Numbered from the stretch's first letter, positions 1-64,000 are shown. The stretch: 64,000 bases of DNA from Conexivisphaerales archaeon (GCA_038728585.1 JAVYTR010000002.1:228354-292353); one strand, 5' to 3'. Program-made: numbers and translations. Notes: generated by a model not told the origin, from the letters alone.

Positions 1-203
1 CAAGGACTGTAGTTATGGGAATGGGGAGAATTCTTGCCGATGCACCTGCTGATGAAATATATTTGGATTCAGAGCTTCTTGAAAAGTCAGGCCTTCGGCA
101 GCCTCAGCTTGCCAGATTAGCCTATGCGCTTGGAAGAGATTCGCCTTTTGCTGATCCTGATGAGGCAGCAAGATGGCTTGACGGATACATCAGCAGGAGA
201 TGA
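1..203 (+). CDS. ABC-type ATPase, C-terminal fragment (probable ECF transporter EcfA; 5' end outside window)
   Basis: The frame of ORF 15..203 stays open to the window edge (..RTVVMGMGRILADAPADEIYLDSELL..). This resembles the end of an ABC nucleotide-binding domain plus C-terminal helices. It lies 21 nt upstream of an EcfT/CbiQ gene. Confidence 0.5.
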   Translation, partial: RTVVMGMGRILADAPADEIYLDSELLEKSGLRQPQLARLAYALGRDSPFADPDEAARWLDGYISRR

Positions 204-224
204 GACTGCAGGAGGGTCTGGTAA

Positions 225-959
225 ATGGCACAGGTTCTTCTTGAGGGTTTGAAATTCAGGTACCAGAGAAGTCTGATTCATGACCTGGACCCAAGGGTTA
301 AGCTTTTACTTACTGCTCTGCTCTTTGTCTTTTCGCTTATAGGGTCGAACTTTTATGAAGAAGTTATTACCTTTTCTCTGATAGCCATTCCTGCATCAAT
401 AGCTAGGGTCCTGAGAAGACTTCTGAGGCTGATGGTATTTGCAGTCCCCTTCTCCATCCTAATCATCCTGCTGAACATATGGGGAGGCGGAACTCTATTG
501 CGTTCACTGGTAATTGCAGTCAGATTCATCGAAATAGTTTCTTCCACATCTCTCTTCTTCGTCACCACGTCTCCTGATGAATTGGAGTATGTGCTCAGAT
601 GGTTCAGGTTTCCCAGAGATTTCGTCTTTGCCTTCGCAACATCGATAAGGTTCGTGCCAGTGATGATGATCGACCTCAACCAGATAATAGATGCTCAGAA
701 ATCGAGGGGTCTTGAGATAGAGAAGGGAGGACCTATCAAGAGGATAAGGAATCTGATCCCTGTTCTTGTTCCGCTGATAGTGACAGCTCTTGTGAGAAGT
801 GGCGAATTAGCTGAGGCGATGGAGGCAAGAGGTTATGGAGCAGTCAAAAAGCCAACTTCTCTGTTTACCTTGAAGCTGCAGAGCAGGGACCTGATGGCTC
901 TCTGCATAATTGTACCAGGCTCCGTAGCTCTTATATTCCTATACCTTTTTATGCTTTGA
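225..959 (+). CDS. ecfT: ECF transporter transmembrane (T) component, CbiQ/EcfT family
   Basis: 244-aa polytopic membrane protein of typical CbiQ length. It has the C-terminal coupling motif 'ELAEAMEARGYG' (Ala-Arg-Gly) and follows an ABC ATPase tail. Confidence 0.8.
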   Translation: MAQVLLEGLKFRYQRSLIHDLDPRVKLLLTALLFVFSLIGSNFYEEVITFSLIAIPASIARVLRRLLRLMVFAVPFSILIILLNIWGGGTLLRSLVIAVRFIEIVSSTSLFFVTTSPDELEYVLRWFRFPRDFVFAFATSIRFVPVMMIDLNQIIDAQKSRGLEIEKGGPIKRIRNLIPVLVPLIVTALVRSGELAEAMEARGYGAVKKPTSLFTLKLQSRDLMALCIIVPGSVALIFLYLFML

Positions 960-963
960 GCTG

Positions 964-1314
964 ATGGTAATAATTGCACTGGGAGAATGGTTCAGGCTGC
1001 CGAGACTTGGCACTGATGGCTTCAAGAGGGTTCTGGCAGCTGGGGTTGAGTATGAAAGCAAATCTGGTTTTAAAGTCAAGGAAAATGCAGACCTGCTCAC
1101 TCTCAAATCTGTACTTGCTTCTGAGCTCGGCGAAGAGGTCAGTTTTTTCTTCAAATGCTTTTCTTGTGGCCAGAAGACGAGCTGCAGCGACTGCGCCTAC
1201 AACGCCTCATGCTCTATAGAGTATTGCAGAAGATGCATCTGCAACAGCTGCATGAAGCTCGGATATGAAAACTACGTCAAGGCCTGGAGAGACTACCTAG
1301 CTGCCACCGGCTAG
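964..1314 (+). CDS. hypothetical small Cys-rich protein (possible multi-zinc-binding module)
   Basis: 116-aa ORF starting 4 nt after ecfT. Its C-terminal third reads 'CFSCGQKTSCSDCAYNASCSIEYCRRCICNSC' (CxxC-x5-CxxC-x5-C-x4-CxxC-x-CxxC). No family recognised. The 3' end overlaps the convergent moaB by 18 nt. Confidence 0.4.
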   Translation: MVIIALGEWFRLPRLGTDGFKRVLAAGVEYESKSGFKVKENADLLTLKSVLASELGEEVSFFFKCFSCGQKTSCSDCAYNASCSIEYCRRCICNSCMKLGYENYVKAWRDYLAATG

Positions 1315-1809
1315 TGATACAAGATGTGGAAGCTCATCAAGAATAATCTTCATTCCCAGTTTTACGGAGTCAGGCGAACCAGGAAGACATGCAACTATTA
1401 TCCCGTTCATGCTGCCAAGCATTGCTCTGCTCATTATGGTAGAACTTCCGATCGACTTGGAGCTTTCAGCCCTGAAGTATTCGCCGAACCCTGGTAAAGT
1501 CTTGTCGAGAAGTGGCTGGATCGCTTCAACGGTAACATCAGTCCTCGAGATTCCGGTACCTCCTGTCGTTATGATGAAATCAAGGCCATACCTGGCAGCG
1601 TCAAGTACCTTCAGCCTGATCGCAAGTATATCGTCCGGCACCAGAGACCTGTAGAATACGGTATGCCCCCTGCTTCTCAGCTGTTTGCATATCAGGTCTC
1701 CTGATTCATCTTTTATCTTCAATCCTTCTCTGGCATTATAGTATCTTGAAGTGCTGATTGTTATTACTGCACCTTTCAGCTTCTGCTTTGCCTCTGATTT
1801 GTGCAGCAT
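1297..1809 (-). CDS. moaB: molybdenum cofactor biosynthesis protein B (MoaB/MogA family)
   Basis: Motifs 'AVITISTSRY', 'IITTGGTGISRTDVTVEA' and 'ACLPGSP' are typical of the MoCF_biosynth domain. The ORF extends to 1860, but the ATG at 1809 avoids overlap with moaC. Confidence 0.8.
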   Translation of the reverse strand: MLHKSEAKQKLKGAVITISTSRYYNAREGLKIKDESGDLICKQLRSRGHTVFYRSLVPDDILAIRLKVLDAARYGLDFIITTGGTGISRTDVTVEAIQPLLDKTLPGFGEYFRAESSKSIGSSTIMSRAMLGSMNGIIVACLPGSPDSVKLGMKIILDELPHLVSLAGGS

Positions 1810-1822
1810 ATGAGGCTTGGGC

Positions 1823-2260
1823 TTAAACTTCTTTCGTCTTTCTGACAACTCTAACATCACTCAACGCTGTATATGGATATTGACCGTTTTCATCCTTTTC
1901 ATATTTCTTCACTACATCCCATACAGTAAGAAGAGCTATTGTAACTGCTGTCAGGGCTTCCATCTCAACACCCGTCTTCGTGTGCGAAAGGACCCTGGCT
2001 GTTATTCTGATACCTGTAGTTTCTGTGTCGGCTTTCAATTCAACTTCTTCTAGAGGTATATTGTGACACAGAGGAAGCAATTCGGAAGTCTTCTTTGCAG
2101 CCATTATACCTGCTATCTTTGATATTTCTATCGCATCACCTTTCTCAAGTTTCTTAGCTCTTACCATCTCTATCGTATTTGGTTTGAGCTTGATGAAGCC
2201 TTCTGCAACCGCCTCCCTTCTTACAACCTCTTTTGATGAAATATCAACCATTCTTGCCAT
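1823..2260 (-). CDS. moaC: cyclic pyranopterin monophosphate synthase MoaC
   Basis: Hallmark MoaC motifs 'AGIMAAKKTSELLPLCHNIPL' and 'TGVEMEALTAVTIALLTVWDVVK'; 145 aa. Confidence 0.9.
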   Translation of the reverse strand: MARMVDISSKEVVRREAVAEGFIKLKPNTIEMVRAKKLEKGDAIEISKIAGIMAAKKTSELLPLCHNIPLEEVELKADTETTGIRITARVLSHTKTGVEMEALTAVTIALLTVWDVVKKYEKDENGQYPYTALSDVRVVRKTKEV

Positions 2261-2299
2261 TGCTTCTGATGTTTGTTATTCCTTCTTTTAAGTGTAGCA

Positions 2300-2599
2300 T
2301 CAGCTGAAGGTTTTTTCTTGGCTCTCTCTAGTCTCTTCGAACAGCCTCTGTATGCTTCTTGCCACACTGCTATGAGAATTGAGAGAGTATATCCTGATCC
2401 TCCCGAACCTCTTCTCTGTAATTATATCATGCAGCAGGAGAAGCTGGAGGTTTCTGTCAGCTGATGTGTGCTGTAGGTTGCAGAGTCTAGCTAGTTTTGT
2501 TATGTTGATTTCCCCAAACCTTGAGAGAACAGAAAGGAGCCTGACTCTGCCTCTTGAACCGAGCACTTCTTCAAGTTCGAAGAGCATCTTCTCTTTCAA
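2300..2599 (-). CDS. winged-helix DNA-binding protein (ArsR-like)
   Basis: 99 aa. 'INITKLARLCNLQHTSADRNLQLLLLHDIITEKRFGRIRIYSLN' shows an HTH-plus-wing pattern. Its start overlaps the cdc6 stop by 4 nt (ATGA), suggesting co-transcription. Confidence 0.6.
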   Translation of the reverse strand: MKEKMLFELEEVLGSRGRVRLLSVLSRFGEINITKLARLCNLQHTSADRNLQLLLLHDIITEKRFGRIRIYSLNSHSSVARSIQRLFEETRESQEKTFS

Positions 2600-3705
2600 A
2601 GCAAAGACTCTGCCCTTTCAAGAACCTCGTTAGGATGGAATACCAGACCTATCAGAGTTGTTCTTCCCCTGTAACCTTTGCCTGATTGAGTTGTCAGAAG
2701 AAAGCCCTTGCCTTTCATCTTTTGTATGCACTCCCAGAGCATTGTATGGGCGTAAGGCTGAAGATTGTTCTCTGAGCAAAGGTTCCTGTATTCTGTCTCC
2801 ACTTCACCAGTTGAAACGAATGCCCTTGAACCCTTTGAAAGAAGCTCTGCCACTGCGATAAGGATGAATTTTTCGTGGTCTGTAAGGTATCTCAGCTCTT
2901 CGGAGCTCAGGTGAGGAGGCAGATTCTTTCTGGCCATACGAACCTCGCTTATTCCTATTCTCTCTGAACTATTCTGCAAGGCTGCTAGTGCGGACCTGTA
3001 AAGCAGTTCTATCGCATATCTTGCATCTCCGTAATCCCCTGCAAGGGAAGCAATCAGTCTTGCTGCTTCATCGTCCAGCGCATTATCCTCTAGCCCTTCC
3101 TCGGCCCTGCTCAGCACTATCCTGTATAGCTGCTCATCGTTGTAGGATGCTAGGCTTATCGATACCTTCTGCAGAGAGCTCTTGACGCTTTCGTCAACAT
3201 TCCAGAGAAAGCTCATATCTTTTGAAACTATCAGCATGGAAGCAGGAGAGTTACCCCATATCTCACCCATCCTGAGAAGGCTGTACAGCAGGTTTTCATC
3301 ACCTTCAGCAAGTAATGATGTTATTTCATCAAGTACAAGGAAGAGCTTGCTTCTGGTTGATACAAGAGAATTGTGTATCCCTTCCAGTATCTCCTGTACT
3401 TCGTATCCTCTGAGCGGGAAGTTCAGCGAAAGTGATTTTGCTATTCTGCCTAGCACGAGCTGAGGGGTTCTATCAAACCTGCAGTTTATGTAAACATTTT
3501 TGAGAGGTATACCGTACATTCTTCCCATATCTTCAAGGTAAGAACCAACCTTCTTCGCCAGCATTGTCTTTCCGCTCCCCACGGGTCCTGAAAGGATGCA
3601 GACAGGTGAAAGTGAAACGTTTTGAAGCATCGGAAGATATGCCTTTTGAAGCTGCTCAAGTTCAGCTTCTCTGCAAGGGTTTAGTAGCGGTACATACTCC
3701 GGCAT
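2596..3705 (-). CDS. cdc6: Orc1/Cdc6 replication initiator (AAA+ plus C-terminal winged helix)
   Basis: Walker A 'GPVGSGKT', Walker B 'FLVLDEI', an archaeal Orc1/Cdc6-type N-terminus ('LLNPCREAELEQL') and a C-terminal wHTH. The ORF extends to a TTG at 3741; the ATG at 3705 is taken as start. Confidence 0.85.
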   Translation of the reverse strand: MPEYVPLLNPCREAELEQLQKAYLPMLQNVSLSPVCILSGPVGSGKTMLAKKVGSYLEDMGRMYGIPLKNVYINCRFDRTPQLVLGRIAKSLSLNFPLRGYEVQEILEGIHNSLVSTRSKLFLVLDEITSLLAEGDENLLYSLLRMGEIWGNSPASMLIVSKDMSFLWNVDESVKSSLQKVSISLASYNDEQLYRIVLSRAEEGLEDNALDDEAARLIASLAGDYGDARYAIELLYRSALAALQNSSERIGISEVRMARKNLPPHLSSEELRYLTDHEKFILIAVAELLSKGSRAFVSTGEVETEYRNLCSENNLQPYAHTMLWECIQKMKGKGFLLTTQSGKGYRGRTTLIGLVFHPNEVLERAESLL

Positions 3706-3903
3706 AAAGCAAATCTCGCTTTTTATCACCCCTCCTGTCAAGGCATTTTGATTGAATCATTTTTGTTTATAATGATTACCCCTGATGAACCAAAGCGGTC
3801 GACAGAGAGTGGTTTGAAACTGTTATTGGTCGGCAAGAAAATGCCATTCGAATTTTGGTTCTTATATAACTTATCAGTGTGTTCAGGATACATTCAGACT
3901 TGA

Positions 3904-5187
3904 TCAATCATCGGGCGAGGAAACGTCAGAAGGGTCGTTATCGTGGACAAAAGTCGGCCTGACCACTAATCTGATATACATAATATTAAGAATAGTAAAT
4001 AGCACACCGAGTATCGACTTGACTATTAGCCTTGCTGTTCCGATCTGTTGGTTCAACATGTTTATAATGGAGATTATATTTGGAAACAAAGGACTGACAA
4101 AGTTAAGCATAAAGAAATTGTTAACTATCAGGAATAAGGTTGCTACCCCAACTATAGCATATAACAGCTTGGCTCTGCCCCTGTTCCAGACGGCTATGTC
4201 AATGATGGCCAGGAGCAAAAAATAAAGCAGGTATTGTTCGTTTATTTGTGTCTTAAAGATAAAAAACGTCAAGGTGATAAGAAGTAATGATTGCACAAGT
4301 CCGTAGTCGCTTTTAAATCCGAATTTCTTCCACGCAAAATAGGTCACAATCAAAATAGCAGGAATCCAAATCAAGCCGATAACATTTGAAATGAATGGAG
4401 TTATAAATTTCAGAACTCCAATAGCATTTGCAACGTAATACACTTCCCAGACTGACATCGATTCCCCTTCTTTAATGATTGTGGAACCTAGGGTTCTGCC
4501 TATCGTTTCGAACGACCAGCCGGTTAGATAGAATATTAGCAGACTCGGAAATATAGGAATAGCCAAAGAAATGAACAATCTTCTTAACTTCTGCGATGAA
4601 ATAGGCAGCATATAGATAACCGGTATAGACTTTGCAAAGGTAGCCATACCGTTCCAAAACGCTCGCTTATATGATGTCGAAATCAATGAAAGAATAACAA
4701 AGAGAACTGATATCGAGTCAAACATTCCCCAAATGCTTGAGATGATGATTGTGTATGGAAGAAACAACCAGAACAAAAGAGCCCACTCTGAAGCTGCGGG
4801 GTTCTTGTCTTTTACGTATCTGTAAATAAAATAAGCAACCAGAATGTCGCATATGATGATTGGTTGCTTTAGTAAAAAATAGTAAAAGAACCTATTGTGA
4901 ACACCAGATAACAGGTACGAATAATAAACGCCTGCTGTAATCAATGGCCAAAACGGTAGGTAACCTATCGTCGCTCCTGCGGAAGCGGAAAATATGTTCG
5001 AGAACGACAAACCCGGCACCTCTGGTAGGAAACCATAGGGGTTTTGAGATTTCAAGGTATAGTAGCCCAGCCTTACCCATAGCTCGAAATCAAAAGGGTG
5101 GCCCGTCCAGAATGAAAATATCTCCCTGATGAGAAGACCAGCAAGAATAGCTTTCAAAACCGCAGACAATCTGATCTTTTGATTCAC
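3904..5187 (-). CDS. polytopic membrane glycosyltransferase, GT-C fold-like (PIG-M/DUF2029/PMT-like)
   Basis: 427 aa with more than 10 predicted TM helices. The first loop 'HPFDFELWVRLGYYTLKSQNPYG' resembles the acidic D-x-(D/E)...PY loop of GT-C mannosyltransferase-type enzymes. Confidence 0.55.
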   Translation of the reverse strand: MNQKIRLSAVLKAILAGLLIREIFSFWTGHPFDFELWVRLGYYTLKSQNPYGFLPEVPGLSFSNIFSASAGATIGYLPFWPLITAGVYYSYLLSGVHNRFFYYFLLKQPIIICDILVAYFIYRYVKDKNPAASEWALLFWLFLPYTIIISSIWGMFDSISVLFVILSLISTSYKRAFWNGMATFAKSIPVIYMLPISSQKLRRLFISLAIPIFPSLLIFYLTGWSFETIGRTLGSTIIKEGESMSVWEVYYVANAIGVLKFITPFISNVIGLIWIPAILIVTYFAWKKFGFKSDYGLVQSLLLITLTFFIFKTQINEQYLLYFLLLAIIDIAVWNRGRAKLLYAIVGVATLFLIVNNFFMLNFVSPLFPNIISIINMLNQQIGTARLIVKSILGVLFTILNIMYIRLVVRPTFVHDNDPSDVSSPDD

Positions 5188-5536
5188 AAACTATCAGAGA
5201 GAAGAGTGTCTCTTAACTTATACGTTTACTGTTTTATGTGCTTAATTGTCTGACACATTTAATTCTGTGAATGTAAAAAAATAAAATTTCTCCTTGGCGC
5301 ATGTTTTTGGTATGTATCGCACCACAATGACATTTCAGTTATGGTCCTGAATAATCTTGCATCAGCCTTGCACAGAATGACCCTAACTGACTACAGGACC
5401 ATCTGGGCTAGAGAAGGGCGGGAATTTGCATTGCACCAAATCAGATCAGAGAAAGTTAACTTATAGGCCTTAAACACGAAAATCTTAGAGTATTCAGATA
5501 GCAAATAATACGCCTTCTCAGCTTAATCGTCTTGTC

Positions 5537-6784
5537 TTAATCGTTTGGATAGCTGGTCCTCTGAAATATGAAAAACGTTTGATCACCTAGCATATTGATC
5601 GGGGTTATTGAGGCAAAGATGTGATCTAGTATCTCCGCAAGTCTTCCAACGGCGCCTAATCTAACAAAATAGTCACTGAGGTAGGCAGGGGGCAAAACAG
5701 CTGGTAGAGCGAAAAACTTCTTGACTCTGAACCAAGGCCTGAAAGAACTGGCGAATTCGTTCGGCTTGTAATAGAAGGCTGGGACATCCATTCCTCCCAC
5801 AGAAACCATCACCGGTTGCTTCTTCCTTGGTGTACACTTCGATATTTGCAAGGTTAAAAGATGACTTAGCATCTCCGAAGCGCATACCGAATTTCTCACA
5901 GAACAGACAAAGAAACCATCTGGCTTGATCAGTTTAGCAAGTGATTCAGAAACTACATCTAGACGAGGCTCACAGTTAAGGCAACCATTTAAAGAATAGG
6001 CTATATCAAAGCTCTGAGCCCCGTATATTCCCTCGAGCTTACTGATTTCTGAAGCTGGCAAGACGTATGGAGATACTTTATTCTGCAGACCATGGACTCT
6101 CACCTTCTTTTCTAGTATCTCTATCATTCGTTTTGAAATATCTATAGCTACCACCTTTCTGCATCTATTGGCTACTTTCAGAGTTTCCTCACCCGTGCCG
6201 CAGCCAACGTCTAGAAGCATCGAGGAAGGAGTAATCAGACTAAACAGAAGAGATAGTGACCTCTTTCTTATCCACGTATTGATCCAGTTGTTGCCTATTG
6301 TAAAATCGTACTCTTCGCTTGCCGAATCGAAAGCGTCAGAAACACTGTCATAATAGCCGTTTGTATTCTCTGTCCATTTTCGATAGGAAGATATTGTATG
6401 AAGCTCACCACCAGAAAACTTCTTTGCACCAGTGAGTTTGAGCTGTATGCAAATTTGGGAGCGCTTATACCAGTTGAGAAAAACCGAATCTCCATATTTC
6501 TTCCTGAAAAGTTCGAATGCTACCTCCTTCGGACCTACCTCAACCAAGGCCTCATAGGCCACATCTCCTATCTTTACCTTTACGCTGCGGTTCTGAAGAC
6601 AATTGAGTACCCAGTCACTGCTCTTGTTACCAGCAAGTAGAAGGATGCAACCATTATGAATTACAAACCTTAGCCTTACTATATGAGGAAGCCCGGACTT
6701 TCGTCCGTATGTTATCAACTTTAAGGTGTCCGACGGTCGATATAAGCCTGATTCTTCAGGCCTTATCAATCTCTTCAACACCAC
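5537..6784 (-). CDS. fusion protein: split-beta-barrel deazaflavin/PNPOx-like domain (DUF385/DDN-like) plus class I SAM-dependent methyltransferase
   Basis: The N-terminus 'LITYGRKSGLPHIVRLRFV...SSDWVLNCLQNRSVKVKIG' matches the F420H2-dependent nitroreductase-like family pattern. The C-terminal half has MTase motif I 'LLDVGCGTGEETL' and 'VVAIDISKRMIE'. GTG start, 29-nt overlap with the upstream gene. Confidence 0.7.
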   Translation of the reverse strand: MVLKRLIRPEESGLYRPSDTLKLITYGRKSGLPHIVRLRFVIHNGCILLLAGNKSSDWVLNCLQNRSVKVKIGDVAYEALVEVGPKEVAFELFRKKYGDSVFLNWYKRSQICIQLKLTGAKKFSGGELHTISSYRKWTENTNGYYDSVSDAFDSASEEYDFTIGNNWINTWIRKRSLSLLFSLITPSSMLLDVGCGTGEETLKVANRCRKVVAIDISKRMIEILEKKVRVHGLQNKVSPYVLPASEISKLEGIYGAQSFDIAYSLNGCLNCEPRLDVVSESLAKLIKPDGFFVCSVRNSVCASEMLSHLLTLQISKCTPRKKQPVMVSVGGMDVPAFYYKPNEFASSFRPWFRVKKFFALPAVLPPAYLSDYFVRLGAVGRLAEILDHIFASITPINMLGDQTFFIFQRTSYPND

Positions 6785-7679
6785 CTTTATAGTAGGAATA
6801 AAATTTTCCTAAATTGTGATAAAAAGTAGATTCATAAACGAGATGGTCTATACCTAGGTTTAGGTTGAACAAAGCGCTCAACCTGCCATGTTTAGCAAGT
6901 TGTCGATTGAGAAGATAAGATTTCAGCCTTATGTAACTCCCGACCATAGTGTACAGTAATGCATTCACAACTCTACTCCCTTTTGCTTTATCGTTGGTTG
7001 ATTCGTTGACACCTTTGCTTAATTCTTTTATCCTCAAACCCAGCTCGTCTGGAAACATCATGCCAATCCATTGTGAGCTCTTTAGTAGCCTCGAGTAAAA
7101 AGACCTGCCAAATATTACCTTGGCAGCGAGGGCATCCTTTGCCAATATCACACCTTTCAATGTTGAAAAGGCCCTAAGCGCAAAGGCTTCATCAGCGACG
7201 TAACTTATCGTTATCTTCGCGAAATCCCTCCTAATATACCTCAGGATCCTGCAAAGCAGAAGCGCCTTTGTGACGAAAATCCACATGCCGTCCTTGCCAG
7301 TTACGCAGAAGAGGTCTATGTCGTCATCTTCGAAAGCAGACAAATACGATGTTGAGCCACTTACAGCTAGAACTTTAATGTTAAAGCTGGTCAAATAATT
7401 CGAGAATGTTTCTGCAATCCTCAGGTTATCGTTTGCCTTCCTCCGCTTTGAGCTTTCGAAAGCTGTTATCTTGGGCGATATAACACCATCAGCAATGAGA
7501 AACCTTTCGCCGAATTCGACTGAAGATTCTAGAACTGAAGTGAGCCCTTCTGTATTTATCGCAAAAGGCAAATATCGGGTTAGTTCATCAACGGTAATGT
7601 GTGAGCCATCTCTGGTAGCTAGTTCACATAAAAGAATAATTCTTTCAATCTCCCTGCGATCTACTAATTCAGCTTTCAT
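6756..7679 (-). CDS. Pol-beta-superfamily nucleotidyltransferase-fold protein, function unknown
   Basis: 'VLAVSGSTSYLSAFEDDDIDLFCV' fits the hG[GS]-x(9-13)-Dh[DE]h nucleotidyltransferase motif. 307 aa with a helical C-terminal half. Confidence 0.5.
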   Translation of the reverse strand: MKAELVDRREIERIILLCELATRDGSHITVDELTRYLPFAINTEGLTSVLESSVEFGERFLIADGVISPKITAFESSKRRKANDNLRIAETFSNYLTSFNIKVLAVSGSTSYLSAFEDDDIDLFCVTGKDGMWIFVTKALLLCRILRYIRRDFAKITISYVADEAFALRAFSTLKGVILAKDALAAKVIFGRSFYSRLLKSSQWIGMMFPDELGLRIKELSKGVNESTNDKAKGSRVVNALLYTMVGSYIRLKSYLLNRQLAKHGRLSALFNLNLGIDHLVYESTFYHNLGKFYSYYKGGVEEIDKA

Positions 7680-8610
7680 ATCTCCTCCACACTGTATGCC
7701 TGTCGCTGTATGTTACATGGTCGATCGTTGCTAATAGTACGGAAAACGCTTCTTCGATAATTGCAGGAAAAATTGATATGATGAGCTTGGGTCTCTTTTT
7801 GATTATATGAGAGAGAATGGCAAGACCTACAGAAGGGCGGGTCATCAAAACGGATTCTACTGTAGATGGCGGCACTCCCAATCTCTTCCATACTTGGAAA
7901 TGACCGTAAGATATTCTTCTTCTCTGCTTCATCAAATCTCCTAGTCTTTTAGGAGTGTTGATAAGTACGAAGGAGGTTGGGCTGTAGCTTACATAATATC
8001 CGTTTATGCTGGCCCAGCAAGCCATATACGCACCGTCGTTCACAGTACCTTCAGGAAGCCTAGGGACACGGCCCAATCTGACTGCCATGAGCTCGTCGCA
8101 GCTGTGTCTGTTCTTCCCTTCGTTGCTTAGAAGTTGCAATGCATAATTATGAGCATACCACATCAAGGCAGAAATACCTGCGGTTATTCCTCCGTCATAA
8201 TTCACTACTGGAATGCCAGAAACAATTGCAAGTCTCTCATCAGAAACCAACTTGTCCAGAAGACCGAAGATTGAACCTCTCGCAGGTAAGGCATCTCCGT
8301 TTATCAGTACTAGGTATTCGGTGGAGCAAGTATGCAGTATTCGGTTTATTGCTTCGTACTTTCCTCTTCTTTTTTCCTCAAAAACAATCTTAAACCGGGT
8401 GTCTAGACTCACCTTGGCTAATGCCTTTCTGTTCTCATCTGAAATCTCGCTTGCAACCACTATTATCTCTTTTGCATACCATCTTTCGTTTTGAGAGTCT
8501 GATTTGACCAGCTCAATGAGTCTCTGCAGGTAGACATCGTTACCTGAAGTGCAAATACCTATGCTAAATGCCTTCCTTTCCTCTTTATACCAGGTTTGCA
8601 GGCTGTGCAT
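7669..8610 (-). CDS. family 2 glycosyltransferase (GT-A fold)
   Basis: 'SIGICTSGN' N-terminal strand, 'YLVLINGDALP' DxD-type motif and 'GTVNDGAYM'. A decayed copy lies at ~13040..13552. Confidence 0.7.
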   Translation of the reverse strand: MHSLQTWYKEERKAFSIGICTSGNDVYLQRLIELVKSDSQNERWYAKEIIVVASEISDENRKALAKVSLDTRFKIVFEEKRRGKYEAINRILHTCSTEYLVLINGDALPARGSIFGLLDKLVSDERLAIVSGIPVVNYDGGITAGISALMWYAHNYALQLLSNEGKNRHSCDELMAVRLGRVPRLPEGTVNDGAYMACWASINGYYVSYSPTSFVLINTPKRLGDLMKQRRRISYGHFQVWKRLGVPPSTVESVLMTRPSVGLAILSHIIKKRPKLIISIFPAIIEEAFSVLLATIDHVTYSDRHTVWRRYES

Positions 8611-8694
8611 CTACCATGCACAAAAATGGTTTCCTTACCTCTAGATATAGTCTTCTCCGGTCTCGAGTAACAATGTTATTAGTATGGTTTGAAT

Positions 8695-9813
8695 CTAACT
8701 CAGTAGTCTTTTATAAAGCGAGGCAGTCTGGATTGCTATCCTGTCCCAAGTATATTTTTTCACTTCTTCAGATGCGGCTTTAGAAAATGACTCTGCCTTT
8801 TTCGTATTCGCCAAGAGTTCGTCAATACCTTCAGCCAAAGAGGCTGGATCACCAGGCTCGACAAGCATGCCAAATCTGCCATCTCCCAGTATCTCAGGTA
8901 TCCCACCTACAGAAGAAGCCACCACTGGAGTCCCGAGAACCATCGCCTCCAGTATTACTATCCCGAAAGGCTCGAACCTCGACGGAAGGACAAGAATTTC
9001 AGAGTCTGCAATTAATCGGAGGAGAGAAGTACGTTTCAAGACACCCAGTATTCTCACATTCTGATTCAACCCGTATTTTGAGCATAACTTTTGAATAAAA
9101 GAATAGGAATGTTTGACCTCAGGACCGGCTAGGTAAAGCGTAATATCGCTATGGCCCTTTCTCACAAGCAAAGAGAGCGCCTCAAGCAATATATCCAAAC
9201 CCTTTTGCTGAATGTCCAACCTGCCTGCAAATACTATGGTTCGTGGGTGTTTGGTACTCAGAGCTTTAATCGGTTCGAGTTCGTTCAAGTCAACCCCATT
9301 CGGTATTACTGTTATCTTTTCCTCCGATATTCCTATGGATATTAGGTACATTCTTTCATGACCAGTCAATGCTATTATACAGTCAGCTTCTTTGATACTC
9401 AAGCTTGGAATTATCGCATCGAAAATCTTCTTTGTCAGAATCTGCCTGCCGTAATCAGAGTGGGTTGTTACAACGAAAGGTTTTCTTTTTGAATGAGCAA
9501 TCCACCAGAGGAATGTAGGAAATCGACCAAGACCGTGTGCATGAAATATATCTCCCTTCATCTCGGTAAGCATTCCAGGGGTCACAAGCCCCAATCCTTC
9601 AGGTAATGGCAAGAGCCTTATGCCTCTCCTCAACTTCGCATTGACTTTAGCTTCAGGCTTCAGAAAGATCAAGGGTTCGACAGAATACACGTTAGATGAC
9701 ACAACCTCGGTCTGAATGTTCAGACTGGCAAGCTGCTTGCACAGGTTGTAAATGTGATTCTCGACGCCGCCTACTGCAGGAAAGTATCTGTCAGTAAGAT
9801 GTGTAACTCTCAT
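8695..9813 (-). CDS. family 4 glycosyltransferase (GT-B, Glycos_transf_1)
   Basis: N-terminus 'FPAVGGVENH' and EX7E motif 'PSRFEPFGIVILEAMVLGTPVVAS'. The ORF extends to 9951, but the ATG at 9813 (MRVTHLTDRYF) fits the family N-terminus. Confidence 0.85.
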   Translation of the reverse strand: MRVTHLTDRYFPAVGGVENHIYNLCKQLASLNIQTEVVSSNVYSVEPLIFLKPEAKVNAKLRRGIRLLPLPEGLGLVTPGMLTEMKGDIFHAHGLGRFPTFLWWIAHSKRKPFVVTTHSDYGRQILTKKIFDAIIPSLSIKEADCIIALTGHERMYLISIGISEEKITVIPNGVDLNELEPIKALSTKHPRTIVFAGRLDIQQKGLDILLEALSLLVRKGHSDITLYLAGPEVKHSYSFIQKLCSKYGLNQNVRILGVLKRTSLLRLIADSEILVLPSRFEPFGIVILEAMVLGTPVVASSVGGIPEILGDGRFGMLVEPGDPASLAEGIDELLANTKKAESFSKAASEEVKKYTWDRIAIQTASLYKRLLS

Positions 9814-9862
9814 CGTTGACCTGTTCATGTTAATGGGTAAATATAAGGCAAGCATACATTTT

Positions 9863-10793
9863 ATGTCTTTGAGAAGGAATTCGGTTTCGATAGTTATACC
9901 CACCCATAACAGGTACAAGAAACTCAGGTCGCTTTTGGAGAGCATAAACATTTTTTCTGCCGGTCTTGTAGATGAAGTGATAGTTGTTGATGACTCTCAA
10001 CCATTATCGGTCCTGCCTGTGTTAGGAGGGGATGTAATATTAAATCATATTCAGCTAAAGGAGAGAGTATACATATCAAGGGCGAAAAACTTGGGATGGA
10101 AAAATGCCAGGTCAGAATACGTATACTTTATCGACGATGACAACCTGGTTTGTGAATCAACGATAAAGCCATTGGTGGATATAATGGAAAGCCGAGAAGA
10201 CATAGGAGCTCTAATGCCTGCTGTGCTTTATAAAAAGAGGCCGGATATTGTATGGGTATATTCCATACCATTTAAGCCAAGTAGATGGGGCTTCTGTCTT
10301 ATTGGTAGAAATCAACGTAGAGATGCTGCTCTAGAAGGAAGACTGTTGAATACCGATGCACTTCCGAACGCTTGCCTGGTCAGGTCCAAAGTCTTAGAAG
10401 AGATAGGTGGGTTTAACGAGAGCCTAGCTGTCAACAGTTCCGCTGAATTCTGTTTACGTATAAAGGAAAAAAGGCTGGAAGGTCTTCTCTTGCACAAATA
10501 GTTTTATCTTCCACGACACCGAACCGCCAGGAGCAATAGGATGGTGGGCCGCACACGGTACTGCTGATGCGGAGCGAGTAGCTATAGAAGTTGCCGACTG
10601 GTTTAAACTGATGAAGATACTTCACAGTAACATCAATCTCTTTGCAATAGAAGCTTCGATAAGGTCGTTGGGTTTCCTGTTACCCAACTTGCTGGCTTAT
10701 TTAATTAGAGGAGGTAACTCGAAGTGGCTTTTACTTAAGAAACAGGTCCGCGGATATGTAGATGGAATTATCAGCAGGCCATCCAAATATTGA
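9863..10793 (+). pseudogene. family 2 glycosyltransferase interrupted by a +1 frameshift in an A6 run
   Basis: ORF 9827..10501 ('SIVIPTHNRYKKL','VVDDSQ','FIDDDN') ends 'RIKEKRLEGLLLHK*'. Shifting one base at A6 (10467..10472) gives 'KEKGWKVFSCTNSFIFHDTEPPGA...', which continues through ORF 10611..10793 to a full-length GT2 of ~310 aa. Confidence 0.75.
10467..10472 (+). repeat. A6 homopolymer at the GT2 frameshift site
   Basis: Sequence 'aaggAAAAAAggctgg'. An A5 tract would restore the GT2 frame. Confidence 0.9.
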
Positions 10794-11457
10794 AGAAAAG
10801 TTGAGAAGTTTCTTTACCGACAAAATAGGAACGTAAATATGAGATTTACCTAGCTACTCCCTTACGAAGAGCGAAACGAATGCTCATAAAGACTTCTGTT
10901 TGGTTATAGCCTTGGTTTTTCAGCTTTAAACCTTCCTGAGATTTACTGACCGTATAGGTTAGCAATGTCAGACGAATTTATTCCACCCGGAGGATGATGC
11001 CTGGACAGTAACTAAAAATAGAGCATCATGACAACTGAACTGAACTGTTCTCACCCTTTAGTCTAAGCAGTGTCATTATGCATCTGCTCTGAAGAGTTGC
11101 TTCAGATCAGATAAAGGTACTTGGAACCCTGTATTTTTAGTCAAAGGTAAGCAATCAATACACGTGGTTAAGTTCTTCAGTAAGCATGTTATCCTTTTTT
11201 CCTCTGGAATAACTAATCATGTTAGCATGGCAAATTTGTGGTCTGCTCCTATGAATTGTTCACAGGTACACCCGAGTTGAAAGTGAGCTTAAAAAGAGAA
11301 ATAATCTCCGCTCCATCCTGTATGAAGTATTTAGGTGGTCGACTTAGCAATCACAGAGGACAAGCAGGTAGGATTTTTACCTTTGGACGTAAATCTAACA
11401 TTTAACACTCTAACCATGGTTTCTGAAAGGCGTACTTTTGTTATACACTCAAATTAT

Positions 11458-12837
11458 CTAAATTTTCCTTTCCCGTCTAGCTTTCCTGATGCTAAGACTA
11501 AAGAAAAAGATTGCGGCTGCGGTTACAAGCGCCAAGACTCCTATCTGTAGATCTGGTACAAGATACTGGTCGGGCGAGGTAACAAGGGACCCGGTTCTTT
11601 GATATGGTAGTTGGTTAAGGGGAATCTGGAGAGGTATTGGGTATTTGGCATAGGAGAAGTTACCGTTTGAACTGAGAATTAACGGTGCCCTTGGCTCTCC
11701 CTCGAAATAAAACATATCTAGAGGAAGATTCGCTTGAGCCACTGCTGAATTAAGAGGTCTGAGCTTCCAGTTATACTCAATGAAATGAGTTATCGAAAGA
11801 TGAGATAACAGGGTTTCAGATACATAGTTCTCTTTAGCGTAGGGAGAAATCACGATAAACGGAACTCGCTGTCCATAAGATAAAAGCGGATAACTGAAAT
11901 TTTTGTTCAAACTCATAATCTGTGGAGGGGAGACATGGTCAAAATAACCGCCCCCTTCATCATACGTGAGAAAGATTGCTGAGCTGTTCCAATATTTGCT
12001 GTTCATTACTGCATTTATTATTGAGACGGCCCAAACCTCGCCTTCCGTTACGTTATATGGTGGATGCTCATCTAATGCCCTGGTGCCGATTGACGAAACG
12101 AAACTTACAGCAGGTAGACCATTTCCAGTAGTCAAATAGTGCATTAAGGAAGATAGGTTCTGTACGTTTTGTTGAGGTAGTCCTGCTATGTATACCAAGG
12201 GATATACTTGGGCTGCACCACCAAAACCTGTCAAATCCTCAAAATATGCCCAGCTGATTCCGGCTGTAGTTAGCTGACTGAAAACAGTGTTGTTGAAATT
12301 CAGGTAAGGAGGAGGACCATAATTACCAGAGACAACGGATTCGCCAGCAATCACAGACAACCTATTCGGAACTGTAGTAGCTAGATAGGTTGAAAAGTAA
12401 TTGTCAGCTATGGCGTATTCTTCGGCATAATCCCAATAGGCTGCTAATTGATGATAGTCATAATAGGCCATTGACTGCGGCCCAGAATACATTGCAAATC
12501 CATCCATTGCTCCATTGTTAACATCCTCTTCATAGACCAGCTGTCCTTCATAAGGGTCGACTGTGTTCGATGCATCTGCATAATAGGGCTTAATGCAGGA
12601 TCTTCCATAGGGCAGGCAAGTACCGTTAGGGATTCCGTTCACAGGTTCTAGCTGAGAAGCGATAGGGGCTGATATTGTACCGTTCGCTGTAGGATATGTT
12701 CCAAAATAATTGTCAAAGCTGTGATTTTCCTGCATGATTACGATAAGATGACTAATAGGAGTTTGAGTTTCTGCAGCCAAAGTACTTTGTGGAAAGGTCA
12801 TTGTAATGAGAATGAGAATGATGTATAACTGCTTCAA
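11458..12837 (-). CDS. secreted phosphoesterase-family enzyme (phospholipase C / acid phosphatase AcpA type) with C-terminal membrane anchor
   Basis: Signal peptide 'MKQLYIILILITMTFPQSTLAAE', hallmark 'LIVIMQENHSFDNYFGTYP' and 'TYDEGGGYFDHVSPP'. The C-terminus is 'VPDLQIGVLALVTAAAIFFFSLSIRKARRERKI' (TM plus basic tail). Confidence 0.85.
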   Translation of the reverse strand: MKQLYIILILITMTFPQSTLAAETQTPISHLIVIMQENHSFDNYFGTYPTANGTISAPIASQLEPVNGIPNGTCLPYGRSCIKPYYADASNTVDPYEGQLVYEEDVNNGAMDGFAMYSGPQSMAYYDYHQLAAYWDYAEEYAIADNYFSTYLATTVPNRLSVIAGESVVSGNYGPPPYLNFNNTVFSQLTTAGISWAYFEDLTGFGGAAQVYPLVYIAGLPQQNVQNLSSLMHYLTTGNGLPAVSFVSSIGTRALDEHPPYNVTEGEVWAVSIINAVMNSKYWNSSAIFLTYDEGGGYFDHVSPPQIMSLNKNFSYPLLSYGQRVPFIVISPYAKENYVSETLLSHLSITHFIEYNWKLRPLNSAVAQANLPLDMFYFEGEPRAPLILSSNGNFSYAKYPIPLQIPLNQLPYQRTGSLVTSPDQYLVPDLQIGVLALVTAAAIFFFSLSIRKARRERKI

Positions 12838-13039
12838 CAGCCAGAGGAGCCGAATTCTCTTATATCACCGTTGCTTCTCCCCCGCAAGTGTCAGATTGCA
12901 TTCTTATCATGTCTGTTAGCATCATGTTAGTCCTTCTTTGCTTATTGTAAAATGAAAGGAAAAATTTGATACTCAACAATAGCCTAGAAGAGCCCCAGAA
13001 GTAATTTCGGTTTCTTGCATATCGTTGTAGCCAGGATAT

Positions 13040-13552
13040 TGAGCGCGAACGCTGGCTTCATAATTGTCATAGATTCCATGGTCCTTGGCGCATTCCCCAG
13101 AAGTCGCCAAACTTGTAGGTGACCCAAGATTATTCTTCTCTCTGTTCTAAAACATCTGCTAACCTGGCAGGTAGCTAGATCACAACTTTAGCCCCGGGAG
13201 AAGAACTTACCTTGTAACCTCTTGCCGCTGCAAGGCCTGCAAGATATGCACCGTCATTCACAGTTCCAGCAGGAAGGATGGACGGGTACGCTGGTCTCAG
13301 TGCCATTATTTCGTCGTTTTCTTGCAGACGAGTAAGGACCTCGTTAATTGCATTACCCTTCCCTCTTCTTTCTTCCTCGATAATCCCAATAAATCTACTA
13401 TCCTTTGTTGTCATCTTTTCTTTTGCCAATTTTAAGGGCTCAGAGGAGAAGCTAGCAATTATGAAGCAACGACGTAAACGTCTACATGTTGAGTCACAGC
13501 TCAGTATCTCGAGTATCTTGCTTACGTATCTAATGTTAGCGAAGGTAATCAC
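13040..13552 (-). pseudogene. decayed partial copy of the GT2 gene at 7669..8610
   Basis: ORF 13175..13552 aligns to the 7669..8610 protein. 'RFIGIIEEERRGKGNAINEVL' matches 'RFKIVFEEKRRGKYEAINRIL', and 'LPAGTVNDGAYLAG' matches 'LPEGTVNDGAYMAC'. About 90 aa are deleted internally. Homology continues out of frame to ~13040 ('PARLADVLEQRE' vs 'PKRLGDLMKQRR'). Confidence 0.6.
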
Positions 13553-13815
13553 ACCAGCTGTAACATAAACGCATCCTTATTTTCCTGAGGAACCAAGCAA
13601 GCCACCAAGACTTTCTTAAAAGGTAGTAAGAGTGCTTTGTTCCATTTTACGGGCCAGATAAAACGGAACCTCATTAATGGCTTATTTGTGTTTAAAGAGG
13701 GCCCAATGAACAAATATGGTGCCTTCGTCTTCAGAAAAGTCTGGCATGCTCCGACTGGAAGACAAGCTAGAACTTTCACCAAAAGGTTATTAGGACTTTT
13801 TGATTGCGATATTTC

Positions 13816-14682
13816 CTAGTTGTATCTGAACCAAGAACCTTCTCTCAGGTAGGCTAGAGATGCCATAAAGCAGTATTTGTTAGTAAGCATCTTCGTCACC
13901 ATTTTCCTATATTGATGCGCTGCAGCCATGTATGCCATTAAACGTCTGTAAGCTCTCCTTTTTAGCTCCTCGTTTCTAAAGTGACATATTCTGATGTAAC
14001 TTTCTAGTATCTGAACGTGAGTTCTGTGACTTAGCATGTTGTTTAGGGTGGAAATGCTTTCGATGCCGATTCTGTAACCATAAGTCGCCTTTTTCACAAT
14101 AGCAAAGGGGAATCGATAGGCTAGTCTGTATAACATCTCTAAATCTTCAGCGACTTTGAGATCTTCTCTGAAATAACCTACCATTTCAAAATCTCTTTTC
14201 GGGACCATCAGAGCAGAATTTACGATAGACCTTGAAGCAAGAAGGTAATCTAGTATCTTACCCTCGGCCATCGGCGCTCCTCTAGCAAAATGTGAAAGTG
14301 TCTCAACCCTTCCTTTTCTGATGCTGAACCAATCGGAATAGATTACTGCTTGAGGATCGCCATATTCCAAATACCTGCCTAACTGTAGGGAGAGTTTCTC
14401 TGTTGCATATACATCATCCGAATCGAGAAATGCTATCAGTTCCCCTCTTGCTTCTCTTAACCCGATGTTCCTTGCTTTGCTTGGACCCGATCTTTCATTA
14501 AGATAGATCTTCTTAATTCTAGGATCCTTGAATCTTTCTATTTTACTTCTGGAACTGTCGGTTGAATCATCTACCACTATCAATTCCCAGTCTTCGTAGT
14601 TCTGAGAGAGTACGCTCTGTATAGCTTCCTCTATGAATTCTTCTTTGTTATGGTTCGGCATTATTATACTGACTTTGGGCAT
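13816..14682 (-). CDS. family 2 glycosyltransferase
   Basis: 'VSIIMPNHNKEEFIEEAIQSVLSQ', 'LIVVDDSTDSS' and 'AFLDSDD'. It is a paralogue of 35262..36098. The ATG at 14682 is preferred over the ORF start at 14721. Confidence 0.85.
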   Translation of the reverse strand: MPKVSIIMPNHNKEEFIEEAIQSVLSQNYEDWELIVVDDSTDSSRSKIERFKDPRIKKIYLNERSGPSKARNIGLREARGELIAFLDSDDVYATEKLSLQLGRYLEYGDPQAVIYSDWFSIRKGRVETLSHFARGAPMAEGKILDYLLASRSIVNSALMVPKRDFEMVGYFREDLKVAEDLEMLYRLAYRFPFAIVKKATYGYRIGIESISTLNNMLSHRTHVQILESYIRICHFRNEELKRRAYRRLMAYMAAAHQYRKMVTKMLTNKYCFMASLAYLREGSWFRYN

Positions 14683-14819
14683 ATTGCTTCTGCACTTACA
14701 ATAAAGAGGCCAGATAAGCAAGGTCTAATTAAGTTTCTCAAGGCGTGAATCTTCTTTGTTTCTTTCATCAATTTCTGATGATTTTTTCATACCAGAGGTG
14801 AATATCGATATCCATGTTG

Positions 14820-15532
14820 TCTGTCTGTACTTGCCTCTCTTGATCCTGAGGCTGATCAAGAAGATCATCAGAACTATCAAGAATGCTGCAATGCCGGTCT
14901 GCAAATTAGAAACAAGGAACTGGTCGGGGATTGTAACGAGTGAACCAGACGTTTAATACGGCAATTCGTTCAAAGGTATCTGAACGGGTATGGAAGGCTT
15001 GCATATGATAACGGTCCGCTCGGGGTAAGCAGTAAAGGTAGTCTAGGCTGACCTTCAAGGTAGAACATATAGAGTGGAAGGTTGGCCTAAGCTATGGCAG
15101 AGTTCAGCGGTTTAAGTTTCCAGTTGTATTCGATAAAGTGGGTTTATAGAAAGATGTGATAGCAAGGTTTCGGAAACATAGTTCTCCTTTACGAAGCCGT
15201 TCATCAGCCCTTCGTTAACATCCTGTTCGTAGATGAGCTGTCCTTCATAATGATCAACTGTATTTGATGAATCTGCGTAGAAGGCCTTGACGCAGGATTG
15301 GCCGTGCGGGAGACAAATGCCGTAAGGTATCCCGTTTACCGGTTGAAGTTGCAAGGAGATCGGGTCAGAAATAGTACCGTTTGCTGTCGGATAAATGCCA
15401 AAATAATTATCGAAACTATGATTTTCCTGCATGATAATGATTATGTGGGATATAGGTGTCTGTTTCTGCAAACGAAGTATTTTGGGGTAATGTCAGCAGC
15501 AGAGGAAGTGATATGATAAGTACTTGTTGCAT
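14820..15532 (-). pseudogene. decayed copy of the phosphoesterase gene at 11458..12837
   Basis: The signal peptide (ATG at 15532, 'MQQVLIISLPLLLTLPQNTSFAET') is followed by a 2-nt deletion. Next comes 'QTPISHIIIIMQENHSFDNYFGIYPTANGTIS...', roughly 70% identical by eye to the intact gene. About 260 aa are lost at the 'MNGF|VKENYVSETLLSHLS' junction. The C-terminal TM anchor ('GSLVTIPDQFLVSNLQTGIAAFLIVLMIFLISLRIKRGK') survives in another frame. Confidence 0.7.
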
Positions 15533-15748
15533 TACCAGCTGGAGCCGCATCGTTCTATTTCATCGTTTCTTCGCTCGCGCGCTTATAAGATTTGCACTTT
15601 ACTGGGTCTCGGTAAGCTTGGCGGGTAGAAAAGCAGTGTTATATACAATGAGAACGAGGAAAATAATTCCCGAGGTGTATTCTTTGACATAGTTGAGAAT
15701 AACTGCAATTCTTCCGTAATTGATATAATAAAAAACCAGTCAGTGCAT

Positions 15749-15790
15749 GGTAATTACTGAAAACGGTAATTGTTATTAAACAAAATTACC
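15749..15790. promoter_or_regulatory. three GGTAATT motifs (two direct, one inverted) upstream of a wHTH regulator gene; candidate operator
   Basis: GGTAATT at 15749..15755 and 15765..15771, and AATTACC at 15784..15790. An A/T-rich 'aaaaaaatatatatac' tract follows at ~15814..15829. Function is purely inferred. Confidence 0.2.
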
Positions 15791-15930
15791 AATCGTCTAG
15801 AAAAACAAGCGTTAAAAAAATATATATACTTCACCATTTTACAATAAAATTGATCAGATGTATAGGTGTATTTAATGAAAGGGATGAGTTACTGGTCCGG
15901 GACAAATAGAAATACCGGAGGTGAAATTGT

Positions 15931-16242
15931 TTGAGAAAGAGAATGAAGACGGAGATAATATCCAGCCTTCTTGAAGCCTCTTCGATGGGCATACGCAAAA
16001 CTAGGTTAATGTATGCTACCAATCTGAGTTACCAGCTGCTGATAAAGTACACCAGAATGCTCGTGGAGGAAGGACTTCTAGCCTACGATGGAGAGCTTTA
16101 TTATACCACAGAAAAGGGAGCAAGACTTCTGGAGAAACTAAAGCACTATGGCGAACTGAACAGTATGCTGTTGAAGGTCCGTTCAGAACTGGGTAAAGAA
16201 TACGAGTCTTTACTCAATCCAAAGATCGATAAGACCTCTTAG
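15931..16242 (+). CDS. small winged-helix transcription regulator (archaeal COG3432-like wHTH)
   Basis: 'ISSLLEASSMGIRKTRLMYATNLSYQLLIKYTRMLVEEGLLAYDGELYYTTEKGARLLEKL'. It is paralogous to 16878..17192. 'GGAGGTGA' lies 7 nt upstream of the TTG start; an alternative ATG is at 15943. Confidence 0.65.
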   Translation: MRKRMKTEIISSLLEASSMGIRKTRLMYATNLSYQLLIKYTRMLVEEGLLAYDGELYYTTEKGARLLEKLKHYGELNSMLLKVRSELGKEYESLLNPKIDKTS

Positions 16243-16783
16243 AAGATAGCTTGGCTTCTTCCTCCATTTTATTCAATTCGAAATGAGACCTTAGTGCATA
16301 AAATGTGGTAAATGATAAAATGAGCAGGAATACGACCAGAACTATATACAGAGTCAAAATGCTTTCCCTCATAAATGAGGAGAACATGAGGAGAATACTT
16401 TCAGGTAATAATAACCAAGAAAGGACGTAAGCTAACCCGCTATCTGAATTTATCTGCCTCTCAAGAGATCTCACCCTTTCGATTCCAGTGGCTCTTTCAA
16501 GCAGCTGAGCAAGTTCCCAGATAACGGTTTCCAGTCTTTTCAATACAGCATTTACTGTATCGGCTCCTCTCTCAGCTTCCTGAGCCTTGACTGAAGTATA
16601 GTATTTCATCAATTCATCAAGCAATTGAACAGTTTCTCCGGCAGAAAGTATCTGTGTTAGATATGTGAGAAACTCAAGGCTCCTGTCTTCAGTCAACCTT
16701 GATGTTAAACGTGCAGATAGCCTTTTGCTTCTGACCTTGACGTAACGCGTCAGGAAGAGGCTGATTACGGATGCTAGTATCAT
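16214..16783 (-). CDS. hypothetical membrane protein with central coiled-coil
   Basis: 189 aa with a short N-terminal hydrophobic segment, a helical/coiled region ('LKRLETVIWELAQLLERATGIERVRSLERQI') and two C-terminal TM helices. No family recognised. Confidence 0.45.
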   Translation of the reverse strand: MILASVISLFLTRYVKVRSKRLSARLTSRLTEDRSLEFLTYLTQILSAGETVQLLDELMKYYTSVKAQEAERGADTVNAVLKRLETVIWELAQLLERATGIERVRSLERQINSDSGLAYVLSWLLLPESILLMFSSFMRESILTLYIVLVVFLLILSFTTFYALRSHFELNKMEEEAKLSSKRSYRSLD

Positions 16784-16877
16784 GACCGAGGAGAAAAGTA
16801 AAAAGTAAGCATTCAGGACTCCTCAACCCCTATACTATCGCAGATTGATTCAAACCTATTACCTTACTTGGACCGGG

Positions 16878-17192
16878 TTATTCCTGGGGCTTCAGAAATT
16901 CCCTCAATGCCTTTGATTGATCTTGCAGCTGATTTTTCGCCTTAAGAAATTCGTCTAGCCTGGCCAAAAATAATTTGCCCTTCTCGGTCGAAACAAAGAC
17001 CTTCTGCTTGTCATTGTACTCAAGTAGACCCTGCTTCATTAGCACCTGTAAATACCTCTTAAGTTGTCTGGAGTTTAAGGCAGCTCTATACATTATCCTG
17101 GTCTTTATCGCACCGTCTAGAGCCGCTCTAATTATCTCGCCGAGCACTTCTTCCTTGCTTCTTCGCCTGGATTTTCTCTCCATTTTCTCCAA
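16878..17192 (-). CDS. small winged-helix transcription regulator (COG3432-like wHTH)
   Basis: 'GEIIRAALDGAIKTRIMYRAALNSRQLKRYLQVLMKQGLLEYNDKQKVFVSTEKGKLFLARL' has the same architecture as 15931..16242. Confidence 0.65.
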   Translation of the reverse strand: MEKMERKSRRRSKEEVLGEIIRAALDGAIKTRIMYRAALNSRQLKRYLQVLMKQGLLEYNDKQKVFVSTEKGKLFLARLDEFLKAKNQLQDQSKALREFLKPQE

Positions 17193-17369
17193 TACACTTT
17201 TGAAGGTGATTTAGACAAATTATTATACCTATTCGCCCGATGATACGTTATTGATACCTTTTTGCTATATGGTTTAGCGGCGGTTGAACCAGAATCATTC
17301 TTAGTTCTTACCTAATAGTTACAACGAGAACTATTCTTAAACGCATATTATTACGTAAAAGTTTATGGC

Positions 17370-17843
17370 CTAAAGCATCAGGTTCCTGAGAGTTTCTCCT
17401 GCCACCTCTTTGTACACGTCTGTGAGTGCCTGAGCAAACCCTTCTATGAAGTCCTTTCCTCCATCCCTATAAGGACCAGGGATGTAATTCCTCCAGTACC
17501 TTCTGTACTCCATCGCCCTCGAGATAGGCCTAGGTATATCTCCGTCATCCAGCTCAAACTTCATAAGTTCGCTGTTTCGTTCGTCCCATCCTTCAACTAT
17601 CTTTGCTATTTCTCTGTATGGAAGCTCTCTAGCTAAGTCAAGACCCAGTTTGTAGCCTCTTCCGTATTCATCTGTCCTTTCACTCTTCAGCCTAGCGATT
17701 GTGGCTTCGAAGTTAGGCGCGGTTCTGGTAGATATGTAGTCCATAATCGCCTTTCTGCTTACTTCTGACCAGTTGACTTCCTTGAACTTCTCCATAAGCT
17801 GCACCACGTCATCTGGCAGGTAAATTGTTATGTTGCGCCCCAC
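17370..17843 (-). CDS. hypothetical protein with N-terminal ribbon-helix-helix-like segment
   Basis: 'RNITIYLPDDVVQLMEKFKEVNWSEVSRKAIMDYI' shows a strand-helix-helix pattern of CopG/Arc type. The remaining ~110 aa are unassigned. Confidence 0.45.
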   Translation of the reverse strand: MGRNITIYLPDDVVQLMEKFKEVNWSEVSRKAIMDYISTRTAPNFEATIARLKSERTDEYGRGYKLGLDLARELPYREIAKIVEGWDERNSELMKFELDDGDIPRPISRAMEYRRYWRNYIPGPYRDGGKDFIEGFAQALTDVYKEVAGETLRNLML

Positions 17844-18741
17844 AGATTTATGTGTAGACTGTGTAATATATGAAGTTTCCTGTGTATACTGTGGATATTT
17901 TGGGTCTATTTATCTAGACAAACGCGCTACAGCACGGTACCTACACCATATTAGATATGAATATGTAATTCATGATGAAACATATATTGAATTTTTACAT
18001 GCTATAGTGACCAGACAAGAGCAACTATACAGCTCTTCTGGAGCATGTGTGTTCTTATATTTGTCCCCAAAAGCAACATAGAATTATCTACCCTCTATTT
18101 CTGTAAGGTTAAGCTCACTTAGCAAGATTATCTAGTTCAAGTCACCTACTATGGAGCACTTCAAAGTTCTCCCAAGTATGACTCCATCAATCAACCATTT
18201 GAAGAAACTGGTCGTAGATATGATAAATATCCCTTCACACACACTTAATGCTTCCAAAAAGTCTTCTGCTGTTCAGATAGAATTACTCAAACGTTTATTG
18301 GTGCGTTATTTCTGACAGTAAAGGTTGGCCTCATATCTCTAGTGCATTATTGAATGAGATTTCTATTTGTTTCCGGATATTATTCTTTCACACAGCCGAA
18401 AAATAATAATGTGTGATCCTCCCGAAGGAATCTTGGGTGTGTGTTCAATAACTGAGTGAAATAATTAATCTGTATCCATGTTAGTTATCATGCACTCTGG
18501 AGCGGAATCCTTGACTTCTATTTCTCTGTTCCAATGTTGGGTGTGACGTGAATATACAGCAAGCTTCTTGGCATGTTTTGTGAAGAATTTTTGGGTCGTT
18601 GGGATGATCATTAATACTCCAGATATTGACAGGAAAATTGTCTTTGGAATCATGCAAAACATGATCACAACAAGTAATTCATCGCTAATACATATATCGT
18701 CTTTGCGTAATTTATGTATTCGTTAACCCAAGATTGTTTGC

Positions 18742-19878
18742 TTACAAGAACTTGTTTATTATCTCTTTGAAACCAAGTGCTGTCTTATTCCAATCGAAGA
18801 AGAGAGATCTTTCATAAGCCAACTTTCCTATTTCTCTTCTCAATGCTGACGAGGCCATCAACTCGTCGACTTTTCTTAGCCAGTCAGCAGGATTATAGTC
18901 AAGAAGGTAACCAGTTTGACCCAATACCTCTGGGGTAGCACCGCTTTTATGAGCTATCACAGGCTTACCGCATGCCATAGCTTCTAACGTGGCGAGACCA
19001 AACCCTTCATTATAACCTGCGTGAAGAAAAATACTACATCTTCTGAGCAAAGTCAGCAATGTAGCTTCATCAGGATTGAGAATGATTTTAACATTTGCAT
19101 TCGCAATCGACCCCAGATATTCATAATATCTTTTTTGTCTATCACTGAAAAGCTTACTGTCAAAGGAACCAATGATAACCAACTTGTAACTTGTATTTTT
19201 TAGTGCGTTGATAAGAAAATGGAATCTCTTCTGATGACTTATTCTACCCATTGCTAGCAGGTAGTTATCATCCTCCCAAGTAGGAAAGAACTTAGAATGG
19301 TCGACACCGTTGTAGAGAAGATACGTTCTTATTTTTGGCCATAATAAATTGGCATCTCTTTCCACGTCTAGGCTTACGCAAATAGCATCACCGCAGGCAC
19401 CCAAGTCATCACTAGAGGGCGTTTTTAGCAACTTGGTTAGAGCTCTTTGAGTGAAAGTCATTTTTCGTCTCTTTGATAATCTAACCATCCATCCTTTCAA
19501 ATTGTGGAAATAAGCTACAGTTGGGACTGGCAGCCCTTCCGAAAGCAACTTGAGGTGTTCCACTTCCATTCCTCCTTTATTGACCACAACCAAATCGGGA
19601 GACCAGGCGCGAATGGCTTTGAGCATGTTTGAGTAGTTTAGGTAATCAGATAAATATGCCGGTAGCGGAATACCCAAAAGCTTGTTATGCAACGGTATTC
19701 GAACCACATCCGTCGAATCAAGATGAAAATAACCGGTTTTATGATAGTTAAGCGAAAAAAGTCTAAATTTCATTTCTCCCAGTCTATAGATGATGTTGTC
19801 CATCAACCTCCCGACACCCCCATGAACAAAGCCGTTCTGGATTAGCGCTATTTTTGGTCTCAAGCTAGTTTGAACCAC
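18742..19878 (-). CDS. family 4 glycosyltransferase
   Basis: 'GGVGRLMDN' N-terminus and EX7E region 'AGYNEGFGLATLEAMACGKPVIAHKSG'. Confidence 0.85.
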   Translation of the reverse strand: MVQTSLRPKIALIQNGFVHGGVGRLMDNIIYRLGEMKFRLFSLNYHKTGYFHLDSTDVVRIPLHNKLLGIPLPAYLSDYLNYSNMLKAIRAWSPDLVVVNKGGMEVEHLKLLSEGLPVPTVAYFHNLKGWMVRLSKRRKMTFTQRALTKLLKTPSSDDLGACGDAICVSLDVERDANLLWPKIRTYLLYNGVDHSKFFPTWEDDNYLLAMGRISHQKRFHFLINALKNTSYKLVIIGSFDSKLFSDRQKRYYEYLGSIANANVKIILNPDEATLLTLLRRCSIFLHAGYNEGFGLATLEAMACGKPVIAHKSGATPEVLGQTGYLLDYNPADWLRKVDELMASSALRREIGKLAYERSLFFDWNKTALGFKEIINKFL

Positions 19879-20154
19879 CTCGGATTAAATATCAAGCAGT
19901 TATGAGTACGCGACTGAAATTTCGGAGTTTTCAATCTCTATTTAAACGTTCAATGTATTTTGTGTATGATAATAAATAGTTTTTGATTCGTTACCGGTAA
20001 GTGATTCAATCCTAAATTTAATATTGACTGACCTCCAATATTATCCACCCTATCTAAGGCAATAACAAGAACCCATTCCAAAGACTGGTCGTCAAAAGGT
20101 CAAATCCGATTTATTGTTTGGGAATACATACCTATACTATCTGTTGTCAGAAAA

Positions 20155-21555
20155 TCACTTTGAATTTGGTTCGTTGATGACACTGGGTCTCCCAACACCC
20201 CTGTATGCAAAGCCACTTGACTTTGCCAAGAAAGGTGATATTATATCTCTTGTATCTACCATGGCAGGTTTCTCATTCATCAAGGAGGACAATTTTTTGA
20301 TATCAAGTCCCTTAAATTCGTTGTGTGCAGTACCGATTATTATACAGTCAGATGCAGAAACTGCTTCTTCTAATGTTTTTTCTACCTTAAATCCGAAGAC
20401 CTCCTCGCCTGCATACATTGGGTCATATATCTTTATTTTAGCGCCCATTGACCTGAGCCTCTTGCATATTCTTTCTACGGGGGTTAGCTGTATGTCTTTT
20501 ACATTCTGCTTGTAGGAGACTCCGAGCACGCATATTGTAGAGCCAGCAATCGTTTTGTTCACTTCGTTCATTGCTTCAAAGACCAGCTCAACCACATGCT
20601 CTGGCATCCTGTCGTTAATCTCCCTGGCCATTCTTATCAGATAAGGAATGTTACCAGCTTTGATCCCTTCTTCTATGAGGTAATATGAATTTGAGGGAAG
20701 GCATGGCCCTCCCACCCCAGGGCCAGGGTAATGAGGCATGAAGTTGTATTTTGTCGAGCATGCATTTATAACCTCTATAGTATCAATCCCCAGCTTTTCA
20801 TAAAGCAGCGCAAATTCGTTCATCAGAGCAATGTTTACATCTCTGAACAAGTTTTCAGTCAGCTTCACTGCATTAGCTGTCCTTGGATTACTGACTCGAA
20901 TGACTTTTGTTCCGAGCACTGCTTCGTACAAAGACGCTACGAGTTCTGTGTACTTCGCATCTATTCCTCCCACAACCCGAGGAAGTGACCTCATGTTCGA
21001 CAAAATGTTTCCAGGGTCAGACCTCTCTGGACAGCTGGCAAGACCGAAGTCAGCACCTGCTCGTAACCCTGATTCCTTTTCAAGAATGGGCAGTACCAGA
21101 TTTTCCGCAGTTCCCGGACCGATTGTGCTTTCAATAATTACTGTGCAACCTCTTTTCATGTTCTTTCCTATGGTTCTACATGCAGTCATGACAGCAGAAT
21201 AGTCAGGGGATTTTGTTTCTAAGACCGGGGTTGGAACGCTGACGATTACGAAATCTGACGCGGAAATTGCTGATGATGGTTCTAACGTCGCCTGTAGTTT
21301 GCCGTTCTTTACTACTTCCTTCACAATCTCGGTTAAGCCTGGTTCATCGATGAATACATTTCTGCCAGAATTTATTGATTCAACAAGTCTCGGATTGATA
21401 TCAACACCTCTAACAACGGCTCCTGCCTTTGCAAACATTGCAGCTGTTGGCAGCCCTATCCTTCCCAAGCCTACCACAGCAACTTTCACCTGACCTGAAG
21501 ACAACAATTCCCTGAAAGTCTCCGCTGATGCTTCTTTTGAACTCTCTCTTAGCAC
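20155..21555 (-). CDS. nucleotide-sugar 6-dehydrogenase (UDP-ManNAc/UDP-GlcNAc dehydrogenase-like, WecC type)
   Basis: Rossmann motif 'VAVVGLGRIGLPTAAMFAKAG', catalytic-Cys region 'PGPGVGGPCLPSNSYY' and a UDPG_MGDH three-domain length of 466 aa. It differs from the canonical Ugd at 22220..23596. Confidence 0.75.
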   Translation of the reverse strand: MLRESSKEASAETFRELLSSGQVKVAVVGLGRIGLPTAAMFAKAGAVVRGVDINPRLVESINSGRNVFIDEPGLTEIVKEVVKNGKLQATLEPSSAISASDFVIVSVPTPVLETKSPDYSAVMTACRTIGKNMKRGCTVIIESTIGPGTAENLVLPILEKESGLRAGADFGLASCPERSDPGNILSNMRSLPRVVGGIDAKYTELVASLYEAVLGTKVIRVSNPRTANAVKLTENLFRDVNIALMNEFALLYEKLGIDTIEVINACSTKYNFMPHYPGPGVGGPCLPSNSYYLIEEGIKAGNIPYLIRMAREINDRMPEHVVELVFEAMNEVNKTIAGSTICVLGVSYKQNVKDIQLTPVERICKRLRSMGAKIKIYDPMYAGEEVFGFKVEKTLEEAVSASDCIIIGTAHNEFKGLDIKKLSSLMNEKPAMVDTRDIISPFLAKSSGFAYRGVGRPSVINEPNSK

Positions 21556-22223
21556 GTCTCAGACACCTGCAGAGTAATTATATCAGTGTTATCCGCAGAT
21601 GGTTTCAAATAACTGATTGGCTCACTTGAGGTGCTACCTTTGCTGTACACTTGAGTCACCTGTTCTGTCGCTGTCTTTCGATGAACGTAGCCAGCCAAGA
21701 TCGCAAAGAATATACCCAGCAGAAGAAGTTCAGGCCTGTAACCTGCAAGACTGTAATAATTGAATGAAAAGGGAGCGAGTAGTGCAAATACTCCTGTGTC
21801 TACACTGATGTGAACTGCAAACGAAGAGACCGCCAGCAATGAATATGAAGCTGGTTTATGGAGAAGATAATAAAGTAGGATTGAGAATAAAAATACAAAC
21901 AGGATTGAATGTGCTGGCCTTATGGGCTGAGCCAGACCAATTGCTGAAGGCAGATGGTCGATATCCAGAAAGATAACAAATACTGGAGGTAAAAGGAGTA
22001 AAGAATAATCAAACCTTCTATTCGCGAGTAGAGCCAGTCCTGATACCAACATAGAAGCAGCTAACAGAACGAATTCGTGTAGAGGAATCTGGGAAATCGG
22101 TCGAAATGTCCCTATTCTCACTTCAGCAGAGCTGAATAATAGAGAGATGCCCGTGAGGAGCAATCCCAACAAGAAGTAAAGAAAGAGAATATGGACAATG
22201 TCTGCAAGTGCTCTTTTAATCAT
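21549..22223 (-). CDS. membrane protein, possibly YdjM/DUF457-type membrane-bound metal-dependent hydrolase
   Basis: 224 aa with ~6 TM helices. It has an N-terminal His ('ADIVHILF') and 'FVIFLDIDHLPS', resembling the D-x-DH motif of the YdjM family. It is translationally coupled on both sides (4- and 7-nt overlaps). Confidence 0.4.
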   Translation of the reverse strand: MIKRALADIVHILFLYFLLGLLLTGISLLFSSAEVRIGTFRPISQIPLHEFVLLAASMLVSGLALLANRRFDYSLLLLPPVFVIFLDIDHLPSAIGLAQPIRPAHSILFVFLFSILLYYLLHKPASYSLLAVSSFAVHISVDTGVFALLAPFSFNYYSLAGYRPELLLLGIFFAILAGYVHRKTATEQVTQVYSKGSTSSEPISYLKPSADNTDIITLQVSETC

Positions 22224-23596
22224 TCGTTCTTTTCATCACCCAGTTTTGTGGACTTTGAAGTACCGATGGTGACTAGCTTGACACCGCTTCCTTGGTAATC
22301 TTTCACGTTCAATATTCTTCTTGTATCAATCACCACAGCTCTTTTCATAAGCCTTTTGAATTCATCAGGCTTTATTTCCCTGAACTCGGGCCAATCAGTT
22401 GCCACTATAGCAATGTCTGCATTGCTTAGGGTCTTCGCAAGTGTGTCTGAATATTTTATGCTGTTTCCAAGTACTTCCCTCGTCTTTGGAACAGCTGCCG
22501 GGTCGAAAGCTACAACCCTTGCGCCATTGTCCAGCAATTGTTTTGCAATCCGCAACGAAGGTGAATCACGCACATCATCAGTTCCACCTTTATACGCAAG
22601 ACCAAGGAGAGCAACCCTCTTCCCTCTAAGACCCTCAGCTTCCTTTTCAGCAATTGAAACTATTACTTTCGGTTGATTGTCGTTGATTTTGAGTGCCGCT
22701 TCGAGAAGTATCGGGTCTACCTTCATGTTCCTCATAAGAGAAAGCAGTGCCTTCATATCCTTGGGAAGACAGCTGCCTCCGAACCCAGGCCCTGGCCTGA
22801 GATATCTATTATCTACCCTTGTAATCTTAGCAAAGCCATCGATTATTTCGCCCACATCAGCATTCTGCAAGGCTCCTGCCAGATTGGCTAAAGAATTTAG
22901 GAAGCTGAGCTGTACACCTCTGAAACTGTTAACTGCGTACTTTATCATTTCAGCGTTGGTGAACGAGGTCAGTATGAGAGGAGGTAAATCTGAATAGAAC
23001 CTCTTGTAGAGGTCAAGTATTACCCTTTCAGACCTGGTATCCTCTCTACCTATAATAAGTGCATCCGGATTCAGCGTATCTTTTATTGCTGAGCCTTCCC
23101 TTAACAGTTCAGGATTTACACACAAACCTATGCCTTTGCCCACCTTCTTGCCAGAAAGCCTTTCTAGAGTCGGTTTGACGAAATTGTAAGTTGTTCCCGG
23201 GATGACAGTGCTCTTCATGACAACAGTCTGGAAGTGCCCAGTTCTACTCAGAGCGATACTGATCTCTTCCACCGCTTGTTTAACATACTTTGTCTCCATG
23301 GAACCATCAGGATTGGATGGCGTACCTACAGTTATGAAGATGAAACTACCAGAAGATGCTTCATCGTCGAACTCTGTTCCGAACGAAAGGTTACCTTTAC
23401 TGATTCCTTCCTGAAGCATCTCCTTGAGCATAGCTTCATGAATCACTGGCACTCCAGACGAAACCTTCTTGACTTTGTCTGCATCTACATCTATCCCCCT
23501 AACCTTGAATCCTCTCGATGCAAAGCAGACAGCAGTTGAGAGACCAACATACCCTAGGCCGACTATTACTACATCGTATTCAGGTCTTGAACGCAA
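22220..23596 (-). CDS. ugd: UDP-glucose 6-dehydrogenase
   Basis: 'VVIVGLGYVGLSTAVCFASRGFKVRGIDVD' and catalytic 'GPGFGGSCLPKDMKALL'; 458 aa. Confidence 0.85.
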   Translation of the reverse strand: MRSRPEYDVVIVGLGYVGLSTAVCFASRGFKVRGIDVDADKVKKVSSGVPVIHEAMLKEMLQEGISKGNLSFGTEFDDEASSGSFIFITVGTPSNPDGSMETKYVKQAVEEISIALSRTGHFQTVVMKSTVIPGTTYNFVKPTLERLSGKKVGKGIGLCVNPELLREGSAIKDTLNPDALIIGREDTRSERVILDLYKRFYSDLPPLILTSFTNAEMIKYAVNSFRGVQLSFLNSLANLAGALQNADVGEIIDGFAKITRVDNRYLRPGPGFGGSCLPKDMKALLSLMRNMKVDPILLEAALKINDNQPKVIVSIAEKEAEGLRGKRVALLGLAYKGGTDDVRDSPSLRIAKQLLDNGARVVAFDPAAVPKTREVLGNSIKYSDTLAKTLSNADIAIVATDWPEFREIKPDEFKRLMKRAVVIDTRRILNVKDYQGSGVKLVTIGTSKSTKLGDEKNE

Positions 23597-23607
23597 CGAG
23601 AAAGCAC

Positions 23608-24099
23608 CTATCGTTCAGATTGAATGGTTCTAACAAGAACCATCATCGTTGCAGAAGTTGCCGCTACAAAAAGAAGTTGATGCACGGAAACAGGAACTGA
23701 AGCAAGAAAAGAAAGAGCCTCCCAGTAAATACTTGCTAGATAAATAGATGCGACACCAAGCATACAAAACTTTGCCAGTCTGGTGTCAAATCTTCGAATT
23801 GCCAGATAAGTGGGAGAGATGAGAAGCATGGACAAAATAACCTGTACCGGTTTTAATAAGGTAATGCACGAACCGCAGCTACCAGAAGCTGCAACTCCTG
23901 ATGGTAATAGCGATGACCAAGAAACTGTTGGTGTAAGACCAAACGCTATGAAAGTCAGATAGTTTGATAGCTCGTAGACAAAGACTGACCCTGTGATAAA
24001 GAGAAGCATGATAATCAGGTCTGCAATCAGTGTGTATGACCAGTTTTTGACTTTATTCCTATTCTTCGATTCAGATATTGCTGCCAGGGGTCGGACCAC
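23608..24099 (-). CDS. hypothetical 4-TM membrane protein immediately downstream of the archaeosortase
   Basis: 163 aa and hydrophobic, with a 29-nt overlap on the archaeosortase 3' end. No family recognised. Confidence 0.45.
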   Translation of the reverse strand: MVRPLAAISESKNRNKVKNWSYTLIADLIIMLLFITGSVFVYELSNYLTFIAFGLTPTVSWSSLLPSGVAASGSCGSCITLLKPVQVILSMLLISPTYLAIRRFDTRLAKFCMLGVASIYLASIYWEALSFLASVPVSVHQLLFVAATSATMMVLVRTIQSER

Positions 24100-24982
24100 C
24101 TTTTGTAGCTTTGTTCAATGAGCTTGCAGTTCTGCTCGGAACAGTTGAGATGTGCCTGAATGCTACCGACCAGAAGATTATAACCCAGACTATGAAGAGG
24201 GTGTATCCAGCATAAACGTGCATCACCTTGCCTGCTTCCACACCCAGGTATTCGAATGTTAGGAAAATAACCGCTAGTCGTACTATGTTAATTAGGAATG
24301 CTCCGGTAAAACCTGTAGCAATTAGCACTATCAGTTGCTTCCTAGTCGGTCTTGCATCAAGCAACGCCATACTCGAAAGCAAGCCGAATGCTAGTATCCC
24401 TTTGAGACCTGTGCACGGTCCGTCAACTTCGAGAGCCATCGTGTACAAGGAACCATCAGGAGTGTAGTTCTGGAGGTATACTATGTTCGGCTGGACTGGA
24501 TTGACCGATGCACTCACTCCTATTGCCCTCATGAAATCAGCCATAAGTCCGGCTAGTGAATACTGGAGGCCCAGCAGCTCGGGTACGTTGTTTTCGACCT
24601 GATATCCTGTAATCAGTATGGCTAGATACAGATAAGGTACGTAGAAGAATTTTATTGACCTAATACCATAGAAAGCAACAGATAAGGCCATGAATATCAG
24701 GAGCATGTCTATTAAACCCAGATTTGAATGACTGATTGCGTTCTCTGTGAAGTCAAGCGCAACGACAGTAATTCCTCCAACGACCTCATATATTTTGGGA
24801 TGCTCATTAAGTGACTTGAGGTTGTTCCATTTGAAGACAAACCAAGCAAATAAAATTATGCCAACCGTAAATACGAAGGGGTAGTCTATCCCTGTTCCCG
24901 GTATTATCAGAGGGATAAGGTAAGCTGCGAATACAGAAATTACGAATATCTCAGATTTTCTTGCGTGCAGTAAGGTGTTCAA
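24071..24982 (-). CDS. artC: archaeosortase-family transpeptidase (ArtC-like, inferred from the adjacent PEF-CTERM substrate)
   Basis: 303-aa polytopic membrane protein with ordered Cys ('EVDGPCTGLKGILAF'), Arg ('FLINIVRLAVIF') and His ('KVMHVYAGYTLF') motifs, as in exosortase/archaeosortase enzymes. It lies 61 nt downstream of a PEF-CTERM protein gene. Confidence 0.7.
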   Translation of the reverse strand: MNTLLHARKSEIFVISVFAAYLIPLIIPGTGIDYPFVFTVGIILFAWFVFKWNNLKSLNEHPKIYEVVGGITVVALDFTENAISHSNLGLIDMLLIFMALSVAFYGIRSIKFFYVPYLYLAILITGYQVENNVPELLGLQYSLAGLMADFMRAIGVSASVNPVQPNIVYLQNYTPDGSLYTMALEVDGPCTGLKGILAFGLLSSMALLDARPTRKQLIVLIATGFTGAFLINIVRLAVIFLTFEYLGVEAGKVMHVYAGYTLFIVWVIIFWSVAFRHISTVPSRTASSLNKATKGGPTPGSNI

Positions 24983-25025
24983 AGTACTTTAGCACCATCT
25001 TTTGTAAGCTAGCTGCCCGTGTAGT

Positions 25026-25032
25026 TAAAAAA
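25026..25032 (-). terminator. oligo-T tract (T7 on the minus strand) after the PEF-CTERM gene
   Basis: A7 on the plus strand, 12 nt beyond the stop at 25044. Oligo-T tracts act as archaeal intrinsic terminators. Read-through into artC cannot be excluded. Confidence 0.3.
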
Positions 25033-25043
25033 ATGGACAGCCT

Positions 25044-25568
25044 TCAGCTTACAACTGGCATCTTAGTTGTCTGGCGCCTTAGGGCCATGATTGCGACGAT
25101 ACCTGCACCGAGAGCCGCCAGCATACCCGCTGCGAACTCTGGAGTTGTGTTGAGCCCTGTTGTGTGTGCGGCTGTAGTTGTTGAACCTCCGCATGTACCA
25201 TCAGTTGCTGTTACAGTAAGTGATGCTACGGAACCAACAAGTGTAGGGGTGGTTACGCTCACCGTTACAGTTGCTGATCCGCTGCCACTAACAGGAACTG
25301 ATGAAGGCGAAGCAGACCAGGACCAGCCGCTCGGAGGTGAATTCGTAGTAACTGCTAGGGTTGTAGGACTGGTGAACCCGGCCCAAGTTATAGTGTAGAT
25401 CAAGGTGGATGTTGTACCTGCGGGGAGTGTAGCCTGAAGAGGACCCGATACTGAAACACCAGGACAGGGTACGTTTGTGGCGAAAGCTAAATTAGCTGAA
25501 GGTACAAGCATTAAGGCCAAGCCTATCGCAACGATTCCCAAAGCGCTCAGTAATAGTAGAGACTTCAC
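25044..25568 (-). CDS. secreted Thr/Ser-rich surface protein with PEF-CTERM sorting signal
   Basis: Signal peptide 'MKSLLLLSALGIVAIGLALMLVPSANLAFA' and one beta-sandwich-like domain ('PPSGWSWSASPSSVPVSGSGSATVTVSVTTP..SLTVTATDGT'). The C-terminus is 'TTPEF' plus 'AAGMLAALGAGIVAIMAL' plus 'RRQ' (motif, TM helix, basic cluster). Confidence 0.8.
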   Translation of the reverse strand: MKSLLLLSALGIVAIGLALMLVPSANLAFATNVPCPGVSVSGPLQATLPAGTTSTLIYTITWAGFTSPTTLAVTTNSPPSGWSWSASPSSVPVSGSGSATVTVSVTTPTLVGSVASLTVTATDGTCGGSTTTAAHTTGLNTTPEFAAGMLAALGAGIVAIMALRRQTTKMPVVS

Positions 25569-25589
25569 AACCTTACCATGCCTTAGTCC

Positions 25590-25597
25590 TTATATAA
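25590..25597 (-). promoter_or_regulatory. TATA box (TTATATAA) for the PEF-CTERM gene, leaderless geometry
   Basis: A palindromic TTATATAA preceded on the minus strand by purine-rich 'aaagg' (BRE-like). Its proximal edge is ~22 nt from the GTG start at 25568. Confidence 0.4.
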
Positions 25598-25659
25598 CCT
25601 TTAGGAACTTTAAATTCATCCGGATAGATTGTAAATCTATCATTACTGACTTTTAGCTG

Positions 25660-26754
25660 TCACTTGAATGAAGAAATGATCAGTTCTACAGAATTGTCAA
25701 GAATGAATCCACTTAGAACCCTTCGCCTTGCTTCTTGGCCATGCCGTCTAATAATTTGAGGGTTATTGAGGTAATAGCAGATAGCCTTGCTCAGCTCTGT
25801 TGGATTGGATTCAGGCACTAGCTTTCCAGTTACTCCATCTATTATAGCTTCCTTTATCCCGCCAGAATAGGTACCTATTGATGGTATTGAGTAAAAAGCA
25901 GCTTCAAGTATGACTGTCCCAAAGCCCTCGACGTCTCCAGATAGCGTCTTCGAAGGCAAAACAAGGAGGTTACTGCCGGAGATGACTTCGTACAAAAGTC
26001 TTCCTCGCAATTGACCGTGAAACGTAACTTTATTTGTTAACGATAGCCGGCTAACGATATTTCTTAGATTATTTAATTCTGGACCATCTCCTACTATGCT
26101 TAGAGTTGCATCAGGGAACTCCTTACTGACGAGATAGAAAGCTTTTATCAGATCGTCGACGCCTTTCCTCCGGACGAGCCTGCCCACAAAGATTATTCGG
26201 TTTGTAGCTTTTCTGTGGCTTGATTGCAATTGCATTTCATATGGATCGATGCATGGATAAAGAATGACAGTCTTACCAGTTACACGATTACCCAATAGTG
26301 AAGCTGTGTACATAGAGTTTACAGCTACCCTACGTGCCAGCTTCAGCGCTAGTGGTAATAAAAAGTGTTCTGACGTGAGCTTGATCCTAGCACTTAAAAT
26401 GTCCTTACCATACAACAGTGCTGTAGTCCTGATTCTAGCAAATTTAGCATAAGCCAGAATGTAGATTCCTGGCAGGGTAAGGCATCCTGTCAGCATAAAG
26501 ATTGCTTCTATCTTCATTCTTTTCAAAAAAGAAAGTAGGTTAATGAGCGTAAGAAAGAAGTTAAGCGAATGCAGACTAACGGTCAAACCATCCCCCTTTT
26601 GAAGTCTATCGGGGTTCTGATATCGCTTGGACACAAAGGAGATGAGATACGCGTTGTGACCCTTTTTCTTCAGTCCCCGGAGGTATAGCCTAGCTCTGTT
26701 CTCAATTCCTCCGACTTCCTGGGGAGGGTCGAATGTAATTATCAGCACGTTCAT
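25660..26754 (-). CDS. family 4 glycosyltransferase
   Basis: 'EVGGIENRARL' N-terminus and 'GDVEGFGTVILEAAFYSIPSIGTYSGG'. 4-nt overlap with the upstream 1216-aa gene. Confidence 0.85.
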   Translation of the reverse strand: MNVLIITFDPPQEVGGIENRARLYLRGLKKKGHNAYLISFVSKRYQNPDRLQKGDGLTVSLHSLNFFLTLINLLSFLKRMKIEAIFMLTGCLTLPGIYILAYAKFARIRTTALLYGKDILSARIKLTSEHFLLPLALKLARRVAVNSMYTASLLGNRVTGKTVILYPCIDPYEMQLQSSHRKATNRIIFVGRLVRRKGVDDLIKAFYLVSKEFPDATLSIVGDGPELNNLRNIVSRLSLTNKVTFHGQLRGRLLYEVISGSNLLVLPSKTLSGDVEGFGTVILEAAFYSIPSIGTYSGGIKEAIIDGVTGKLVPESNPTELSKAICYYLNNPQIIRRHGQEARRRVLSGFILDNSVELIISSFK

Positions 26755-29700
26755 TGTTGGGACTCGGCAGCGTCTTCTATCTGTTTACGCAGTCCTCTGA
26801 AAATCGCAGGCATAAAACGCTTAAGCTTACTGAATGACAGCGAAAGGCCCAAAGAGATAGCCAGACCGATTATTCCGCCCACAACAGGATAGCTCAACGC
26901 TAGTGTAACATATTCTATTCCACCTGATTGCTGGCTTGGATTTATCGGTAAAGTTGCTCCAAGATAAGATATCTTCATCTGGTATCCATCTGGGGGAAGC
27001 TGGGGGAAGTACGCGTATCCTGATGCGTTAGTAAGAACATGTATTTCTGTTCCATTTGGAAGAATGAGCGAGACATAGGCATTCTTAATTGGTTGGCCGA
27101 ACACATCTTGCACTCTTATAGTATCAGAATGTATGTTCAGTCCGAAGACAATAGTGCTTGGACTTTCAACAGTAAAAGTAGCGTTGGAAGTGGTAATTGG
27201 AGCCACACTCGTCCCTCCCCACTCTGCACCGAGCAGAGTATATGTAACACCGCTTAGAGACCAGAAAGAGAAATTGTTTTCCAGCTGGATAATACCTTGA
27301 GAATAGCTTAATAGAACTTCGGTCGGCACAACTCTTGACTTCTGAGCATCGATAAAGCTTAGGTTAACCCTGTAGAAACTTGAATACTGCGCCAAAATAG
27401 CGACATCGTTTTGCACTCTTATGGTTATGTTACTATCGTCACTCTTTATACCGCCTGCCCATCCAACGAACCTGATTTGTTCGTTCTTCGAAACTGATAT
27501 CAGTGGTAAGGCGCTTATGTTATGGGCCGAGTCTATTACCCAGCTGAAGCTTACTGGAAGCAAATAAGTTCTGCCGTCTATCATTACTGAGCTATCTGGC
27601 TGGTTCGATTCGAAAGAAATTGTAGCTACATTATTGATGATAGCTGATTGGCCAAACAGAGCCAAAACCGTAGTGTCAGAAGTCAAGGGAAATGATATCA
27701 TGCTACCATTGCCTGCATAATTCCCGTTTACAAACCAACTCTCTAAGACCCACCCAGCTATCGGTTTCGCTGCTATATTGATCATAGAACCTGCTGGTAG
27801 CTGGTATGAACCACTCTGAGGTTCTGTGGAACCAAAACCCGCAGGTCCAGACGCTATCGTCAGGGTGTAGTACTGTTGTTGATTCTGCTGAGTCATGTTA
27901 TCGTTTCCGTTTGATCCACTACCTCCTGATTGCACTTCTCCGCTACCTGATGTGTTATTTTGCTGTTGTCCTGATCCTGTTGAAGATTGTGCAGCCAATA
28001 CACTGATGCTCAGGATAGCTGTGGCAAGTAGAGTTGAAGAATTGGCTTGTAAGATCACAGTGTAAATGCCTGGTTGCATAGAAGAAGAAGCAGTCACATA
28101 AAGTGAAGATGTGAAGTTTGTATATGCAGTACTTGGTGAGAATGTAACTCCCAGACCATTCGGCAACTGGAAAGCTGAAAGCGATACTTTTTGAGAAGCA
28201 ACACGATAGCTGTTCACGTTTAGCGATAAAGAGGTAGAGTTACCCTGTGTTAGCGTCACGGAAGACTGAGAGGGCGATATTGTCAGGCTACCTGTCTGTG
28301 AAGTATTCCCCAAGGTGACAGTTAGCGTGACTGCGTTGTCCCCTACAAAGTGGACGTATAACAACTGATTGTTAGTGTCATAATACCACCCAGTTTCAGT
28401 CCTGTTTGACCATGAATTACCGTTCCAAAACATTCCTATATGGCTGCTGTTCAGACTCTGCAGTGTCTGGTATTCCGGTATCTGGCCCGAATTAGAAGAT
28501 GTAACCGCTTGTGGCTTGGACGCGACGTGTAAAATAGCCCAACCAGAGAATGCATGTGGCCCGGTAAGAAAGTATTCCGCCGAATTCTGAGTTAGGTTAG
28601 ATATATTTAATCTGAGATTAGTATAAAGTAGAGAGATACTGGCAGTGCTGGTATTGAATACGTAAACTGGATTCCAGCCTTGACTTGGAATGTTGATGCT
28701 AAGACCAAATGAAGTTCCGCTTCCTCTGCCCACCACAGACCAGTCTAATGCACTAACTGCAATCCAACCGTTCTGGCCAATATTGTAATTGTTCAGGTTC
28801 AGGTTTATAGTAGCTCTGTCGCCAGAAGTGCTATTCGTATAGAACCATAGAAGAAGCGGAGCACCTTTTCCCCCCAAGACTGTGACACCAGTACTCGGAT
28901 CATTTGCAGAGATCGGTGCTGCATAGTTACCACCTACACCAACATACGCCATTCTGTTTAGCAAGAGACCATAGCTCATCAAAAGTCCTATCATAGGATT
29001 TGATGGATTGTTGTAAGGGAGATTACCAGGTTCCATTATTGATGTTGCAGCGCAGTATGCTTCAAGGTAAATCATGTTTCTTACGTTTGGATATGTCCCT
29101 GTAACCAAGAAACCGTTTATTGTGTTAGCTTGATTAATATGATTCCGACAAACGGATTCGTCATATGATACGGATACGCTAGTTGGTGGATTACCATTCT
29201 CAAAATCCAATACGCCGTTCATTACGTAGTTGTTGAACAGATTTAGGTTCTCGATATATGAAGTATTGTACGGGAACGGATAAGATGAAGGCTGAAGGGA
29301 GACACCAGCATAGTCATATGACGCATGGATGAAGAATGGATGATTTAAATGGTAGTTCTGCGTAAAATTATAAGTAGCATAGGAGAGACCCAGAAAGAGC
29401 TGATAATCCAGCCACAATCCGAACCATTTGGCATCGTTATTTGCAATGGTATTTGCTATTGCACGAGTGTTAGCGCCACCAGTAGCATAGAATACCAATG
29501 TCGCACAGTTCGAATAATGTTGTGTGCATTGGGGGGAATTGGCAAAATTGATGACTGTCTGGTTTGACCAGTAGTAGTCTGTTGCAAAGCCGGACCCTAG
29601 CACAATGCTTGCTCCAGGCTTCTGTAGATCCCCATGATCTGCATAAATACCTGGACCAACTTCTATACCATACCAATAACTGATTAGAGCAGGGTTTGAG

Positions 29701-30401
29701 GCTCGCATGTTATTGTATATATTCACAAGGTCATTGTAAATCTGTTTTGAAAAATCAAGAGTATCAACTCTGACATAATCCTTACCGATCGCTGACATTC
29801 TGCTAGCTGTCAGAGGTGTTCCGTTGTAGTCGTAAGTGATAAGATTGGGATATTGTTTTACCACCTGCTGTCCCCACTGTACACATTCTGTTCCATAAGA
29901 ATCCAAAGGCTCCTGAATCAAAAATGGCGTCTGATACCTCTGAATTGCAGAGGAGGTCGAACTTCCATAAATCGGGTCTGACAGTGTGATTTTACTAAAA
30001 GATGTATTCGCGTTCGAACACCACCCCGCTCTCCCCTCCCATGGAAGAATCAATGAAGCCATGGATTGTTGCTCCTGCATCTGCATATCTGTTACTCCCT
30101 GGCCGAAAGACCAGCCCCCTCCTCCCCACGAAGCAAACTGGTAAGTGACATATGGTATCTGTAATCCACCCGTAAATGAAACTGACGGACTGAAAGAAGA
30201 ATTTGAGATGATTGTTGAGTTAGACTGTAAGGGAGGTGGTGAGGTCAAAGGGGAGTTGTTTGCTATGCTTACAATCAGCAAAGCAATGACTACTAGTGCA
30301 GAAATAGCTCCCAAGATGTATTTCCATTTTGCAATGAATTTAATAAAGGCATTGGCACTAAACAATAAATATGCGCTTTTTATTAGGTTTCTAGCAGTCA
30401 T
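26751..30401 (-). CDS. giant (1216 aa) extracellular multidomain protein, anchored at both ends and rich in N-glycosylation sequons
   Basis: N-terminal TM 'YILGAISALVVIALLIVSIA' and C-terminal TM 'VVGGIIGLAISLGLSLSF' plus a basic tail. About 30 N-x-S/T sequons counted by eye. There is a Gln/Asn/Ser/Gly linker ('QSSTGSGQQQNNTSGSGEVQSGGSGSNGNDNMTQQNQQQ'). Ig-like segments, a Listeria/Bacteroides-repeat-like segment ('YTLTIASGPAGFGSTEP..AKPIAGWVLESWFVNG') and a carboxypeptidase-regulatory-like segment ('PIKNAYVSLILPNGTEIHVLTNASGYAYF') are present. The ~550-aa N-terminal domain is unassigned. Confidence 0.75.
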   Translation of the reverse strand: MTARNLIKSAYLLFSANAFIKFIAKWKYILGAISALVVIALLIVSIANNSPLTSPPPLQSNSTIISNSSFSPSVSFTGGLQIPYVTYQFASWGGGGWSFGQGVTDMQMQEQQSMASLILPWEGRAGWCSNANTSFSKITLSDPIYGSSTSSAIQRYQTPFLIQEPLDSYGTECVQWGQQVVKQYPNLITYDYNGTPLTASRMSAIGKDYVRVDTLDFSKQIYNDLVNIYNNMRASNPALISYWYGIEVGPGIYADHGDLQKPGASIVLGSGFATDYYWSNQTVINFANSPQCTQHYSNCATLVFYATGGANTRAIANTIANNDAKWFGLWLDYQLFLGLSYATYNFTQNYHLNHPFFIHASYDYAGVSLQPSSYPFPYNTSYIENLNLFNNYVMNGVLDFENGNPPTSVSVSYDESVCRNHINQANTINGFLVTGTYPNVRNMIYLEAYCAATSIMEPGNLPYNNPSNPMIGLLMSYGLLLNRMAYVGVGGNYAAPISANDPSTGVTVLGGKGAPLLLWFYTNSTSGDRATINLNLNNYNIGQNGWIAVSALDWSVVGRGSGTSFGLSINIPSQGWNPVYVFNTSTASISLLYTNLRLNISNLTQNSAEYFLTGPHAFSGWAILHVASKPQAVTSSNSGQIPEYQTLQSLNSSHIGMFWNGNSWSNRTETGWYYDTNNQLLYVHFVGDNAVTLTVTLGNTSQTGSLTISPSQSSVTLTQGNSTSLSLNVNSYRVASQKVSLSAFQLPNGLGVTFSPSTAYTNFTSSLYVTASSSMQPGIYTVILQANSSTLLATAILSISVLAAQSSTGSGQQQNNTSGSGEVQSGGSGSNGNDNMTQQNQQQYYTLTIASGPAGFGSTEPQSGSYQLPAGSMINIAAKPIAGWVLESWFVNGNYAGNGSMISFPLTSDTTVLALFGQSAIINNVATISFESNQPDSSVMIDGRTYLLPVSFSWVIDSAHNISALPLISVSKNEQIRFVGWAGGIKSDDSNITIRVQNDVAILAQYSSFYRVNLSFIDAQKSRVVPTEVLLSYSQGIIQLENNFSFWSLSGVTYTLLGAEWGGTSVAPITTSNATFTVESPSTIVFGLNIHSDTIRVQDVFGQPIKNAYVSLILPNGTEIHVLTNASGYAYFPQLPPDGYQMKISYLGATLPINPSQQSGGIEYVTLALSYPVVGGIIGLAISLGLSLSFSKLKRFMPAIFRGLRKQIEDAAESQQ

Positions 30402-31195
30402 CTGTAAACAATATCTCTATTTTTCTTACTCATATCTGTATATAAATCAAGAGAATAGTCAGAAAGTCTAAATTTTCTATTAAATGGATCATTATACTGT
30501 TCGTAGAACCTAAATGTCAAATACGCAATCGTTGCTATTGAAATATGAGCCATTTTTATAAAAGTGCTTTTTTCCGCCCAGTAACTTCTGACGGGTTTAC
30601 TCATACGAAAGGAGTCACGGTATACGTAATAATTATGGGGTATTCCGTGTTTACGCTTTCTTAATAATTGACCTATTTTGACTCTGGTCGGTTTATCGAC
30701 ATATACTAACTTTCCTGCCTTAGCAGCCCTAGACCATAAGTCAAAATCTTCTCCCCAATTAAGATTTCTCCAACCCCCTAGTTGTGCGATTACATCTCTA
30801 GGACCGATCAGGAAGTCCCTTAATACTAGTATCTTCCCCTCTATATGCTCATGGTAAAAATCAATAGTAGGTCGAAAATCGCCTATCACGTCGTCCAAAT
30901 CGACCTGGCTGATAATATAATCGCCTTTCGATTTTTCAAATGCCATCTGCCTTGCAAGTCCTCTGCATCTCTTCGCCTGATAGTAGAGTCGAAGCAGTCC
31001 TTTTTCTGCGTATTTTTCTAGTATTTCGCGAGAACCATCTGTGCTATTACCATCTACAACTACTATTTCGTACCTATCGTCGATATAATTAAAGATAGCC
31101 TGTAAGGATTCTTCGATAATAGGGAATGAATTGTAGTTAATTATACAAATAGAGTAAGTAATCCCGGTCACTTTGCTGTCACTTGTGCTACTCAA
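30398..31195 (-). CDS. small family 2 glycosyltransferase (subfamily with paralogues at 39822 and 57544)
   Basis: 'YSICIINYNS', 'IVVVDGNSTDGS', 'SQVDLDD' and 'LGGWRNLNWGEDFDLWSRAA'. Confidence 0.8.
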   Translation of the reverse strand: MSSTSDSKVTGITYSICIINYNSFPIIEESLQAIFNYIDDRYEIVVVDGNSTDGSREILEKYAEKGLLRLYYQAKRCRGLARQMAFEKSKGDYIISQVDLDDVIGDFRPTIDFYHEHIEGKILVLRDFLIGPRDVIAQLGGWRNLNWGEDFDLWSRAAKAGKLVYVDKPTRVKIGQLLRKRKHGIPHNYYVYRDSFRMSKPVRSYWAEKSTFIKMAHISIATIAYLTFRFYEQYNDPFNRKFRLSDYSLDLYTDMSKKNRDIVYR

Positions 31196-31203
31196 CTACT
31201 TAA

Positions 31204-32340
31204 TCATTGACCAAGCAACCATTGGTAGGTTACATCCATTTTGGCCAGGAAGCGGTGTTTTGCGTACTTTTCTTCGGCAAACAGTTTCGCTCTGGCTATT
31301 TGATATGAAATTTTCTCCTTATTTTGTAAGACGAAATCAAACGCTTTCGCCAAGCTAAGTGGGTCGTTAGATGGCACGAATACTGCATTTCCGTTTGTGA
31401 CCTCTTTATATATAATGTTATCTGATGCAATAATTGGCACTTGGTGCAACATAGCGTCTGCCAACGACATGGCGAAGGTTTCACCTCCGGCAAACGAATC
31501 TGTATAGATACAGAAGGCATCAGCCATCCGATAAAATATACTAGGGTTGTCAACATATCCTGTCAGTATGACATCTGGATATAATTTTTTGAGTTTCATA
31601 AAGAAACGGTTTGTCGCAGTGCCCATTCCTGCCAGTACAAGAGAGACTTGTGACTTATGACCCATCAGGTTGTAAGCCTTGCAGATATCCTCTATTCCTT
31701 TTGTAGACTTTATTTTACCGAAATAGAGAATGATTTTTTTATCTTCTACTCCCAGCTTTTGTCTTGTTACCTGAATCTCCTTATTAGAAATCTGTGACGG
31801 ATCCCTACAGAAGTTTGGGATTACAACCGTCTTCCTGAACATGTAAGGTGCTGTATTGGAAATCAGATCATCTCTTGCAGCTTTAGTTGGACATATCACA
31901 AGCCTAGCGGCCTTCATACTCAACTTCAAAATCTGCAAGCCTATCAGATGACTTGGCTTGGATCGGTAGCCTACCTCTCTTGATATAGCATTGTGAAGAT
32001 GCATCACCTTCTTGATCTTACTGGGATAAAGAAGGAGGCAAATAATGGCTCCTTCGAGACCATGACAATGAACTATTCTTGGCTTTAATCTCCTTATCAT
32101 TAATAATGCCTTGACACACCATATAAGATAACCTAGTGCTTCCGCCTTAGGTGTATCGAGTTGTATTACTTGATTTTCCGAAACGTATCCTTTCCAGCGC
32201 CTTGTAATAACATAAGAGGAATAGCTTGACCGCATCAGAAAGGTATGTAAGGCTTGAACTATGTTTTCAATGCCACCAATTCTATCTGGAGGATATCCAG
32301 CACAGACCTGAACCACACATGCATCTTTATTGTTCTTCAT
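31204..32340 (-). CDS. family 4 glycosyltransferase
   Basis: 'GGIENIVQAL' N-terminus and a GT-B C-terminal domain 'GGETFAMSLADAMLHQVPIIAS' (less canonical EX7E). Confidence 0.75.
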   Translation of the reverse strand: MKNNKDACVVQVCAGYPPDRIGGIENIVQALHTFLMRSSYSSYVITRRWKGYVSENQVIQLDTPKAEALGYLIWCVKALLMIRRLKPRIVHCHGLEGAIICLLLYPSKIKKVMHLHNAISREVGYRSKPSHLIGLQILKLSMKAARLVICPTKAARDDLISNTAPYMFRKTVVIPNFCRDPSQISNKEIQVTRQKLGVEDKKIILYFGKIKSTKGIEDICKAYNLMGHKSQVSLVLAGMGTATNRFFMKLKKLYPDVILTGYVDNPSIFYRMADAFCIYTDSFAGGETFAMSLADAMLHQVPIIASDNIIYKEVTNGNAVFVPSNDPLSLAKAFDFVLQNKEKISYQIARAKLFAEEKYAKHRFLAKMDVTYQWLLGQ

Positions 32341-32362
32341 AGATTTCCCAGCAAACCAGACG

Positions 32363-33157
32363 TTACAAACCAGACTTGGCGTTGGATATTTCGCCGATAA
32401 TTATAGCATTGGCTCTTGGATAGGGTGGCATCGTAGACCTCCTTATCTTAAAACCACCATACTTACACTTTATGGCTTCTTCGTATGTGCATTCGCACCA
32501 CCTGTTATCATAACTTACTCTTCTCATAAACGTCAACTTTGAAAATTTTGCTAGTGTGGGGATGTAGTTATCCAGAAACGGATTGTAACCTAAAGGAACA
32601 GAAAATAAGATCCTTCCAGTTGGTTTAAGCAGAGAGATTAGCTTAGAAATCGCATTCTGGAATCCATGTGGGTCAGACACACCCCGTTTTATGCTGAATC
32701 CGATGTGCTCCAAGGTAGATATGCTAACAATCAAATCATAACGGTGTCGGGAATTGAAAGTGAGAATATCTTCGTTAATTACTCCTGGCCATACTTCGTA
32801 CTTATCTACCACGTCATGAGAAATGGTAAAGTAGTGGGAAAGTACGTTTCCTACCTCAAGGATTTTCCTATCTCTCATTTCTCTCACACTCTTCCATATA
32901 ATCGGAATTTCAACTGTTCTTTCGCTCGACCACGCCTCATTGTAATCTCCGTAGAAATACTGATACTCTTCTCCTCTAAAAGTGAATGTCTTCTGGTCTT
33001 TGTCTGTTATCTCTTTCTTAATAATAGCTAGCTCCTTCTTTCTTTCTTCCGAGGTTATTACATTAGCCATCTTCCTGATATCCGAAAGATTCGGATGTTT
33101 AATAGAGTACAAAATCAGTCTAGGATGTTTCAAGATAAAAAGAGGCCTCAGCCTCAA
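32363..33157 (-). CDS. class I methyltransferase-fold protein (degenerate SAM motif)
   Basis: 'KILEVGNVLSHY', 'DLIVSISTLEHIG' and 'LLKPTGRILFSVP' follow the MTase motif I / post-II / 'LkPGG' order. The start may be the internal M (MANVITSEE) at ~33070. Confidence 0.5.
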   Translation of the reverse strand: MRLRPLFILKHPRLILYSIKHPNLSDIRKMANVITSEERKKELAIIKKEITDKDQKTFTFRGEEYQYFYGDYNEAWSSERTVEIPIIWKSVREMRDRKILEVGNVLSHYFTISHDVVDKYEVWPGVINEDILTFNSRHRYDLIVSISTLEHIGFSIKRGVSDPHGFQNAISKLISLLKPTGRILFSVPLGYNPFLDNYIPTLAKFSKLTFMRRVSYDNRWCECTYEEAIKCKYGGFKIRRSTMPPYPRANAIIIGEISNAKSGL

Positions 33158-33204
33158 TTAGCAATCACCTCAGAACAATTATATTTCCAACCAAGTCTGA
33201 CGTA

Positions 33205-34037
33205 TTGACGTTGAAGCTCCCCAAGAAAGCAACAGCAGGTGTGAGATTATTACCAGATTTTCTTATCGTGGGGGCTCAGAAAGCTGGCACTTCAACTATG
33301 CATTCCCTTCTTGCCGCGCACCCTTGTATAAGGAGCTGTTCCGTAAAGGAACCGTCTTTCTTTTACCTTAAATACGATAGGGGGCTGCTCTGGTATAGAT
33401 CTCATTTTCCGACTATGCTTTCCAAGATATTCCATACGATGACTCGCGATACAAAATTTCTGACGTTCGAATCTACCGTGTCTTATCTTTACGATCCGCA
33501 TGCAGCGAAACGAATATCAACGTGCCTTCCTGACGTGAAAATTATAGTGATGTTAAGGAACCATGTGGACAGAGCATATTCCGAATTCTGGTACAGGAGA
33601 AACGTATGGAATGACTACGAATTTGATACTTTTGAGGACGCGATAAACTTTGAAATGAGAACAAAGATAGCAGAACAGGAATATAAGATTTTGCAGAGAG
33701 ACGAAGAGTACCCTTATCATAAATTTTACCGATATTCGTACCTTTCTCGTGGGATTTATGCTTTCCAAATCGAGAACCTGTTCAGGTATATAAATAAAAA
33801 GCAGATCAGATCTTGATAATCAGAAGCGAAGATTTCTTTGAAAACTGGCAGCGAGAATACATAAGAGTTCTAACATTTCTAGGGTTGAAAAAGCAACTTC
33901 CAGCTAAAGTTGAAATCAAGAAAGAAGGAAAATACCCGCCAATGAAAATGGAAACGCGCAGGATGCTAACACGCTATTTTCAACCATATAACGAGAGATT
34001 GTACAAGATACTTGGTGTCAACTTTGGATGGAATTAA
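33205..34037 (+). pseudogene. PAPS-dependent sulfotransferase disrupted by a 5-bp tandem duplication
   Basis: 5'-PSB motif 'PDFLIVGAQKAGTSTMHSLL' and 3'-PB motif 'VMLRNHVDRAYSEFWY'. ORF 33205..33816 ends 'NKKQIRS*' and ORF 33813..34037 continues 'IIRSEDFFENW..LTFLGL'. Removing one copy of 'cagat' gives an uninterrupted 'KKQILIIRSEDFF'. Confidence 0.8.
33802..33811 (+). repeat. 5-bp tandem duplication (cagat-cagat) causing the sulfotransferase frameshift
   Basis: Read directly: 'aag CAGAT CAGAT cttgataatc'. Confidence 0.9.
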
Positions 34038-35205
34038 CCACTTGCTTTAAGACCAGTAGTTCTTTATCGGCAACAGAATCCCAAGAATACTTCAATGCAT
34101 TTAGATAGGCTCTCTCCGAAATGGATTGACTTTTTGCTCGGTCATAGAGAAGGCTCAATACCGCTTTGCTCCATTCTGACGGCTCATCACTTCCGACAAA
34201 CAAGGCACAGTTCTTAAAATTCTCCTTCAAAGCTGGCAGAGAGGGAAGTATGCACGGAACCTTCAAGGCCATAGCTTCAAGGATGGCTAGACCAAAGCCT
34301 TCGCGTTCTGAAGTAGTTATGAATGTCTTGGATGATGCTAGTATATCACGTAATACGCTGTCCTCGACGAAACCTGTAAAGGTGACATTATCTTGTAAGC
34401 CAAGTTGTTTAACTATGTCAAGACAGTGGTTAAAGTATCTCTGGCTTTCTGCACCACCCACAATCACCAGCTTAGCATCCCGCTTTTCTTCAACGACACT
34501 TTTCCATATCCTCAATAAGAAGTCAATTCTCTTTCTTGGGCTTATTCTACCTACGTAACAACCGTCATAGATTTTTTCGGTTTTGATATCCATGAACCAT
34601 TCTCCAGATATTCCATTCCCTGTAGTTAACACAAGCCTCGGCCTGAATGAGCAGACCAGTCTATCCTTAGTAGCTTTGCTAACTGTGAGGCAAGCCTTGG
34701 TGCTGGCAAAAGCTCTGTTTCTCAGCAAGTTAATAATTGCCTGTGTAAAAGCTTCACTTCCACCCAGCATCCCACGAACTACCCGAATAGAATCTTTGAG
34801 AATAGATGACGAATTCTGATACGGAAAGGAATGAAAAACCACGACAAAAGGTATTCTGCAGATCTTACTTGCGAAATACGCAGTAATCAGGTTTGTATAG
34901 ACACTGCTAGTTGAGTAGATTACATTGCATTTGCTCTTTCTACATGCTAGTGCTGTAAGAAGCCCTAGCCTAAAAATCTGAACTAATTCAAGTATGTTTC
35001 TTCCACTTTTCCTTTTTACAGTTATCGAAATATACCCTACTTTCATCGCCTTGCTCAAAGACGGTTCATATTCTACTGCGAATGCCTTTATCTTTCTCTT
35101 TTTGAATTCATTCGAAAGTTCAACGAATCGTCGCTCAACTCCGCCCAAGACCTTTCCGTACTGGTAGTCATGGAAGAAAGTTGCCATAAGTCTGATCTCC
35201 GCCAT
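34018..35205 (-). CDS. family 4 glycosyltransferase
   Basis: 'LGGVERRFVEL' N-terminus and 'TSEREGFGLAILEAMALKVPCILPS' EX7E motif. Confidence 0.85.
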   Translation of the reverse strand: MAEIRLMATFFHDYQYGKVLGGVERRFVELSNEFKKRKIKAFAVEYEPSLSKAMKVGYISITVKRKSGRNILELVQIFRLGLLTALACRKSKCNVIYSTSSVYTNLITAYFASKICRIPFVVVFHSFPYQNSSSILKDSIRVVRGMLGGSEAFTQAIINLLRNRAFASTKACLTVSKATKDRLVCSFRPRLVLTTGNGISGEWFMDIKTEKIYDGCYVGRISPRKRIDFLLRIWKSVVEEKRDAKLVIVGGAESQRYFNHCLDIVKQLGLQDNVTFTGFVEDSVLRDILASSKTFITTSEREGFGLAILEAMALKVPCILPSLPALKENFKNCALFVGSDEPSEWSKAVLSLLYDRAKSQSISERAYLNALKYSWDSVADKELLVLKQVVNSIQS

Positions 35206-35261
35206 TTTAATCTAACCCTTTACCCTGAAAACGTATAAATTGACAAACAAGGGTATCATAC

Positions 35262-36098
35262 GTGTTGGATACATCGCTACTGGTCAGTGCTGTGATGCCC
35301 AATCGTAATAACGCAAAATTCATTCAATCAGCCATAGACAGTGTGCTTAAACAGGCATATAGTAACGTTGAATTGATAGTCGTAGATGATGGTTCAGAGG
35401 ACAACTCGCTCGATATAGTCGAACATTTCCTCAGAGTAGGCAGAGAAATAAGGCTGCTAAAGACAGGAGGAAGGAGAGGATCTGCCGCTGCAAGGAACTT
35501 GGGTATCAAAAACGCAAGAGGCGAATGTATTGCATTCATAGATTCTGATGATATGTGGGTCCCGAGTAAACTGCAAAGACAGATGGAGGAATACTTGCTG
35601 AAAGGGCCATGCATTGTGTACCATGACTGGATGCGAATAGACGAATCAGGCAATATCTTGCCTGCTGGAAAGCTGAGACGCCCTAAAAAGAGCGGTCGAG
35701 TTTTCGATGAATTTCTAAGCATGGCTTTTGGAGCTAGCAGTATGTTTCTTGTACCAAGAAGATATCTTGATTCAGCACATATGTTCGACGAATCGCTTCC
35801 ATGGGCCGAAGACCTCGATTTTTCCCTGAAACTTGCAAGAGATTTCATGTTTTCTTATGTCGATGAAAGGCTATACTGTTATAGAATTCACAATAGAAGC
35901 AAGACAATGACAATGCCAAGAATGAAAAGAATAGAATGGGAATGCAGAGTGATAGAGAGACACTTTGAAGCCAGCAAAAACTCGATTCCGGATGAAACTA
36001 GGCAAAGGGTGATAAAACTGCTTGGAGACTACTATAAGAAGACACATCAGTACCACAAGTTACTAGCCCTGAAATTGAAAAATGCCGGTATCGAATAA
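35262..36098 (+). CDS. family 2 glycosyltransferase
   Basis: 'VSAVMPNRNNAKFIQSAIDSVLKQ', 'LIVVDDGSEDNS' and 'AFIDSDDMW'. It is a paralogue of 13816..14682. Confidence 0.85.
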   Translation: MLDTSLLVSAVMPNRNNAKFIQSAIDSVLKQAYSNVELIVVDDGSEDNSLDIVEHFLRVGREIRLLKTGGRRGSAAARNLGIKNARGECIAFIDSDDMWVPSKLQRQMEEYLLKGPCIVYHDWMRIDESGNILPAGKLRRPKKSGRVFDEFLSMAFGASSMFLVPRRYLDSAHMFDESLPWAEDLDFSLKLARDFMFSYVDERLYCYRIHNRSKTMTMPRMKRIEWECRVIERHFEASKNSIPDETRQRVIKLLGDYYKKTHQYHKLLALKLKNAGIE

Positions 36099-36123
36099 TT
36101 TTTCATGGTTAGAAGTGTCAACT

Positions 36124-37494
36124 TTACAAAGAGAAAGATATAGCACTCATTGGAGGTATCTCTGTCGAAGAATCGGTATAAGATATTCTATCATTCATGA
36201 CCTTCTGATCAGTGATGTCAGTTGCATTGTATGTTTTAAGGGATAGGGGTAATTTTAGAGTGTCATTTCTTACGTTTCGGATCAGAATCTCATCATGAAA
36301 GGTGAGTATAGAGTAGCCCTCACTGTAGAGCTGCGAAAGCTCTGAAACAGTGAGGTAATTTACATGCGAATCTTCACTAAGAAATTTAAGAAACTTGTAC
36401 AATCTGTTTCTACCTTTATCCGCCAAAACGGGGTTTACACCTGTTACATAATTGACTCTGTGTGTGTCTATAACTGCTGGAAATCCACTTTTAGACACAT
36501 ATTCGAAAGCTTCAAAAGCATAATCAAGGTCATCGTTCATTTCAAGCCAGATATTTCTGAGAATTTTTGTAATCACTATCTGAATCAGCATTGCAGTCTT
36601 CATGGCACCGAACGGTGCTAGAGATATCTTATGGGGCGGGAAAACGGCCCCTGCTAACCTAGTCTTCTCGCTTTGGATAAAACGTATACCGCACTTCAGG
36701 AAGGCCAGCTCAGTCGCCGCATTCCAAACATCGTGTGGAGGTATAGTCGCAAGTGGCTTATAACCGAATAATGCGCCAAATAACCTACACCCCTTCGATA
36801 CGTAAGCATGTTGATTGGTATAACTTTCGAATATGCCTCTCTTTTGATCGAATACATATTCCGAGACGGCTGTCCCTTTTCTCTCATAGTTAACCATACT
36901 CATCTCAAAGAAATCCTTCGATATTTTATCGGCGTTCCTTAACGAATTCAGCCATACCTTAAAGTTAAAGTGGGCAAGCCCATGGTATTCTGGCCTCCAT
37001 ACTTTGAGATGCATTCCTTCCTTCCAGCCACGGAGGACGGGCCCTCTGTCGTTCCAACCGTCAGGGAACCCCTGTGAAATAGGAATGTCTATATACATAC
37101 TAAAATTACTTTTTTCGATACTCTTGAAGTCGGGATTTGACATGACATAGTTCGCCGTAAATATAGGAGACCTGCCAAGAGAGTCTTTGAACGATCTCAG
37201 AACGGAGTAGAGTGACGTTAAATCTTCGTAGCTTTCTAGTGTGTTGCTATATTTCATTCTATTTGCTGACTCTTCTCCTTGATGCTCAATCTCCAATACC
37301 CTACGAAGCGAATTTCTGTCCTTCATTTCTCCACACATCCCCCAGTCATCGCTTTCAAACGTAACTGCGTGTATTCCCATTGAGACGATCTTTTCTCTGT
37401 ACGGTAAAGGAAGAAACGTCTTCTGCGTGTATACTGACCGCCGAGTCAACGAAAACCTACGTAAGTCCCTTTTTATTTTGTATATGTCTCCCAT
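36124..37494 (-). CDS. hypothetical enzyme, possibly a divergent polysaccharide deacetylase (NodB/DUF2334-like)
   Basis: 456 aa. 'VTFESDDWG' resembles NodB motif 1 (TFDD) and 'PEYHGLAH' resembles the H-x3-H metal motif. This is a weak motif-level call only. Confidence 0.35.
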   Translation of the reverse strand: MGDIYKIKRDLRRFSLTRRSVYTQKTFLPLPYREKIVSMGIHAVTFESDDWGMCGEMKDRNSLRRVLEIEHQGEESANRMKYSNTLESYEDLTSLYSVLRSFKDSLGRSPIFTANYVMSNPDFKSIEKSNFSMYIDIPISQGFPDGWNDRGPVLRGWKEGMHLKVWRPEYHGLAHFNFKVWLNSLRNADKISKDFFEMSMVNYERKGTAVSEYVFDQKRGIFESYTNQHAYVSKGCRLFGALFGYKPLATIPPHDVWNAATELAFLKCGIRFIQSEKTRLAGAVFPPHKISLAPFGAMKTAMLIQIVITKILRNIWLEMNDDLDYAFEAFEYVSKSGFPAVIDTHRVNYVTGVNPVLADKGRNRLYKFLKFLSEDSHVNYLTVSELSQLYSEGYSILTFHDEILIRNVRNDTLKLPLSLKTYNATDITDQKVMNDRISYTDSSTEIPPMSAISFSL

Positions 37495-37500
37495 CTAGTC

Positions 37501-38547
37501 TCATTCCAGTTTGCAATAATAGTCGTGGATACTCTTGGACATTGTCTCAACCGAAAATTTTTCCTTCACGATGTTTCTGCCTTCCACACCCATTTCTTTC
37601 CGCAAGGAGGGATTAAACGCAAGTTCGACTAGGGCATCTGCAATATCATCAGGAGAATGTGGAGGGACAAGAATACCTGTCTTGTAGTGAACTATCGATT
37701 CAGGAATGCCTCCAACCCTGCAAGCAACCACAGGTTTCGCCATCGACATGGCCTCAAGCGGCACTAGGCCGAAGGGTTCAAATGTGCTTGGAAAACATAC
37801 TACGTCTGAACTCGCATAATACGAAGGTAACTCTTCCTCTTTGACCAGACCAACCATCGACACATACTTTTCGAGGTCTAGCTCGTTCACTCTTCTCCGA
37901 ATGGCATCACCAAGCTTTCCCTTGCCGCATATTATCAGGTGAACTGCTTTTGCCCTATGCTTTGCCCTGCCGATGGCTTCTATCAAGTCGAAGAGGCCTT
38001 TATTCCAGGCGAGCCTTCCAACAAAAAGGACAACAAACTTTTGCTCAAGGCCCAGCTTCCTACGGATGATGTTGCCATCCACTGATGGACTGAAAAACGA
38101 AGTGTCTACTCCACAGTATACAGTGACTATTCTTGCCCTATTACCTGTGAACCTTCGAAATCTTTCTTCGACATATTTTGAGATAGTAATACAAAGGTCC
38201 ATCCTAGAAACCAGTTGCTTCATAGCTTCTCTTTCTGGTGCAACGCTCCACCACCCTGACTCTCCTCCAAATCCATGAACCGTTACTACGGTTCGCGTAC
38301 TTGTCATGACCTTTGCCAAAAGAGATACTATTATAGGATTGAACGACTGTAATCCGTGTATGTGTGTAATGTCCTGATTTGAAATCAGTCTCCTCAGAAA
38401 ATATAGAAATGTGCTCGGATTATCGGCATCTATCTTGGGTAAAATGTGAACTTCGTTTCCAAGTCTTGCTAGACCTGAAGCGAGTGACCGAACATGTGAA
38501 CTTATCCCACCTATGGGTTTATTCGGTCCTACAAGTATTACCTTCAT
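37501..38547 (-). CDS. family 4 glycosyltransferase
   Basis: 'IGGISSHVRSLA' N-terminus and 'PSTFEPFGLVPLEAMSMAKPVVACRVGG'. Confidence 0.85.
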   Translation of the reverse strand: MKVILVGPNKPIGGISSHVRSLASGLARLGNEVHILPKIDADNPSTFLYFLRRLISNQDITHIHGLQSFNPIIVSLLAKVMTSTRTVVTVHGFGGESGWWSVAPEREAMKQLVSRMDLCITISKYVEERFRRFTGNRARIVTVYCGVDTSFFSPSVDGNIIRRKLGLEQKFVVLFVGRLAWNKGLFDLIEAIGRAKHRAKAVHLIICGKGKLGDAIRRRVNELDLEKYVSMVGLVKEEELPSYYASSDVVCFPSTFEPFGLVPLEAMSMAKPVVACRVGGIPESIVHYKTGILVPPHSPDDIADALVELAFNPSLRKEMGVEGRNIVKEKFSVETMSKSIHDYYCKLE

Positions 38548-38593
38548 GAGTTACAAAAGATAACCGATTTAACGAAGACGTAGCTCGGGAAGA

Positions 38594-39844
38594 TTAACGA
38601 GCGATACGGCGCATCAACCAGTCTCTAACCCATGACACTGAGTGGGCATACGGTAGTTCTACTAGAAAACATTCTGAGTTTTTGCAGAATGACTGCATAA
38701 TCTGAATTATTCTTTCCCTTATCGACTCTTCTTGTCTTAGAAAATCTTCTCCTTTTGCAGTCGATGGTGATAACAAATATTGGTTGTGTCTCCAATGCCC
38801 AGCTTCAAATTCCCAAAACAGTTCCGCCGCAAGTGTGTTTCCAGATTCATATGAATCTGAAAGTCTGATCCTAGGCTCCGAGAGGCTGGTTCTCTTTATG
38901 ATAATCAAAGTAGAAAGGCTACAGGCATCTTTCGTATTCGCTTCTTTGAATAATTGGTTGATATGCACTCGTGATCTGTGTCTCAGAAACTCAGATGGGT
39001 GATGCTTTAATAAATAAGCGTTGAATATTCTTCGAATATAGTCTTTATGATCGACAAGACTTGATAACGAACCGGATATTAGGTTCAGATGCTGGGACTG
39101 GAGGCGTATAGGCTCAGGATATGAGAGTATGTTCCCGCTGTTATCAGCTATTACCAAGTCTTCCCCCAAGTAGGAGAAACCACTCTTCAAGAGCTCGAGC
39201 AAAAGTGTTGTCTTTCCCACATGACCACTTCCCGCGATTAGTATTCCTTCTTCTTTAAAGCAGGCCGCCGATGCATGAACAAGTGTAGCGTTAGTTCTAG
39301 GTAATCTATAATATAGAAATGGCTCCAGCATAGAAAGCCTCAACTTTGCTCCTTCCTCTTCAATTTTCTCTTCAACGACGGCAGCATCTCCCATCGCAGC
39401 GAGTAACGCCCTCACTCCATGGAGCCTTACTAAGGAATGTAACAGAGATTTTAGCCTGTCTTCCCTGCCTGGCATATTAGGAAAATATACTGTAATTGAA
39501 ACGTCAGAGGCTCTAACGTCACCTTGAATTACATATTCTATCGCCTGTCTATCTGTAACTTTCCAAGTGTGGTTTCGGAAGACGGTTGTATACTCTGTAT
39601 CAGGATCAAACAGGATCCTGTCTCCAACTGTGTAACCTGACGGTCTCCATTCGTCAGATGGAAGTCTGCCAAGTACAATATGCAAATCAGCCGCACTGAA
39701 CGATTGATTACACCTGAATGTTTGAAGCGTTGAATCTAATATTTGGCCTATAGGACTGTTGGACCCAGTAATTTTCACTGTTACCAAGTCGTGAATATTG
39801 TAGAAAGCAATTGCTCCTGAATCATTGGACAAGATTATTGACAC
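38594..39844 (-). CDS. HPr kinase/phosphorylase-like P-loop protein with an unassigned ~190-aa N-terminal domain
   Basis: 'GILIAGSGHVGKTTLLLELLKSGFSYLGEDLVIADNSG' parallels the HprK C-terminal-domain core '[32 protein letters not shown]' (B. subtilis HprK core quoted from memory). 23-nt overlap with the upstream GT2. Confidence 0.6.
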   Translation of the reverse strand: MSIILSNDSGAIAFYNIHDLVTVKITGSNSPIGQILDSTLQTFRCNQSFSAADLHIVLGRLPSDEWRPSGYTVGDRILFDPDTEYTTVFRNHTWKVTDRQAIEYVIQGDVRASDVSITVYFPNMPGREDRLKSLLHSLVRLHGVRALLAAMGDAAVVEEKIEEEGAKLRLSMLEPFLYYRLPRTNATLVHASAACFKEEGILIAGSGHVGKTTLLLELLKSGFSYLGEDLVIADNSGNILSYPEPIRLQSQHLNLISGSLSSLVDHKDYIRRIFNAYLLKHHPSEFLRHRSRVHINQLFKEANTKDACSLSTLIIIKRTSLSEPRIRLSDSYESGNTLAAELFWEFEAGHWRHNQYLLSPSTAKGEDFLRQEESIRERIIQIMQSFCKNSECFLVELPYAHSVSWVRDWLMRRIAR

Positions 39845-40631
39845 CCATAAGCAATCTGTACAGCATAGCCTCTCTGACTAGCTCCTTGGCTTGTGGCCAA
39901 TAAGAACGAGAATCTATGAAGTATCTTGGGTCTACAGACCAGAACGAAAAATTGGTTTGATACCTATGCATAAACAGAGTGGAGAGTTTAGCTACCAAAA
40001 GAATCATTTTCTGCGAATAGCCAATCTCTTCATTCTTGTCGAATATTTTATGACCGACCCGTAAATTTTCCCTGTACCTGATATATCTGTACTTTAACAT
40101 GTGAAGAAGATTTTTTCTTTCTGGATGCGGATTGGATTCTGCAACCATTGGGAAGATCGTCCATCGATACAGTCCTTGCACGGCAGCCCTTCTGCACAAT
40201 TCCCAGTTTTCCCTGAACTGTAAATCCCTCCAGCCACCGAGTTCCAGAAGTATGTGTCGGGGGGCTATGATAGTCGCTTCGCCGGCTCCAGCCAGTACCA
40301 AGCTGTTACATTTGTCATGATAGAATCTCAAAAGATGTTGAAGCGAAGGATTAAATTTGTCATCCATATCAAGGCCAGATATTACATATTCACCATTGCT
40401 GGCTGTTAGAGCTATCTGTCTACCTTTACCTCTAGAGCATTTAACTGATATTAATTTTATCTTTCCGTTGTCATGATAACTCTTCAGTATCTTCTCTGAA
40501 CCATCATTGCTCATATTATCGACAACTACAATTTCTGAGTCGTCTGGTAGCTGTGCAGTGATCGCTTCAAGGGCATCTCTTATCGTATTGACTGTGTTAT
40601 AATTTGTAATGCAGATGCTATACCTTACCAA
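39822..40631 (-). CDS. small family 2 glycosyltransferase (same subfamily as 30398 and 57544)
   Basis: 'YSICITNYNT', 'IVVVDNMSNDGS', 'SGLDMDD' and 'LGGWRDLQFRENWELCRRAA'. It is the first gene of a minus-strand operon, divergent from the FMN oxidase gene. Confidence 0.8.
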   Translation of the reverse strand: MVRYSICITNYNTVNTIRDALEAITAQLPDDSEIVVVDNMSNDGSEKILKSYHDNGKIKLISVKCSRGKGRQIALTASNGEYVISGLDMDDKFNPSLQHLLRFYHDKCNSLVLAGAGEATIIAPRHILLELGGWRDLQFRENWELCRRAAVQGLYRWTIFPMVAESNPHPERKNLLHMLKYRYIRYRENLRVGHKIFDKNEEIGYSQKMILLVAKLSTLFMHRYQTNFSFWSVDPRYFIDSRSYWPQAKELVREAMLYRLLMGVNNLVQ

Positions 40632-40686
40632 AACCAGAACTCATCCTTTTGACAAGTATTGTTAATAATAACACTATAAGATCTGT

Positions 40687-41781
40687 ATGCGGTTGGAGCT
40701 GGACTTACTCACTTTCGAAAGCTGGAGAGAAATGGCCAAGAAGAAGCTGGGGGATGAGAAGTTTTCATATGTTTCTTCAGGTGCAGGGTACGGTCTTACT
40801 ATAGAAGAAAACTATAGAGCACTCGAAAGGTTGAAGTTCGTTCCGAGAGTAATGAAAAGCGCTGACTGTAGTATTTCTTCGAAGCTCTTTGAAAAAACAA
40901 TCAGTGCTCCAATTATACTGGCGCCAGTAAGAGGTCTCAAGTACTTTCATGAAGAGGGCGAAATTGCCTCGAGCAGTGCAGCCAAAGAATCTGGCATACC
41001 AGTTGCATTGAGTAATTTTGCTTCAGCCAGCATTGAAGAGGTAGGCAAAATCATGGGTGAGGTGCCGCACTTCCTTCAGTTGTATGCCTGCAAAGATGAG
41101 GAGGTCATGGAGAGCTTTCTAAAGAGAGCCGAAAGTAATGGATATTGTGGTGTATTTGTAACTGTTGATATGGGTGGCAATGCTATCAAGTACTTTGGCC
41201 CAAAGACAGCAGAATACGAGAGATACGGATTTGACGTATATTTCACGGACCCAGTGTTCAGGTCAAGGCTCAAGCAACCCCCCGAAAAGGATATGGATTC
41301 TGCCATTAGGCTGTGGAAAGAGCTCAGAAGTTTGAAGTTTTCGTGGGAGCAGATCAGAGAGCTGAAGTCCAAAAGTAGGTTGCCTATAATTGTAAAGGGG
41401 ATCATGCATCCGGGAGATGCAGAAGAATGTTTACAGTTAGGAGTCGACGGATTGGTTGTTTCCAACCATGGAGGAAGAAGTATTGATTCGGCGCAGGCTG
41501 CCATTGATGCCCTGCCTGAAATATCAGAAGTGGTCAACAAGAGAGCAACTGTATTTTTTGACAGTGGTGTCCGGACAGGCATGGACGTCGTGAAGGCGCT
41601 GGCTCTTGGAGCCAAGTACGTTCTCATAGGAAGAGCCTACGTCTATGCCTTGGCAGCGGGAGGAAAGGAAGGAGTAAAAGCAGTCCTGAGAAGACTAGCA
41701 AAGGAAGTGGAATCGACAATTTTGAGCTTGGGAATCTCCAAAATCGATGAAGTTGATAGCAGTATGCTAAGGCATGCATAA
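40687..41781 (+). CDS. FMN-dependent alpha-hydroxy acid oxidase/dehydrogenase (lactate/glycolate oxidase family)
   Basis: 'LKFVPRVMKSADCSISSKLFEKTISAPIILAPV', 'IIVKGIMHPGDAE' and 'LVVSNHGGRSIDSAQAAIDALPEI' are typical of the FMN_dh TIM barrel. Confidence 0.85.
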   Translation: MRLELDLLTFESWREMAKKKLGDEKFSYVSSGAGYGLTIEENYRALERLKFVPRVMKSADCSISSKLFEKTISAPIILAPVRGLKYFHEEGEIASSSAAKESGIPVALSNFASASIEEVGKIMGEVPHFLQLYACKDEEVMESFLKRAESNGYCGVFVTVDMGGNAIKYFGPKTAEYERYGFDVYFTDPVFRSRLKQPPEKDMDSAIRLWKELRSLKFSWEQIRELKSKSRLPIIVKGIMHPGDAEECLQLGVDGLVVSNHGGRSIDSAQAAIDALPEISEVVNKRATVFFDSGVRTGMDVVKALALGAKYVLIGRAYVYALAAGGKEGVKAVLRRLAKEVESTILSLGISKIDEVDSSMLRHA

Positions 41782-41788
41782 ACTACCC

Positions 41789-42682
41789 TTATTGAAATCG
41801 CGATAACAGAAGCTTTACCATACCGGCTTCCCTAATTTCAGCCATCGAAGCGTTCAAATCCTGAAGTAGACATTCCTCGTATAGCATCTTTCTGACCTCT
41901 ATTTTGAGAGCAACCTTTCTTGTCAATTCATACAGGGCAAAGAAGGTGATGCTCGCAGTATCCGGGAGAATTGTTTGGAAATAAGGTCTCATTAAATCCT
42001 CTCTAAGAAGCATTCTAGGGTCCAAATCCGCAATAAGATTTACGAGGTCAACTGGAGGCTCATCCTGTGAAGAAAGCGTAAAATCGATCAAATGAAAATC
42101 TCCATTTTTGTCTATCAATATGTTACCATGCCAAAAGTCTCCATGTAATATGGAGCTCTGAATTTCGTTATCTGGGGAAAGCCTATCCATGCGTTGTAAA
42201 ATTCCATCAAACCTGAAGAACTCAGACGCAACCTTGAGATTCTTTTCAGTTCTTTTGATAAACTCTTCAGGTATCAGCTTTTTTCCCGGAGTCTTTAAAC
42301 TTGGGCTGGTCAGCCAAGGTTTCAGTAACCCATAAGCTCTCGATACAGTACTGGATGAAGATAGGGTATGACCATCGATGAAACTCTCAACGAGGTAGTA
42401 CCTGTTGCCTATGTAACCGTCTGCTATTATCCGGGGTACATGACCTGTCTTCCTATCGAGAAAGACCTTTATGTTCTCAGCTTCCCGTCTTAGATATGTA
42501 GAACATTTTGTTGAGTTACTGATTTTCACAAAGTACTTCGCTGAACCTCTGGATGTTCTGTAACTTACGGCAAATTTAGAAGATACAAGGTCATATCCAC
42601 CCGTTGGATATAGAAAGAAACGTGTTTTGGGACCGTTCAATCCTTCCCTTATTGCTATTTCTTGGGATATAACTTCTATCAT
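41789..42682 (-). CDS. APH/choline-kinase-fold small-molecule kinase
   Basis: Catalytic loop 'ILHGDFWHGNILID' (HGDxxxxN) and metal-binding 'HLIDFTLS'; 297 aa. Confidence 0.7.
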   Translation of the reverse strand: MIEVISQEIAIREGLNGPKTRFFLYPTGGYDLVSSKFAVSYRTSRGSAKYFVKISNSTKCSTYLRREAENIKVFLDRKTGHVPRIIADGYIGNRYYLVESFIDGHTLSSSSTVSRAYGLLKPWLTSPSLKTPGKKLIPEEFIKRTEKNLKVASEFFRFDGILQRMDRLSPDNEIQSSILHGDFWHGNILIDKNGDFHLIDFTLSSQDEPPVDLVNLIADLDPRMLLREDLMRPYFQTILPDTASITFFALYELTRKVALKIEVRKMLYEECLLQDLNASMAEIREAGMVKLLLSRFQ

Positions 42683-43443
42683 CTTGCTTTCAGCACCAGA
42701 TAATGTGAAGGTTCTTCTTTTTTCATGACCCAGAGAAGTCTTTTAGCAAGACGCTCAATCTGTCCTGCACTACGAAACTGAATCGATTCATACTCGGAAT
42801 AGTCATCAGTTATGACCCTAGGGTTGTCCAAGTTGGGATAGATCTTGTATGTACGCAAGAGAAGAAATCCCTCGTTGCTCTTCAATAGCTCAAGAACACA
42901 ATGCTTGGTCAGTTTTGAAGCAGCCAGTATAAATTGCCCATCAGGCCGCATAGCAGTTCTTAAGTCAGTCAGTGTCTGTGTCAATTTCTGACAATTTTTG
43001 CTGCTTAGGGTTGATAGATATGACTCGTCTAGAAAAGCTACATCTAAAGAATCTTCGGGAAGTGATAACTGCTGAGAGTCTGCTATAATTGGATGGAAGT
43101 TCTTTATGTTTTCCAATTGCGATATCTTGGTCAGCAGATTCAGTAAATGACGACTGGTACTTGTGCAGTTTACAATTGTCTCAGGATTTCCTCTGGCAAA
43201 AATGATGGGCATCACAGATAGCTTGTTCAGTAATATAGCGATGTTCTTGCACGGAGTAGGCTTTATTGAATCAAGTAATATTGACTTCATAACCTCAGCT
43301 CTAAAGTTCACCATCCTTCTCCAGTTATCTTTGCTTATCAGGTCCTCGAACCCGAGCAGATTTGACCTCGCTTCGTAGTTTGATAGTATGTCTTCGTCTG
43401 TAATATGGTCTATACCGGAATTAGGACCTTGCTGAAGTGTCAT
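42679..43443 (-). CDS. hypothetical protein, possibly a degenerate methyltransferase fold
   Basis: 'IIADSQQLSLPEDSLDVAFLD' and 'MRPDGQFILAA' recall MTase post-II and 'LkPGG' segments, but no GxGxG motif is present. 4-nt overlap with the downstream kinase gene. Confidence 0.35.
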   Translation of the reverse strand: MTLQQGPNSGIDHITDEDILSNYEARSNLLGFEDLISKDNWRRMVNFRAEVMKSILLDSIKPTPCKNIAILLNKLSVMPIIFARGNPETIVNCTSTSRHLLNLLTKISQLENIKNFHPIIADSQQLSLPEDSLDVAFLDESYLSTLSSKNCQKLTQTLTDLRTAMRPDGQFILAASKLTKHCVLELLKSNEGFLLLRTYKIYPNLDNPRVITDDYSEYESIQFRSAGQIERLAKRLLWVMKKEEPSHYLVLKAR

Positions 43444-43447
43444 TTCC

Positions 43448-44677
43448 TCAAAGCTGTGCCTTCTTATCTATGGTTGAATTGAATAGTCGAATGATAAGCC
43501 TCAAGACAACTCCCCAGCTGAAGTTACTGTAGACGAATCGGGTTGCAGCCATCGTTATCTTTTCGTATCTCCCTCTGTCATACCTGACGAGATTATACAG
43601 ATATGTTATTCTTTCGACCAGATCGTCCACATCACCTTTCTTGGCCAGAAAACCTGTTTCTGATGGTAATACACATTGTCTGAGGCCGGGTATATCAAAC
43701 CCGACCACTGGTGTCCCGCAGGCTTGCGCCTCGAGCGGAACTAGGGGAAACTGTTCTCTCCTACTGGGAACTATTACTACGTGGGAACGATTGTAGTAGT
43801 AAGCTAGCTTAATGTGGTCTACAAAACCTACCAATATGAAATCGTCTCTGTGCACTGATGCGAAGTAGTACAGTTCACGCATCAACGGTCCACCTTGAGT
43901 ACAGACATATAATTTGAAAGGTATGGATAAGGACTTGAGCTTGAGATAAATAGACGGTAAGAGGTTTGCACCTTTCACATCTGTCAAGGCGCCAACATAT
44001 AGAATCCTGAATTCTGAGTCGTCCTTTTCTGTAGCCTGGTAAAACTCTTTCGGATCGATCGCATTAGGGATATAATAGGCCCTGCAACCGTAATTCCTGC
44101 TTATATACCCTGTAATGTCTCTGCTTAGAACGTGTGCTCCCTTCAGTATCCCGATTCTGCTAAATAGCCTGAGAAAGAATGAATCCAAAGTAGTAGGTTT
44201 GACTTTGACATGTATACCAACCAAAACGTTTTTCCTGCCAGCCAGGGCTGCTACGAATAGTACTGGCAGCAGATGCTTTGCATGTCTCTGGCACTGAACG
44301 AAGTACACGAGATCAGAGTCTTTGATACTCCGGAAGAACGTTCGGCTTAACGGAAAGAATCTGGATGCCTCATAACACTGACTCAGGAACCCTCTAGTTT
44401 TCGCAAAACGGTAAGGGAAGCGCAACCTGAAACCTCTCAAAAATCGAATCTCCATATGACTTGGCTTTTCGTTCAAAGATATTCTCTCTAAATTTGCATT
44501 CAACCGGGCTGTAACAAATCGTCTATCGTAATCAAAATTAAGTATCTTGACCCTGACGTTTTTTGATGCAAGCAGCCCGGCAACCGCCATCAGCCACTGC
44601 TCTGACCCACGCATGTTGAAGATGGAGGAAGTGTGCACGAAAGTTATTCTGGCCGTTCTAGTGTTTGTTAAAACCAT
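43448..44677 (-). CDS. family 4 glycosyltransferase
   Basis: 'PSRREQFPLVPLEAQACGTPVVGFDIPG' and GT-B length. Confidence 0.8.
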   Translation of the reverse strand: MVLTNTRTARITFVHTSSIFNMRGSEQWLMAVAGLLASKNVRVKILNFDYDRRFVTARLNANLERISLNEKPSHMEIRFLRGFRLRFPYRFAKTRGFLSQCYEASRFFPLSRTFFRSIKDSDLVYFVQCQRHAKHLLPVLFVAALAGRKNVLVGIHVKVKPTTLDSFFLRLFSRIGILKGAHVLSRDITGYISRNYGCRAYYIPNAIDPKEFYQATEKDDSEFRILYVGALTDVKGANLLPSIYLKLKSLSIPFKLYVCTQGGPLMRELYYFASVHRDDFILVGFVDHIKLAYYYNRSHVVIVPSRREQFPLVPLEAQACGTPVVGFDIPGLRQCVLPSETGFLAKKGDVDDLVERITYLYNLVRYDRGRYEKITMAATRFVYSNFSWGVVLRLIIRLFNSTIDKKAQL

Positions 44678-45851
44678 CTTTTATCAGTTTTATTATAGCG
44701 TTTGTTATCTTCAACATGCTGGAATCAATAGAATATTCTGAAAAATTCTTAGCTTGTTCTTCAGCGTCTCTTCTGTATCTAGAGATATTCAGCCTGACCC
44801 TCTGCAAGGTCTCAACAAAGTCTTGGAAGGTCGAACCTGTCCACTCCACGCCTTTCAGTTCTTTAAAATCGTTCAGCGAGACAAAAGTCCTGCTTGCTAT
44901 TACAGGTCTTCCAACCGCGAGGGCTTCTGGAATCTTTAGCCAAGCACTATGTAGTGAAAACCTGCTCTTTGTACTGACAGGACAGAGCAGGACATCGCAG
45001 GCTGAAATATACTTGGGTAGCAGATTGTATGGAACCAAGCCTACATATATCAGGTTAGGTGCGTTTCCTTCCTTTACCGTTTTTTCCAGAGACTTCTTCA
45101 GAGGACCCTTGCCCCCCACAAGAAGATACGCATCTGGAATAATGTTGTGCAATTCTGATGCCAGTTTTAGTATAATCTCTTCCACCAGCAGGTGCCTATA
45201 CATCATTCCGAACCACCCGATGACAAATGAATCTTCTATATTGTACGTTCTTCTTACGGAATTACCGTCAGCACTAGGCTTGAACAGAGAAGGGTCTATG
45301 CCACGAAATATCCCTAACGTGTTCTTCTTGATTCCTTGCTTTGAAACCAGCTGAGCATACGCCCTTGATGGTAGAATCAAGAGGTCCGAGCTAGCAAAAT
45401 ATATTCTTTCGAGAACCGCTTTTATCTTGTATAGCATTGAGTCTTCTCTGAGAAGACCGGTCGCTACTCCAAAATCCACCAAGGGGTCGCGAGCATCGGT
45501 TACCCATTTTATTCTTATCAGACGTAGCACAAACTGCATGATTATTTTTGCTGCTATTCCATTTCTCATGAATAGCCAATCATCAGCATACACAGTATCA
45601 ATTTGGTTGCGTGTGCAGAAGAAAGCAACACGGAACATGTAAAAAAGGAAGGAGATAATCCTGACCTTCTTTGTGGATAATTCAACAAATTCAATGCCGT
45701 CCAGCATAAACTTCCTGTCTGCATGCCCTCTCTGTATCCATACTGCGTCCACTCCTTTTTTCAGTAGAAAACGCGTTACATAATACGCCTTAATATTGTT
45801 AAAGTCTGGCGGGTATTCCGTCTTCCTATCGAAGATGAATGCGACCTTCAT
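44658..45851 (-). CDS. family 4-like glycosyltransferase (GT-B)
   Basis: GT-B architecture with 'LVGGKGPLKKSLE' and a C-terminal 'IPEALAVGRPVIAS'. The EX7E motif is degenerate. Confidence 0.65.
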   Translation of the reverse strand: MKVAFIFDRKTEYPPDFNNIKAYYVTRFLLKKGVDAVWIQRGHADRKFMLDGIEFVELSTKKVRIISFLFYMFRVAFFCTRNQIDTVYADDWLFMRNGIAAKIIMQFVLRLIRIKWVTDARDPLVDFGVATGLLREDSMLYKIKAVLERIYFASSDLLILPSRAYAQLVSKQGIKKNTLGIFRGIDPSLFKPSADGNSVRRTYNIEDSFVIGWFGMMYRHLLVEEIILKLASELHNIIPDAYLLVGGKGPLKKSLEKTVKEGNAPNLIYVGLVPYNLLPKYISACDVLLCPVSTKSRFSLHSAWLKIPEALAVGRPVIASRTFVSLNDFKELKGVEWTGSTFQDFVETLQRVRLNISRYRRDAEEQAKNFSEYSIDSSMLKITNAIIKLIKDGFNKH

Positions 45852-47029
45852 ATGGGTTGCCTTCTAAATGAACTTATAGCTGAGATTTCTCTTTCTACGA
45901 CCTCATCCCATAACATTCCTCTTACTCGTTCTTTTGCCTTTTTACCAAAAGTCAGTCTAGCAAGGTCATCTCTAAGGTACAGGGTTATCAGCCGTGACAA
46001 CTCTTCGTAATCTTCGGGAGGAAAGTAGACTGCTGCGTCTGCATAGACTTCCCTAAGACTAGGTAGATCAGACAGAATGCAGCACAAGCCACATGCCATT
46101 GCTTGTGATACTGCCTGAGCAAACCCCTCCCTTCGTGAAGGAAAGACAAACAGCTTAGACTGGTTGAGTAATCTAACCAGAAGCTCGTCGTCAACAAAAC
46201 CAGTAAATGTTACCGAGCCTGTTAGACCCAAACTTTTCACCATTACCTCGTAGTCTTTCAGCTTCTGCCTATCAGCGCCTCCTATCAAGAGCAGCTTCGC
46301 ATTTGGAAGGGTCTTAACCACCAAACTCCACGCTCTTAGCAGAACATCGATACCCTTCTGTGGCACAATTCTACCTAGGAACGCTGCCTCGTATATTTTC
46401 TCTAGAGCCATTTCTTTAAAGCGATTTGTATCAACGCCATTTCCGATAACCTCGCATTTTGTGACGCCTAGTACCTCTTTTACCTCGTCTGCTGTTGCTT
46501 TTGAGAGCGACAAATGAACATCTGCTCGCTTGGCACATTTGTAATTTATCCAAGGAACCAAGCTGCGCCACACCGAGGAAACCAATGAATAGCCCGAAGC
46601 ACGACGGTTCTTGATTCCTACCCGGATATCTGAGAGAGAACGTTGGCTTATATGATGGTACAATATGACCATAGGAACTCTCAAGATTAGCTTTGCTGAA
46701 TACGCGACTATAACATTCTCAGGGTCTTGATTGTAAGCGTATACAAATGAAGGTCGAACCTTCAATTTACATATTATCAAATAAGAGCAAAGTAGAACCT
46801 TCGCCAAATCAACTACGTTTTTCAGGGGTTGCGCGAAGCTACGAATATAAAGCGAGTTGTAGACCTTTTCTTGATAGGTTTCTTGCAGGGAAGGTCTTTT
46901 TTCGATGACGTATAGTTCGTTTTTTCTTGCTCTGTAGATCCTCGCCTTCTCCAAGAATCCTCTCTCGTCACCTCTAATCTGATATCCCCATTTGTAACGA
47001 TGAAGGAAGATGAATAACATTACACTCAT
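45848..47029 (-). CDS. family 4 glycosyltransferase
   Basis: 'PSRREGFAQAVSQAMACGLCCILSD'. The ATG at 47029 (MSVMLFIF) is taken as start. The ORF extends to 47092 but would then overlap the upstream gene. Confidence 0.8.
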   Translation of the reverse strand: MSVMLFIFLHRYKWGYQIRGDERGFLEKARIYRARKNELYVIEKRPSLQETYQEKVYNSLYIRSFAQPLKNVVDLAKVLLCSYLIICKLKVRPSFVYAYNQDPENVIVAYSAKLILRVPMVILYHHISQRSLSDIRVGIKNRRASGYSLVSSVWRSLVPWINYKCAKRADVHLSLSKATADEVKEVLGVTKCEVIGNGVDTNRFKEMALEKIYEAAFLGRIVPQKGIDVLLRAWSLVVKTLPNAKLLLIGGADRQKLKDYEVMVKSLGLTGSVTFTGFVDDELLVRLLNQSKLFVFPSRREGFAQAVSQAMACGLCCILSDLPSLREVYADAAVYFPPEDYEELSRLITLYLRDDLARLTFGKKAKERVRGMLWDEVVEREISAISSFRRQPI

Positions 47030-47031
47030 AT

Positions 47032-48210
47032 CTATCTTGCGAAGGTCAGCTCTTCGTAAACATGCTGGATTCTCTCGGCAACAGCAGACCATGTAAAAAA
47101 GCTCAAGACTCTTCTTCTTCCTTCTCTACCCATCTGTCTGGACCTCTTTTCGTCTTGTAAAAGCTCTATGACAGCCTGGGTAAGTGCGTTAACAGAACCG
47201 TAAGGCACCAGCTTTCCTGTCACTCCATTGACCACAACTTCAGGCAAGCCACCCATGTTGGTAGAGATGACCGGTTTTTCACATGCCATAGCTTCCAGAC
47301 AGACCTTTGAAAAGGTCTCGTAATAGGACGGTAGTACAAAAATTTCGCTTGCAGAATAGACAGCCGGCAGTTCTTGGTTCGGAATTTTATCCAAGAGTGT
47401 AACACTGTCGGTTACATCGTTTTTTTCAATTTCCTTTCTTAACAAATCCCAGTACTCTCTGTTTCTTAGCCATTTTGGAACGCCGCCTATGCACAAAAGA
47501 TGGGCATCAGGTATTTCTTTCTTTATTCTGCCAAGAGCCCTGATGAGTAAAAATATTCCCTTCCTAAGACCAAAATGACCTACGAACAGCACAATTCTTT
47601 TACCGAACAACTTCCTAACCTGCTCAGGGGCCTGCATCTTGTCAACCGGTCTGAAGATGTCTGTATCCACACCGTTATAGACCACCTTTACCCTTTCTGG
47701 GTTGATCCCGTAAACGCTTATGATATCGTCTGCCGATGACTTGCTGACTGCCAATACCCTATCTGCTGCAGACCAGAGAACACGTTCCCTGAGCATATGG
47801 TAGTTTACGTCAAACGTGGAATAATCCAGTCTTATTGCAGAATCCTTTAGTACAAGAGGTGTGTGGTGAGACCTAGTTGTTCCGTGTACATGTGAAACAA
47901 GTGGGACTCTGTTCAACCGTCTGTAGAAGTACATGAACATACCGCATGTTGCATGACTGTGGATTATCCAGTCTTCCCCATCCGTCAGTCTTTTTATAAC
48001 CATTGGAGCATTGAGGTTAAAAGGCGTAGGAATACCGTGTACTTGTATTCCTTCAACAGTAGCATTTCTATACTGATTTGAAGGTGTTAATACATGTACC
48101 TCATTACCCATCCGTACTTGGGCCTTGGACAAATAGGTAAAGACTGGTTGAAGACCATACTGTGGCCTTCCGTCAAACGGATAATCCCATGCCAGTCTTA
48201 TGATATTCAT
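47032..48210 (-). CDS. family 4 glycosyltransferase
   Basis: 'PSYYETFSKVCLEAMACEKPVISTNMGG'. Confidence 0.85.
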   Translation of the reverse strand: MNIIRLAWDYPFDGRPQYGLQPVFTYLSKAQVRMGNEVHVLTPSNQYRNATVEGIQVHGIPTPFNLNAPMVIKRLTDGEDWIIHSHATCGMFMYFYRRLNRVPLVSHVHGTTRSHHTPLVLKDSAIRLDYSTFDVNYHMLRERVLWSAADRVLAVSKSSADDIISVYGINPERVKVVYNGVDTDIFRPVDKMQAPEQVRKLFGKRIVLFVGHFGLRKGIFLLIRALGRIKKEIPDAHLLCIGGVPKWLRNREYWDLLRKEIEKNDVTDSVTLLDKIPNQELPAVYSASEIFVLPSYYETFSKVCLEAMACEKPVISTNMGGLPEVVVNGVTGKLVPYGSVNALTQAVIELLQDEKRSRQMGREGRRRVLSFFTWSAVAERIQHVYEELTFAR

Positions 48211-48216
48211 TACTAA

Positions 48217-49026
48217 TCAATACCAGCCGAGCGTACCGTCCTTCTTGGCTCGTTTCATTCCCCATCTGAATATGTATAGAGAAAATGGCAGAAGGATAGC
48301 TGCAATAAAAGCCGACGCAATGAAGCTGAGAGCTACACCAGGAACAAAAATTGAGGCATCTGTAAGAGACGCCAGTCTAATTATGTGGTATATCCACGTC
48401 TGAGGTAACACCCAGGATACATATGAAAGACCGGGAAGATAGTTATCTAGGTGAGACACCGGAAATGTCATTCCTGACAGGAGTTGCTGAGCTATGGTTA
48501 ATCCCCATGTTACCGGATCTGTTACTTTTGTTACCAACCTCAACCCTGTTGCTATCATAGATAAAGAAAATATAATAGAACTCGAAATGATGATCGCCAA
48601 GCTAAGGGAGAGAAAATTTACATCGAAGTGAGCGTCGAAGACGTATATCGCTATAACTAATTGAGGGATGAAGAGGATGGCTGCAAGAATATATGTCCAA
48701 GCAACCGTTCCAAGCACAAACGTAGGAGTTCTGATTCCTGTCATCAGTAGTGTTTCAAGAGTCCAAGGTTTGATTCTTCTGTCCAGTCCTGACCCTAATG
48801 ACATAATGATATTTCCTACAAGTATACCAACTATTAGAAACGATACAAAGTCTGTGTTGTACTGAGGTACTGGTGCGTCTCGATAACTTGCATTGAACCC
48901 CCAGCTCGCCAAGCCTACGGCTGAAGCGAGTACTGTGGTTATCATCTGATTTTTATAGCTCGACCAGTCATAGAAATCCCGCTTTGCGAGCGCCCAGACC
49001 TTTCTTGGCTCGATAGGCAGCTGCAT
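48217..49026 (-). CDS. ABC-2 type exporter permease (copy A)
   Basis: 269 aa with 6 TM helices. It is about 56% identical by eye over the first 130 aa to copy B at 58569..59378, and lies directly downstream of an ABC ATPase. Confidence 0.8.
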   Translation of the reverse strand: MQLPIEPRKVWALAKRDFYDWSSYKNQMITTVLASAVGLASWGFNASYRDAPVPQYNTDFVSFLIVGILVGNIIMSLGSGLDRRIKPWTLETLLMTGIRTPTFVLGTVAWTYILAAILFIPQLVIAIYVFDAHFDVNFLSLSLAIIISSSIIFSLSMIATGLRLVTKVTDPVTWGLTIAQQLLSGMTFPVSHLDNYLPGLSYVSWVLPQTWIYHIIRLASLTDASIFVPGVALSFIASAFIAAILLPFSLYIFRWGMKRAKKDGTLGWY

Positions 49027-49027
49027 T

Positions 49028-50107
49028 TTATTTTGCCCCTTTAGTCATCTGAACGAAGACGTCCTCGAGGCTGACTTTTTCGCTTTCTATCGATTTAATC
49101 TTCAGGTTTGCTGCTATGAGAATTTCAAATAATTTCAGATAATCGAACCATGGTGTAGTTTCTAACGTCAATCTATGTGTGACTAGACCAATATCTGTTA
49201 CATCACAATCTGAAACACCTTCTAATTGTCTAATAGAATCTAGAACGGATTTACTGACCGACTGGCCTCCGTCGAATGACAATGTTATTCTTATGCTTCT
49301 AGAGACCTTGTTCCTCAATTCATCGGCAGTACCCAAAGCCAAGAGCCTACCCCTGTTGAGAACTGCTATTCTATTACATAATTGTTCTACTTCCCAGAGG
49401 TTGTGACTGGACATGATTATGGTCTTTCCTCTTTCTTTTACCAGAATATCTTTAAGCAGCTTTCTGAATTCTGCTGCAGCCAATGCGTCTAAGCCGGTTG
49501 TGGGTTCATCGAATATTAGCACAGGAGCATCGCTCAGCAGCACTCTGCAAACAACAAGCCTCTTTGCTGTACCTGTCGAGTATTTGTTGTACGTCATATC
49601 TGCAAACTTTTCCAGCCCGGTTAAAGCCAACAACTCGTCGATTCTTCTCTTTGCTTCGGCTTTAGGAATGCCATAAAGGTCACCATATAGCTCAAGGTTC
49701 TGTCTTCCAGTCAGCCTTCTTTCAAAACCTACCTCTTCCGCAAGAGATGTTTGTATATATTTAAGTGCACGTCGGGGATGTTTCGCTATATCTACACCGA
49801 ATGTATAAGCATTACCCTCATCCTGCAAAATAAGGGTAGAAAGTATCTTTATTAGCGTTGTTTTACCTGCACCATTTGGCCCCAGCAGGGCGAATATTTC
49901 ACCTGAGTTGACTTCGAATGATATATTGTCAAGAGCTAGGAGGTCTCTTTCTTTAGCACCAAACACTACCCTGAAAAATTTTAGGAATTCACGCCAGCCG
50001 CGAATCCTACGTGCACTTTGAAGAGATTTCGACTGATAACTGAACCTCTTAGTTAGGTTAAACACCTGAACAGGCTGAGAATGATCAACGGGCAACAATC
50101 TTTGCAC
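49028..50107 (-). CDS. ABC exporter ATPase (copy A) with ~110-aa C-terminal extension
   Basis: Walker A 'GPNGAGKTT', signature variant 'YSTGTAKRL', Walker B 'LIFDEPTTGLD' and H-loop 'SSHNL'. Confidence 0.9.
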   Translation of the reverse strand: MQRLLPVDHSQPVQVFNLTKRFSYQSKSLQSARRIRGWREFLKFFRVVFGAKERDLLALDNISFEVNSGEIFALLGPNGAGKTTLIKILSTLILQDEGNAYTFGVDIAKHPRRALKYIQTSLAEEVGFERRLTGRQNLELYGDLYGIPKAEAKRRIDELLALTGLEKFADMTYNKYSTGTAKRLVVCRVLLSDAPVLIFDEPTTGLDALAAAEFRKLLKDILVKERGKTIIMSSHNLWEVEQLCNRIAVLNRGRLLALGTADELRNKVSRSIRITLSFDGGQSVSKSVLDSIRQLEGVSDCDVTDIGLVTHRLTLETTPWFDYLKLFEILIAANLKIKSIESEKVSLEDVFVQMTKGAK

Positions 50108-50108
50108 T

Positions 50109-51443
50109 CTATTTAATATCTAGGACCTTGCCGTCGATAAAGCTTGGGATAGGTAGTTTATACATCCTTAACACTGTGGGAGTCACGTCTAATATTGATG
50201 CTTTATGAAGTGAGTCTTCTTCGCTTTTATCTCCAGTGATCAGGAGAACACCTGTTTTCAAATGACCAGCTCTTCTTTTCTTTAGTTTTCTAATGATCTG
50301 ACCTGTATTATGCTCTTCAGGATTCATAGAAACGCCATCTTCTGGCTCGATCAAGATCTGGGCTGGAACTTCGTGTTTTCGGTCGCCATTATACAGGTTT
50401 TCAGTAAGCAGTACGTTTTTTACTACTCCTAGCTGCTTAAATTCATTTAGTTCACTAAGTAAAGTGGAAATACAAGTTTGGTCTAACACCTTTATCCAGC
50501 ACATAGCCTCCACTCTGTACGCAAATGCTTTAGCGTTTGGAGGTGGGACTGGAATAGGTTGTGGCCTTCCAGAAGGCCATCCCGGAACTTTTACTCTGAT
50601 CTGTGAAGTTATCGGTTTTTGTCGGAAACGGAGAATCTTATGAGCAATCAAAGTCTTTGCTCTTGAGACCTTAATATAGCCCTTACGAATTAGCCATTCG
50701 TTAATATTGACAACAGTATGAATCTCTCCAAACCCATGGTCGGAAAATACCATCAGTCTGTCACCTTGTTTTATACTGTGAAATATCTTATTTAGCCACT
50801 CGTCAATGATAAAGAAGATCTTAAAGATTGATTCCTTGTCGTCATAATTTTTGTGCAGAATTGCATCTGGGAGACTATCCACAAATATTGCTACATCGTA
50901 TTCTTGGGTGTCAAGCAAATGAACGGATGTTTCGACACGCAGCCTTAATCTATCGATAATTGTTTCGATACGCTCATGATTACTCAAATTGGTCAGGGGA
51001 GAATAGTCGTAACCTCTCAGGTTCAATTGTTTGCTCAACTGTTCAGGATAACATGACAGGTTTGGAACGAACCGCCCGGTGATGAATACACCGTTTATGG
51101 CTGGCGCCGGATAAGTAAACGGTATTCCAGCAACTATCATTTTTTTGCCTGCCCAAGATAAGTAATCCCACAGATAGGGAAAGCTACTCCTTCTATAATT
51201 TGGAAGTGCTGCTTTTGAATCTGTATATTCTAAGAGGTCGAAAACACCATGCTTTCCAGGATTGACCCCTGAGAAAGCACTGGCCCAAGCTGGTGCGGTT
51301 ACATAAGGATACACAGATTCCAGACTGTAAATGGAGCTCATCTCGAAAAGCTTCTGAAGATTCTGAAGTTTTCCTTCTCTCGTCACGTCTGTAAGCAGTT
51401 TGTAAGATGCACCGTCTAAACCTAGAATAATAAGTCTGCTCAT
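50109..51443 (-). CDS. alkaline-phosphatase-superfamily enzyme, type I phosphodiesterase/nucleotide pyrophosphatase family (paralogue 1)
   Basis: 'LIILGLDGASYKLL', 'VYPYVTAPAWASAFSGVNPGKHGVFD' (metal-binding Asp, nucleophile Thr) and 'VFSDHGF'. Confidence 0.75.
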   Translation of the reverse strand: MSRLIILGLDGASYKLLTDVTREGKLQNLQKLFEMSSIYSLESVYPYVTAPAWASAFSGVNPGKHGVFDLLEYTDSKAALPNYRRSSFPYLWDYLSWAGKKMIVAGIPFTYPAPAINGVFITGRFVPNLSCYPEQLSKQLNLRGYDYSPLTNLSNHERIETIIDRLRLRVETSVHLLDTQEYDVAIFVDSLPDAILHKNYDDKESIFKIFFIIDEWLNKIFHSIKQGDRLMVFSDHGFGEIHTVVNINEWLIRKGYIKVSRAKTLIAHKILRFRQKPITSQIRVKVPGWPSGRPQPIPVPPPNAKAFAYRVEAMCWIKVLDQTCISTLLSELNEFKQLGVVKNVLLTENLYNGDRKHEVPAQILIEPEDGVSMNPEEHNTGQIIRKLKKRRAGHLKTGVLLITGDKSEEDSLHKASILDVTPTVLRMYKLPIPSFIDGKVLDIK

Positions 51444-51468
51444 AAAAAACGCTCCTTACGATAAGACT

Positions 51469-52839
51469 CTACGTAATTTCTATCGGGAAACCGTCTAAAA
51501 AGTCTGGAATCGGTAACTTCATTATTTTCAGCGTGGTCGGCAAAATATCGTAGATCGACCGGTCATCTTTTCCGATTTGCTTCATACCTTTCCCCCAAAT
51601 AATTAGTAGACCGTTTCTGTCGTGCCCTCCAACAGGTTTGGGATACATGTGCTCTAACTTTCCATATGTCAATGTCTTGACGTCAATCAAAACACCTTGA
51701 GCACTCTCCACTATGATTCGATTAGGTAGTTGTGCCACCTTTTCGCCATGATATAATTCCCTTGTATCATAGACCCCTTGCAGGTAGCCTATCTTGATTA
51801 AGCTTGTGAGTGCCATTCTGAGCTTCTGAACGAAATCTTCGTTTGCCATTGTTTGATTGATAAAGACCCACGCATGGTCTCCTGTGGTCCTTGCCAGCCG
51901 AACGGTATCTCTGTTCTCTGCTCCTTTGATGTTTGGTATTAAACCTTCTTCCTCAGCTAGATGAGTTATATTGAGTGTATGTTTCAACTTTCTAACGATT
52001 CGATTAAACCCTCTTATTCTTTTTAGTTTGGCCCGAAAGTAGCTTTCTCGCTTTACGTAACCATACCTGCGCATCCATTCCAGTAGGTAAAATTTCTTGA
52101 CAATACCTTGGAAACCATGGTCAGAAACCACAAAGATATTGTCTTGTGATGTTGACCTTCGAACAATAATACCCAACAATTCGTCCAGTTTTGAATACAT
52201 TTCTATTATCCGAGGCCTCCAGTTGTATGCAATATGCATAATTTCATCAGGCATACTGTCTATGTTGACGACTAGGTCCCACTTTTCAGCCTTTACAAGA
52301 GAATCGAATAGCTTGATTCTTCTATCTAACATCTCCATCGCATTATTTACAGATATTTTTCTTAATTCTTGGTTATCGCCCAAATTCGTGATCTTCTTGC
52401 TGTAATCAAAGCCCGAAACATCATATTTTTCTGTTATCCATTTTGGGTAACAATCTAATTTTGGTACAAACCTTCCGGTTACAAATACCCCGTTTATCAC
52501 AGGGGCCGGATAATAAAACGGGACACCCAGTACCAGCGACTTCTTGCCAGCCCAAGTAGCGTATTCCCATAAAAATGGTATGTTTGTCTGACTGATACTC
52601 GGAACTATCCTTGTGCCGTTCTCTTCTGTGTACATATCAAATATGCCGTGCTTACCTGGGTTAACGCCCGTGAATAGACTTGTCCACGCAGGACCTGTCA
52701 CATAAGGGATAACAGACTTTAAGTGGCAACTTTGACCTTCATTCAAGATCTTCTCAAAGTTCTTTAGAGAGGCTTCCTTGGTCATTTCTTTAACCTTTTG
52801 CAAGGAAGCCCCGTCGATGCCCAGTATGTATTCGACCAT
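51469..52839 (-). CDS. alkaline-phosphatase-superfamily enzyme, type I phosphodiesterase/nucleotide pyrophosphatase family (paralogue 2)
   Basis: 'YILGIDGASLQKV', 'VIPYVTGPAWTSLFTGVNPGKHGIFD' and 'VVSDHGF'. The ATG at 52839 is taken as start. Confidence 0.75.
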   Translation of the reverse strand: MVEYILGIDGASLQKVKEMTKEASLKNFEKILNEGQSCHLKSVIPYVTGPAWTSLFTGVNPGKHGIFDMYTEENGTRIVPSISQTNIPFLWEYATWAGKKSLVLGVPFYYPAPVINGVFVTGRFVPKLDCYPKWITEKYDVSGFDYSKKITNLGDNQELRKISVNNAMEMLDRRIKLFDSLVKAEKWDLVVNIDSMPDEIMHIAYNWRPRIIEMYSKLDELLGIIVRRSTSQDNIFVVSDHGFQGIVKKFYLLEWMRRYGYVKRESYFRAKLKRIRGFNRIVRKLKHTLNITHLAEEEGLIPNIKGAENRDTVRLARTTGDHAWVFINQTMANEDFVQKLRMALTSLIKIGYLQGVYDTRELYHGEKVAQLPNRIIVESAQGVLIDVKTLTYGKLEHMYPKPVGGHDRNGLLIIWGKGMKQIGKDDRSIYDILPTTLKIMKLPIPDFLDGFPIEIT

Positions 52840-52841
52840 CT

Positions 52842-54326
52842 TTAATCTACTGCAAGAACTCGGTTCTCGCGAATACAATTAGTGATGATTTTGTGGATGT
52901 AAATAAGACCGTCTTCATCACGGGGTATATCTCTGCATTTTTCAAAATCGCTTAAAGAAACAGACCTGTACCGTACTCCATTGTAGATCTTGCTAAATGA
53001 AGACTTCACACCCTCGGCGTCTAATTTATATATGGACCTGATCAGCGAATGCAGTCCATCAAATATCTCATCTTTGCGTGAAAAGATTTTCACGCGAAAA
53101 ACCTGCGCCTGTCTGGCCTGAAACGAATCGAGAGCTAAAATCGGCTTTCTGAGTTGCTTGGCATATGTCATTGCTCCGGAGGCCCAGTAGTTGCTCTTAT
53201 GTGAAAAGACAAAATGTGAACATCCGCTTAGAAAGGAATAGAGCTGATCTTCGTTAAGGTATCCTAGTTTAACAATGATATTGTTGATATAAATTTCTGA
53301 CCGTTCTCTATTATGAACGACACGTACACCTCTAAAGGATTGAAGACGACTGATAACGTCTTTGTAGATGTTCAGATCTCTTTCTTCGTTTTGACTTATT
53401 ACAAGTCTGGCTTCTACCTTAAGGGCAAGCGCAAGTCGAATAATTGAGACAAACTTTTTCGAGTGACTCGCAAAACCGAACGAGCCTATCACAATACTTC
53501 CATTGGTATTTTCCTCTAAATTGTTGGTAGCGGATAAAGTTCTGTATGCAACATGTGGACAAAGATAATAGTTCTTGGCTTTATCAAACAAGGCGTTCTC
53601 ATTCGTCCTGTATAACAGCATCGTATTATTTTCCAGGAATTTAACATCAGATTGCGTAAAGCGAAATCTAGTCAACCAATCATGAACTTCAATGACTATG
53701 TTCTTACTTAGATTCTTCAAGAACGCAACGTCTTCTAGAAGATTCTTTGCTCCGCTCAGTCCACTTTCAAATTCGATCAGAACTATGTCGAACCTTGTTT
53801 CTGAAGGTTCAGAAATTTCCTGTACTTCAATGCCAAGTTCATTCTGAATTCTGTTTTTCAAGTTTCTGGAATATTCGCTGATGCCTCCCCTATCTTTAGT
53901 GTAGGAGAGTAACGATATACCTCTAAGGTTTTGTTGCAGAGTACTGAAGCCTGGTCCTTTTCTATAGACAACCAGATCAATACCTGCAGCTTTGACGACT
54001 TGGATTTTTCCGAAGCCTTCTTCCTGATCACCAAATTCAGAAGTTCTTCTTCTATGAACTATCTTAGCGACATATCCGCCTGGCTCAACAACTCTCAAGG
54101 CTTCGCTGAGTATTCTCTCGTTAATGTCTCTCTTCCCAGCATCTACAAAAACAACCATCTTAAAGAAAGAAGGCGGGAAGTGGGTGTCCGACGGTTCTCC
54201 ATACACATACCTTATTGCTGTGTAGAAAGGGCTGTTGTAGATATCTTTATCAGAGTCTATGCAGTACAAGTTCCTGTAATCGTTCCTATGCATAAGGATT
54301 ACCAAAGGAACCATCTGCTTACCCAT
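52842..54326 (-). CDS. hypothetical two-part protein (MTase-tail-like N-terminus, GT-B-like C-terminal half)
   Basis: 'VVFVDAGKRDINERILSEALRVVEPGGYV' sits near the N-terminus. C-terminal 'IVIGSFGFASHSKKF...' and 'SGAMTYAKQLRKPILALD' resemble the GT4 acceptor/donor halves, but no EX7E motif is present. Confidence 0.4.
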   Translation of the reverse strand: MGKQMVPLVILMHRNDYRNLYCIDSDKDIYNSPFYTAIRYVYGEPSDTHFPPSFFKMVVFVDAGKRDINERILSEALRVVEPGGYVAKIVHRRRTSEFGDQEEGFGKIQVVKAAGIDLVVYRKGPGFSTLQQNLRGISLLSYTKDRGGISEYSRNLKNRIQNELGIEVQEISEPSETRFDIVLIEFESGLSGAKNLLEDVAFLKNLSKNIVIEVHDWLTRFRFTQSDVKFLENNTMLLYRTNENALFDKAKNYYLCPHVAYRTLSATNNLEENTNGSIVIGSFGFASHSKKFVSIIRLALALKVEARLVISQNEERDLNIYKDVISRLQSFRGVRVVHNRERSEIYINNIIVKLGYLNEDQLYSFLSGCSHFVFSHKSNYWASGAMTYAKQLRKPILALDSFQARQAQVFRVKIFSRKDEIFDGLHSLIRSIYKLDAEGVKSSFSKIYNGVRYRSVSLSDFEKCRDIPRDEDGLIYIHKIITNCIRENRVLAVD

Positions 54327-54404
54327 AGCCAGTATTCTATCAGCTCGATTGGCATAATAGACAAGTTCAGAAAGTATATTTTCAGCCCTTCCTAATGTAG
54401 ACAG

Positions 54405-55397
54405 TTACGATTCCTCTCCTCGCGTATATATGGTGGTCTTCCTTAACGACAAAGTGACCGTTCCATCTATCTGACCTACTGTGTATGAAATCTTCATCAG
54501 GAAGTCTAATAAGGTGAAACCGATGACTTCAGTAACCGTTGAAGCTTTCCTACGGAGAGATGAATAAACGAAGAATAAAAAGATAGTCAACCCGATTACT
54601 AGTAAGGACATCGTTGCTCCAGCATAGTAGCCTGTAAACAGCAACATCACTCCGTAGACAATAGCTAGGCTTGAAAAGAGATACCTATTCTTCTTGTTAA
54701 CCTTAATCTCATATGCTACTCTTCTCTTACCGGCGAAATACTCTTTCTTCAGCAAGTCTCTGATCGTTTCAGGCTTTCTATGGTACCAGTTTATTCCCTC
54801 CACGTACGCTATTCTAAAACCTAGAGCCTTTACTCTGCTGCAGAGGTCTTTGTCTTCCCCCTGGTCAAGCGATTCGTCATAACCTTTAACCATTACAAGA
54901 CATTCTCTTCTGTACACCCAGGCCCAGTCAGGCTCACGACCTGCAGGCATTCTCTCATCAGTAGAACCATAAGATTTGTAGAATTTGTTTAGTAAGCTGT
55001 TAGTCGTCACTAGCGCTGTCCCACCCAAGCATACCCCACCGTAATCTGGCGATGCCTGTAAAGCTCGAACAGCCTTGCTGATGTATTCTTCTTCATAGAG
55101 ATCATCGCCGTCTGCGAACATTATTATCGAAGCAGAGGTATTCTGCCATCCTATGTTTCTGGCCTCTGACCTCCCAACACCTTCACAGTACACTATTCTT
55201 GCATCTTTGACGTTTTTAATGTAATCATTAACTTTAAGCACTGTATCGTCCTTTGAGTTATTGTCACATACAACTATTATTTCCTTATTTGGATATGTCT
55301 GCGCCGAAAGAGTTGAAAGAGTTTGGACGATGGTTTTACCATTATTATACGCTGTAACTATGATTCCTACCAGGGGAAACTCTTCCATATTGCTCAT
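54405..55397 (-). CDS. family 2 glycosyltransferase with C-terminal TM helices (Dol-P-sugar synthase-like architecture)
   Basis: 'VGIIVTAYNNGKTI', 'IIVVCDNNSKDDT' and 'MFADGDD', plus ~3 C-terminal TM helices. It is a candidate lipid-carrier-charging or initiating enzyme. Confidence 0.75.
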   Translation of the reverse strand: MSNMEEFPLVGIIVTAYNNGKTIVQTLSTLSAQTYPNKEIIVVCDNNSKDDTVLKVNDYIKNVKDARIVYCEGVGRSEARNIGWQNTSASIIMFADGDDLYEEEYISKAVRALQASPDYGGVCLGGTALVTTNSLLNKFYKSYGSTDERMPAGREPDWAWVYRRECLVMVKGYDESLDQGEDKDLCSRVKALGFRIAYVEGINWYHRKPETIRDLLKKEYFAGKRRVAYEIKVNKKNRYLFSSLAIVYGVMLLFTGYYAGATMSLLVIGLTIFLFFVYSSLRRKASTVTEVIGFTLLDFLMKISYTVGQIDGTVTLSLRKTTIYTRGEES

Positions 55398-55407
55398 TCA
55401 GTCCAGA

Positions 55408-57543
55408 CTAACTAGACCGGAGAATTTTCTCAGCAAGAAAAGTCAACCTTGTTGAGTTTATAGCTTCCGTAAAATCTATGACGCTATTGGGCTTACCTCT
55501 TAGAAGTTTTTCGATCTCAACCAACTCTGCCTCATGCCCCTTATCTATATCCGAAAGATTGTGTACAGAAACGCGTTCTGGGGTATATATCATAAGTTTT
55601 CTGAAGTCTTCTATAACAAAGACCCTGCCGTTTCCAAATACTTCTATCCTCTCTCTTTCCATCGACCTATTCCCCATCGCTGAGTATACAAGATTAGCCA
55701 CAGAACCATCCGGGTACTTAAGCACAAGAACGATGTTGTCTCTTGTAAGTGAGGTGGAGCCGTTTGTCGATAAAGATACAGCGTTAATGTTAGGACTTTG
55801 AAATCCTAGCAGATAATTGAAGAGGTCAATAAAGTGACAACATTCAGCTATGACTCTGCCTCCCCCTATGCTCGGGTCCTGCACCCACCTTGCCAGAGGT
55901 ATATAGTCAGCGTTTACCCTGTAATTAATAAGAAAGGGAGGACTCAATTTCTTCATCTCTTCCTTCATTTTTAAGACAAGAGAAGAATACCTTCTGTTGA
56001 AACCGACGATTATTGGTACTTTTGTTTCAGCCTGAACCTTTGTTATTTCTTCCAATTCTTCTTCGCTTATGCACAGAGGCTTCTCCACAAATACAGCTTT
56101 CCCACTCAGGGCTGCTTTTACCGTCATTGGATAATGCAGATTGTTTGGAGTTGTTATTATAACCAGATCTATGCTTTTATCTCTGATCATTTCTTCGTAG
56201 TCAGTACCATACTTTTTGAATCCATACCTCTCTGCAACTCTTTTGGCATGTAAAGGATTCGAGGAAACAACCCACTCTAGGTTATAGTTTCTGTTCTTTC
56301 TGAGCAGAGGGATAAGTATCTCCTTTGCAAAGTTGCCCGGACCAACCAATCCAACGTTGATGGCGCCTGTTATTGTTCTAGTTTTCAATTGAACCGTAGC
56401 AACTGGAGGTTCTGTGGTTTGTGTGTTATACTCAAGCAAGACGGCGACCTTGGATTCCTTCATCAAAGTTTCATAGGCCTCTTCTGCTCTCTGTATAGGA
56501 AAAGTAGATGCTACCAAGTCGGAAACCTTCAATTTCCCGTTCTTCAGCAATTGTAGAAAGGACTCCATATTGCGATTCAGCGTCCATCTTACATATCCTA
56601 TGGGATAATCGACCGATCTATCTTCATAAACAGGGTCGTATCTGCCAGGCCCCAGCGACCTGGACATCCTCACCTCTATCTCCTTCTGATAGTAGTCCTT
56701 TCTGTCAAAGTTCATTCCTACTCTGCCAACTATCGTGACCACGCCTCTATCACGCAACAGCTTTCCTGCTAGGTTTACTGGTTCGCTACTTGGAGTAGCA
56801 GCACAAATAATCACGCGGTCTAAACCTCTGCTAAGTGTAAAGCTCTGAACCTTGCTTTCCAGTAAAGGGTCGCTAGGCGTCAGCGCTATTGAGGCACCCG
56901 ACTGGATAGCAAGTCTCAGCCTATCCTCTCTTTGGTCTATTGCCACTACTTCGCATCCCGCTGCGTTTGCTATCTGGATGACCAAATTTCCAACCAGACC
57001 TGCACCTATTACGCCCACCTTTTCGCCAATTTGTGCTCCAGAAGTTCTAAATCCATGGAGAGCTATTGCACCTATGGTAGTGAACGATGCTTCAGGCATA
57101 GACACTTCTTGAGGAACCTTTACTAGCAGATTACGTGGCACAGATACGTATTCTGCGTGGCAGGCTCTTCCTTCGCCTGCGCACGCTACCCTGTCACCCA
57201 ACACTATATCCTTCACATTCTTACCTATCTTAATAACAACACCGGATAAGCTGTACCCAAGCGGCACCTGAGGATTCTTTACAAATTTTACGTAATCAAT
57301 AAATCCAGCTAAACCTTCCCGCCTAACAACATTTCTTGACAACTCTACAGCCTTACCTAATTTGGACCTGTCCTCGATTAGGTCGTTCGGCGTGACGGGT
57401 TCAGTCGACTGTATTGTCCAAGATTCAGTACCTGAACTTATCACCGAGTAATGGGTTTTGACAAGGACCTCGTTGTCGTTCAACGAAGGAACAGGGACGT
57501 CCACGACTTCTACTTTGCCCGCTCTAGCTATTACCTGTTTCAT
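55408..57543 (-). CDS. bi-domain oxidoreductase: MDR/zinc-alcohol-dehydrogenase-like N-terminus fused to a Gfo/Idh/MocA C-terminus
   Basis: The N-terminal half has 'SSGTESWT' and the Rossmann motif 'VGVIGAGLVGNLVIQIA'. The C-terminal half has 'INVGLVGPGNFAKE' and the 'AVFVEKPLCIS' EKP motif. 711 aa. Confidence 0.8.
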   Translation of the reverse strand: MKQVIARAGKVEVVDVPVPSLNDNEVLVKTHYSVISSGTESWTIQSTEPVTPNDLIEDRSKLGKAVELSRNVVRREGLAGFIDYVKFVKNPQVPLGYSLSGVVIKIGKNVKDIVLGDRVACAGEGRACHAEYVSVPRNLLVKVPQEVSMPEASFTTIGAIALHGFRTSGAQIGEKVGVIGAGLVGNLVIQIANAAGCEVVAIDQREDRLRLAIQSGASIALTPSDPLLESKVQSFTLSRGLDRVIICAATPSSEPVNLAGKLLRDRGVVTIVGRVGMNFDRKDYYQKEIEVRMSRSLGPGRYDPVYEDRSVDYPIGYVRWTLNRNMESFLQLLKNGKLKVSDLVASTFPIQRAEEAYETLMKESKVAVLLEYNTQTTEPPVATVQLKTRTITGAINVGLVGPGNFAKEILIPLLRKNRNYNLEWVVSSNPLHAKRVAERYGFKKYGTDYEEMIRDKSIDLVIITTPNNLHYPMTVKAALSGKAVFVEKPLCISEEELEEITKVQAETKVPIIVGFNRRYSSLVLKMKEEMKKLSPPFLINYRVNADYIPLARWVQDPSIGGGRVIAECCHFIDLFNYLLGFQSPNINAVSLSTNGSTSLTRDNIVLVLKYPDGSVANLVYSAMGNRSMERERIEVFGNGRVFVIEDFRKLMIYTPERVSVHNLSDIDKGHEAELVEIEKLLRGKPNSVIDFTEAINSTRLTFLAEKILRSS

Positions 57544-58332
57544 TTACGTTGGCACCGCGCTTGGAATGAGATATTCTTTGTCACTGCAAGCAAACGACTT
57601 GTTGAAGTCTGAGCGATAGGATTCGTAAAAATTAGAAACAATCCTTGCAATAATCAGGGCCAGCCTCTGATGCAGATTAATCTTAGTATCATAAGCTGGA
57701 GTGAAGATTTTCCTTCCTAATCTTAGTTGGTCTCTGTAACGGGCTACTCTGGTAGTGAATGTTCTTAAGCCTTTAACCTTCATAGTGTTACCAGCAAGCT
57801 CAACAATATCATATACCGTCCAGCGGTAAAGGTCTCTTTGTGCTGCTCTACTCCAGAGGTCCCAGTCTTCTGCGAACTGAAGGTCCCTCCATCCCCCCAG
57901 TGACATAATTGTATCCCTAGGTCCTACCGTTATGTTTTGCCTCCAAATACCTGTGCTGTCCGTCGCCACCAATATTTTACCGTCACAGACATGATGGTAA
58001 AGGTTCAAGAACTGCTTCAGGACTGGTCTGAATACCTCGTCCATATCCATGTGAGCTATTATGTATGTTCCTTCGGATTTCTCCAACGCAAGTTGCCTTC
58101 CTTTTCCCCTAGAGCACTTAGTCTCAATAAGCTTTAAGCTACCAGACCTTGCCATATCCCTTAGGTATAATTCTGACCCGTCATTACTTCTGCTGTCCAC
58201 GACAATAACCTCAAACGATTCGTCTATCTGGTCGAAGATACTTTTAAGCGACCTTTCTATCGTCTTCTTGCTATTGAAATTTGTGATGCAGATGCTGTAC
58301 TTGACCGACATACCATTATTAACCCGTGTCAT
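57544..58332 (-). CDS. small family 2 glycosyltransferase (same subfamily as 30398 and 39822)
   Basis: 'YSICITNFNS', 'VIVVDSRSNDGS', 'AHMDMDE' and 'LGGWRDLQFAEDWDLWSRAA'. Confidence 0.8.
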   Translation of the reverse strand: MTRVNNGMSVKYSICITNFNSKKTIERSLKSIFDQIDESFEVIVVDSRSNDGSELYLRDMARSGSLKLIETKCSRGKGRQLALEKSEGTYIIAHMDMDEVFRPVLKQFLNLYHHVCDGKILVATDSTGIWRQNITVGPRDTIMSLGGWRDLQFAEDWDLWSRAAQRDLYRWTVYDIVELAGNTMKVKGLRTFTTRVARYRDQLRLGRKIFTPAYDTKINLHQRLALIIARIVSNFYESYRSDFNKSFACSDKEYLIPSAVPT

Positions 58333-58336
58333 TGAA

Positions 58337-58348
58337 CCTATGTATAGG
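58337..58348. promoter_or_regulatory. 12-bp near-palindrome CCTATGTATAGG in the 24-bp gap between divergent GT2 and RHH genes; candidate operator
   Basis: Arms CCTAT/ATAGG separated by 2 nt. It is the only intergenic DNA between start codons at 58332 (-) and 58357 (+). Confidence 0.2.
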
Positions 58349-58356
58349 CATAGAAG

Positions 58357-58572
58357 ATGACGTCAGAAGAGGGAAGGGTAGCAGTGAAGATACCTGCTGA
58401 ACTGTTCAAGCAGATACAAGAGGCAATAGCTGGAACAGGATTCGCAACCGTAGACGATTACATAACTTATACGCTCTATGTAAGTCTCGGAAAGAAACCA
58501 ACAAAGACAGATACAAGCCCGGATGATGAGCAGCGGGTCTTTGACCAGTTACGATCTCTTGGTTATCTCTAA
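58357..58572 (+). CDS. small ribbon-helix-helix (CopG-like) DNA-binding protein
   Basis: 71 aa. 'RVAVKIPAELFKQIQEAIAGTGFATVDDYITYTL' shows a strand-helix-helix pattern. It is the only plus-strand gene within a >20-kb minus-strand array. Confidence 0.55.
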   Translation: MTSEEGRVAVKIPAELFKQIQEAIAGTGFATVDDYITYTLYVSLGKKPTKTDTSPDDEQRVFDQLRSLGYL

Positions 58573-59378
58573 AAGTGACCAAGCGAACCGTCCCTCTTGG
58601 CTCTGTTCAGGCCCCATTTGAATGTATAAAAACCCAAGGGAAGCAAAACGGTTCCAAACATAGCAGCTGTAAGAAAGGCAACAGCTACGCTAGGATCAAA
58701 AATCGACGCACCAGTGAGAGTGGCAAGACGGACTATGTGATAAACCCAGGTCTGAGGAAGTAGCCAGGATACATTGGAAAGTCCTGGTACGAAGTTGTTC
58801 AGATACTGAACTGGAAAGGTCATTCCTGAAAATATCGATGCGGCTACGTTAAGGCCCCATGTTACAGGGTCAGAAGTCTTTGTCACTATTCTGAAGGCTG
58901 TGCTTATCATAGCTAATGAAAAAATTATGCTCCCTGAAATCAACAATGACAGTAAGAAAGAAATTGGATTTATGATCAGTTGAGCCTTGAAGTATACCAC
59001 GGCTACAACCAATTGAGGTATGAAGAGGATCACAGACAGCAGATAAGGCCATATGACCGTGCCCAGAATGAAGGTGGGCGTCCTCAGTCCTGCCATAAGT
59101 ATGGTCTCAATTGTGAAGGGACTTATTCTGTTCTGGACACCCTGTTGCAGTGGTAATATGAGACTTGATATAAGGACGCCAACAATGAGAAAAGAAACGT
59201 AGTTGGTATTATATTCCGTCACTGGCCTATTGACATAGGTTGAATTCAGTCCCCAGCTAATTATCCCCAGAGCACCACCTAGAACGCTGATCATAGCTTG
59301 TGTCTTGTATGTTGACCACCTTGCCATATCTCTCTTCGCCATGGCCCATACTTTATCAAACTCGATTGGTATCTCCAT
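58569..59378 (-). CDS. ABC-2 type exporter permease (copy B)
   Basis: 269 aa and collinear with copy A. Confidence 0.8.
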   Translation of the reverse strand: MEIPIEFDKVWAMAKRDMARWSTYKTQAMISVLGGALGIISWGLNSTYVNRPVTEYNTNYVSFLIVGVLISSLILPLQQGVQNRISPFTIETILMAGLRTPTFILGTVIWPYLLSVILFIPQLVVAVVYFKAQLIINPISFLLSLLISGSIIFSLAMISTAFRIVTKTSDPVTWGLNVAASIFSGMTFPVQYLNNFVPGLSNVSWLLPQTWVYHIVRLATLTGASIFDPSVAVAFLTAAMFGTVLLPLGFYTFKWGLNRAKRDGSLGHF

Positions 59379-60439
59379 TACCTGCTCGCCTCCAGATTCA
59401 GTTTCAGAAAAGCCTCTTCAAGCGTTGGTTGCATAGACTCCAGCATATTGATTTCAAGACCGAACGAAGATACCTTATCGAAGAGCTCGTTATAGTTGAG
59501 ATTCTTGTTCCCTTCCAGATTTATTCTTACATGACCTTCATCATCAAAGTTATCCCTCACTTCGACAGAGCTTATACCCTTAACCTTAAGAAGTGATTCA
59601 GTTACTTCTGAAATGCGTTCATGCGCGAAATTTGAAACGAGCATTGATATGTTTACTTTATCTGCAACCATGTCTTTTATCTCCCTTGGAGTACCTATCG
59701 CGATTATTCTCCCTTTCTTGAGCAGAGCTATCCTGTCACATATCTGTTCGGCTTCCCAAAGGTTATGTGTGGCAAGGAGTATTGTCTTCTTCTGTCTATC
59801 CGCAAGGTCATGCCTGATTAGCTTCCTGAATTCGGAAGCAGCTAACGGGTCAAGGGAAGCCGTAGGCTCATCAAAGAGAAGAATTGACGCGTTTGTAAGG
59901 AGGGCCCTGCACAAGAGTAGTTTTCTCATCATCCCTGTTGAGTATCTTTGAAACATTACGTTTGCACTTTCCGTCATGTTGGTGAACTTTAACAGGTTAT
60001 CGATTCTTTCTCTAGCTTCTTTTTTTGGTATACCGTACAGTTCTGCAAAAAACTCTAAATTAGCTCTTCCTGTAAGTCTTCTGTCGAATCCGATCGATTC
60101 TGACAGAACCGTCTGAAGTCTTTTGACGGCCGCTCTCGGTCTTTTAACTATATCTATCCCATCAACCACAGCTCTGCCCGAGTCGGGCAGAACAAGCGTA
60201 GAGAGTATCTTGATCAACGTGGTCTTTCCTGCACCGTTAGGTCCTAGGAGACCGAAGACTTCGCCTCTTCTTACCTGAAATGTAACTCCGTCTAAAGCCA
60301 AGACTCTCTTCGAACCTTTGCCGGTAATTTTTCTGAAGAAGTTGAATATGTTAATTGCTGCACCATGACCTATTCTTAGATCGGAATATACCCTATACGA
60401 CTTGCTCAATTGAAATACTTCCAGGGCGTTATCCGACAA
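59378..60439 (-). CDS. ABC exporter ATPase (copy B)
   Basis: 'GPNGAGKTT', 'YSTGMMRKL' and 'LLFDEPTASLD'. It has the same architecture as copy A. TTG start. Confidence 0.9.
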   Translation of the reverse strand: MSDNALEVFQLSKSYRVYSDLRIGHGAAINIFNFFRKITGKGSKRVLALDGVTFQVRRGEVFGLLGPNGAGKTTLIKILSTLVLPDSGRAVVDGIDIVKRPRAAVKRLQTVLSESIGFDRRLTGRANLEFFAELYGIPKKEARERIDNLLKFTNMTESANVMFQRYSTGMMRKLLLCRALLTNASILLFDEPTASLDPLAASEFRKLIRHDLADRQKKTILLATHNLWEAEQICDRIALLKKGRIIAIGTPREIKDMVADKVNISMLVSNFAHERISEVTESLLKVKGISSVEVRDNFDDEGHVRINLEGNKNLNYNELFDKVSSFGLEINMLESMQPTLEEAFLKLNLEASR

Positions 60440-60456
60440 TGCTGACTCTTCTTAAT

Positions 60457-61638
60457 TCAGTTTCTGAACTTTAGATGCGATTCAATGCTCGCATGTATTT
60501 TTTCAGCTAGTTTGTCCCACGTATAGCTCTGTGCAACTCGCAATGCGTTCTCCCCGATTCTGCGTCTCTCATCTTCGTCTTTGAGTAGTTCTTCAATTTT
60601 AACTGCTAATGAATGTACATCACCCTCTGGGTAAATTTTCCCAGTAAAACCGTCTTCCAATATCTCTGTTACCTGTTTTACGGAGCTTGCTACACATGGT
60701 TTTGCGCACGCCATATACTCTAGAACCTTAAGCGGAGAGCCCATCCCCTTTGACCTTCTTTCACCTGTGCTCCTTGTAAGATTATACGGTGCTACAGCTA
60801 TGTCGAAGGCGTTTATGTATCGATATACAAGCGGGTAAGGTACGGGACCCGTCATGATGATGTTTTCTGTTTTGTAAGAATTGGAAGCACTTGTATGAAG
60901 AGGTCCGACCAGCAGAAATTTGACATCTTTCCTTGTCCTAAAATGCTCAGCTACTCTCACGAGGTCGTCTATGCCATGCCAAGACTGAAAAGTTCCGACG
61001 TAACCTACTATCATAGTTGCATCGTCCATCCCCAGCATCTTTCTTACAGCTTCTCTAGCTCTTCTATCAGGCCTAAAGAGAGTAGTATTGACTGCAGCCT
61101 TAACATAAATTGTCTTTGACTTGGCATATTCAGGAACCATCTTCTCATTATATGCTATAACGAATTTACTTTCAGACATTGAGATCTGGCTGTACTTGGG
61201 TCCGATGAGCTCAAGAACAAGTGGTTTTCTGAGTAGTTTTGAAGCCAGAGCACCTGCGCCAAAGGCTGTCTCCCTTTCTATTATGAAATCCGATCTGTTG
61301 ACCTTTGCTATGTATGAAGTTTCCAATCCTGCATAAAGTGAATAGATGCTCTTGAGATAGAGCGAATAACCAAGTGAAGTTACTCCAAGTTCATTCTTTC
61401 CTTCTGCAACTAGAGCTTCTCTTCTGCTCAGAGGGCCTATCACGCCCCTGTATAGTCTATGAAGCGAAATCCCAGAATAAATTTCTTCACCCTTCTCATG
61501 CGGAGACCTTCTGCATATTACATGCACCTCATCCCCAAGTCTTGAGAATGCCAAAGATAGCTCTAGCACGTGGGTTGACGCCCCACGAACGTTTGGAATG
61601 TGCACATCCGGAACGACGTAGCAGATGCGAAGTTTCAT
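60457..61638 (-). CDS. family 4 glycosyltransferase
   Basis: 'VRGASTHVLELS' N-terminus and 'GMGSPLKVLEYMACAKPCVAS'. Confidence 0.8.
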   Translation of the reverse strand: MKLRICYVVPDVHIPNVRGASTHVLELSLAFSRLGDEVHVICRRSPHEKGEEIYSGISLHRLYRGVIGPLSRREALVAEGKNELGVTSLGYSLYLKSIYSLYAGLETSYIAKVNRSDFIIERETAFGAGALASKLLRKPLVLELIGPKYSQISMSESKFVIAYNEKMVPEYAKSKTIYVKAAVNTTLFRPDRRAREAVRKMLGMDDATMIVGYVGTFQSWHGIDDLVRVAEHFRTRKDVKFLLVGPLHTSASNSYKTENIIMTGPVPYPLVYRYINAFDIAVAPYNLTRSTGERRSKGMGSPLKVLEYMACAKPCVASSVKQVTEILEDGFTGKIYPEGDVHSLAVKIEELLKDEDERRRIGENALRVAQSYTWDKLAEKIHASIESHLKFRN

Positions 61639-63762
61639 TCATTTGTTCACTATGTGCTTTCTTATGAACCATTCAAGCAGCCCTAACCCTACAAAGATGA
61701 TTAGAATAACGGCTCCAAGCGCAACACCAGGAATGACTGATGCCATTGCCTTGAGAGGTATCATATCTGAAATCCTGACAAAACCTGTTCCGGCCACGTA
61801 AGCGCTGAAGAGCGCTAGAAATGTTGCCGAGCTTTTGCCAAGTCTGGAAAAGAGTGCGAAAGGAATGACTCCTGCGTAAAAAGCAGCTGCACCGTGTTGT
61901 GAATAATAGTTCACAGTAGCATTATCCCCAAAGAGCTGCATGAACGTCCCAATGATGTGCCTGATGCCTTCGTATGTCTGACCGCCTGCACCTAATGTAG
62001 GTACACCCGACAAGGTTGCTAGTACCAACTGACTGAACAGATTTCCTAGGTTGCCAGGGTCGACCAGAATAAATAGCCCAGCTCCTACGAACGCGAAGAA
62101 ACCGATGAAGTCCAGCTTGGACCTTGCCTCCTTCGTGGTCAATATACCAAGCAGGAAACCCAGTGAACCAGACAGCATTCTAGGTCTGGTCCCGCCACCA
62201 AAGCCGAGCATTCCCACAGCTGTTGTGTCATGACTGGTGCTGGCATGAAGACCTACAGGGATTCCCAGAAAGACGGTAGTTACTATATAGACCATCTGCG
62301 CAAACAGAAATGTAAGAACAGAAAAGGCCACTGCTTCTGCGATTCCTCCTAACCCCTTTTTACTGCCCTCTATGATTGCGCTTGAAAGAAAGCCCAGAGC
62401 GAAAAAGACAATGACGAACGACATGACGGCTTCAAAGAGAACCACAGGAACATAGATGCTTTCTGGAGTTACCATACCAAGTGGGTTTGTTCGCGGATGT
62501 ATTGTTGAAAGTGTTTTTGTGAGCTGGCTGACGTTGTTCAAAAAGATCAGTGTATAGCTGGGGTAAAGCTGTTGAAGGACTGTTGAATCGTTCTTGTTCA
62601 CGTACTGGGTAAGGACTATGATATGGTAGGCGGAAGTCAGACCCTCCGTATCTAGAGGAGGAGGATAATCAGCCAAGATTATTGCATCGAAAGCTCCCAA
62701 AGTCGACATTGTATCAAATTTATCTGTTCCAGTAACTTGAAGTGGTGTGAGGTAAGTCCAGTTGGCTGCCTGTATATATGGAGCTATAGCCGGCGTAGTC
62801 CCCGGTGTAGAGGCGAGATAAGCTCTCGGTGTTGGTGAAGGGCCGAAAAGAAAAGCAAATCCTATCATCAGGACAGCAGAAAGAACGAAGAACCCAAGCC
62901 ATTTCTTAGAATTAAACGGTCTTAGCTTCAATTTCAGTCTGATGATTCTCAACTTTGACCTGCTGGAGTTATTTGTTAATCCATTTCCTATGAGTGGGTC
63001 TCCTATCTTTTCCCTCGCAAAATTCGTCGCCTTGCTCCAGTAGACCCTATAGTTTCTGTAGAGAAGGATTATAATGGGAACTACGGCAGCAAAAGCTGCT
63101 AGGTAAAGGAAAACAAATACGTCTCTGTATGGTTGTTGGTACAATATCTCCACGTACCTTGGATTGCCGGTTGCTTCTATCGAATAGTAGAGGTGACCAT
63201 TGATCAGGACTTGGTTGCTTACGGACTTCGGGTTGGGGGAAGGATATACAGAATAGATCTGCATTCCTGCGGTTTGTGGTACAAGGATCCCGAACGGTGC
63301 TGGTATGTACGGCGGACCATTAGCTGATACTGTCACAGCAGGAATATCTGCTACGTCCCTGTAGAATATGCTCGGGTCGTTAATGGTTCCCTTGACTATA
63401 AAGTTAAAGTCCTGAACCCCTTCTGGAAAGGTTACAACCAGCTTATTGATTCCGTAGAATCCCTGAGAAGCTGTGAAGTTGGCTCCCTTGGGAAGGCCTA
63501 CTACACCTGTCAGCGTGAAAGAATAAATCACTGTGATCTTTAGATTGCTTGAATTAAACGGAACTATATGCCCCTGCAACTGCAGATTAACTGTATGGTC
63601 TACGCTTCCAAACAAAGAATAGTGCTGCCCCAGCGTAACTTCGTAAACTACGTTGAAGAAAGGCGCCTCTTGCTGGGCTCTACTGTACGTAGTAGGATAT
63701 GCTAATGCTAATGCTAAAGATAGTAATACAGCCGCAAGTAAAATTACACGGTATGGGTTCAA
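61639..63762 (-). CDS. 707-aa polytopic membrane protein with two large extracytoplasmic domains, function unknown
   Basis: Signal peptide 'MNPYRVILLAAVLLSLALALA', a ~190-aa beta-rich domain, a TM helix and a basic loop ('RLKLKLRPFNSKKW'). These are followed by a TM helix, a ~150-aa domain and then ~8 TM helices. No Wzy, AglB (no WWDxG) or flippase motif recognised. TTG start. Confidence 0.55.
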   Translation of the reverse strand: MNPYRVILLAAVLLSLALALAYPTTYSRAQQEAPFFNVVYEVTLGQHYSLFGSVDHTVNLQLQGHIVPFNSSNLKITVIYSFTLTGVVGLPKGANFTASQGFYGINKLVVTFPEGVQDFNFIVKGTINDPSIFYRDVADIPAVTVSANGPPYIPAPFGILVPQTAGMQIYSVYPSPNPKSVSNQVLINGHLYYSIEATGNPRYVEILYQQPYRDVFVFLYLAAFAAVVPIIILLYRNYRVYWSKATNFAREKIGDPLIGNGLTNNSSRSKLRIIRLKLKLRPFNSKKWLGFFVLSAVLMIGFAFLFGPSPTPRAYLASTPGTTPAIAPYIQAANWTYLTPLQVTGTDKFDTMSTLGAFDAIILADYPPPLDTEGLTSAYHIIVLTQYVNKNDSTVLQQLYPSYTLIFLNNVSQLTKTLSTIHPRTNPLGMVTPESIYVPVVLFEAVMSFVIVFFALGFLSSAIIEGSKKGLGGIAEAVAFSVLTFLFAQMVYIVTTVFLGIPVGLHASTSHDTTAVGMLGFGGGTRPRMLSGSLGFLLGILTTKEARSKLDFIGFFAFVGAGLFILVDPGNLGNLFSQLVLATLSGVPTLGAGGQTYEGIRHIIGTFMQLFGDNATVNYYSQHGAAAFYAGVIPFALFSRLGKSSATFLALFSAYVAGTGFVRISDMIPLKAMASVIPGVALGAVILIIFVGLGLLEWFIRKHIVNK

Positions 63763-63779
63763 TGTTTAGCTCTTATCTT

Positions 63780-64000
63780 CTAACGAGCTGATCCGCGTCT
63801 GCTAAAGACGTAAAGGGCTAATGCAGCGACTATTACTATAACCACTACAGCTGTTTCTATTAAAAGTTGAGTTTGTGCTGAATGATACGGAGTTGTTATA
63901 GAAAAGATCTCATTATTCATGGATGCTCTTAATGCCTGTGATATCTGACTTCCATCGGGCTGCGTCAGATTGACCACATAAACCGCGTTCGCTACAGCGG
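63780..64000 (-). CDS. C-terminal fragment of a secreted, tail-anchored protein (5' end outside window)
   Basis: The frame of ORF 63780..63977 remains open to the window edge (..AVANAVYVVNLTQPDG..). It ends 'LLIETAVVVIVIVAALALYVFSRRGSAR' (TM helix plus basic cluster). Confidence 0.5.
   Translation of the reverse strand, partial: AVANAVYVVNLTQPDGSQISQALRASMNNEIFSITTPYHSAQTQLLIETAVVVIVIVAALALYVFSRRGSAR

What the first reader, a model, noticed from the sequence alone, without database searches (positions are those of the whole stretch)
23608..25600. Archaeosortase plus a single adjacent PEF-CTERM substrate, embedded in a polysaccharide-export locus
Seen in the sequence:
- ORF 24071..24982 is a polytopic membrane protein carrying, in order, Cys ('DGPCTGLKG'), Arg ('NIVRLAVIF') and His ('VMHVYAGY'). 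This is the exosortase/archaeosortase catalytic layout.
- 61 nt upstream on the same strand, ORF 25044..25568 encodes a 174-aa protein with a signal peptide and one Thr/Ser-rich beta-sandwich-like domain.
- That protein ends 'TTPEF|AAGMLAALGAGIVAIMAL|RRQ' (motif, TM helix, basic cluster), which is a PEF-CTERM signal.
- The substrate gene has its own TATA box (TTATATAA, 25590..25597, leaderless spacing) and a T7 tract after its stop. It therefore looks like a separately, probably highly, expressed structural gene followed by its processing enzyme and a small 4-TM partner (23608..24099).
- The cassette sits between GT4 and giant-surface-protein genes and two NDP-sugar dehydrogenases.

Established knowledge: the PEF-CTERM/archaeosortase C pairing was proposed from comparative genomics. 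To my knowledge only ArtA/PGF-CTERM has been tested experimentally. In bacteria, PEP-CTERM/exosortase systems co-localise with EPS loci.

Inference: this is a dedicated one-enzyme/one-substrate sorting cassette functionally tied to the surrounding glycopolymer pathway. That would be an archaeal analogue of the exosortase-EPS linkage, which I am not aware has been described.
Basis: partly seen in the sequence, partly recalled or inferred. Interest (0 to 1): 0.8.

Follow-up and report, generated by a model that had tools for sequence, protein, structure and literature searches.

The report
Unclassified archaeosortase with adjacent PEF-tailed substrate
A soil/hot-spring archaeon (Conexivisphaerales) carries a membrane "sorting" protease of a still unnamed archaeosortase branch. 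Directly beside it lies a small surface protein with the matching C-terminal cleavage tag, and the pair sits in a block of sugar-pathway genes that recurs in distant relatives, which hints at a link between protein anchoring and glycan synthesis that has not been tested.

Summary
**Observation.** ORF 24071-24982(-) is a genuine exosortase/archaeosortase-family protein, with Cys190, Arg235 and His255 conserved. ORF 25044-25568(-) is a Sec-exported Ig-like protein ending in TTPEF + TM helix + RRQ.

**Label.** The "ArtC / PEF-CTERM" label fails.
- The enzyme scores 44.5 bits against a cut-off of 100 for ArtC and does not hit thaumarchaeosortase.
- No tail passes the PEF-CTERM or PEFG-CTERM models.
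- The enzyme belongs to a small unnamed clade confined to Nitrososphaerota MAGs (Conexivisphaerales, Gagatemarchaeum, "Nitrososphaerales").

**Sorting signal.** In 29 distinct related loci, 25 carry at least one protein with a [T/V]-P-[E/Q]-F-[G/A/P] + TM + R/K tail within 10 kb. In the 26 loci analysed in detail:
- the tail sits on at least 12 unrelated ectodomain families;
- half of the tailed proteins lie within 1.5 kb of the enzyme.

This is the signature of a real sorting signal.

**Gene neighbourhood.** Several neighbours recur at only 40-50% enzyme identity and in shuffled order:
- an orthologous GT4;
- two NDP-sugar dehydrogenases flanking a YdjM-like membrane protein;
- a small TM protein;
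- a giant surface protein.

The link to glycan genes is therefore conserved. Its chemistry (acceptor synthesis, glycosylation, or co-regulation) is unknown.

**Limits.** "One enzyme / one substrate" is not established. Relatives have 0-3 local substrates, and the genome-wide count could not be made.

**Verdict.** This is a new variant of a known kind, of moderate interest.

The parts
25590..25597 (-). TATA box (TTATATAA) of the substrate gene, 21 nt upstream of its GTG start. The spacing suggests a leaderless or near-leaderless transcript.
   Evidence: Seen in the sequence. The box and the 21-nt spacing are the same in relative L001. Promoter function is inferred.
25044..25568 (-). Substrate gene. 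It encodes a 174-aa pre-protein with a Sec signal peptide (residues 1-30), one Ig-like beta-sandwich (about residues 35-140), an N140-T-T sequon, and the sorting tail.
   Evidence: ORF. AlphaFold model with core pLDDT around 90. Generic Ig/PapD-like fold matches. Only 7 homologues in 5.8 billion proteins, all annotated hypothetical. Conserved residues.
25044..25148 (-). C-terminal sorting signal: T141-T-P-E-F145, hydrophobic helix 146-164, R165-R-Q, then a short tail and the stop codon.
   Evidence: Sequence. The architecture recurs on at least 12 unrelated proteins next to homologous enzymes. PEFG-CTERM model 15.1 bits against a cut-off of 25, and no PEF-CTERM hit.
25027..25033 (-). T7 tract after the substrate stop codon. 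It is a candidate archaeal terminator or attenuator, or the TATA-like element of the next gene. A GGTG Shine-Dalgarno-like element follows, before the archaeosortase start.
   Evidence: Seen in the sequence. The T-rich tract, GGGCAGCTAGC and GATGGTG are conserved in L001. Function is inferred.
24071..24982 (-). Archaeosortase-family protein of 303 aa, about 8 TM helices plus a small extracytoplasmic beta-sheet. Cys190 (24415-24413), Arg235 (24280-24278) and His255 (24220-24218) sit at helix ends predicted to lie on the same, outer, membrane face.
   Evidence: Pfam PF09721 63 bits. TIGR04178 49.2 bits against 23. ArtC 44.5 bits against 100. Residue conservation. AlphaFold pLDDT 79 with helices 192-210, 214-246 and 248-278. 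No solved structure of this fold. Topology is my inference from hydropathy.
23608..24099 (-). Small membrane protein (163 aa, 3-4 TM) with invariant Y42, E43, N46, K83, Q86, W126 and E127. It overlaps the archaeosortase 3' end by 29 nt. Function unknown.
   Evidence: Orthologues in 10 of 26 loci. No Pfam or NCBIfam family. In distant loci it lies directly after the giant gene.
22220..23596 (-). NDP-sugar 6-dehydrogenase, closest to UDP-glucose 6-dehydrogenase AglM/TuaD.
   Evidence: TIGR03026 423 bits, above cut-off. AglM model 367 bits against 670. Pfam. Orthologues near the enzyme in 11 of 26 loci, and also in L031 and L032.
21549..22223 (-). Membrane protein of 224 aa, a weak relative of the YdjM family (annotated as putative membrane-bound metal-dependent hydrolases). 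It lies between the two dehydrogenases.
   Evidence: Invariant D87, D89, H90, R102, P103, A104, S106 and H138; H105 and D142 are nearly invariant. Pfam YdjM matches 4 of 10 orthologues, best E 1.5e-5, all below the gathering score. Present in 11 of 26 loci.
20155..21555 (-). Second NDP-sugar dehydrogenase, closest to archaeal UDP-N-acetyl-D-mannosamine dehydrogenase.
   Evidence: TIGR03026 415 bits. UDPMaNacDH_Arch 343 bits against 750. Orthologues at 65-84% identity in 13 of 26 loci.
25660..26754 (-). GT4 glycosyltransferase immediately upstream of the substrate gene.
   Evidence: Pfam Glycos_transf_1 124 bits. Orthologues (39-61% identity, E<=1e-60) within 5 kb of the enzyme in 15 of 26 loci, and also in L028-L032.
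26751..30401 (-). Giant surface protein of 1216 aa with an N-terminal TM anchor and Ig-like/CarboxypepD_reg-like domains. It ends in a conserved LSYPV + TM + basic C-terminus.
   Evidence: Pfam. The C-terminal ~500 aa are conserved in 10 of 26 loci. No PDB relative by sequence.
30398..32340 (-). GT2 (30398-31195) and a second GT4 (31204-32340). They are translationally coupled with the giant gene through 4-nt overlaps and begin the co-directional array.
   Evidence: Pfam. Coordinates. Both are conserved in L001.

Best explanation
**What it is.** This is a protein-sorting module of the exosortase/archaeosortase type. The enzyme belongs to an unnamed archaeosortase clade found in Nitrososphaerota MAGs.

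**Proposed sequence of events.**
1. The 174-aa protein is exported by Sec and loses its signal peptide.
2. It stays held in the membrane by its C-terminal helix, with RRQ on the cytoplasmic side.
3. The polytopic enzyme has Cys190, Arg235 and His255 at the outer membrane face. It recognises the [T/V]-P-[E/Q]-F motif at the outer end of that helix.
4. The enzyme cleaves there through a thioacyl intermediate, as proposed for ArtA.
5. It passes the new C-terminus to a membrane-bound acceptor. The small Ig-like protein ends up covalently fixed at the cell surface.

**Context.** The module is inherited together with a set of envelope-glycan genes: a GT4, a UDP-Glc-DH-like and a UDP-ManNAc-DH-like dehydrogenase flanking a YdjM-like membrane protein, a small TM protein and a giant surface protein.

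**Why the glycan genes travel with it.** I consider three readings about equally likely:
- they glycosylate the sorted proteins;
- they build the acceptor or surrounding glycan layer;
- they are simply co-regulated envelope genes.

**Shown versus inferred.**
- Shown: family membership, conserved residues, the portable tail, adjacency, and conserved synteny.
- Inferred: cleavage, the acceptor, topology, and any chemical role of the sugar genes.
For: **Enzyme**
- It passes the family-level models.
- Cys, Arg and His are conserved in 23 homologues.
- The AlphaFold model has 8 helices and places the three residues at helix ends.

**Tail**
- 33 proteins in 26 loci share an invariant P and F. Position 2 is E (19) or Q (13) among the 32 distinct tail sequences.
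- About 17 hydrophobic residues follow, then 2-3 R/K.
- The tails sit on at least 12 unrelated ectodomain families.
- Control motifs occur 0-2 times against 33.

**Pairing**
- 17 of 33 tailed proteins lie within 1.5 kb of the enzyme (binomial p = 1e-6 against a uniform spread over 10 kb).
- A tailed gene directly abuts the enzyme gene in lineages that use different substrate families.
- The same GT4-substrate-enzyme-small TM order holds at 57% and 76% identity.

**Synteny within 10 kb in 26 loci**
- Tailed protein: 23 loci.
- GT4 orthologue: 15 loci.
- Dehydrogenases: 11-13 loci.
- YdjM-like protein: 11 loci.
- Small TM protein: 10 loci.
- Giant protein: 10 loci.
- Gene order and orientation are shuffled between loci. 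Two further metagenome contigs agree.

**Gene packing.** The window array is tightly packed, with 4-nt overlaps.

**Mechanistic precedent**
- ArtA needs Cys173, Arg214 and Arg253 (PMC9263693).
- Its proposed acceptor, archaetidylethanolamine, was found by following artA-pssA-pssD synteny (PMC7157517).
Against: - No experiment exists for this clade or for any archaeosortase other than ArtA.
- The enzyme fails every named subfamily model, so substrate specificity cannot be transferred from a characterised relative.
- ArtA's third critical residue is an Arg, not the His highlighted here. The equivalent here may be the conserved R/K at position 276.
- Four loci have no tailed protein in the flank held, so adjacency is not obligatory.
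- Many loci are contig-truncated, so the synteny fractions are lower bounds and not phylogenetically corrected.
- The sugar genes are of generic kinds found in any envelope island.
- The genome-wide number of tails is unknown.
Confidence: 0.65

Rival explanations
1. Housekeeping sorting. The enzyme is the organism's general archaeosortase, with many substrates scattered over the genome. It lies in a large cell-envelope island only because envelope genes cluster. The adjacent substrate is one of many, and the glycan genes serve general N-/O-glycosylation or S-layer biogenesis.
For: - Relatives carry up to three tailed proteins of different families per 20 kb, some 6-9 kb away at the edge of the flank.
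- Four loci have none nearby, so their substrates must be elsewhere.
- The window is a uniform-composition run of more than 40 kb of glycosyltransferases, methyltransferases and two ABC-2 exporters.
- ArtA genomes have from 1 to 52 substrates (PMC6098224).
Against: - Only one tail occurs in 64 kb here.
- Tailed genes are strongly concentrated within 1.5 kb of the enzyme.
- The same specific orthologues, not merely any glycan genes, recur despite rearrangement.
- Whole modules appear duplicated within one MAG (L013+L014, L026+L027).
Confidence: 0.25
2. First reader's filing. The pair is an ArtC / PEF-CTERM system of the kind described in Methanosarcinales and ANME, merely divergent.
For: - ArtC is the best-scoring named archaeal subfamily (44.5 bits, E 1.7e-11, full-length alignment).
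- More distant relatives of the clade approach the ArtC cut-off at 81-97 bits.
- The motif in the window reads PEF.
Against: - The score is less than half the curated cut-off of 100.
- The PEF-CTERM model gives no hit to the window tail or to ten relatives' tails.
- 13 of 32 distinct tails have Q instead of E.
- All members are in Nitrososphaerota, not Euryarchaeota.
Confidence: 0.07
3. The tail is only a permanent C-terminal membrane anchor, and the neighbouring exosortase homologue acts on something else or is inactive.
For: - No processing data exist.
- The giant protein next door also has a conserved motif + TM + basic C-terminus, which may be a plain anchor.
Against: - An invariant P-x-F at a fixed distance from the helix, on at least 12 unrelated families clustered around the enzyme gene, is not expected of plain anchors.
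- The catalytic residues are conserved.
Confidence: 0.03

Closest known systems
Archaeosortase C (ArtC, TIGR03762) with PEF-CTERM (TIGR03024), Methanosarcinales/ANME
   Same: - Same protein superfamily.
- It is the best-scoring named archaeal subfamily, with a full-length alignment.
- The substrate motif contains P-E-F followed by a TM helix and basic residues.
   Different: - The score is 44.5 bits against a cut-off of 100.
- The tails do not match the PEF-CTERM model.
- Q replaces E in about 40% of tails.
- The phylum is different (Nitrososphaerota).
Thaumarchaeosortase (TIGR04297) with PEFG-CTERM (TIGR04296). From my own knowledge, this is the system of ammonia-oxidising Thaumarchaeota such as Nitrosopumilus.
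   Same: - Same phylum.
- Many relatives' tails read (T/V)PEFG.
- The window tail aligns to positions 3-26 of the 30-position PEFG-CTERM model.
   Different: - The enzyme has no thaumarchaeosortase hit at E<=1.
- The tails score 13-15 bits against a cut-off of 25, or do not hit at all.
- Named members found here include Conexivisphaerales and Gagatemarchaeum, lineages described as non-ammonia-oxidising (PMC10640624 abstract).
Archaeosortase A / PGF-CTERM of Haloferax volcanii, the only archaeosortase tested by experiment
   Same: - Polytopic enzyme with conserved Cys and Arg.
- Tripartite C-terminal signal.
- Precedent that genes syntenic with the enzyme (pssA, pssD in Methanosarcina) make the acceptor (PMC7157517).
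   Different: - Different motif (PGF).
- ArtA's critical residues are Cys173, Arg214 and Arg253.
- No pssA/pssD-type gene was seen among the window ORFs that I scanned.
- The neighbours here are sugar-nucleotide and glycosyltransferase genes.
Bacterial PEP-CTERM / exosortase A (EpsH) systems in EPS loci
   Same: - A homologous enzyme is embedded among GT4 glycosyltransferases and sugar-nucleotide enzymes.
- The GT4's best NCBIfam hit is the PEP-CTERM/XrtA-system GT4 TIGR03088, though far below cut-off (96 bits against 409).
- It shares the idea of a protein-sorting and polysaccharide linkage.
   Different: - Archaeal, with no outer membrane.
- The motif is P[EQ]F, not PEP.
- None of the XrtA accessory families I know (EpsI, EpsL, PrsK/R/T) was detected.
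- The XrtA model was not among the hits for the window protein.

Membership tests
Exosortase/archaeosortase superfamily (PF09721; TIGR04178 signature) | Score above the curated cut-offs of the family-level models | tested here: met
   PF09721 63.0 bits against 25.7. TIGR04178 49.2 bits against 23, residues 184-273.
Exosortase/archaeosortase superfamily (PF09721; TIGR04178 signature) | Conserved Cys, Arg and His at the ends of the last three TM helices | tested here: met
   C190 in 22 of 23 homologues; R235 and H255 invariant. They sit at or in helices 192-210, 214-246 and 248-278 of the model.
Exosortase/archaeosortase superfamily (PF09721; TIGR04178 signature) | Proteolytic or transpeptidase activity on tail-bearing substrates | not testable with these tools
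   Needs mass spectrometry or genetics.
Archaeosortase C (TIGR03762) | Score at or above the curated cut-off (100 bits) | tested here: not met
   44.5 bits. The nearest cluster representatives score 36-58 bits.
Archaeosortase C (TIGR03762) | Cognate substrates carry PEF-CTERM (TIGR03024) | tested here: not met
   No PEF-CTERM hit at E<=1 for the window substrate or for 10 relatives' substrates.
Thaumarchaeosortase (TIGR04297) / PEFG-CTERM (TIGR04296) | Enzyme scores at or above 250 bits | tested here: not met
   No hit at E<=1 for the window protein. Only 29-32 bits for distant relatives P0139 and P0146.
Thaumarchaeosortase (TIGR04297) / PEFG-CTERM (TIGR04296) | Tail scores at or above 25 bits on PEFG-CTERM | tested here: not met
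   15.1 bits for the window tail. 13.0 bits for one of 10 relatives' tails, and none for the other nine.
C-terminal sorting signal (generic tripartite type) | Short invariant motif, then a TM helix, then a basic cluster at the extreme C-terminus of proteins with N-terminal signal peptides | tested here: met
   33 proteins. P and F are invariant, position 2 is E or Q, and R/K lie at +21 to +23.
C-terminal sorting signal (generic tripartite type) | Signal occurs on unrelated protein families, so it is portable | tested here: met
   At least 12 ectodomain clusters with no BLASTP similarity at E<=1e-5.
C-terminal sorting signal (generic tripartite type) | Genome-wide co-occurrence of signal and enzyme (phylogenetic profile) | not tested
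The tail-profile search of the protein database returned one hit only.
PEP-CTERM/XrtA-type EPS-linked system (analogy only) | Enzyme gene conserved next to polysaccharide-synthesis genes | tested here: met
   A GT4 orthologue in 15 of 26 loci and NDP-sugar dehydrogenases in 11-13 of 26, within 10 kb. Also L028-L032.
PEP-CTERM/XrtA-type EPS-linked system (analogy only) | XrtA model score and PEP motif | tested here: not met
   XrtA was not among the window protein's hits. PEP + TM + basic occurs 0 times in the loci.

The most novel reading that the evidence does not exclude
The conserved neighbours are the GT4, the UDP-Glc-DH-like and UDP-ManNAc-DH-like dehydrogenases, and the YdjM-like membrane protein between them. 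In this reading they make the nucleophilic acceptor of the sorting reaction. The archaeosortase would then join P[EQ]F-tailed proteins covalently to a uronic-acid-containing glycolipid or surface glycan rather than to a phospholipid such as archaetidylethanolamine. That would be an archaeal protein-to-glycan sorting system. It would also give the long-hypothesised but unproven exosortase-polysaccharide attachment a tractable, compact test case.
Probability: 0.15. Interest if true: 0.8.

Novelty: new variant of a known kind. Interest (0 to 1): 0.45.

Why it matters
**State of the field.** Only ArtA/PGF-CTERM has been tested among archaeosortases. The 2018 review I read still describes archaeosortases as found in a subset of Euryarchaeota (PMC6098224).

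**What this adds.**
- It defines an uncurated enzyme clade and its cognate [T/V]P[E/Q]F tail in Nitrososphaerota MAGs, including lineages described as non-ammonia-oxidising.
- These organisms are abundant in acidic soils but have hardly been studied at the cell-envelope level.
- It gives annotation pipelines two new models to build: one for the enzyme subfamily and one for the sorting domain.

**Why it is testable.** The module is compact and conserved: enzyme, adjacent small substrate, one GT4, two sugar dehydrogenases and two unknown membrane proteins. That makes the old question [quoted passage not shown] directly approachable with a handful of genes.

**If ordinary.** If the link proves to be mere co-regulation, the finding is a routine family extension.

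Tried and rejected
1. **Exact-sequence look-up of the window archaeosortase and of P0001.** Nothing was on record. The source was identified only through the name of the 100%-identical database protein.
2. **Genome-wide count of tails.**
   - It was then run at 44 aa and E<=10 and gave a single 30-aa hit.
   - That used the last homologue search with no result. The tool needs several shared 5-mers and E<=10 in a database of 5.8 billion sequences, which a 40-aa signal cannot reach.
3. **Haft et al. 2012 (PMC3256604).** The paper is not held. What I say about thaumarchaeosortase biology beyond the model names rests on my own knowledge.
4. **Solved structures.** No PDB relative was found by sequence or by fold. 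The afdb50 library was unavailable.
5. **Giant protein.** No PDB sequence relative and only weak Ig-like Pfam hits. Its [LF]SYP[VL] + TM ending occurs only in orthologues, so I rejected it as evidence of a second portable signal.
6. **Horizontal acquisition.** I rejected this because GC is flat at 0.40-0.45 across the window.
7. **tRNA and Rfam scans.** Both were empty.
8. **Several large membrane ORFs** (3904-5187, 61639-63762 and others). No family in Pfam or NCBIfam.
9. **Variant motifs in the four loci without tails.** None were found.


Full report
**1. What is in the sequence**

On the minus strand, eleven genes run head to tail from 32340 down to 20155, with gaps of at most 91 nt or short overlaps:
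- GT4 (31204-32340)
- GT2 (30398-31195)
- a 1216-aa protein (26751-30401)
- GT4 (25660-26754)
- the 174-aa protein (25044-25568)
- the 303-aa polytopic protein (24071-24982)
- a 163-aa membrane protein (23608-24099)
- an NDP-sugar dehydrogenase (22220-23596)
- a 224-aa membrane protein (21549-22223)
- a second NDP-sugar dehydrogenase (20155-21555)

TTATATAA is at 25590-25597, 21 nt before the GTG start. A T7 tract is at 25027-25033. The same TATA-to-GTG spacing, the T-rich tract and a GGTG element before the next gene are conserved in a relative whose enzyme is 76% identical. The window has uniform GC (0.40-0.45), no tRNA and no Rfam match. The 303-aa protein is 100% identical to a protein annotated "exosortase/archaeosortase family protein" from a Conexivisphaerales archaeon MAG (taxonomy).

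**2. The enzyme**

The 303-aa protein passes Pfam Exosortase_EpsH (63 bits against 25.7). It also passes the NCBIfam exosortase/archaeosortase signature (49.2 bits against 23).

It fails every named subfamily:
- Archaeosortase C scores 44.5 bits against a cut-off of 100.
- The generic exosortase model (TIGR02602, 8TM_EpsH) scores 44.6 bits against 105.6.
- Thaumarchaeosortase (TIGR04297, a model that exists in the library) gives no hit at E<=1.

In 23 homologues, Arg235 and His255 are invariant. Cys190 is present in all but one apparently frameshifted sequence.

AlphaFold with that alignment gives pLDDT 79. The model has eight long helices and a small beta-sheet (157-185) just before Cys190. 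The three residues sit at the start of helix 192-210, inside helix 214-246 and at the start of helix 248-278. From hydropathy and the positive-inside rule, I infer that all three face the outside. No solved structure resembles the protein by sequence or fold.

An exhaustive profile search of 1.84 billion cluster representatives finds only 13 with E<=1e-30. The clade is therefore small and compact. Its nearest full-length representatives are equally unclassified. More distant ones approach, but do not reach, the ArtC cut-off at 81-97 bits. All named homologues and all 24 genome loci come from Nitrososphaerota MAGs: Conexivisphaerales, "Nitrososphaerales archaeon" and Candidatus Gagatemarchaeum.

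**3. The substrate and its tail**

The 174-aa protein has these parts:
- a Sec signal peptide;
- two conserved cysteines;
- a confidently predicted single beta-sandwich (core pLDDT around 90) that matches only generic Ig/PapD/Fn3-like folds;
- a conserved N140-T-T sequon;
- the ending T-T-P-E-F, an 18-19-residue hydrophobic stretch, and RRQ.

It has only seven detectable homologues, all annotated hypothetical. The PEF-CTERM model does not hit it. PEFG-CTERM scores 15.1 bits against a cut-off of 25.

**4. Is the tail a real sorting signal?**

I fetched 24 genome loci with a profile of the enzyme. I added the 76%-identity relative and later five metagenome loci.

In 26 distinct loci, 33 ORFs of at least 120 aa end in P-[E/Q]-F + hydrophobic stretch + R/K. 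All begin with a signal-peptide-like segment.

Aligned on the motif, the 32 distinct tail sequences show:
- P and F invariant;
- position -1 is V or T in 31 of 32;
- position 2 is E in 19 and Q in 13;
- position +3 is G, P or A;
- the basic cluster sits at +21 to +23.

Control tripeptides under the same rule give 0-2 matches against 33.

After removal of the tail, the ectodomains fall into at least 12 clusters with no mutual similarity. That is the defining behaviour of a portable sorting domain. Seventeen of the 33 lie within 1.5 kb of the enzyme gene (binomial p = 1e-6 against a uniform spread over 10 kb).

Different lineages place different substrate families directly beside the enzyme:
- the ~270-aa family in L004, L011 and L020;
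- the ~210-aa family in L005, L007, L018, L023, L026 and L027;
- the window's family in the window, L001, L020 and L028-L030.

None of ten such proteins passes a curated sorting-domain model. The signal is therefore real but uncurated. It is best written [T/V]-P-[E/Q]-F-[G/A/P]-CTERM.

**5. One enzyme, one substrate?**

The window has a single tail in 64 kb. Relatives have 0-3 within 10 kb, some at the edge of the flank held. Four loci have none, and no variant motif either. Substrates can therefore lie elsewhere in the genome.

My attempt to count tails genome-wide through the protein database failed. The strict "one-to-one" claim is untested for this organism and is not a property of the clade. 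What is conserved is that a substrate gene usually sits next to the enzyme gene.

**6. The link to glycan genes**

Features found within 10 kb of the enzyme in the 26 distinct loci:

| Feature | Loci (of 26) |
|---|---|
| Tailed protein | 23 |
| Orthologue of the GT4 at 25660-26754 (39-61% identity) | 15 |
| UDP-Glc-DH-like dehydrogenase | 11 |
| 224-aa membrane protein | 11 |
| UDP-ManNAc-DH-like dehydrogenase | 13 |
| 163-aa membrane protein | 10 |
| Giant protein | 10 |

Many loci are cut by contig ends, so these are lower bounds. Gene order and orientation differ between loci. This argues for maintained proximity rather than mere inheritance of one arrangement.

Independent, Pfam-annotated metagenome contigs agree:
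- giant - GT4 - … - GT4 - substrate - enzyme - small protein - GT4, at 57% enzyme identity;
- GT4 - enzyme - dehydrogenase - 210 aa - dehydrogenase, next to a polyprenyl-phosphate sugar transferase, a nucleotidyltransferase and epimerases;
- giant - GT4 - epimerase - tail protein - enzyme - epimerase - tail protein … dehydrogenase … dehydrogenase.

Two MAGs carry two such loci each (L013+L014 and L026+L027).

On the individual genes:
- Both dehydrogenases pass only the subfamily-level model. One is closest to AglM/TuaD-type UDP-glucose 6-dehydrogenase and the other to archaeal UDP-ManNAc dehydrogenase.
- The 224-aa protein has invariant D87, D89, H90, R102, P103, A104, S106 and H138, with H105 and D142 nearly invariant. 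It has weak, sub-threshold similarity to Pfam YdjM.
- The 163-aa protein has invariant charged and polar residues in its TM segments and belongs to no family.
- The wider window also holds two ABC-2 permease/ATPase pairs. An ABC-type glycan export route is therefore available, but it lies 23-35 kb away.

**7. How it most likely works**

By homology with ArtA, the tailed protein is exported and retained by its C-terminal helix. It is then cleaved at the motif by the Cys-dependent enzyme through a thioacyl intermediate, and the new C-terminus is transferred to an acceptor. For ArtA:
- Cys173, Arg214 and Arg253 are required (PMC9263693).
- The proposed acceptor is archaetidylethanolamine.
- That acceptor was found by following artA-pssA-pssD synteny in Methanosarcina (PMC7157517).

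The same logic applied here points at the GT4, dehydrogenase and YdjM-like genes. Synteny cannot distinguish between acceptor synthesis, glycosylation of the sorted proteins (note the conserved N-T-T sequon next to the motif) and plain co-regulation of envelope genes.

I put about 0.85 on "genuine sorting enzyme plus cognate signal". I put about 0.5 on "the glycan genes act in the same pathway". I put about 0.15 on "they make the acceptor".

**8. Comparison with known systems, and novelty**

- **Kind of system.** It works like an archaeosortase/CTERM system and is a member of the superfamily.
- **Membership.** It is not a member of ArtC or thaumarchaeosortase by the curated tests. Its signal is not PEF-CTERM or PEFG-CTERM by the curated tests.
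- **Literature.** Full-text searches found no paper connecting archaeosortases with Conexivisphaera or Gagatemarchaeaceae. No title or abstract among the papers listed for "archaeosortase" plus "exopolysaccharide" concerned an archaeosortase in a glycan gene cluster. The 2018 review describes archaeosortases as found in a subset of Euryarchaeota (PMC6098224).
- **Precedent.** The exosortase-EPS association is long known in bacteria, and NCBI already labels these proteins at family level.

I therefore rate this as a new variant of a known kind: an uncurated enzyme clade, an uncurated signal variant with E/Q at position 2, and a conserved sugar-gene neighbourhood. Interest is moderate (0.45). 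It would rise sharply only if the acceptor proves to be a glycan.

Noticed in passing
window 26751-30401 (-); L001 4594-8235; L004 3304-5412; L005 9108-15572; L011 17276-20803; L013 11574-14927: The giant surface protein and its orthologues all end in [L/F]-S-Y-P-[V/L] followed directly by a TM helix and a basic cluster. This is a tripartite layout like a sorting signal. It occurs only on homologous C-termini, so it may be just a conserved anchor.
   Followed up: partly
window 21549-22223 (-): A 224-aa membrane protein with invariant D87, D89, H90, R102, P103, A104, S106 and H138 and weak YdjM similarity. In relatives it is typically sandwiched between two different NDP-sugar dehydrogenases. 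This three-gene unit of unknown function is conserved.
   Followed up: partly
window 23608-24099 (-): A small 3-4-TM protein with invariant Y42, E43, N46, K83, Q86, W126 and E127 and no family assignment. In distant loci it lies directly downstream of the giant gene rather than the archaeosortase gene, so it may partner the giant protein. Its GTG start overlaps the archaeosortase gene by 29 nt.
   Followed up: partly
window 48217-50107 and 58569-60439 (-): Two pairs of an ABC-2-type permease candidate and an ABC ATPase (Wzm/Wzt-like arrangement) inside the long glycosyltransferase array.
   Followed up: no
window 11458-12837 (-); L001 18201-19622: A secreted phosphoesterase (PF04185, phospholipase C/acid phosphatase family) with a signal peptide. 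The window copy has a C-terminal TM anchor ending RKARRERKI. The gene is conserved near the module in the 76%-identity relative.
   Followed up: no
L013 + L014 (same MAG, SPRUCE 301); L026 + L027 (MFD00008.bin.2.90); L019 1799-2137: Some genomes carry two archaeosortase loci of this clade. In L013/L014 each has its own giant gene, small TM gene and tailed proteins. L019 has an archaeosortase gene fragment beside the intact gene.
   Followed up: no
window 25149-25151 region (residue N140 of ORF 25044-25568): An N-T-T glycosylation sequon sits directly before the PEF motif. It is present in six of the seven close homologues of the substrate; the most distant (P0120) has A-T-T instead.
   Followed up: no
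window 3904-5187 (-), 61639-63762 (-), 36124-37494 (-), 50109-54326 (-): Several large ORFs in the glycan array match no Pfam or NCBIfam family. They include an 8-TM 427-aa protein and a 707-aa protein with 7 or more TM helices. These are candidates for unrecognised polymerase, ligase or GT-C-type enzymes.
   Followed up: partly
window 2596-3741 (-) and 225-959 (+): An Orc1/Cdc6 replication-initiator gene and a CbiQ-type ECF transporter component lie at the edge of the window, outside the glycan array.
   Followed up: no
L006, L012, L021, L031: These archaeosortase loci keep the GT4 and/or dehydrogenase neighbours. They have no P[EQ]F-tailed ORF, and no variant motif, in the flank held.
   Followed up: partly
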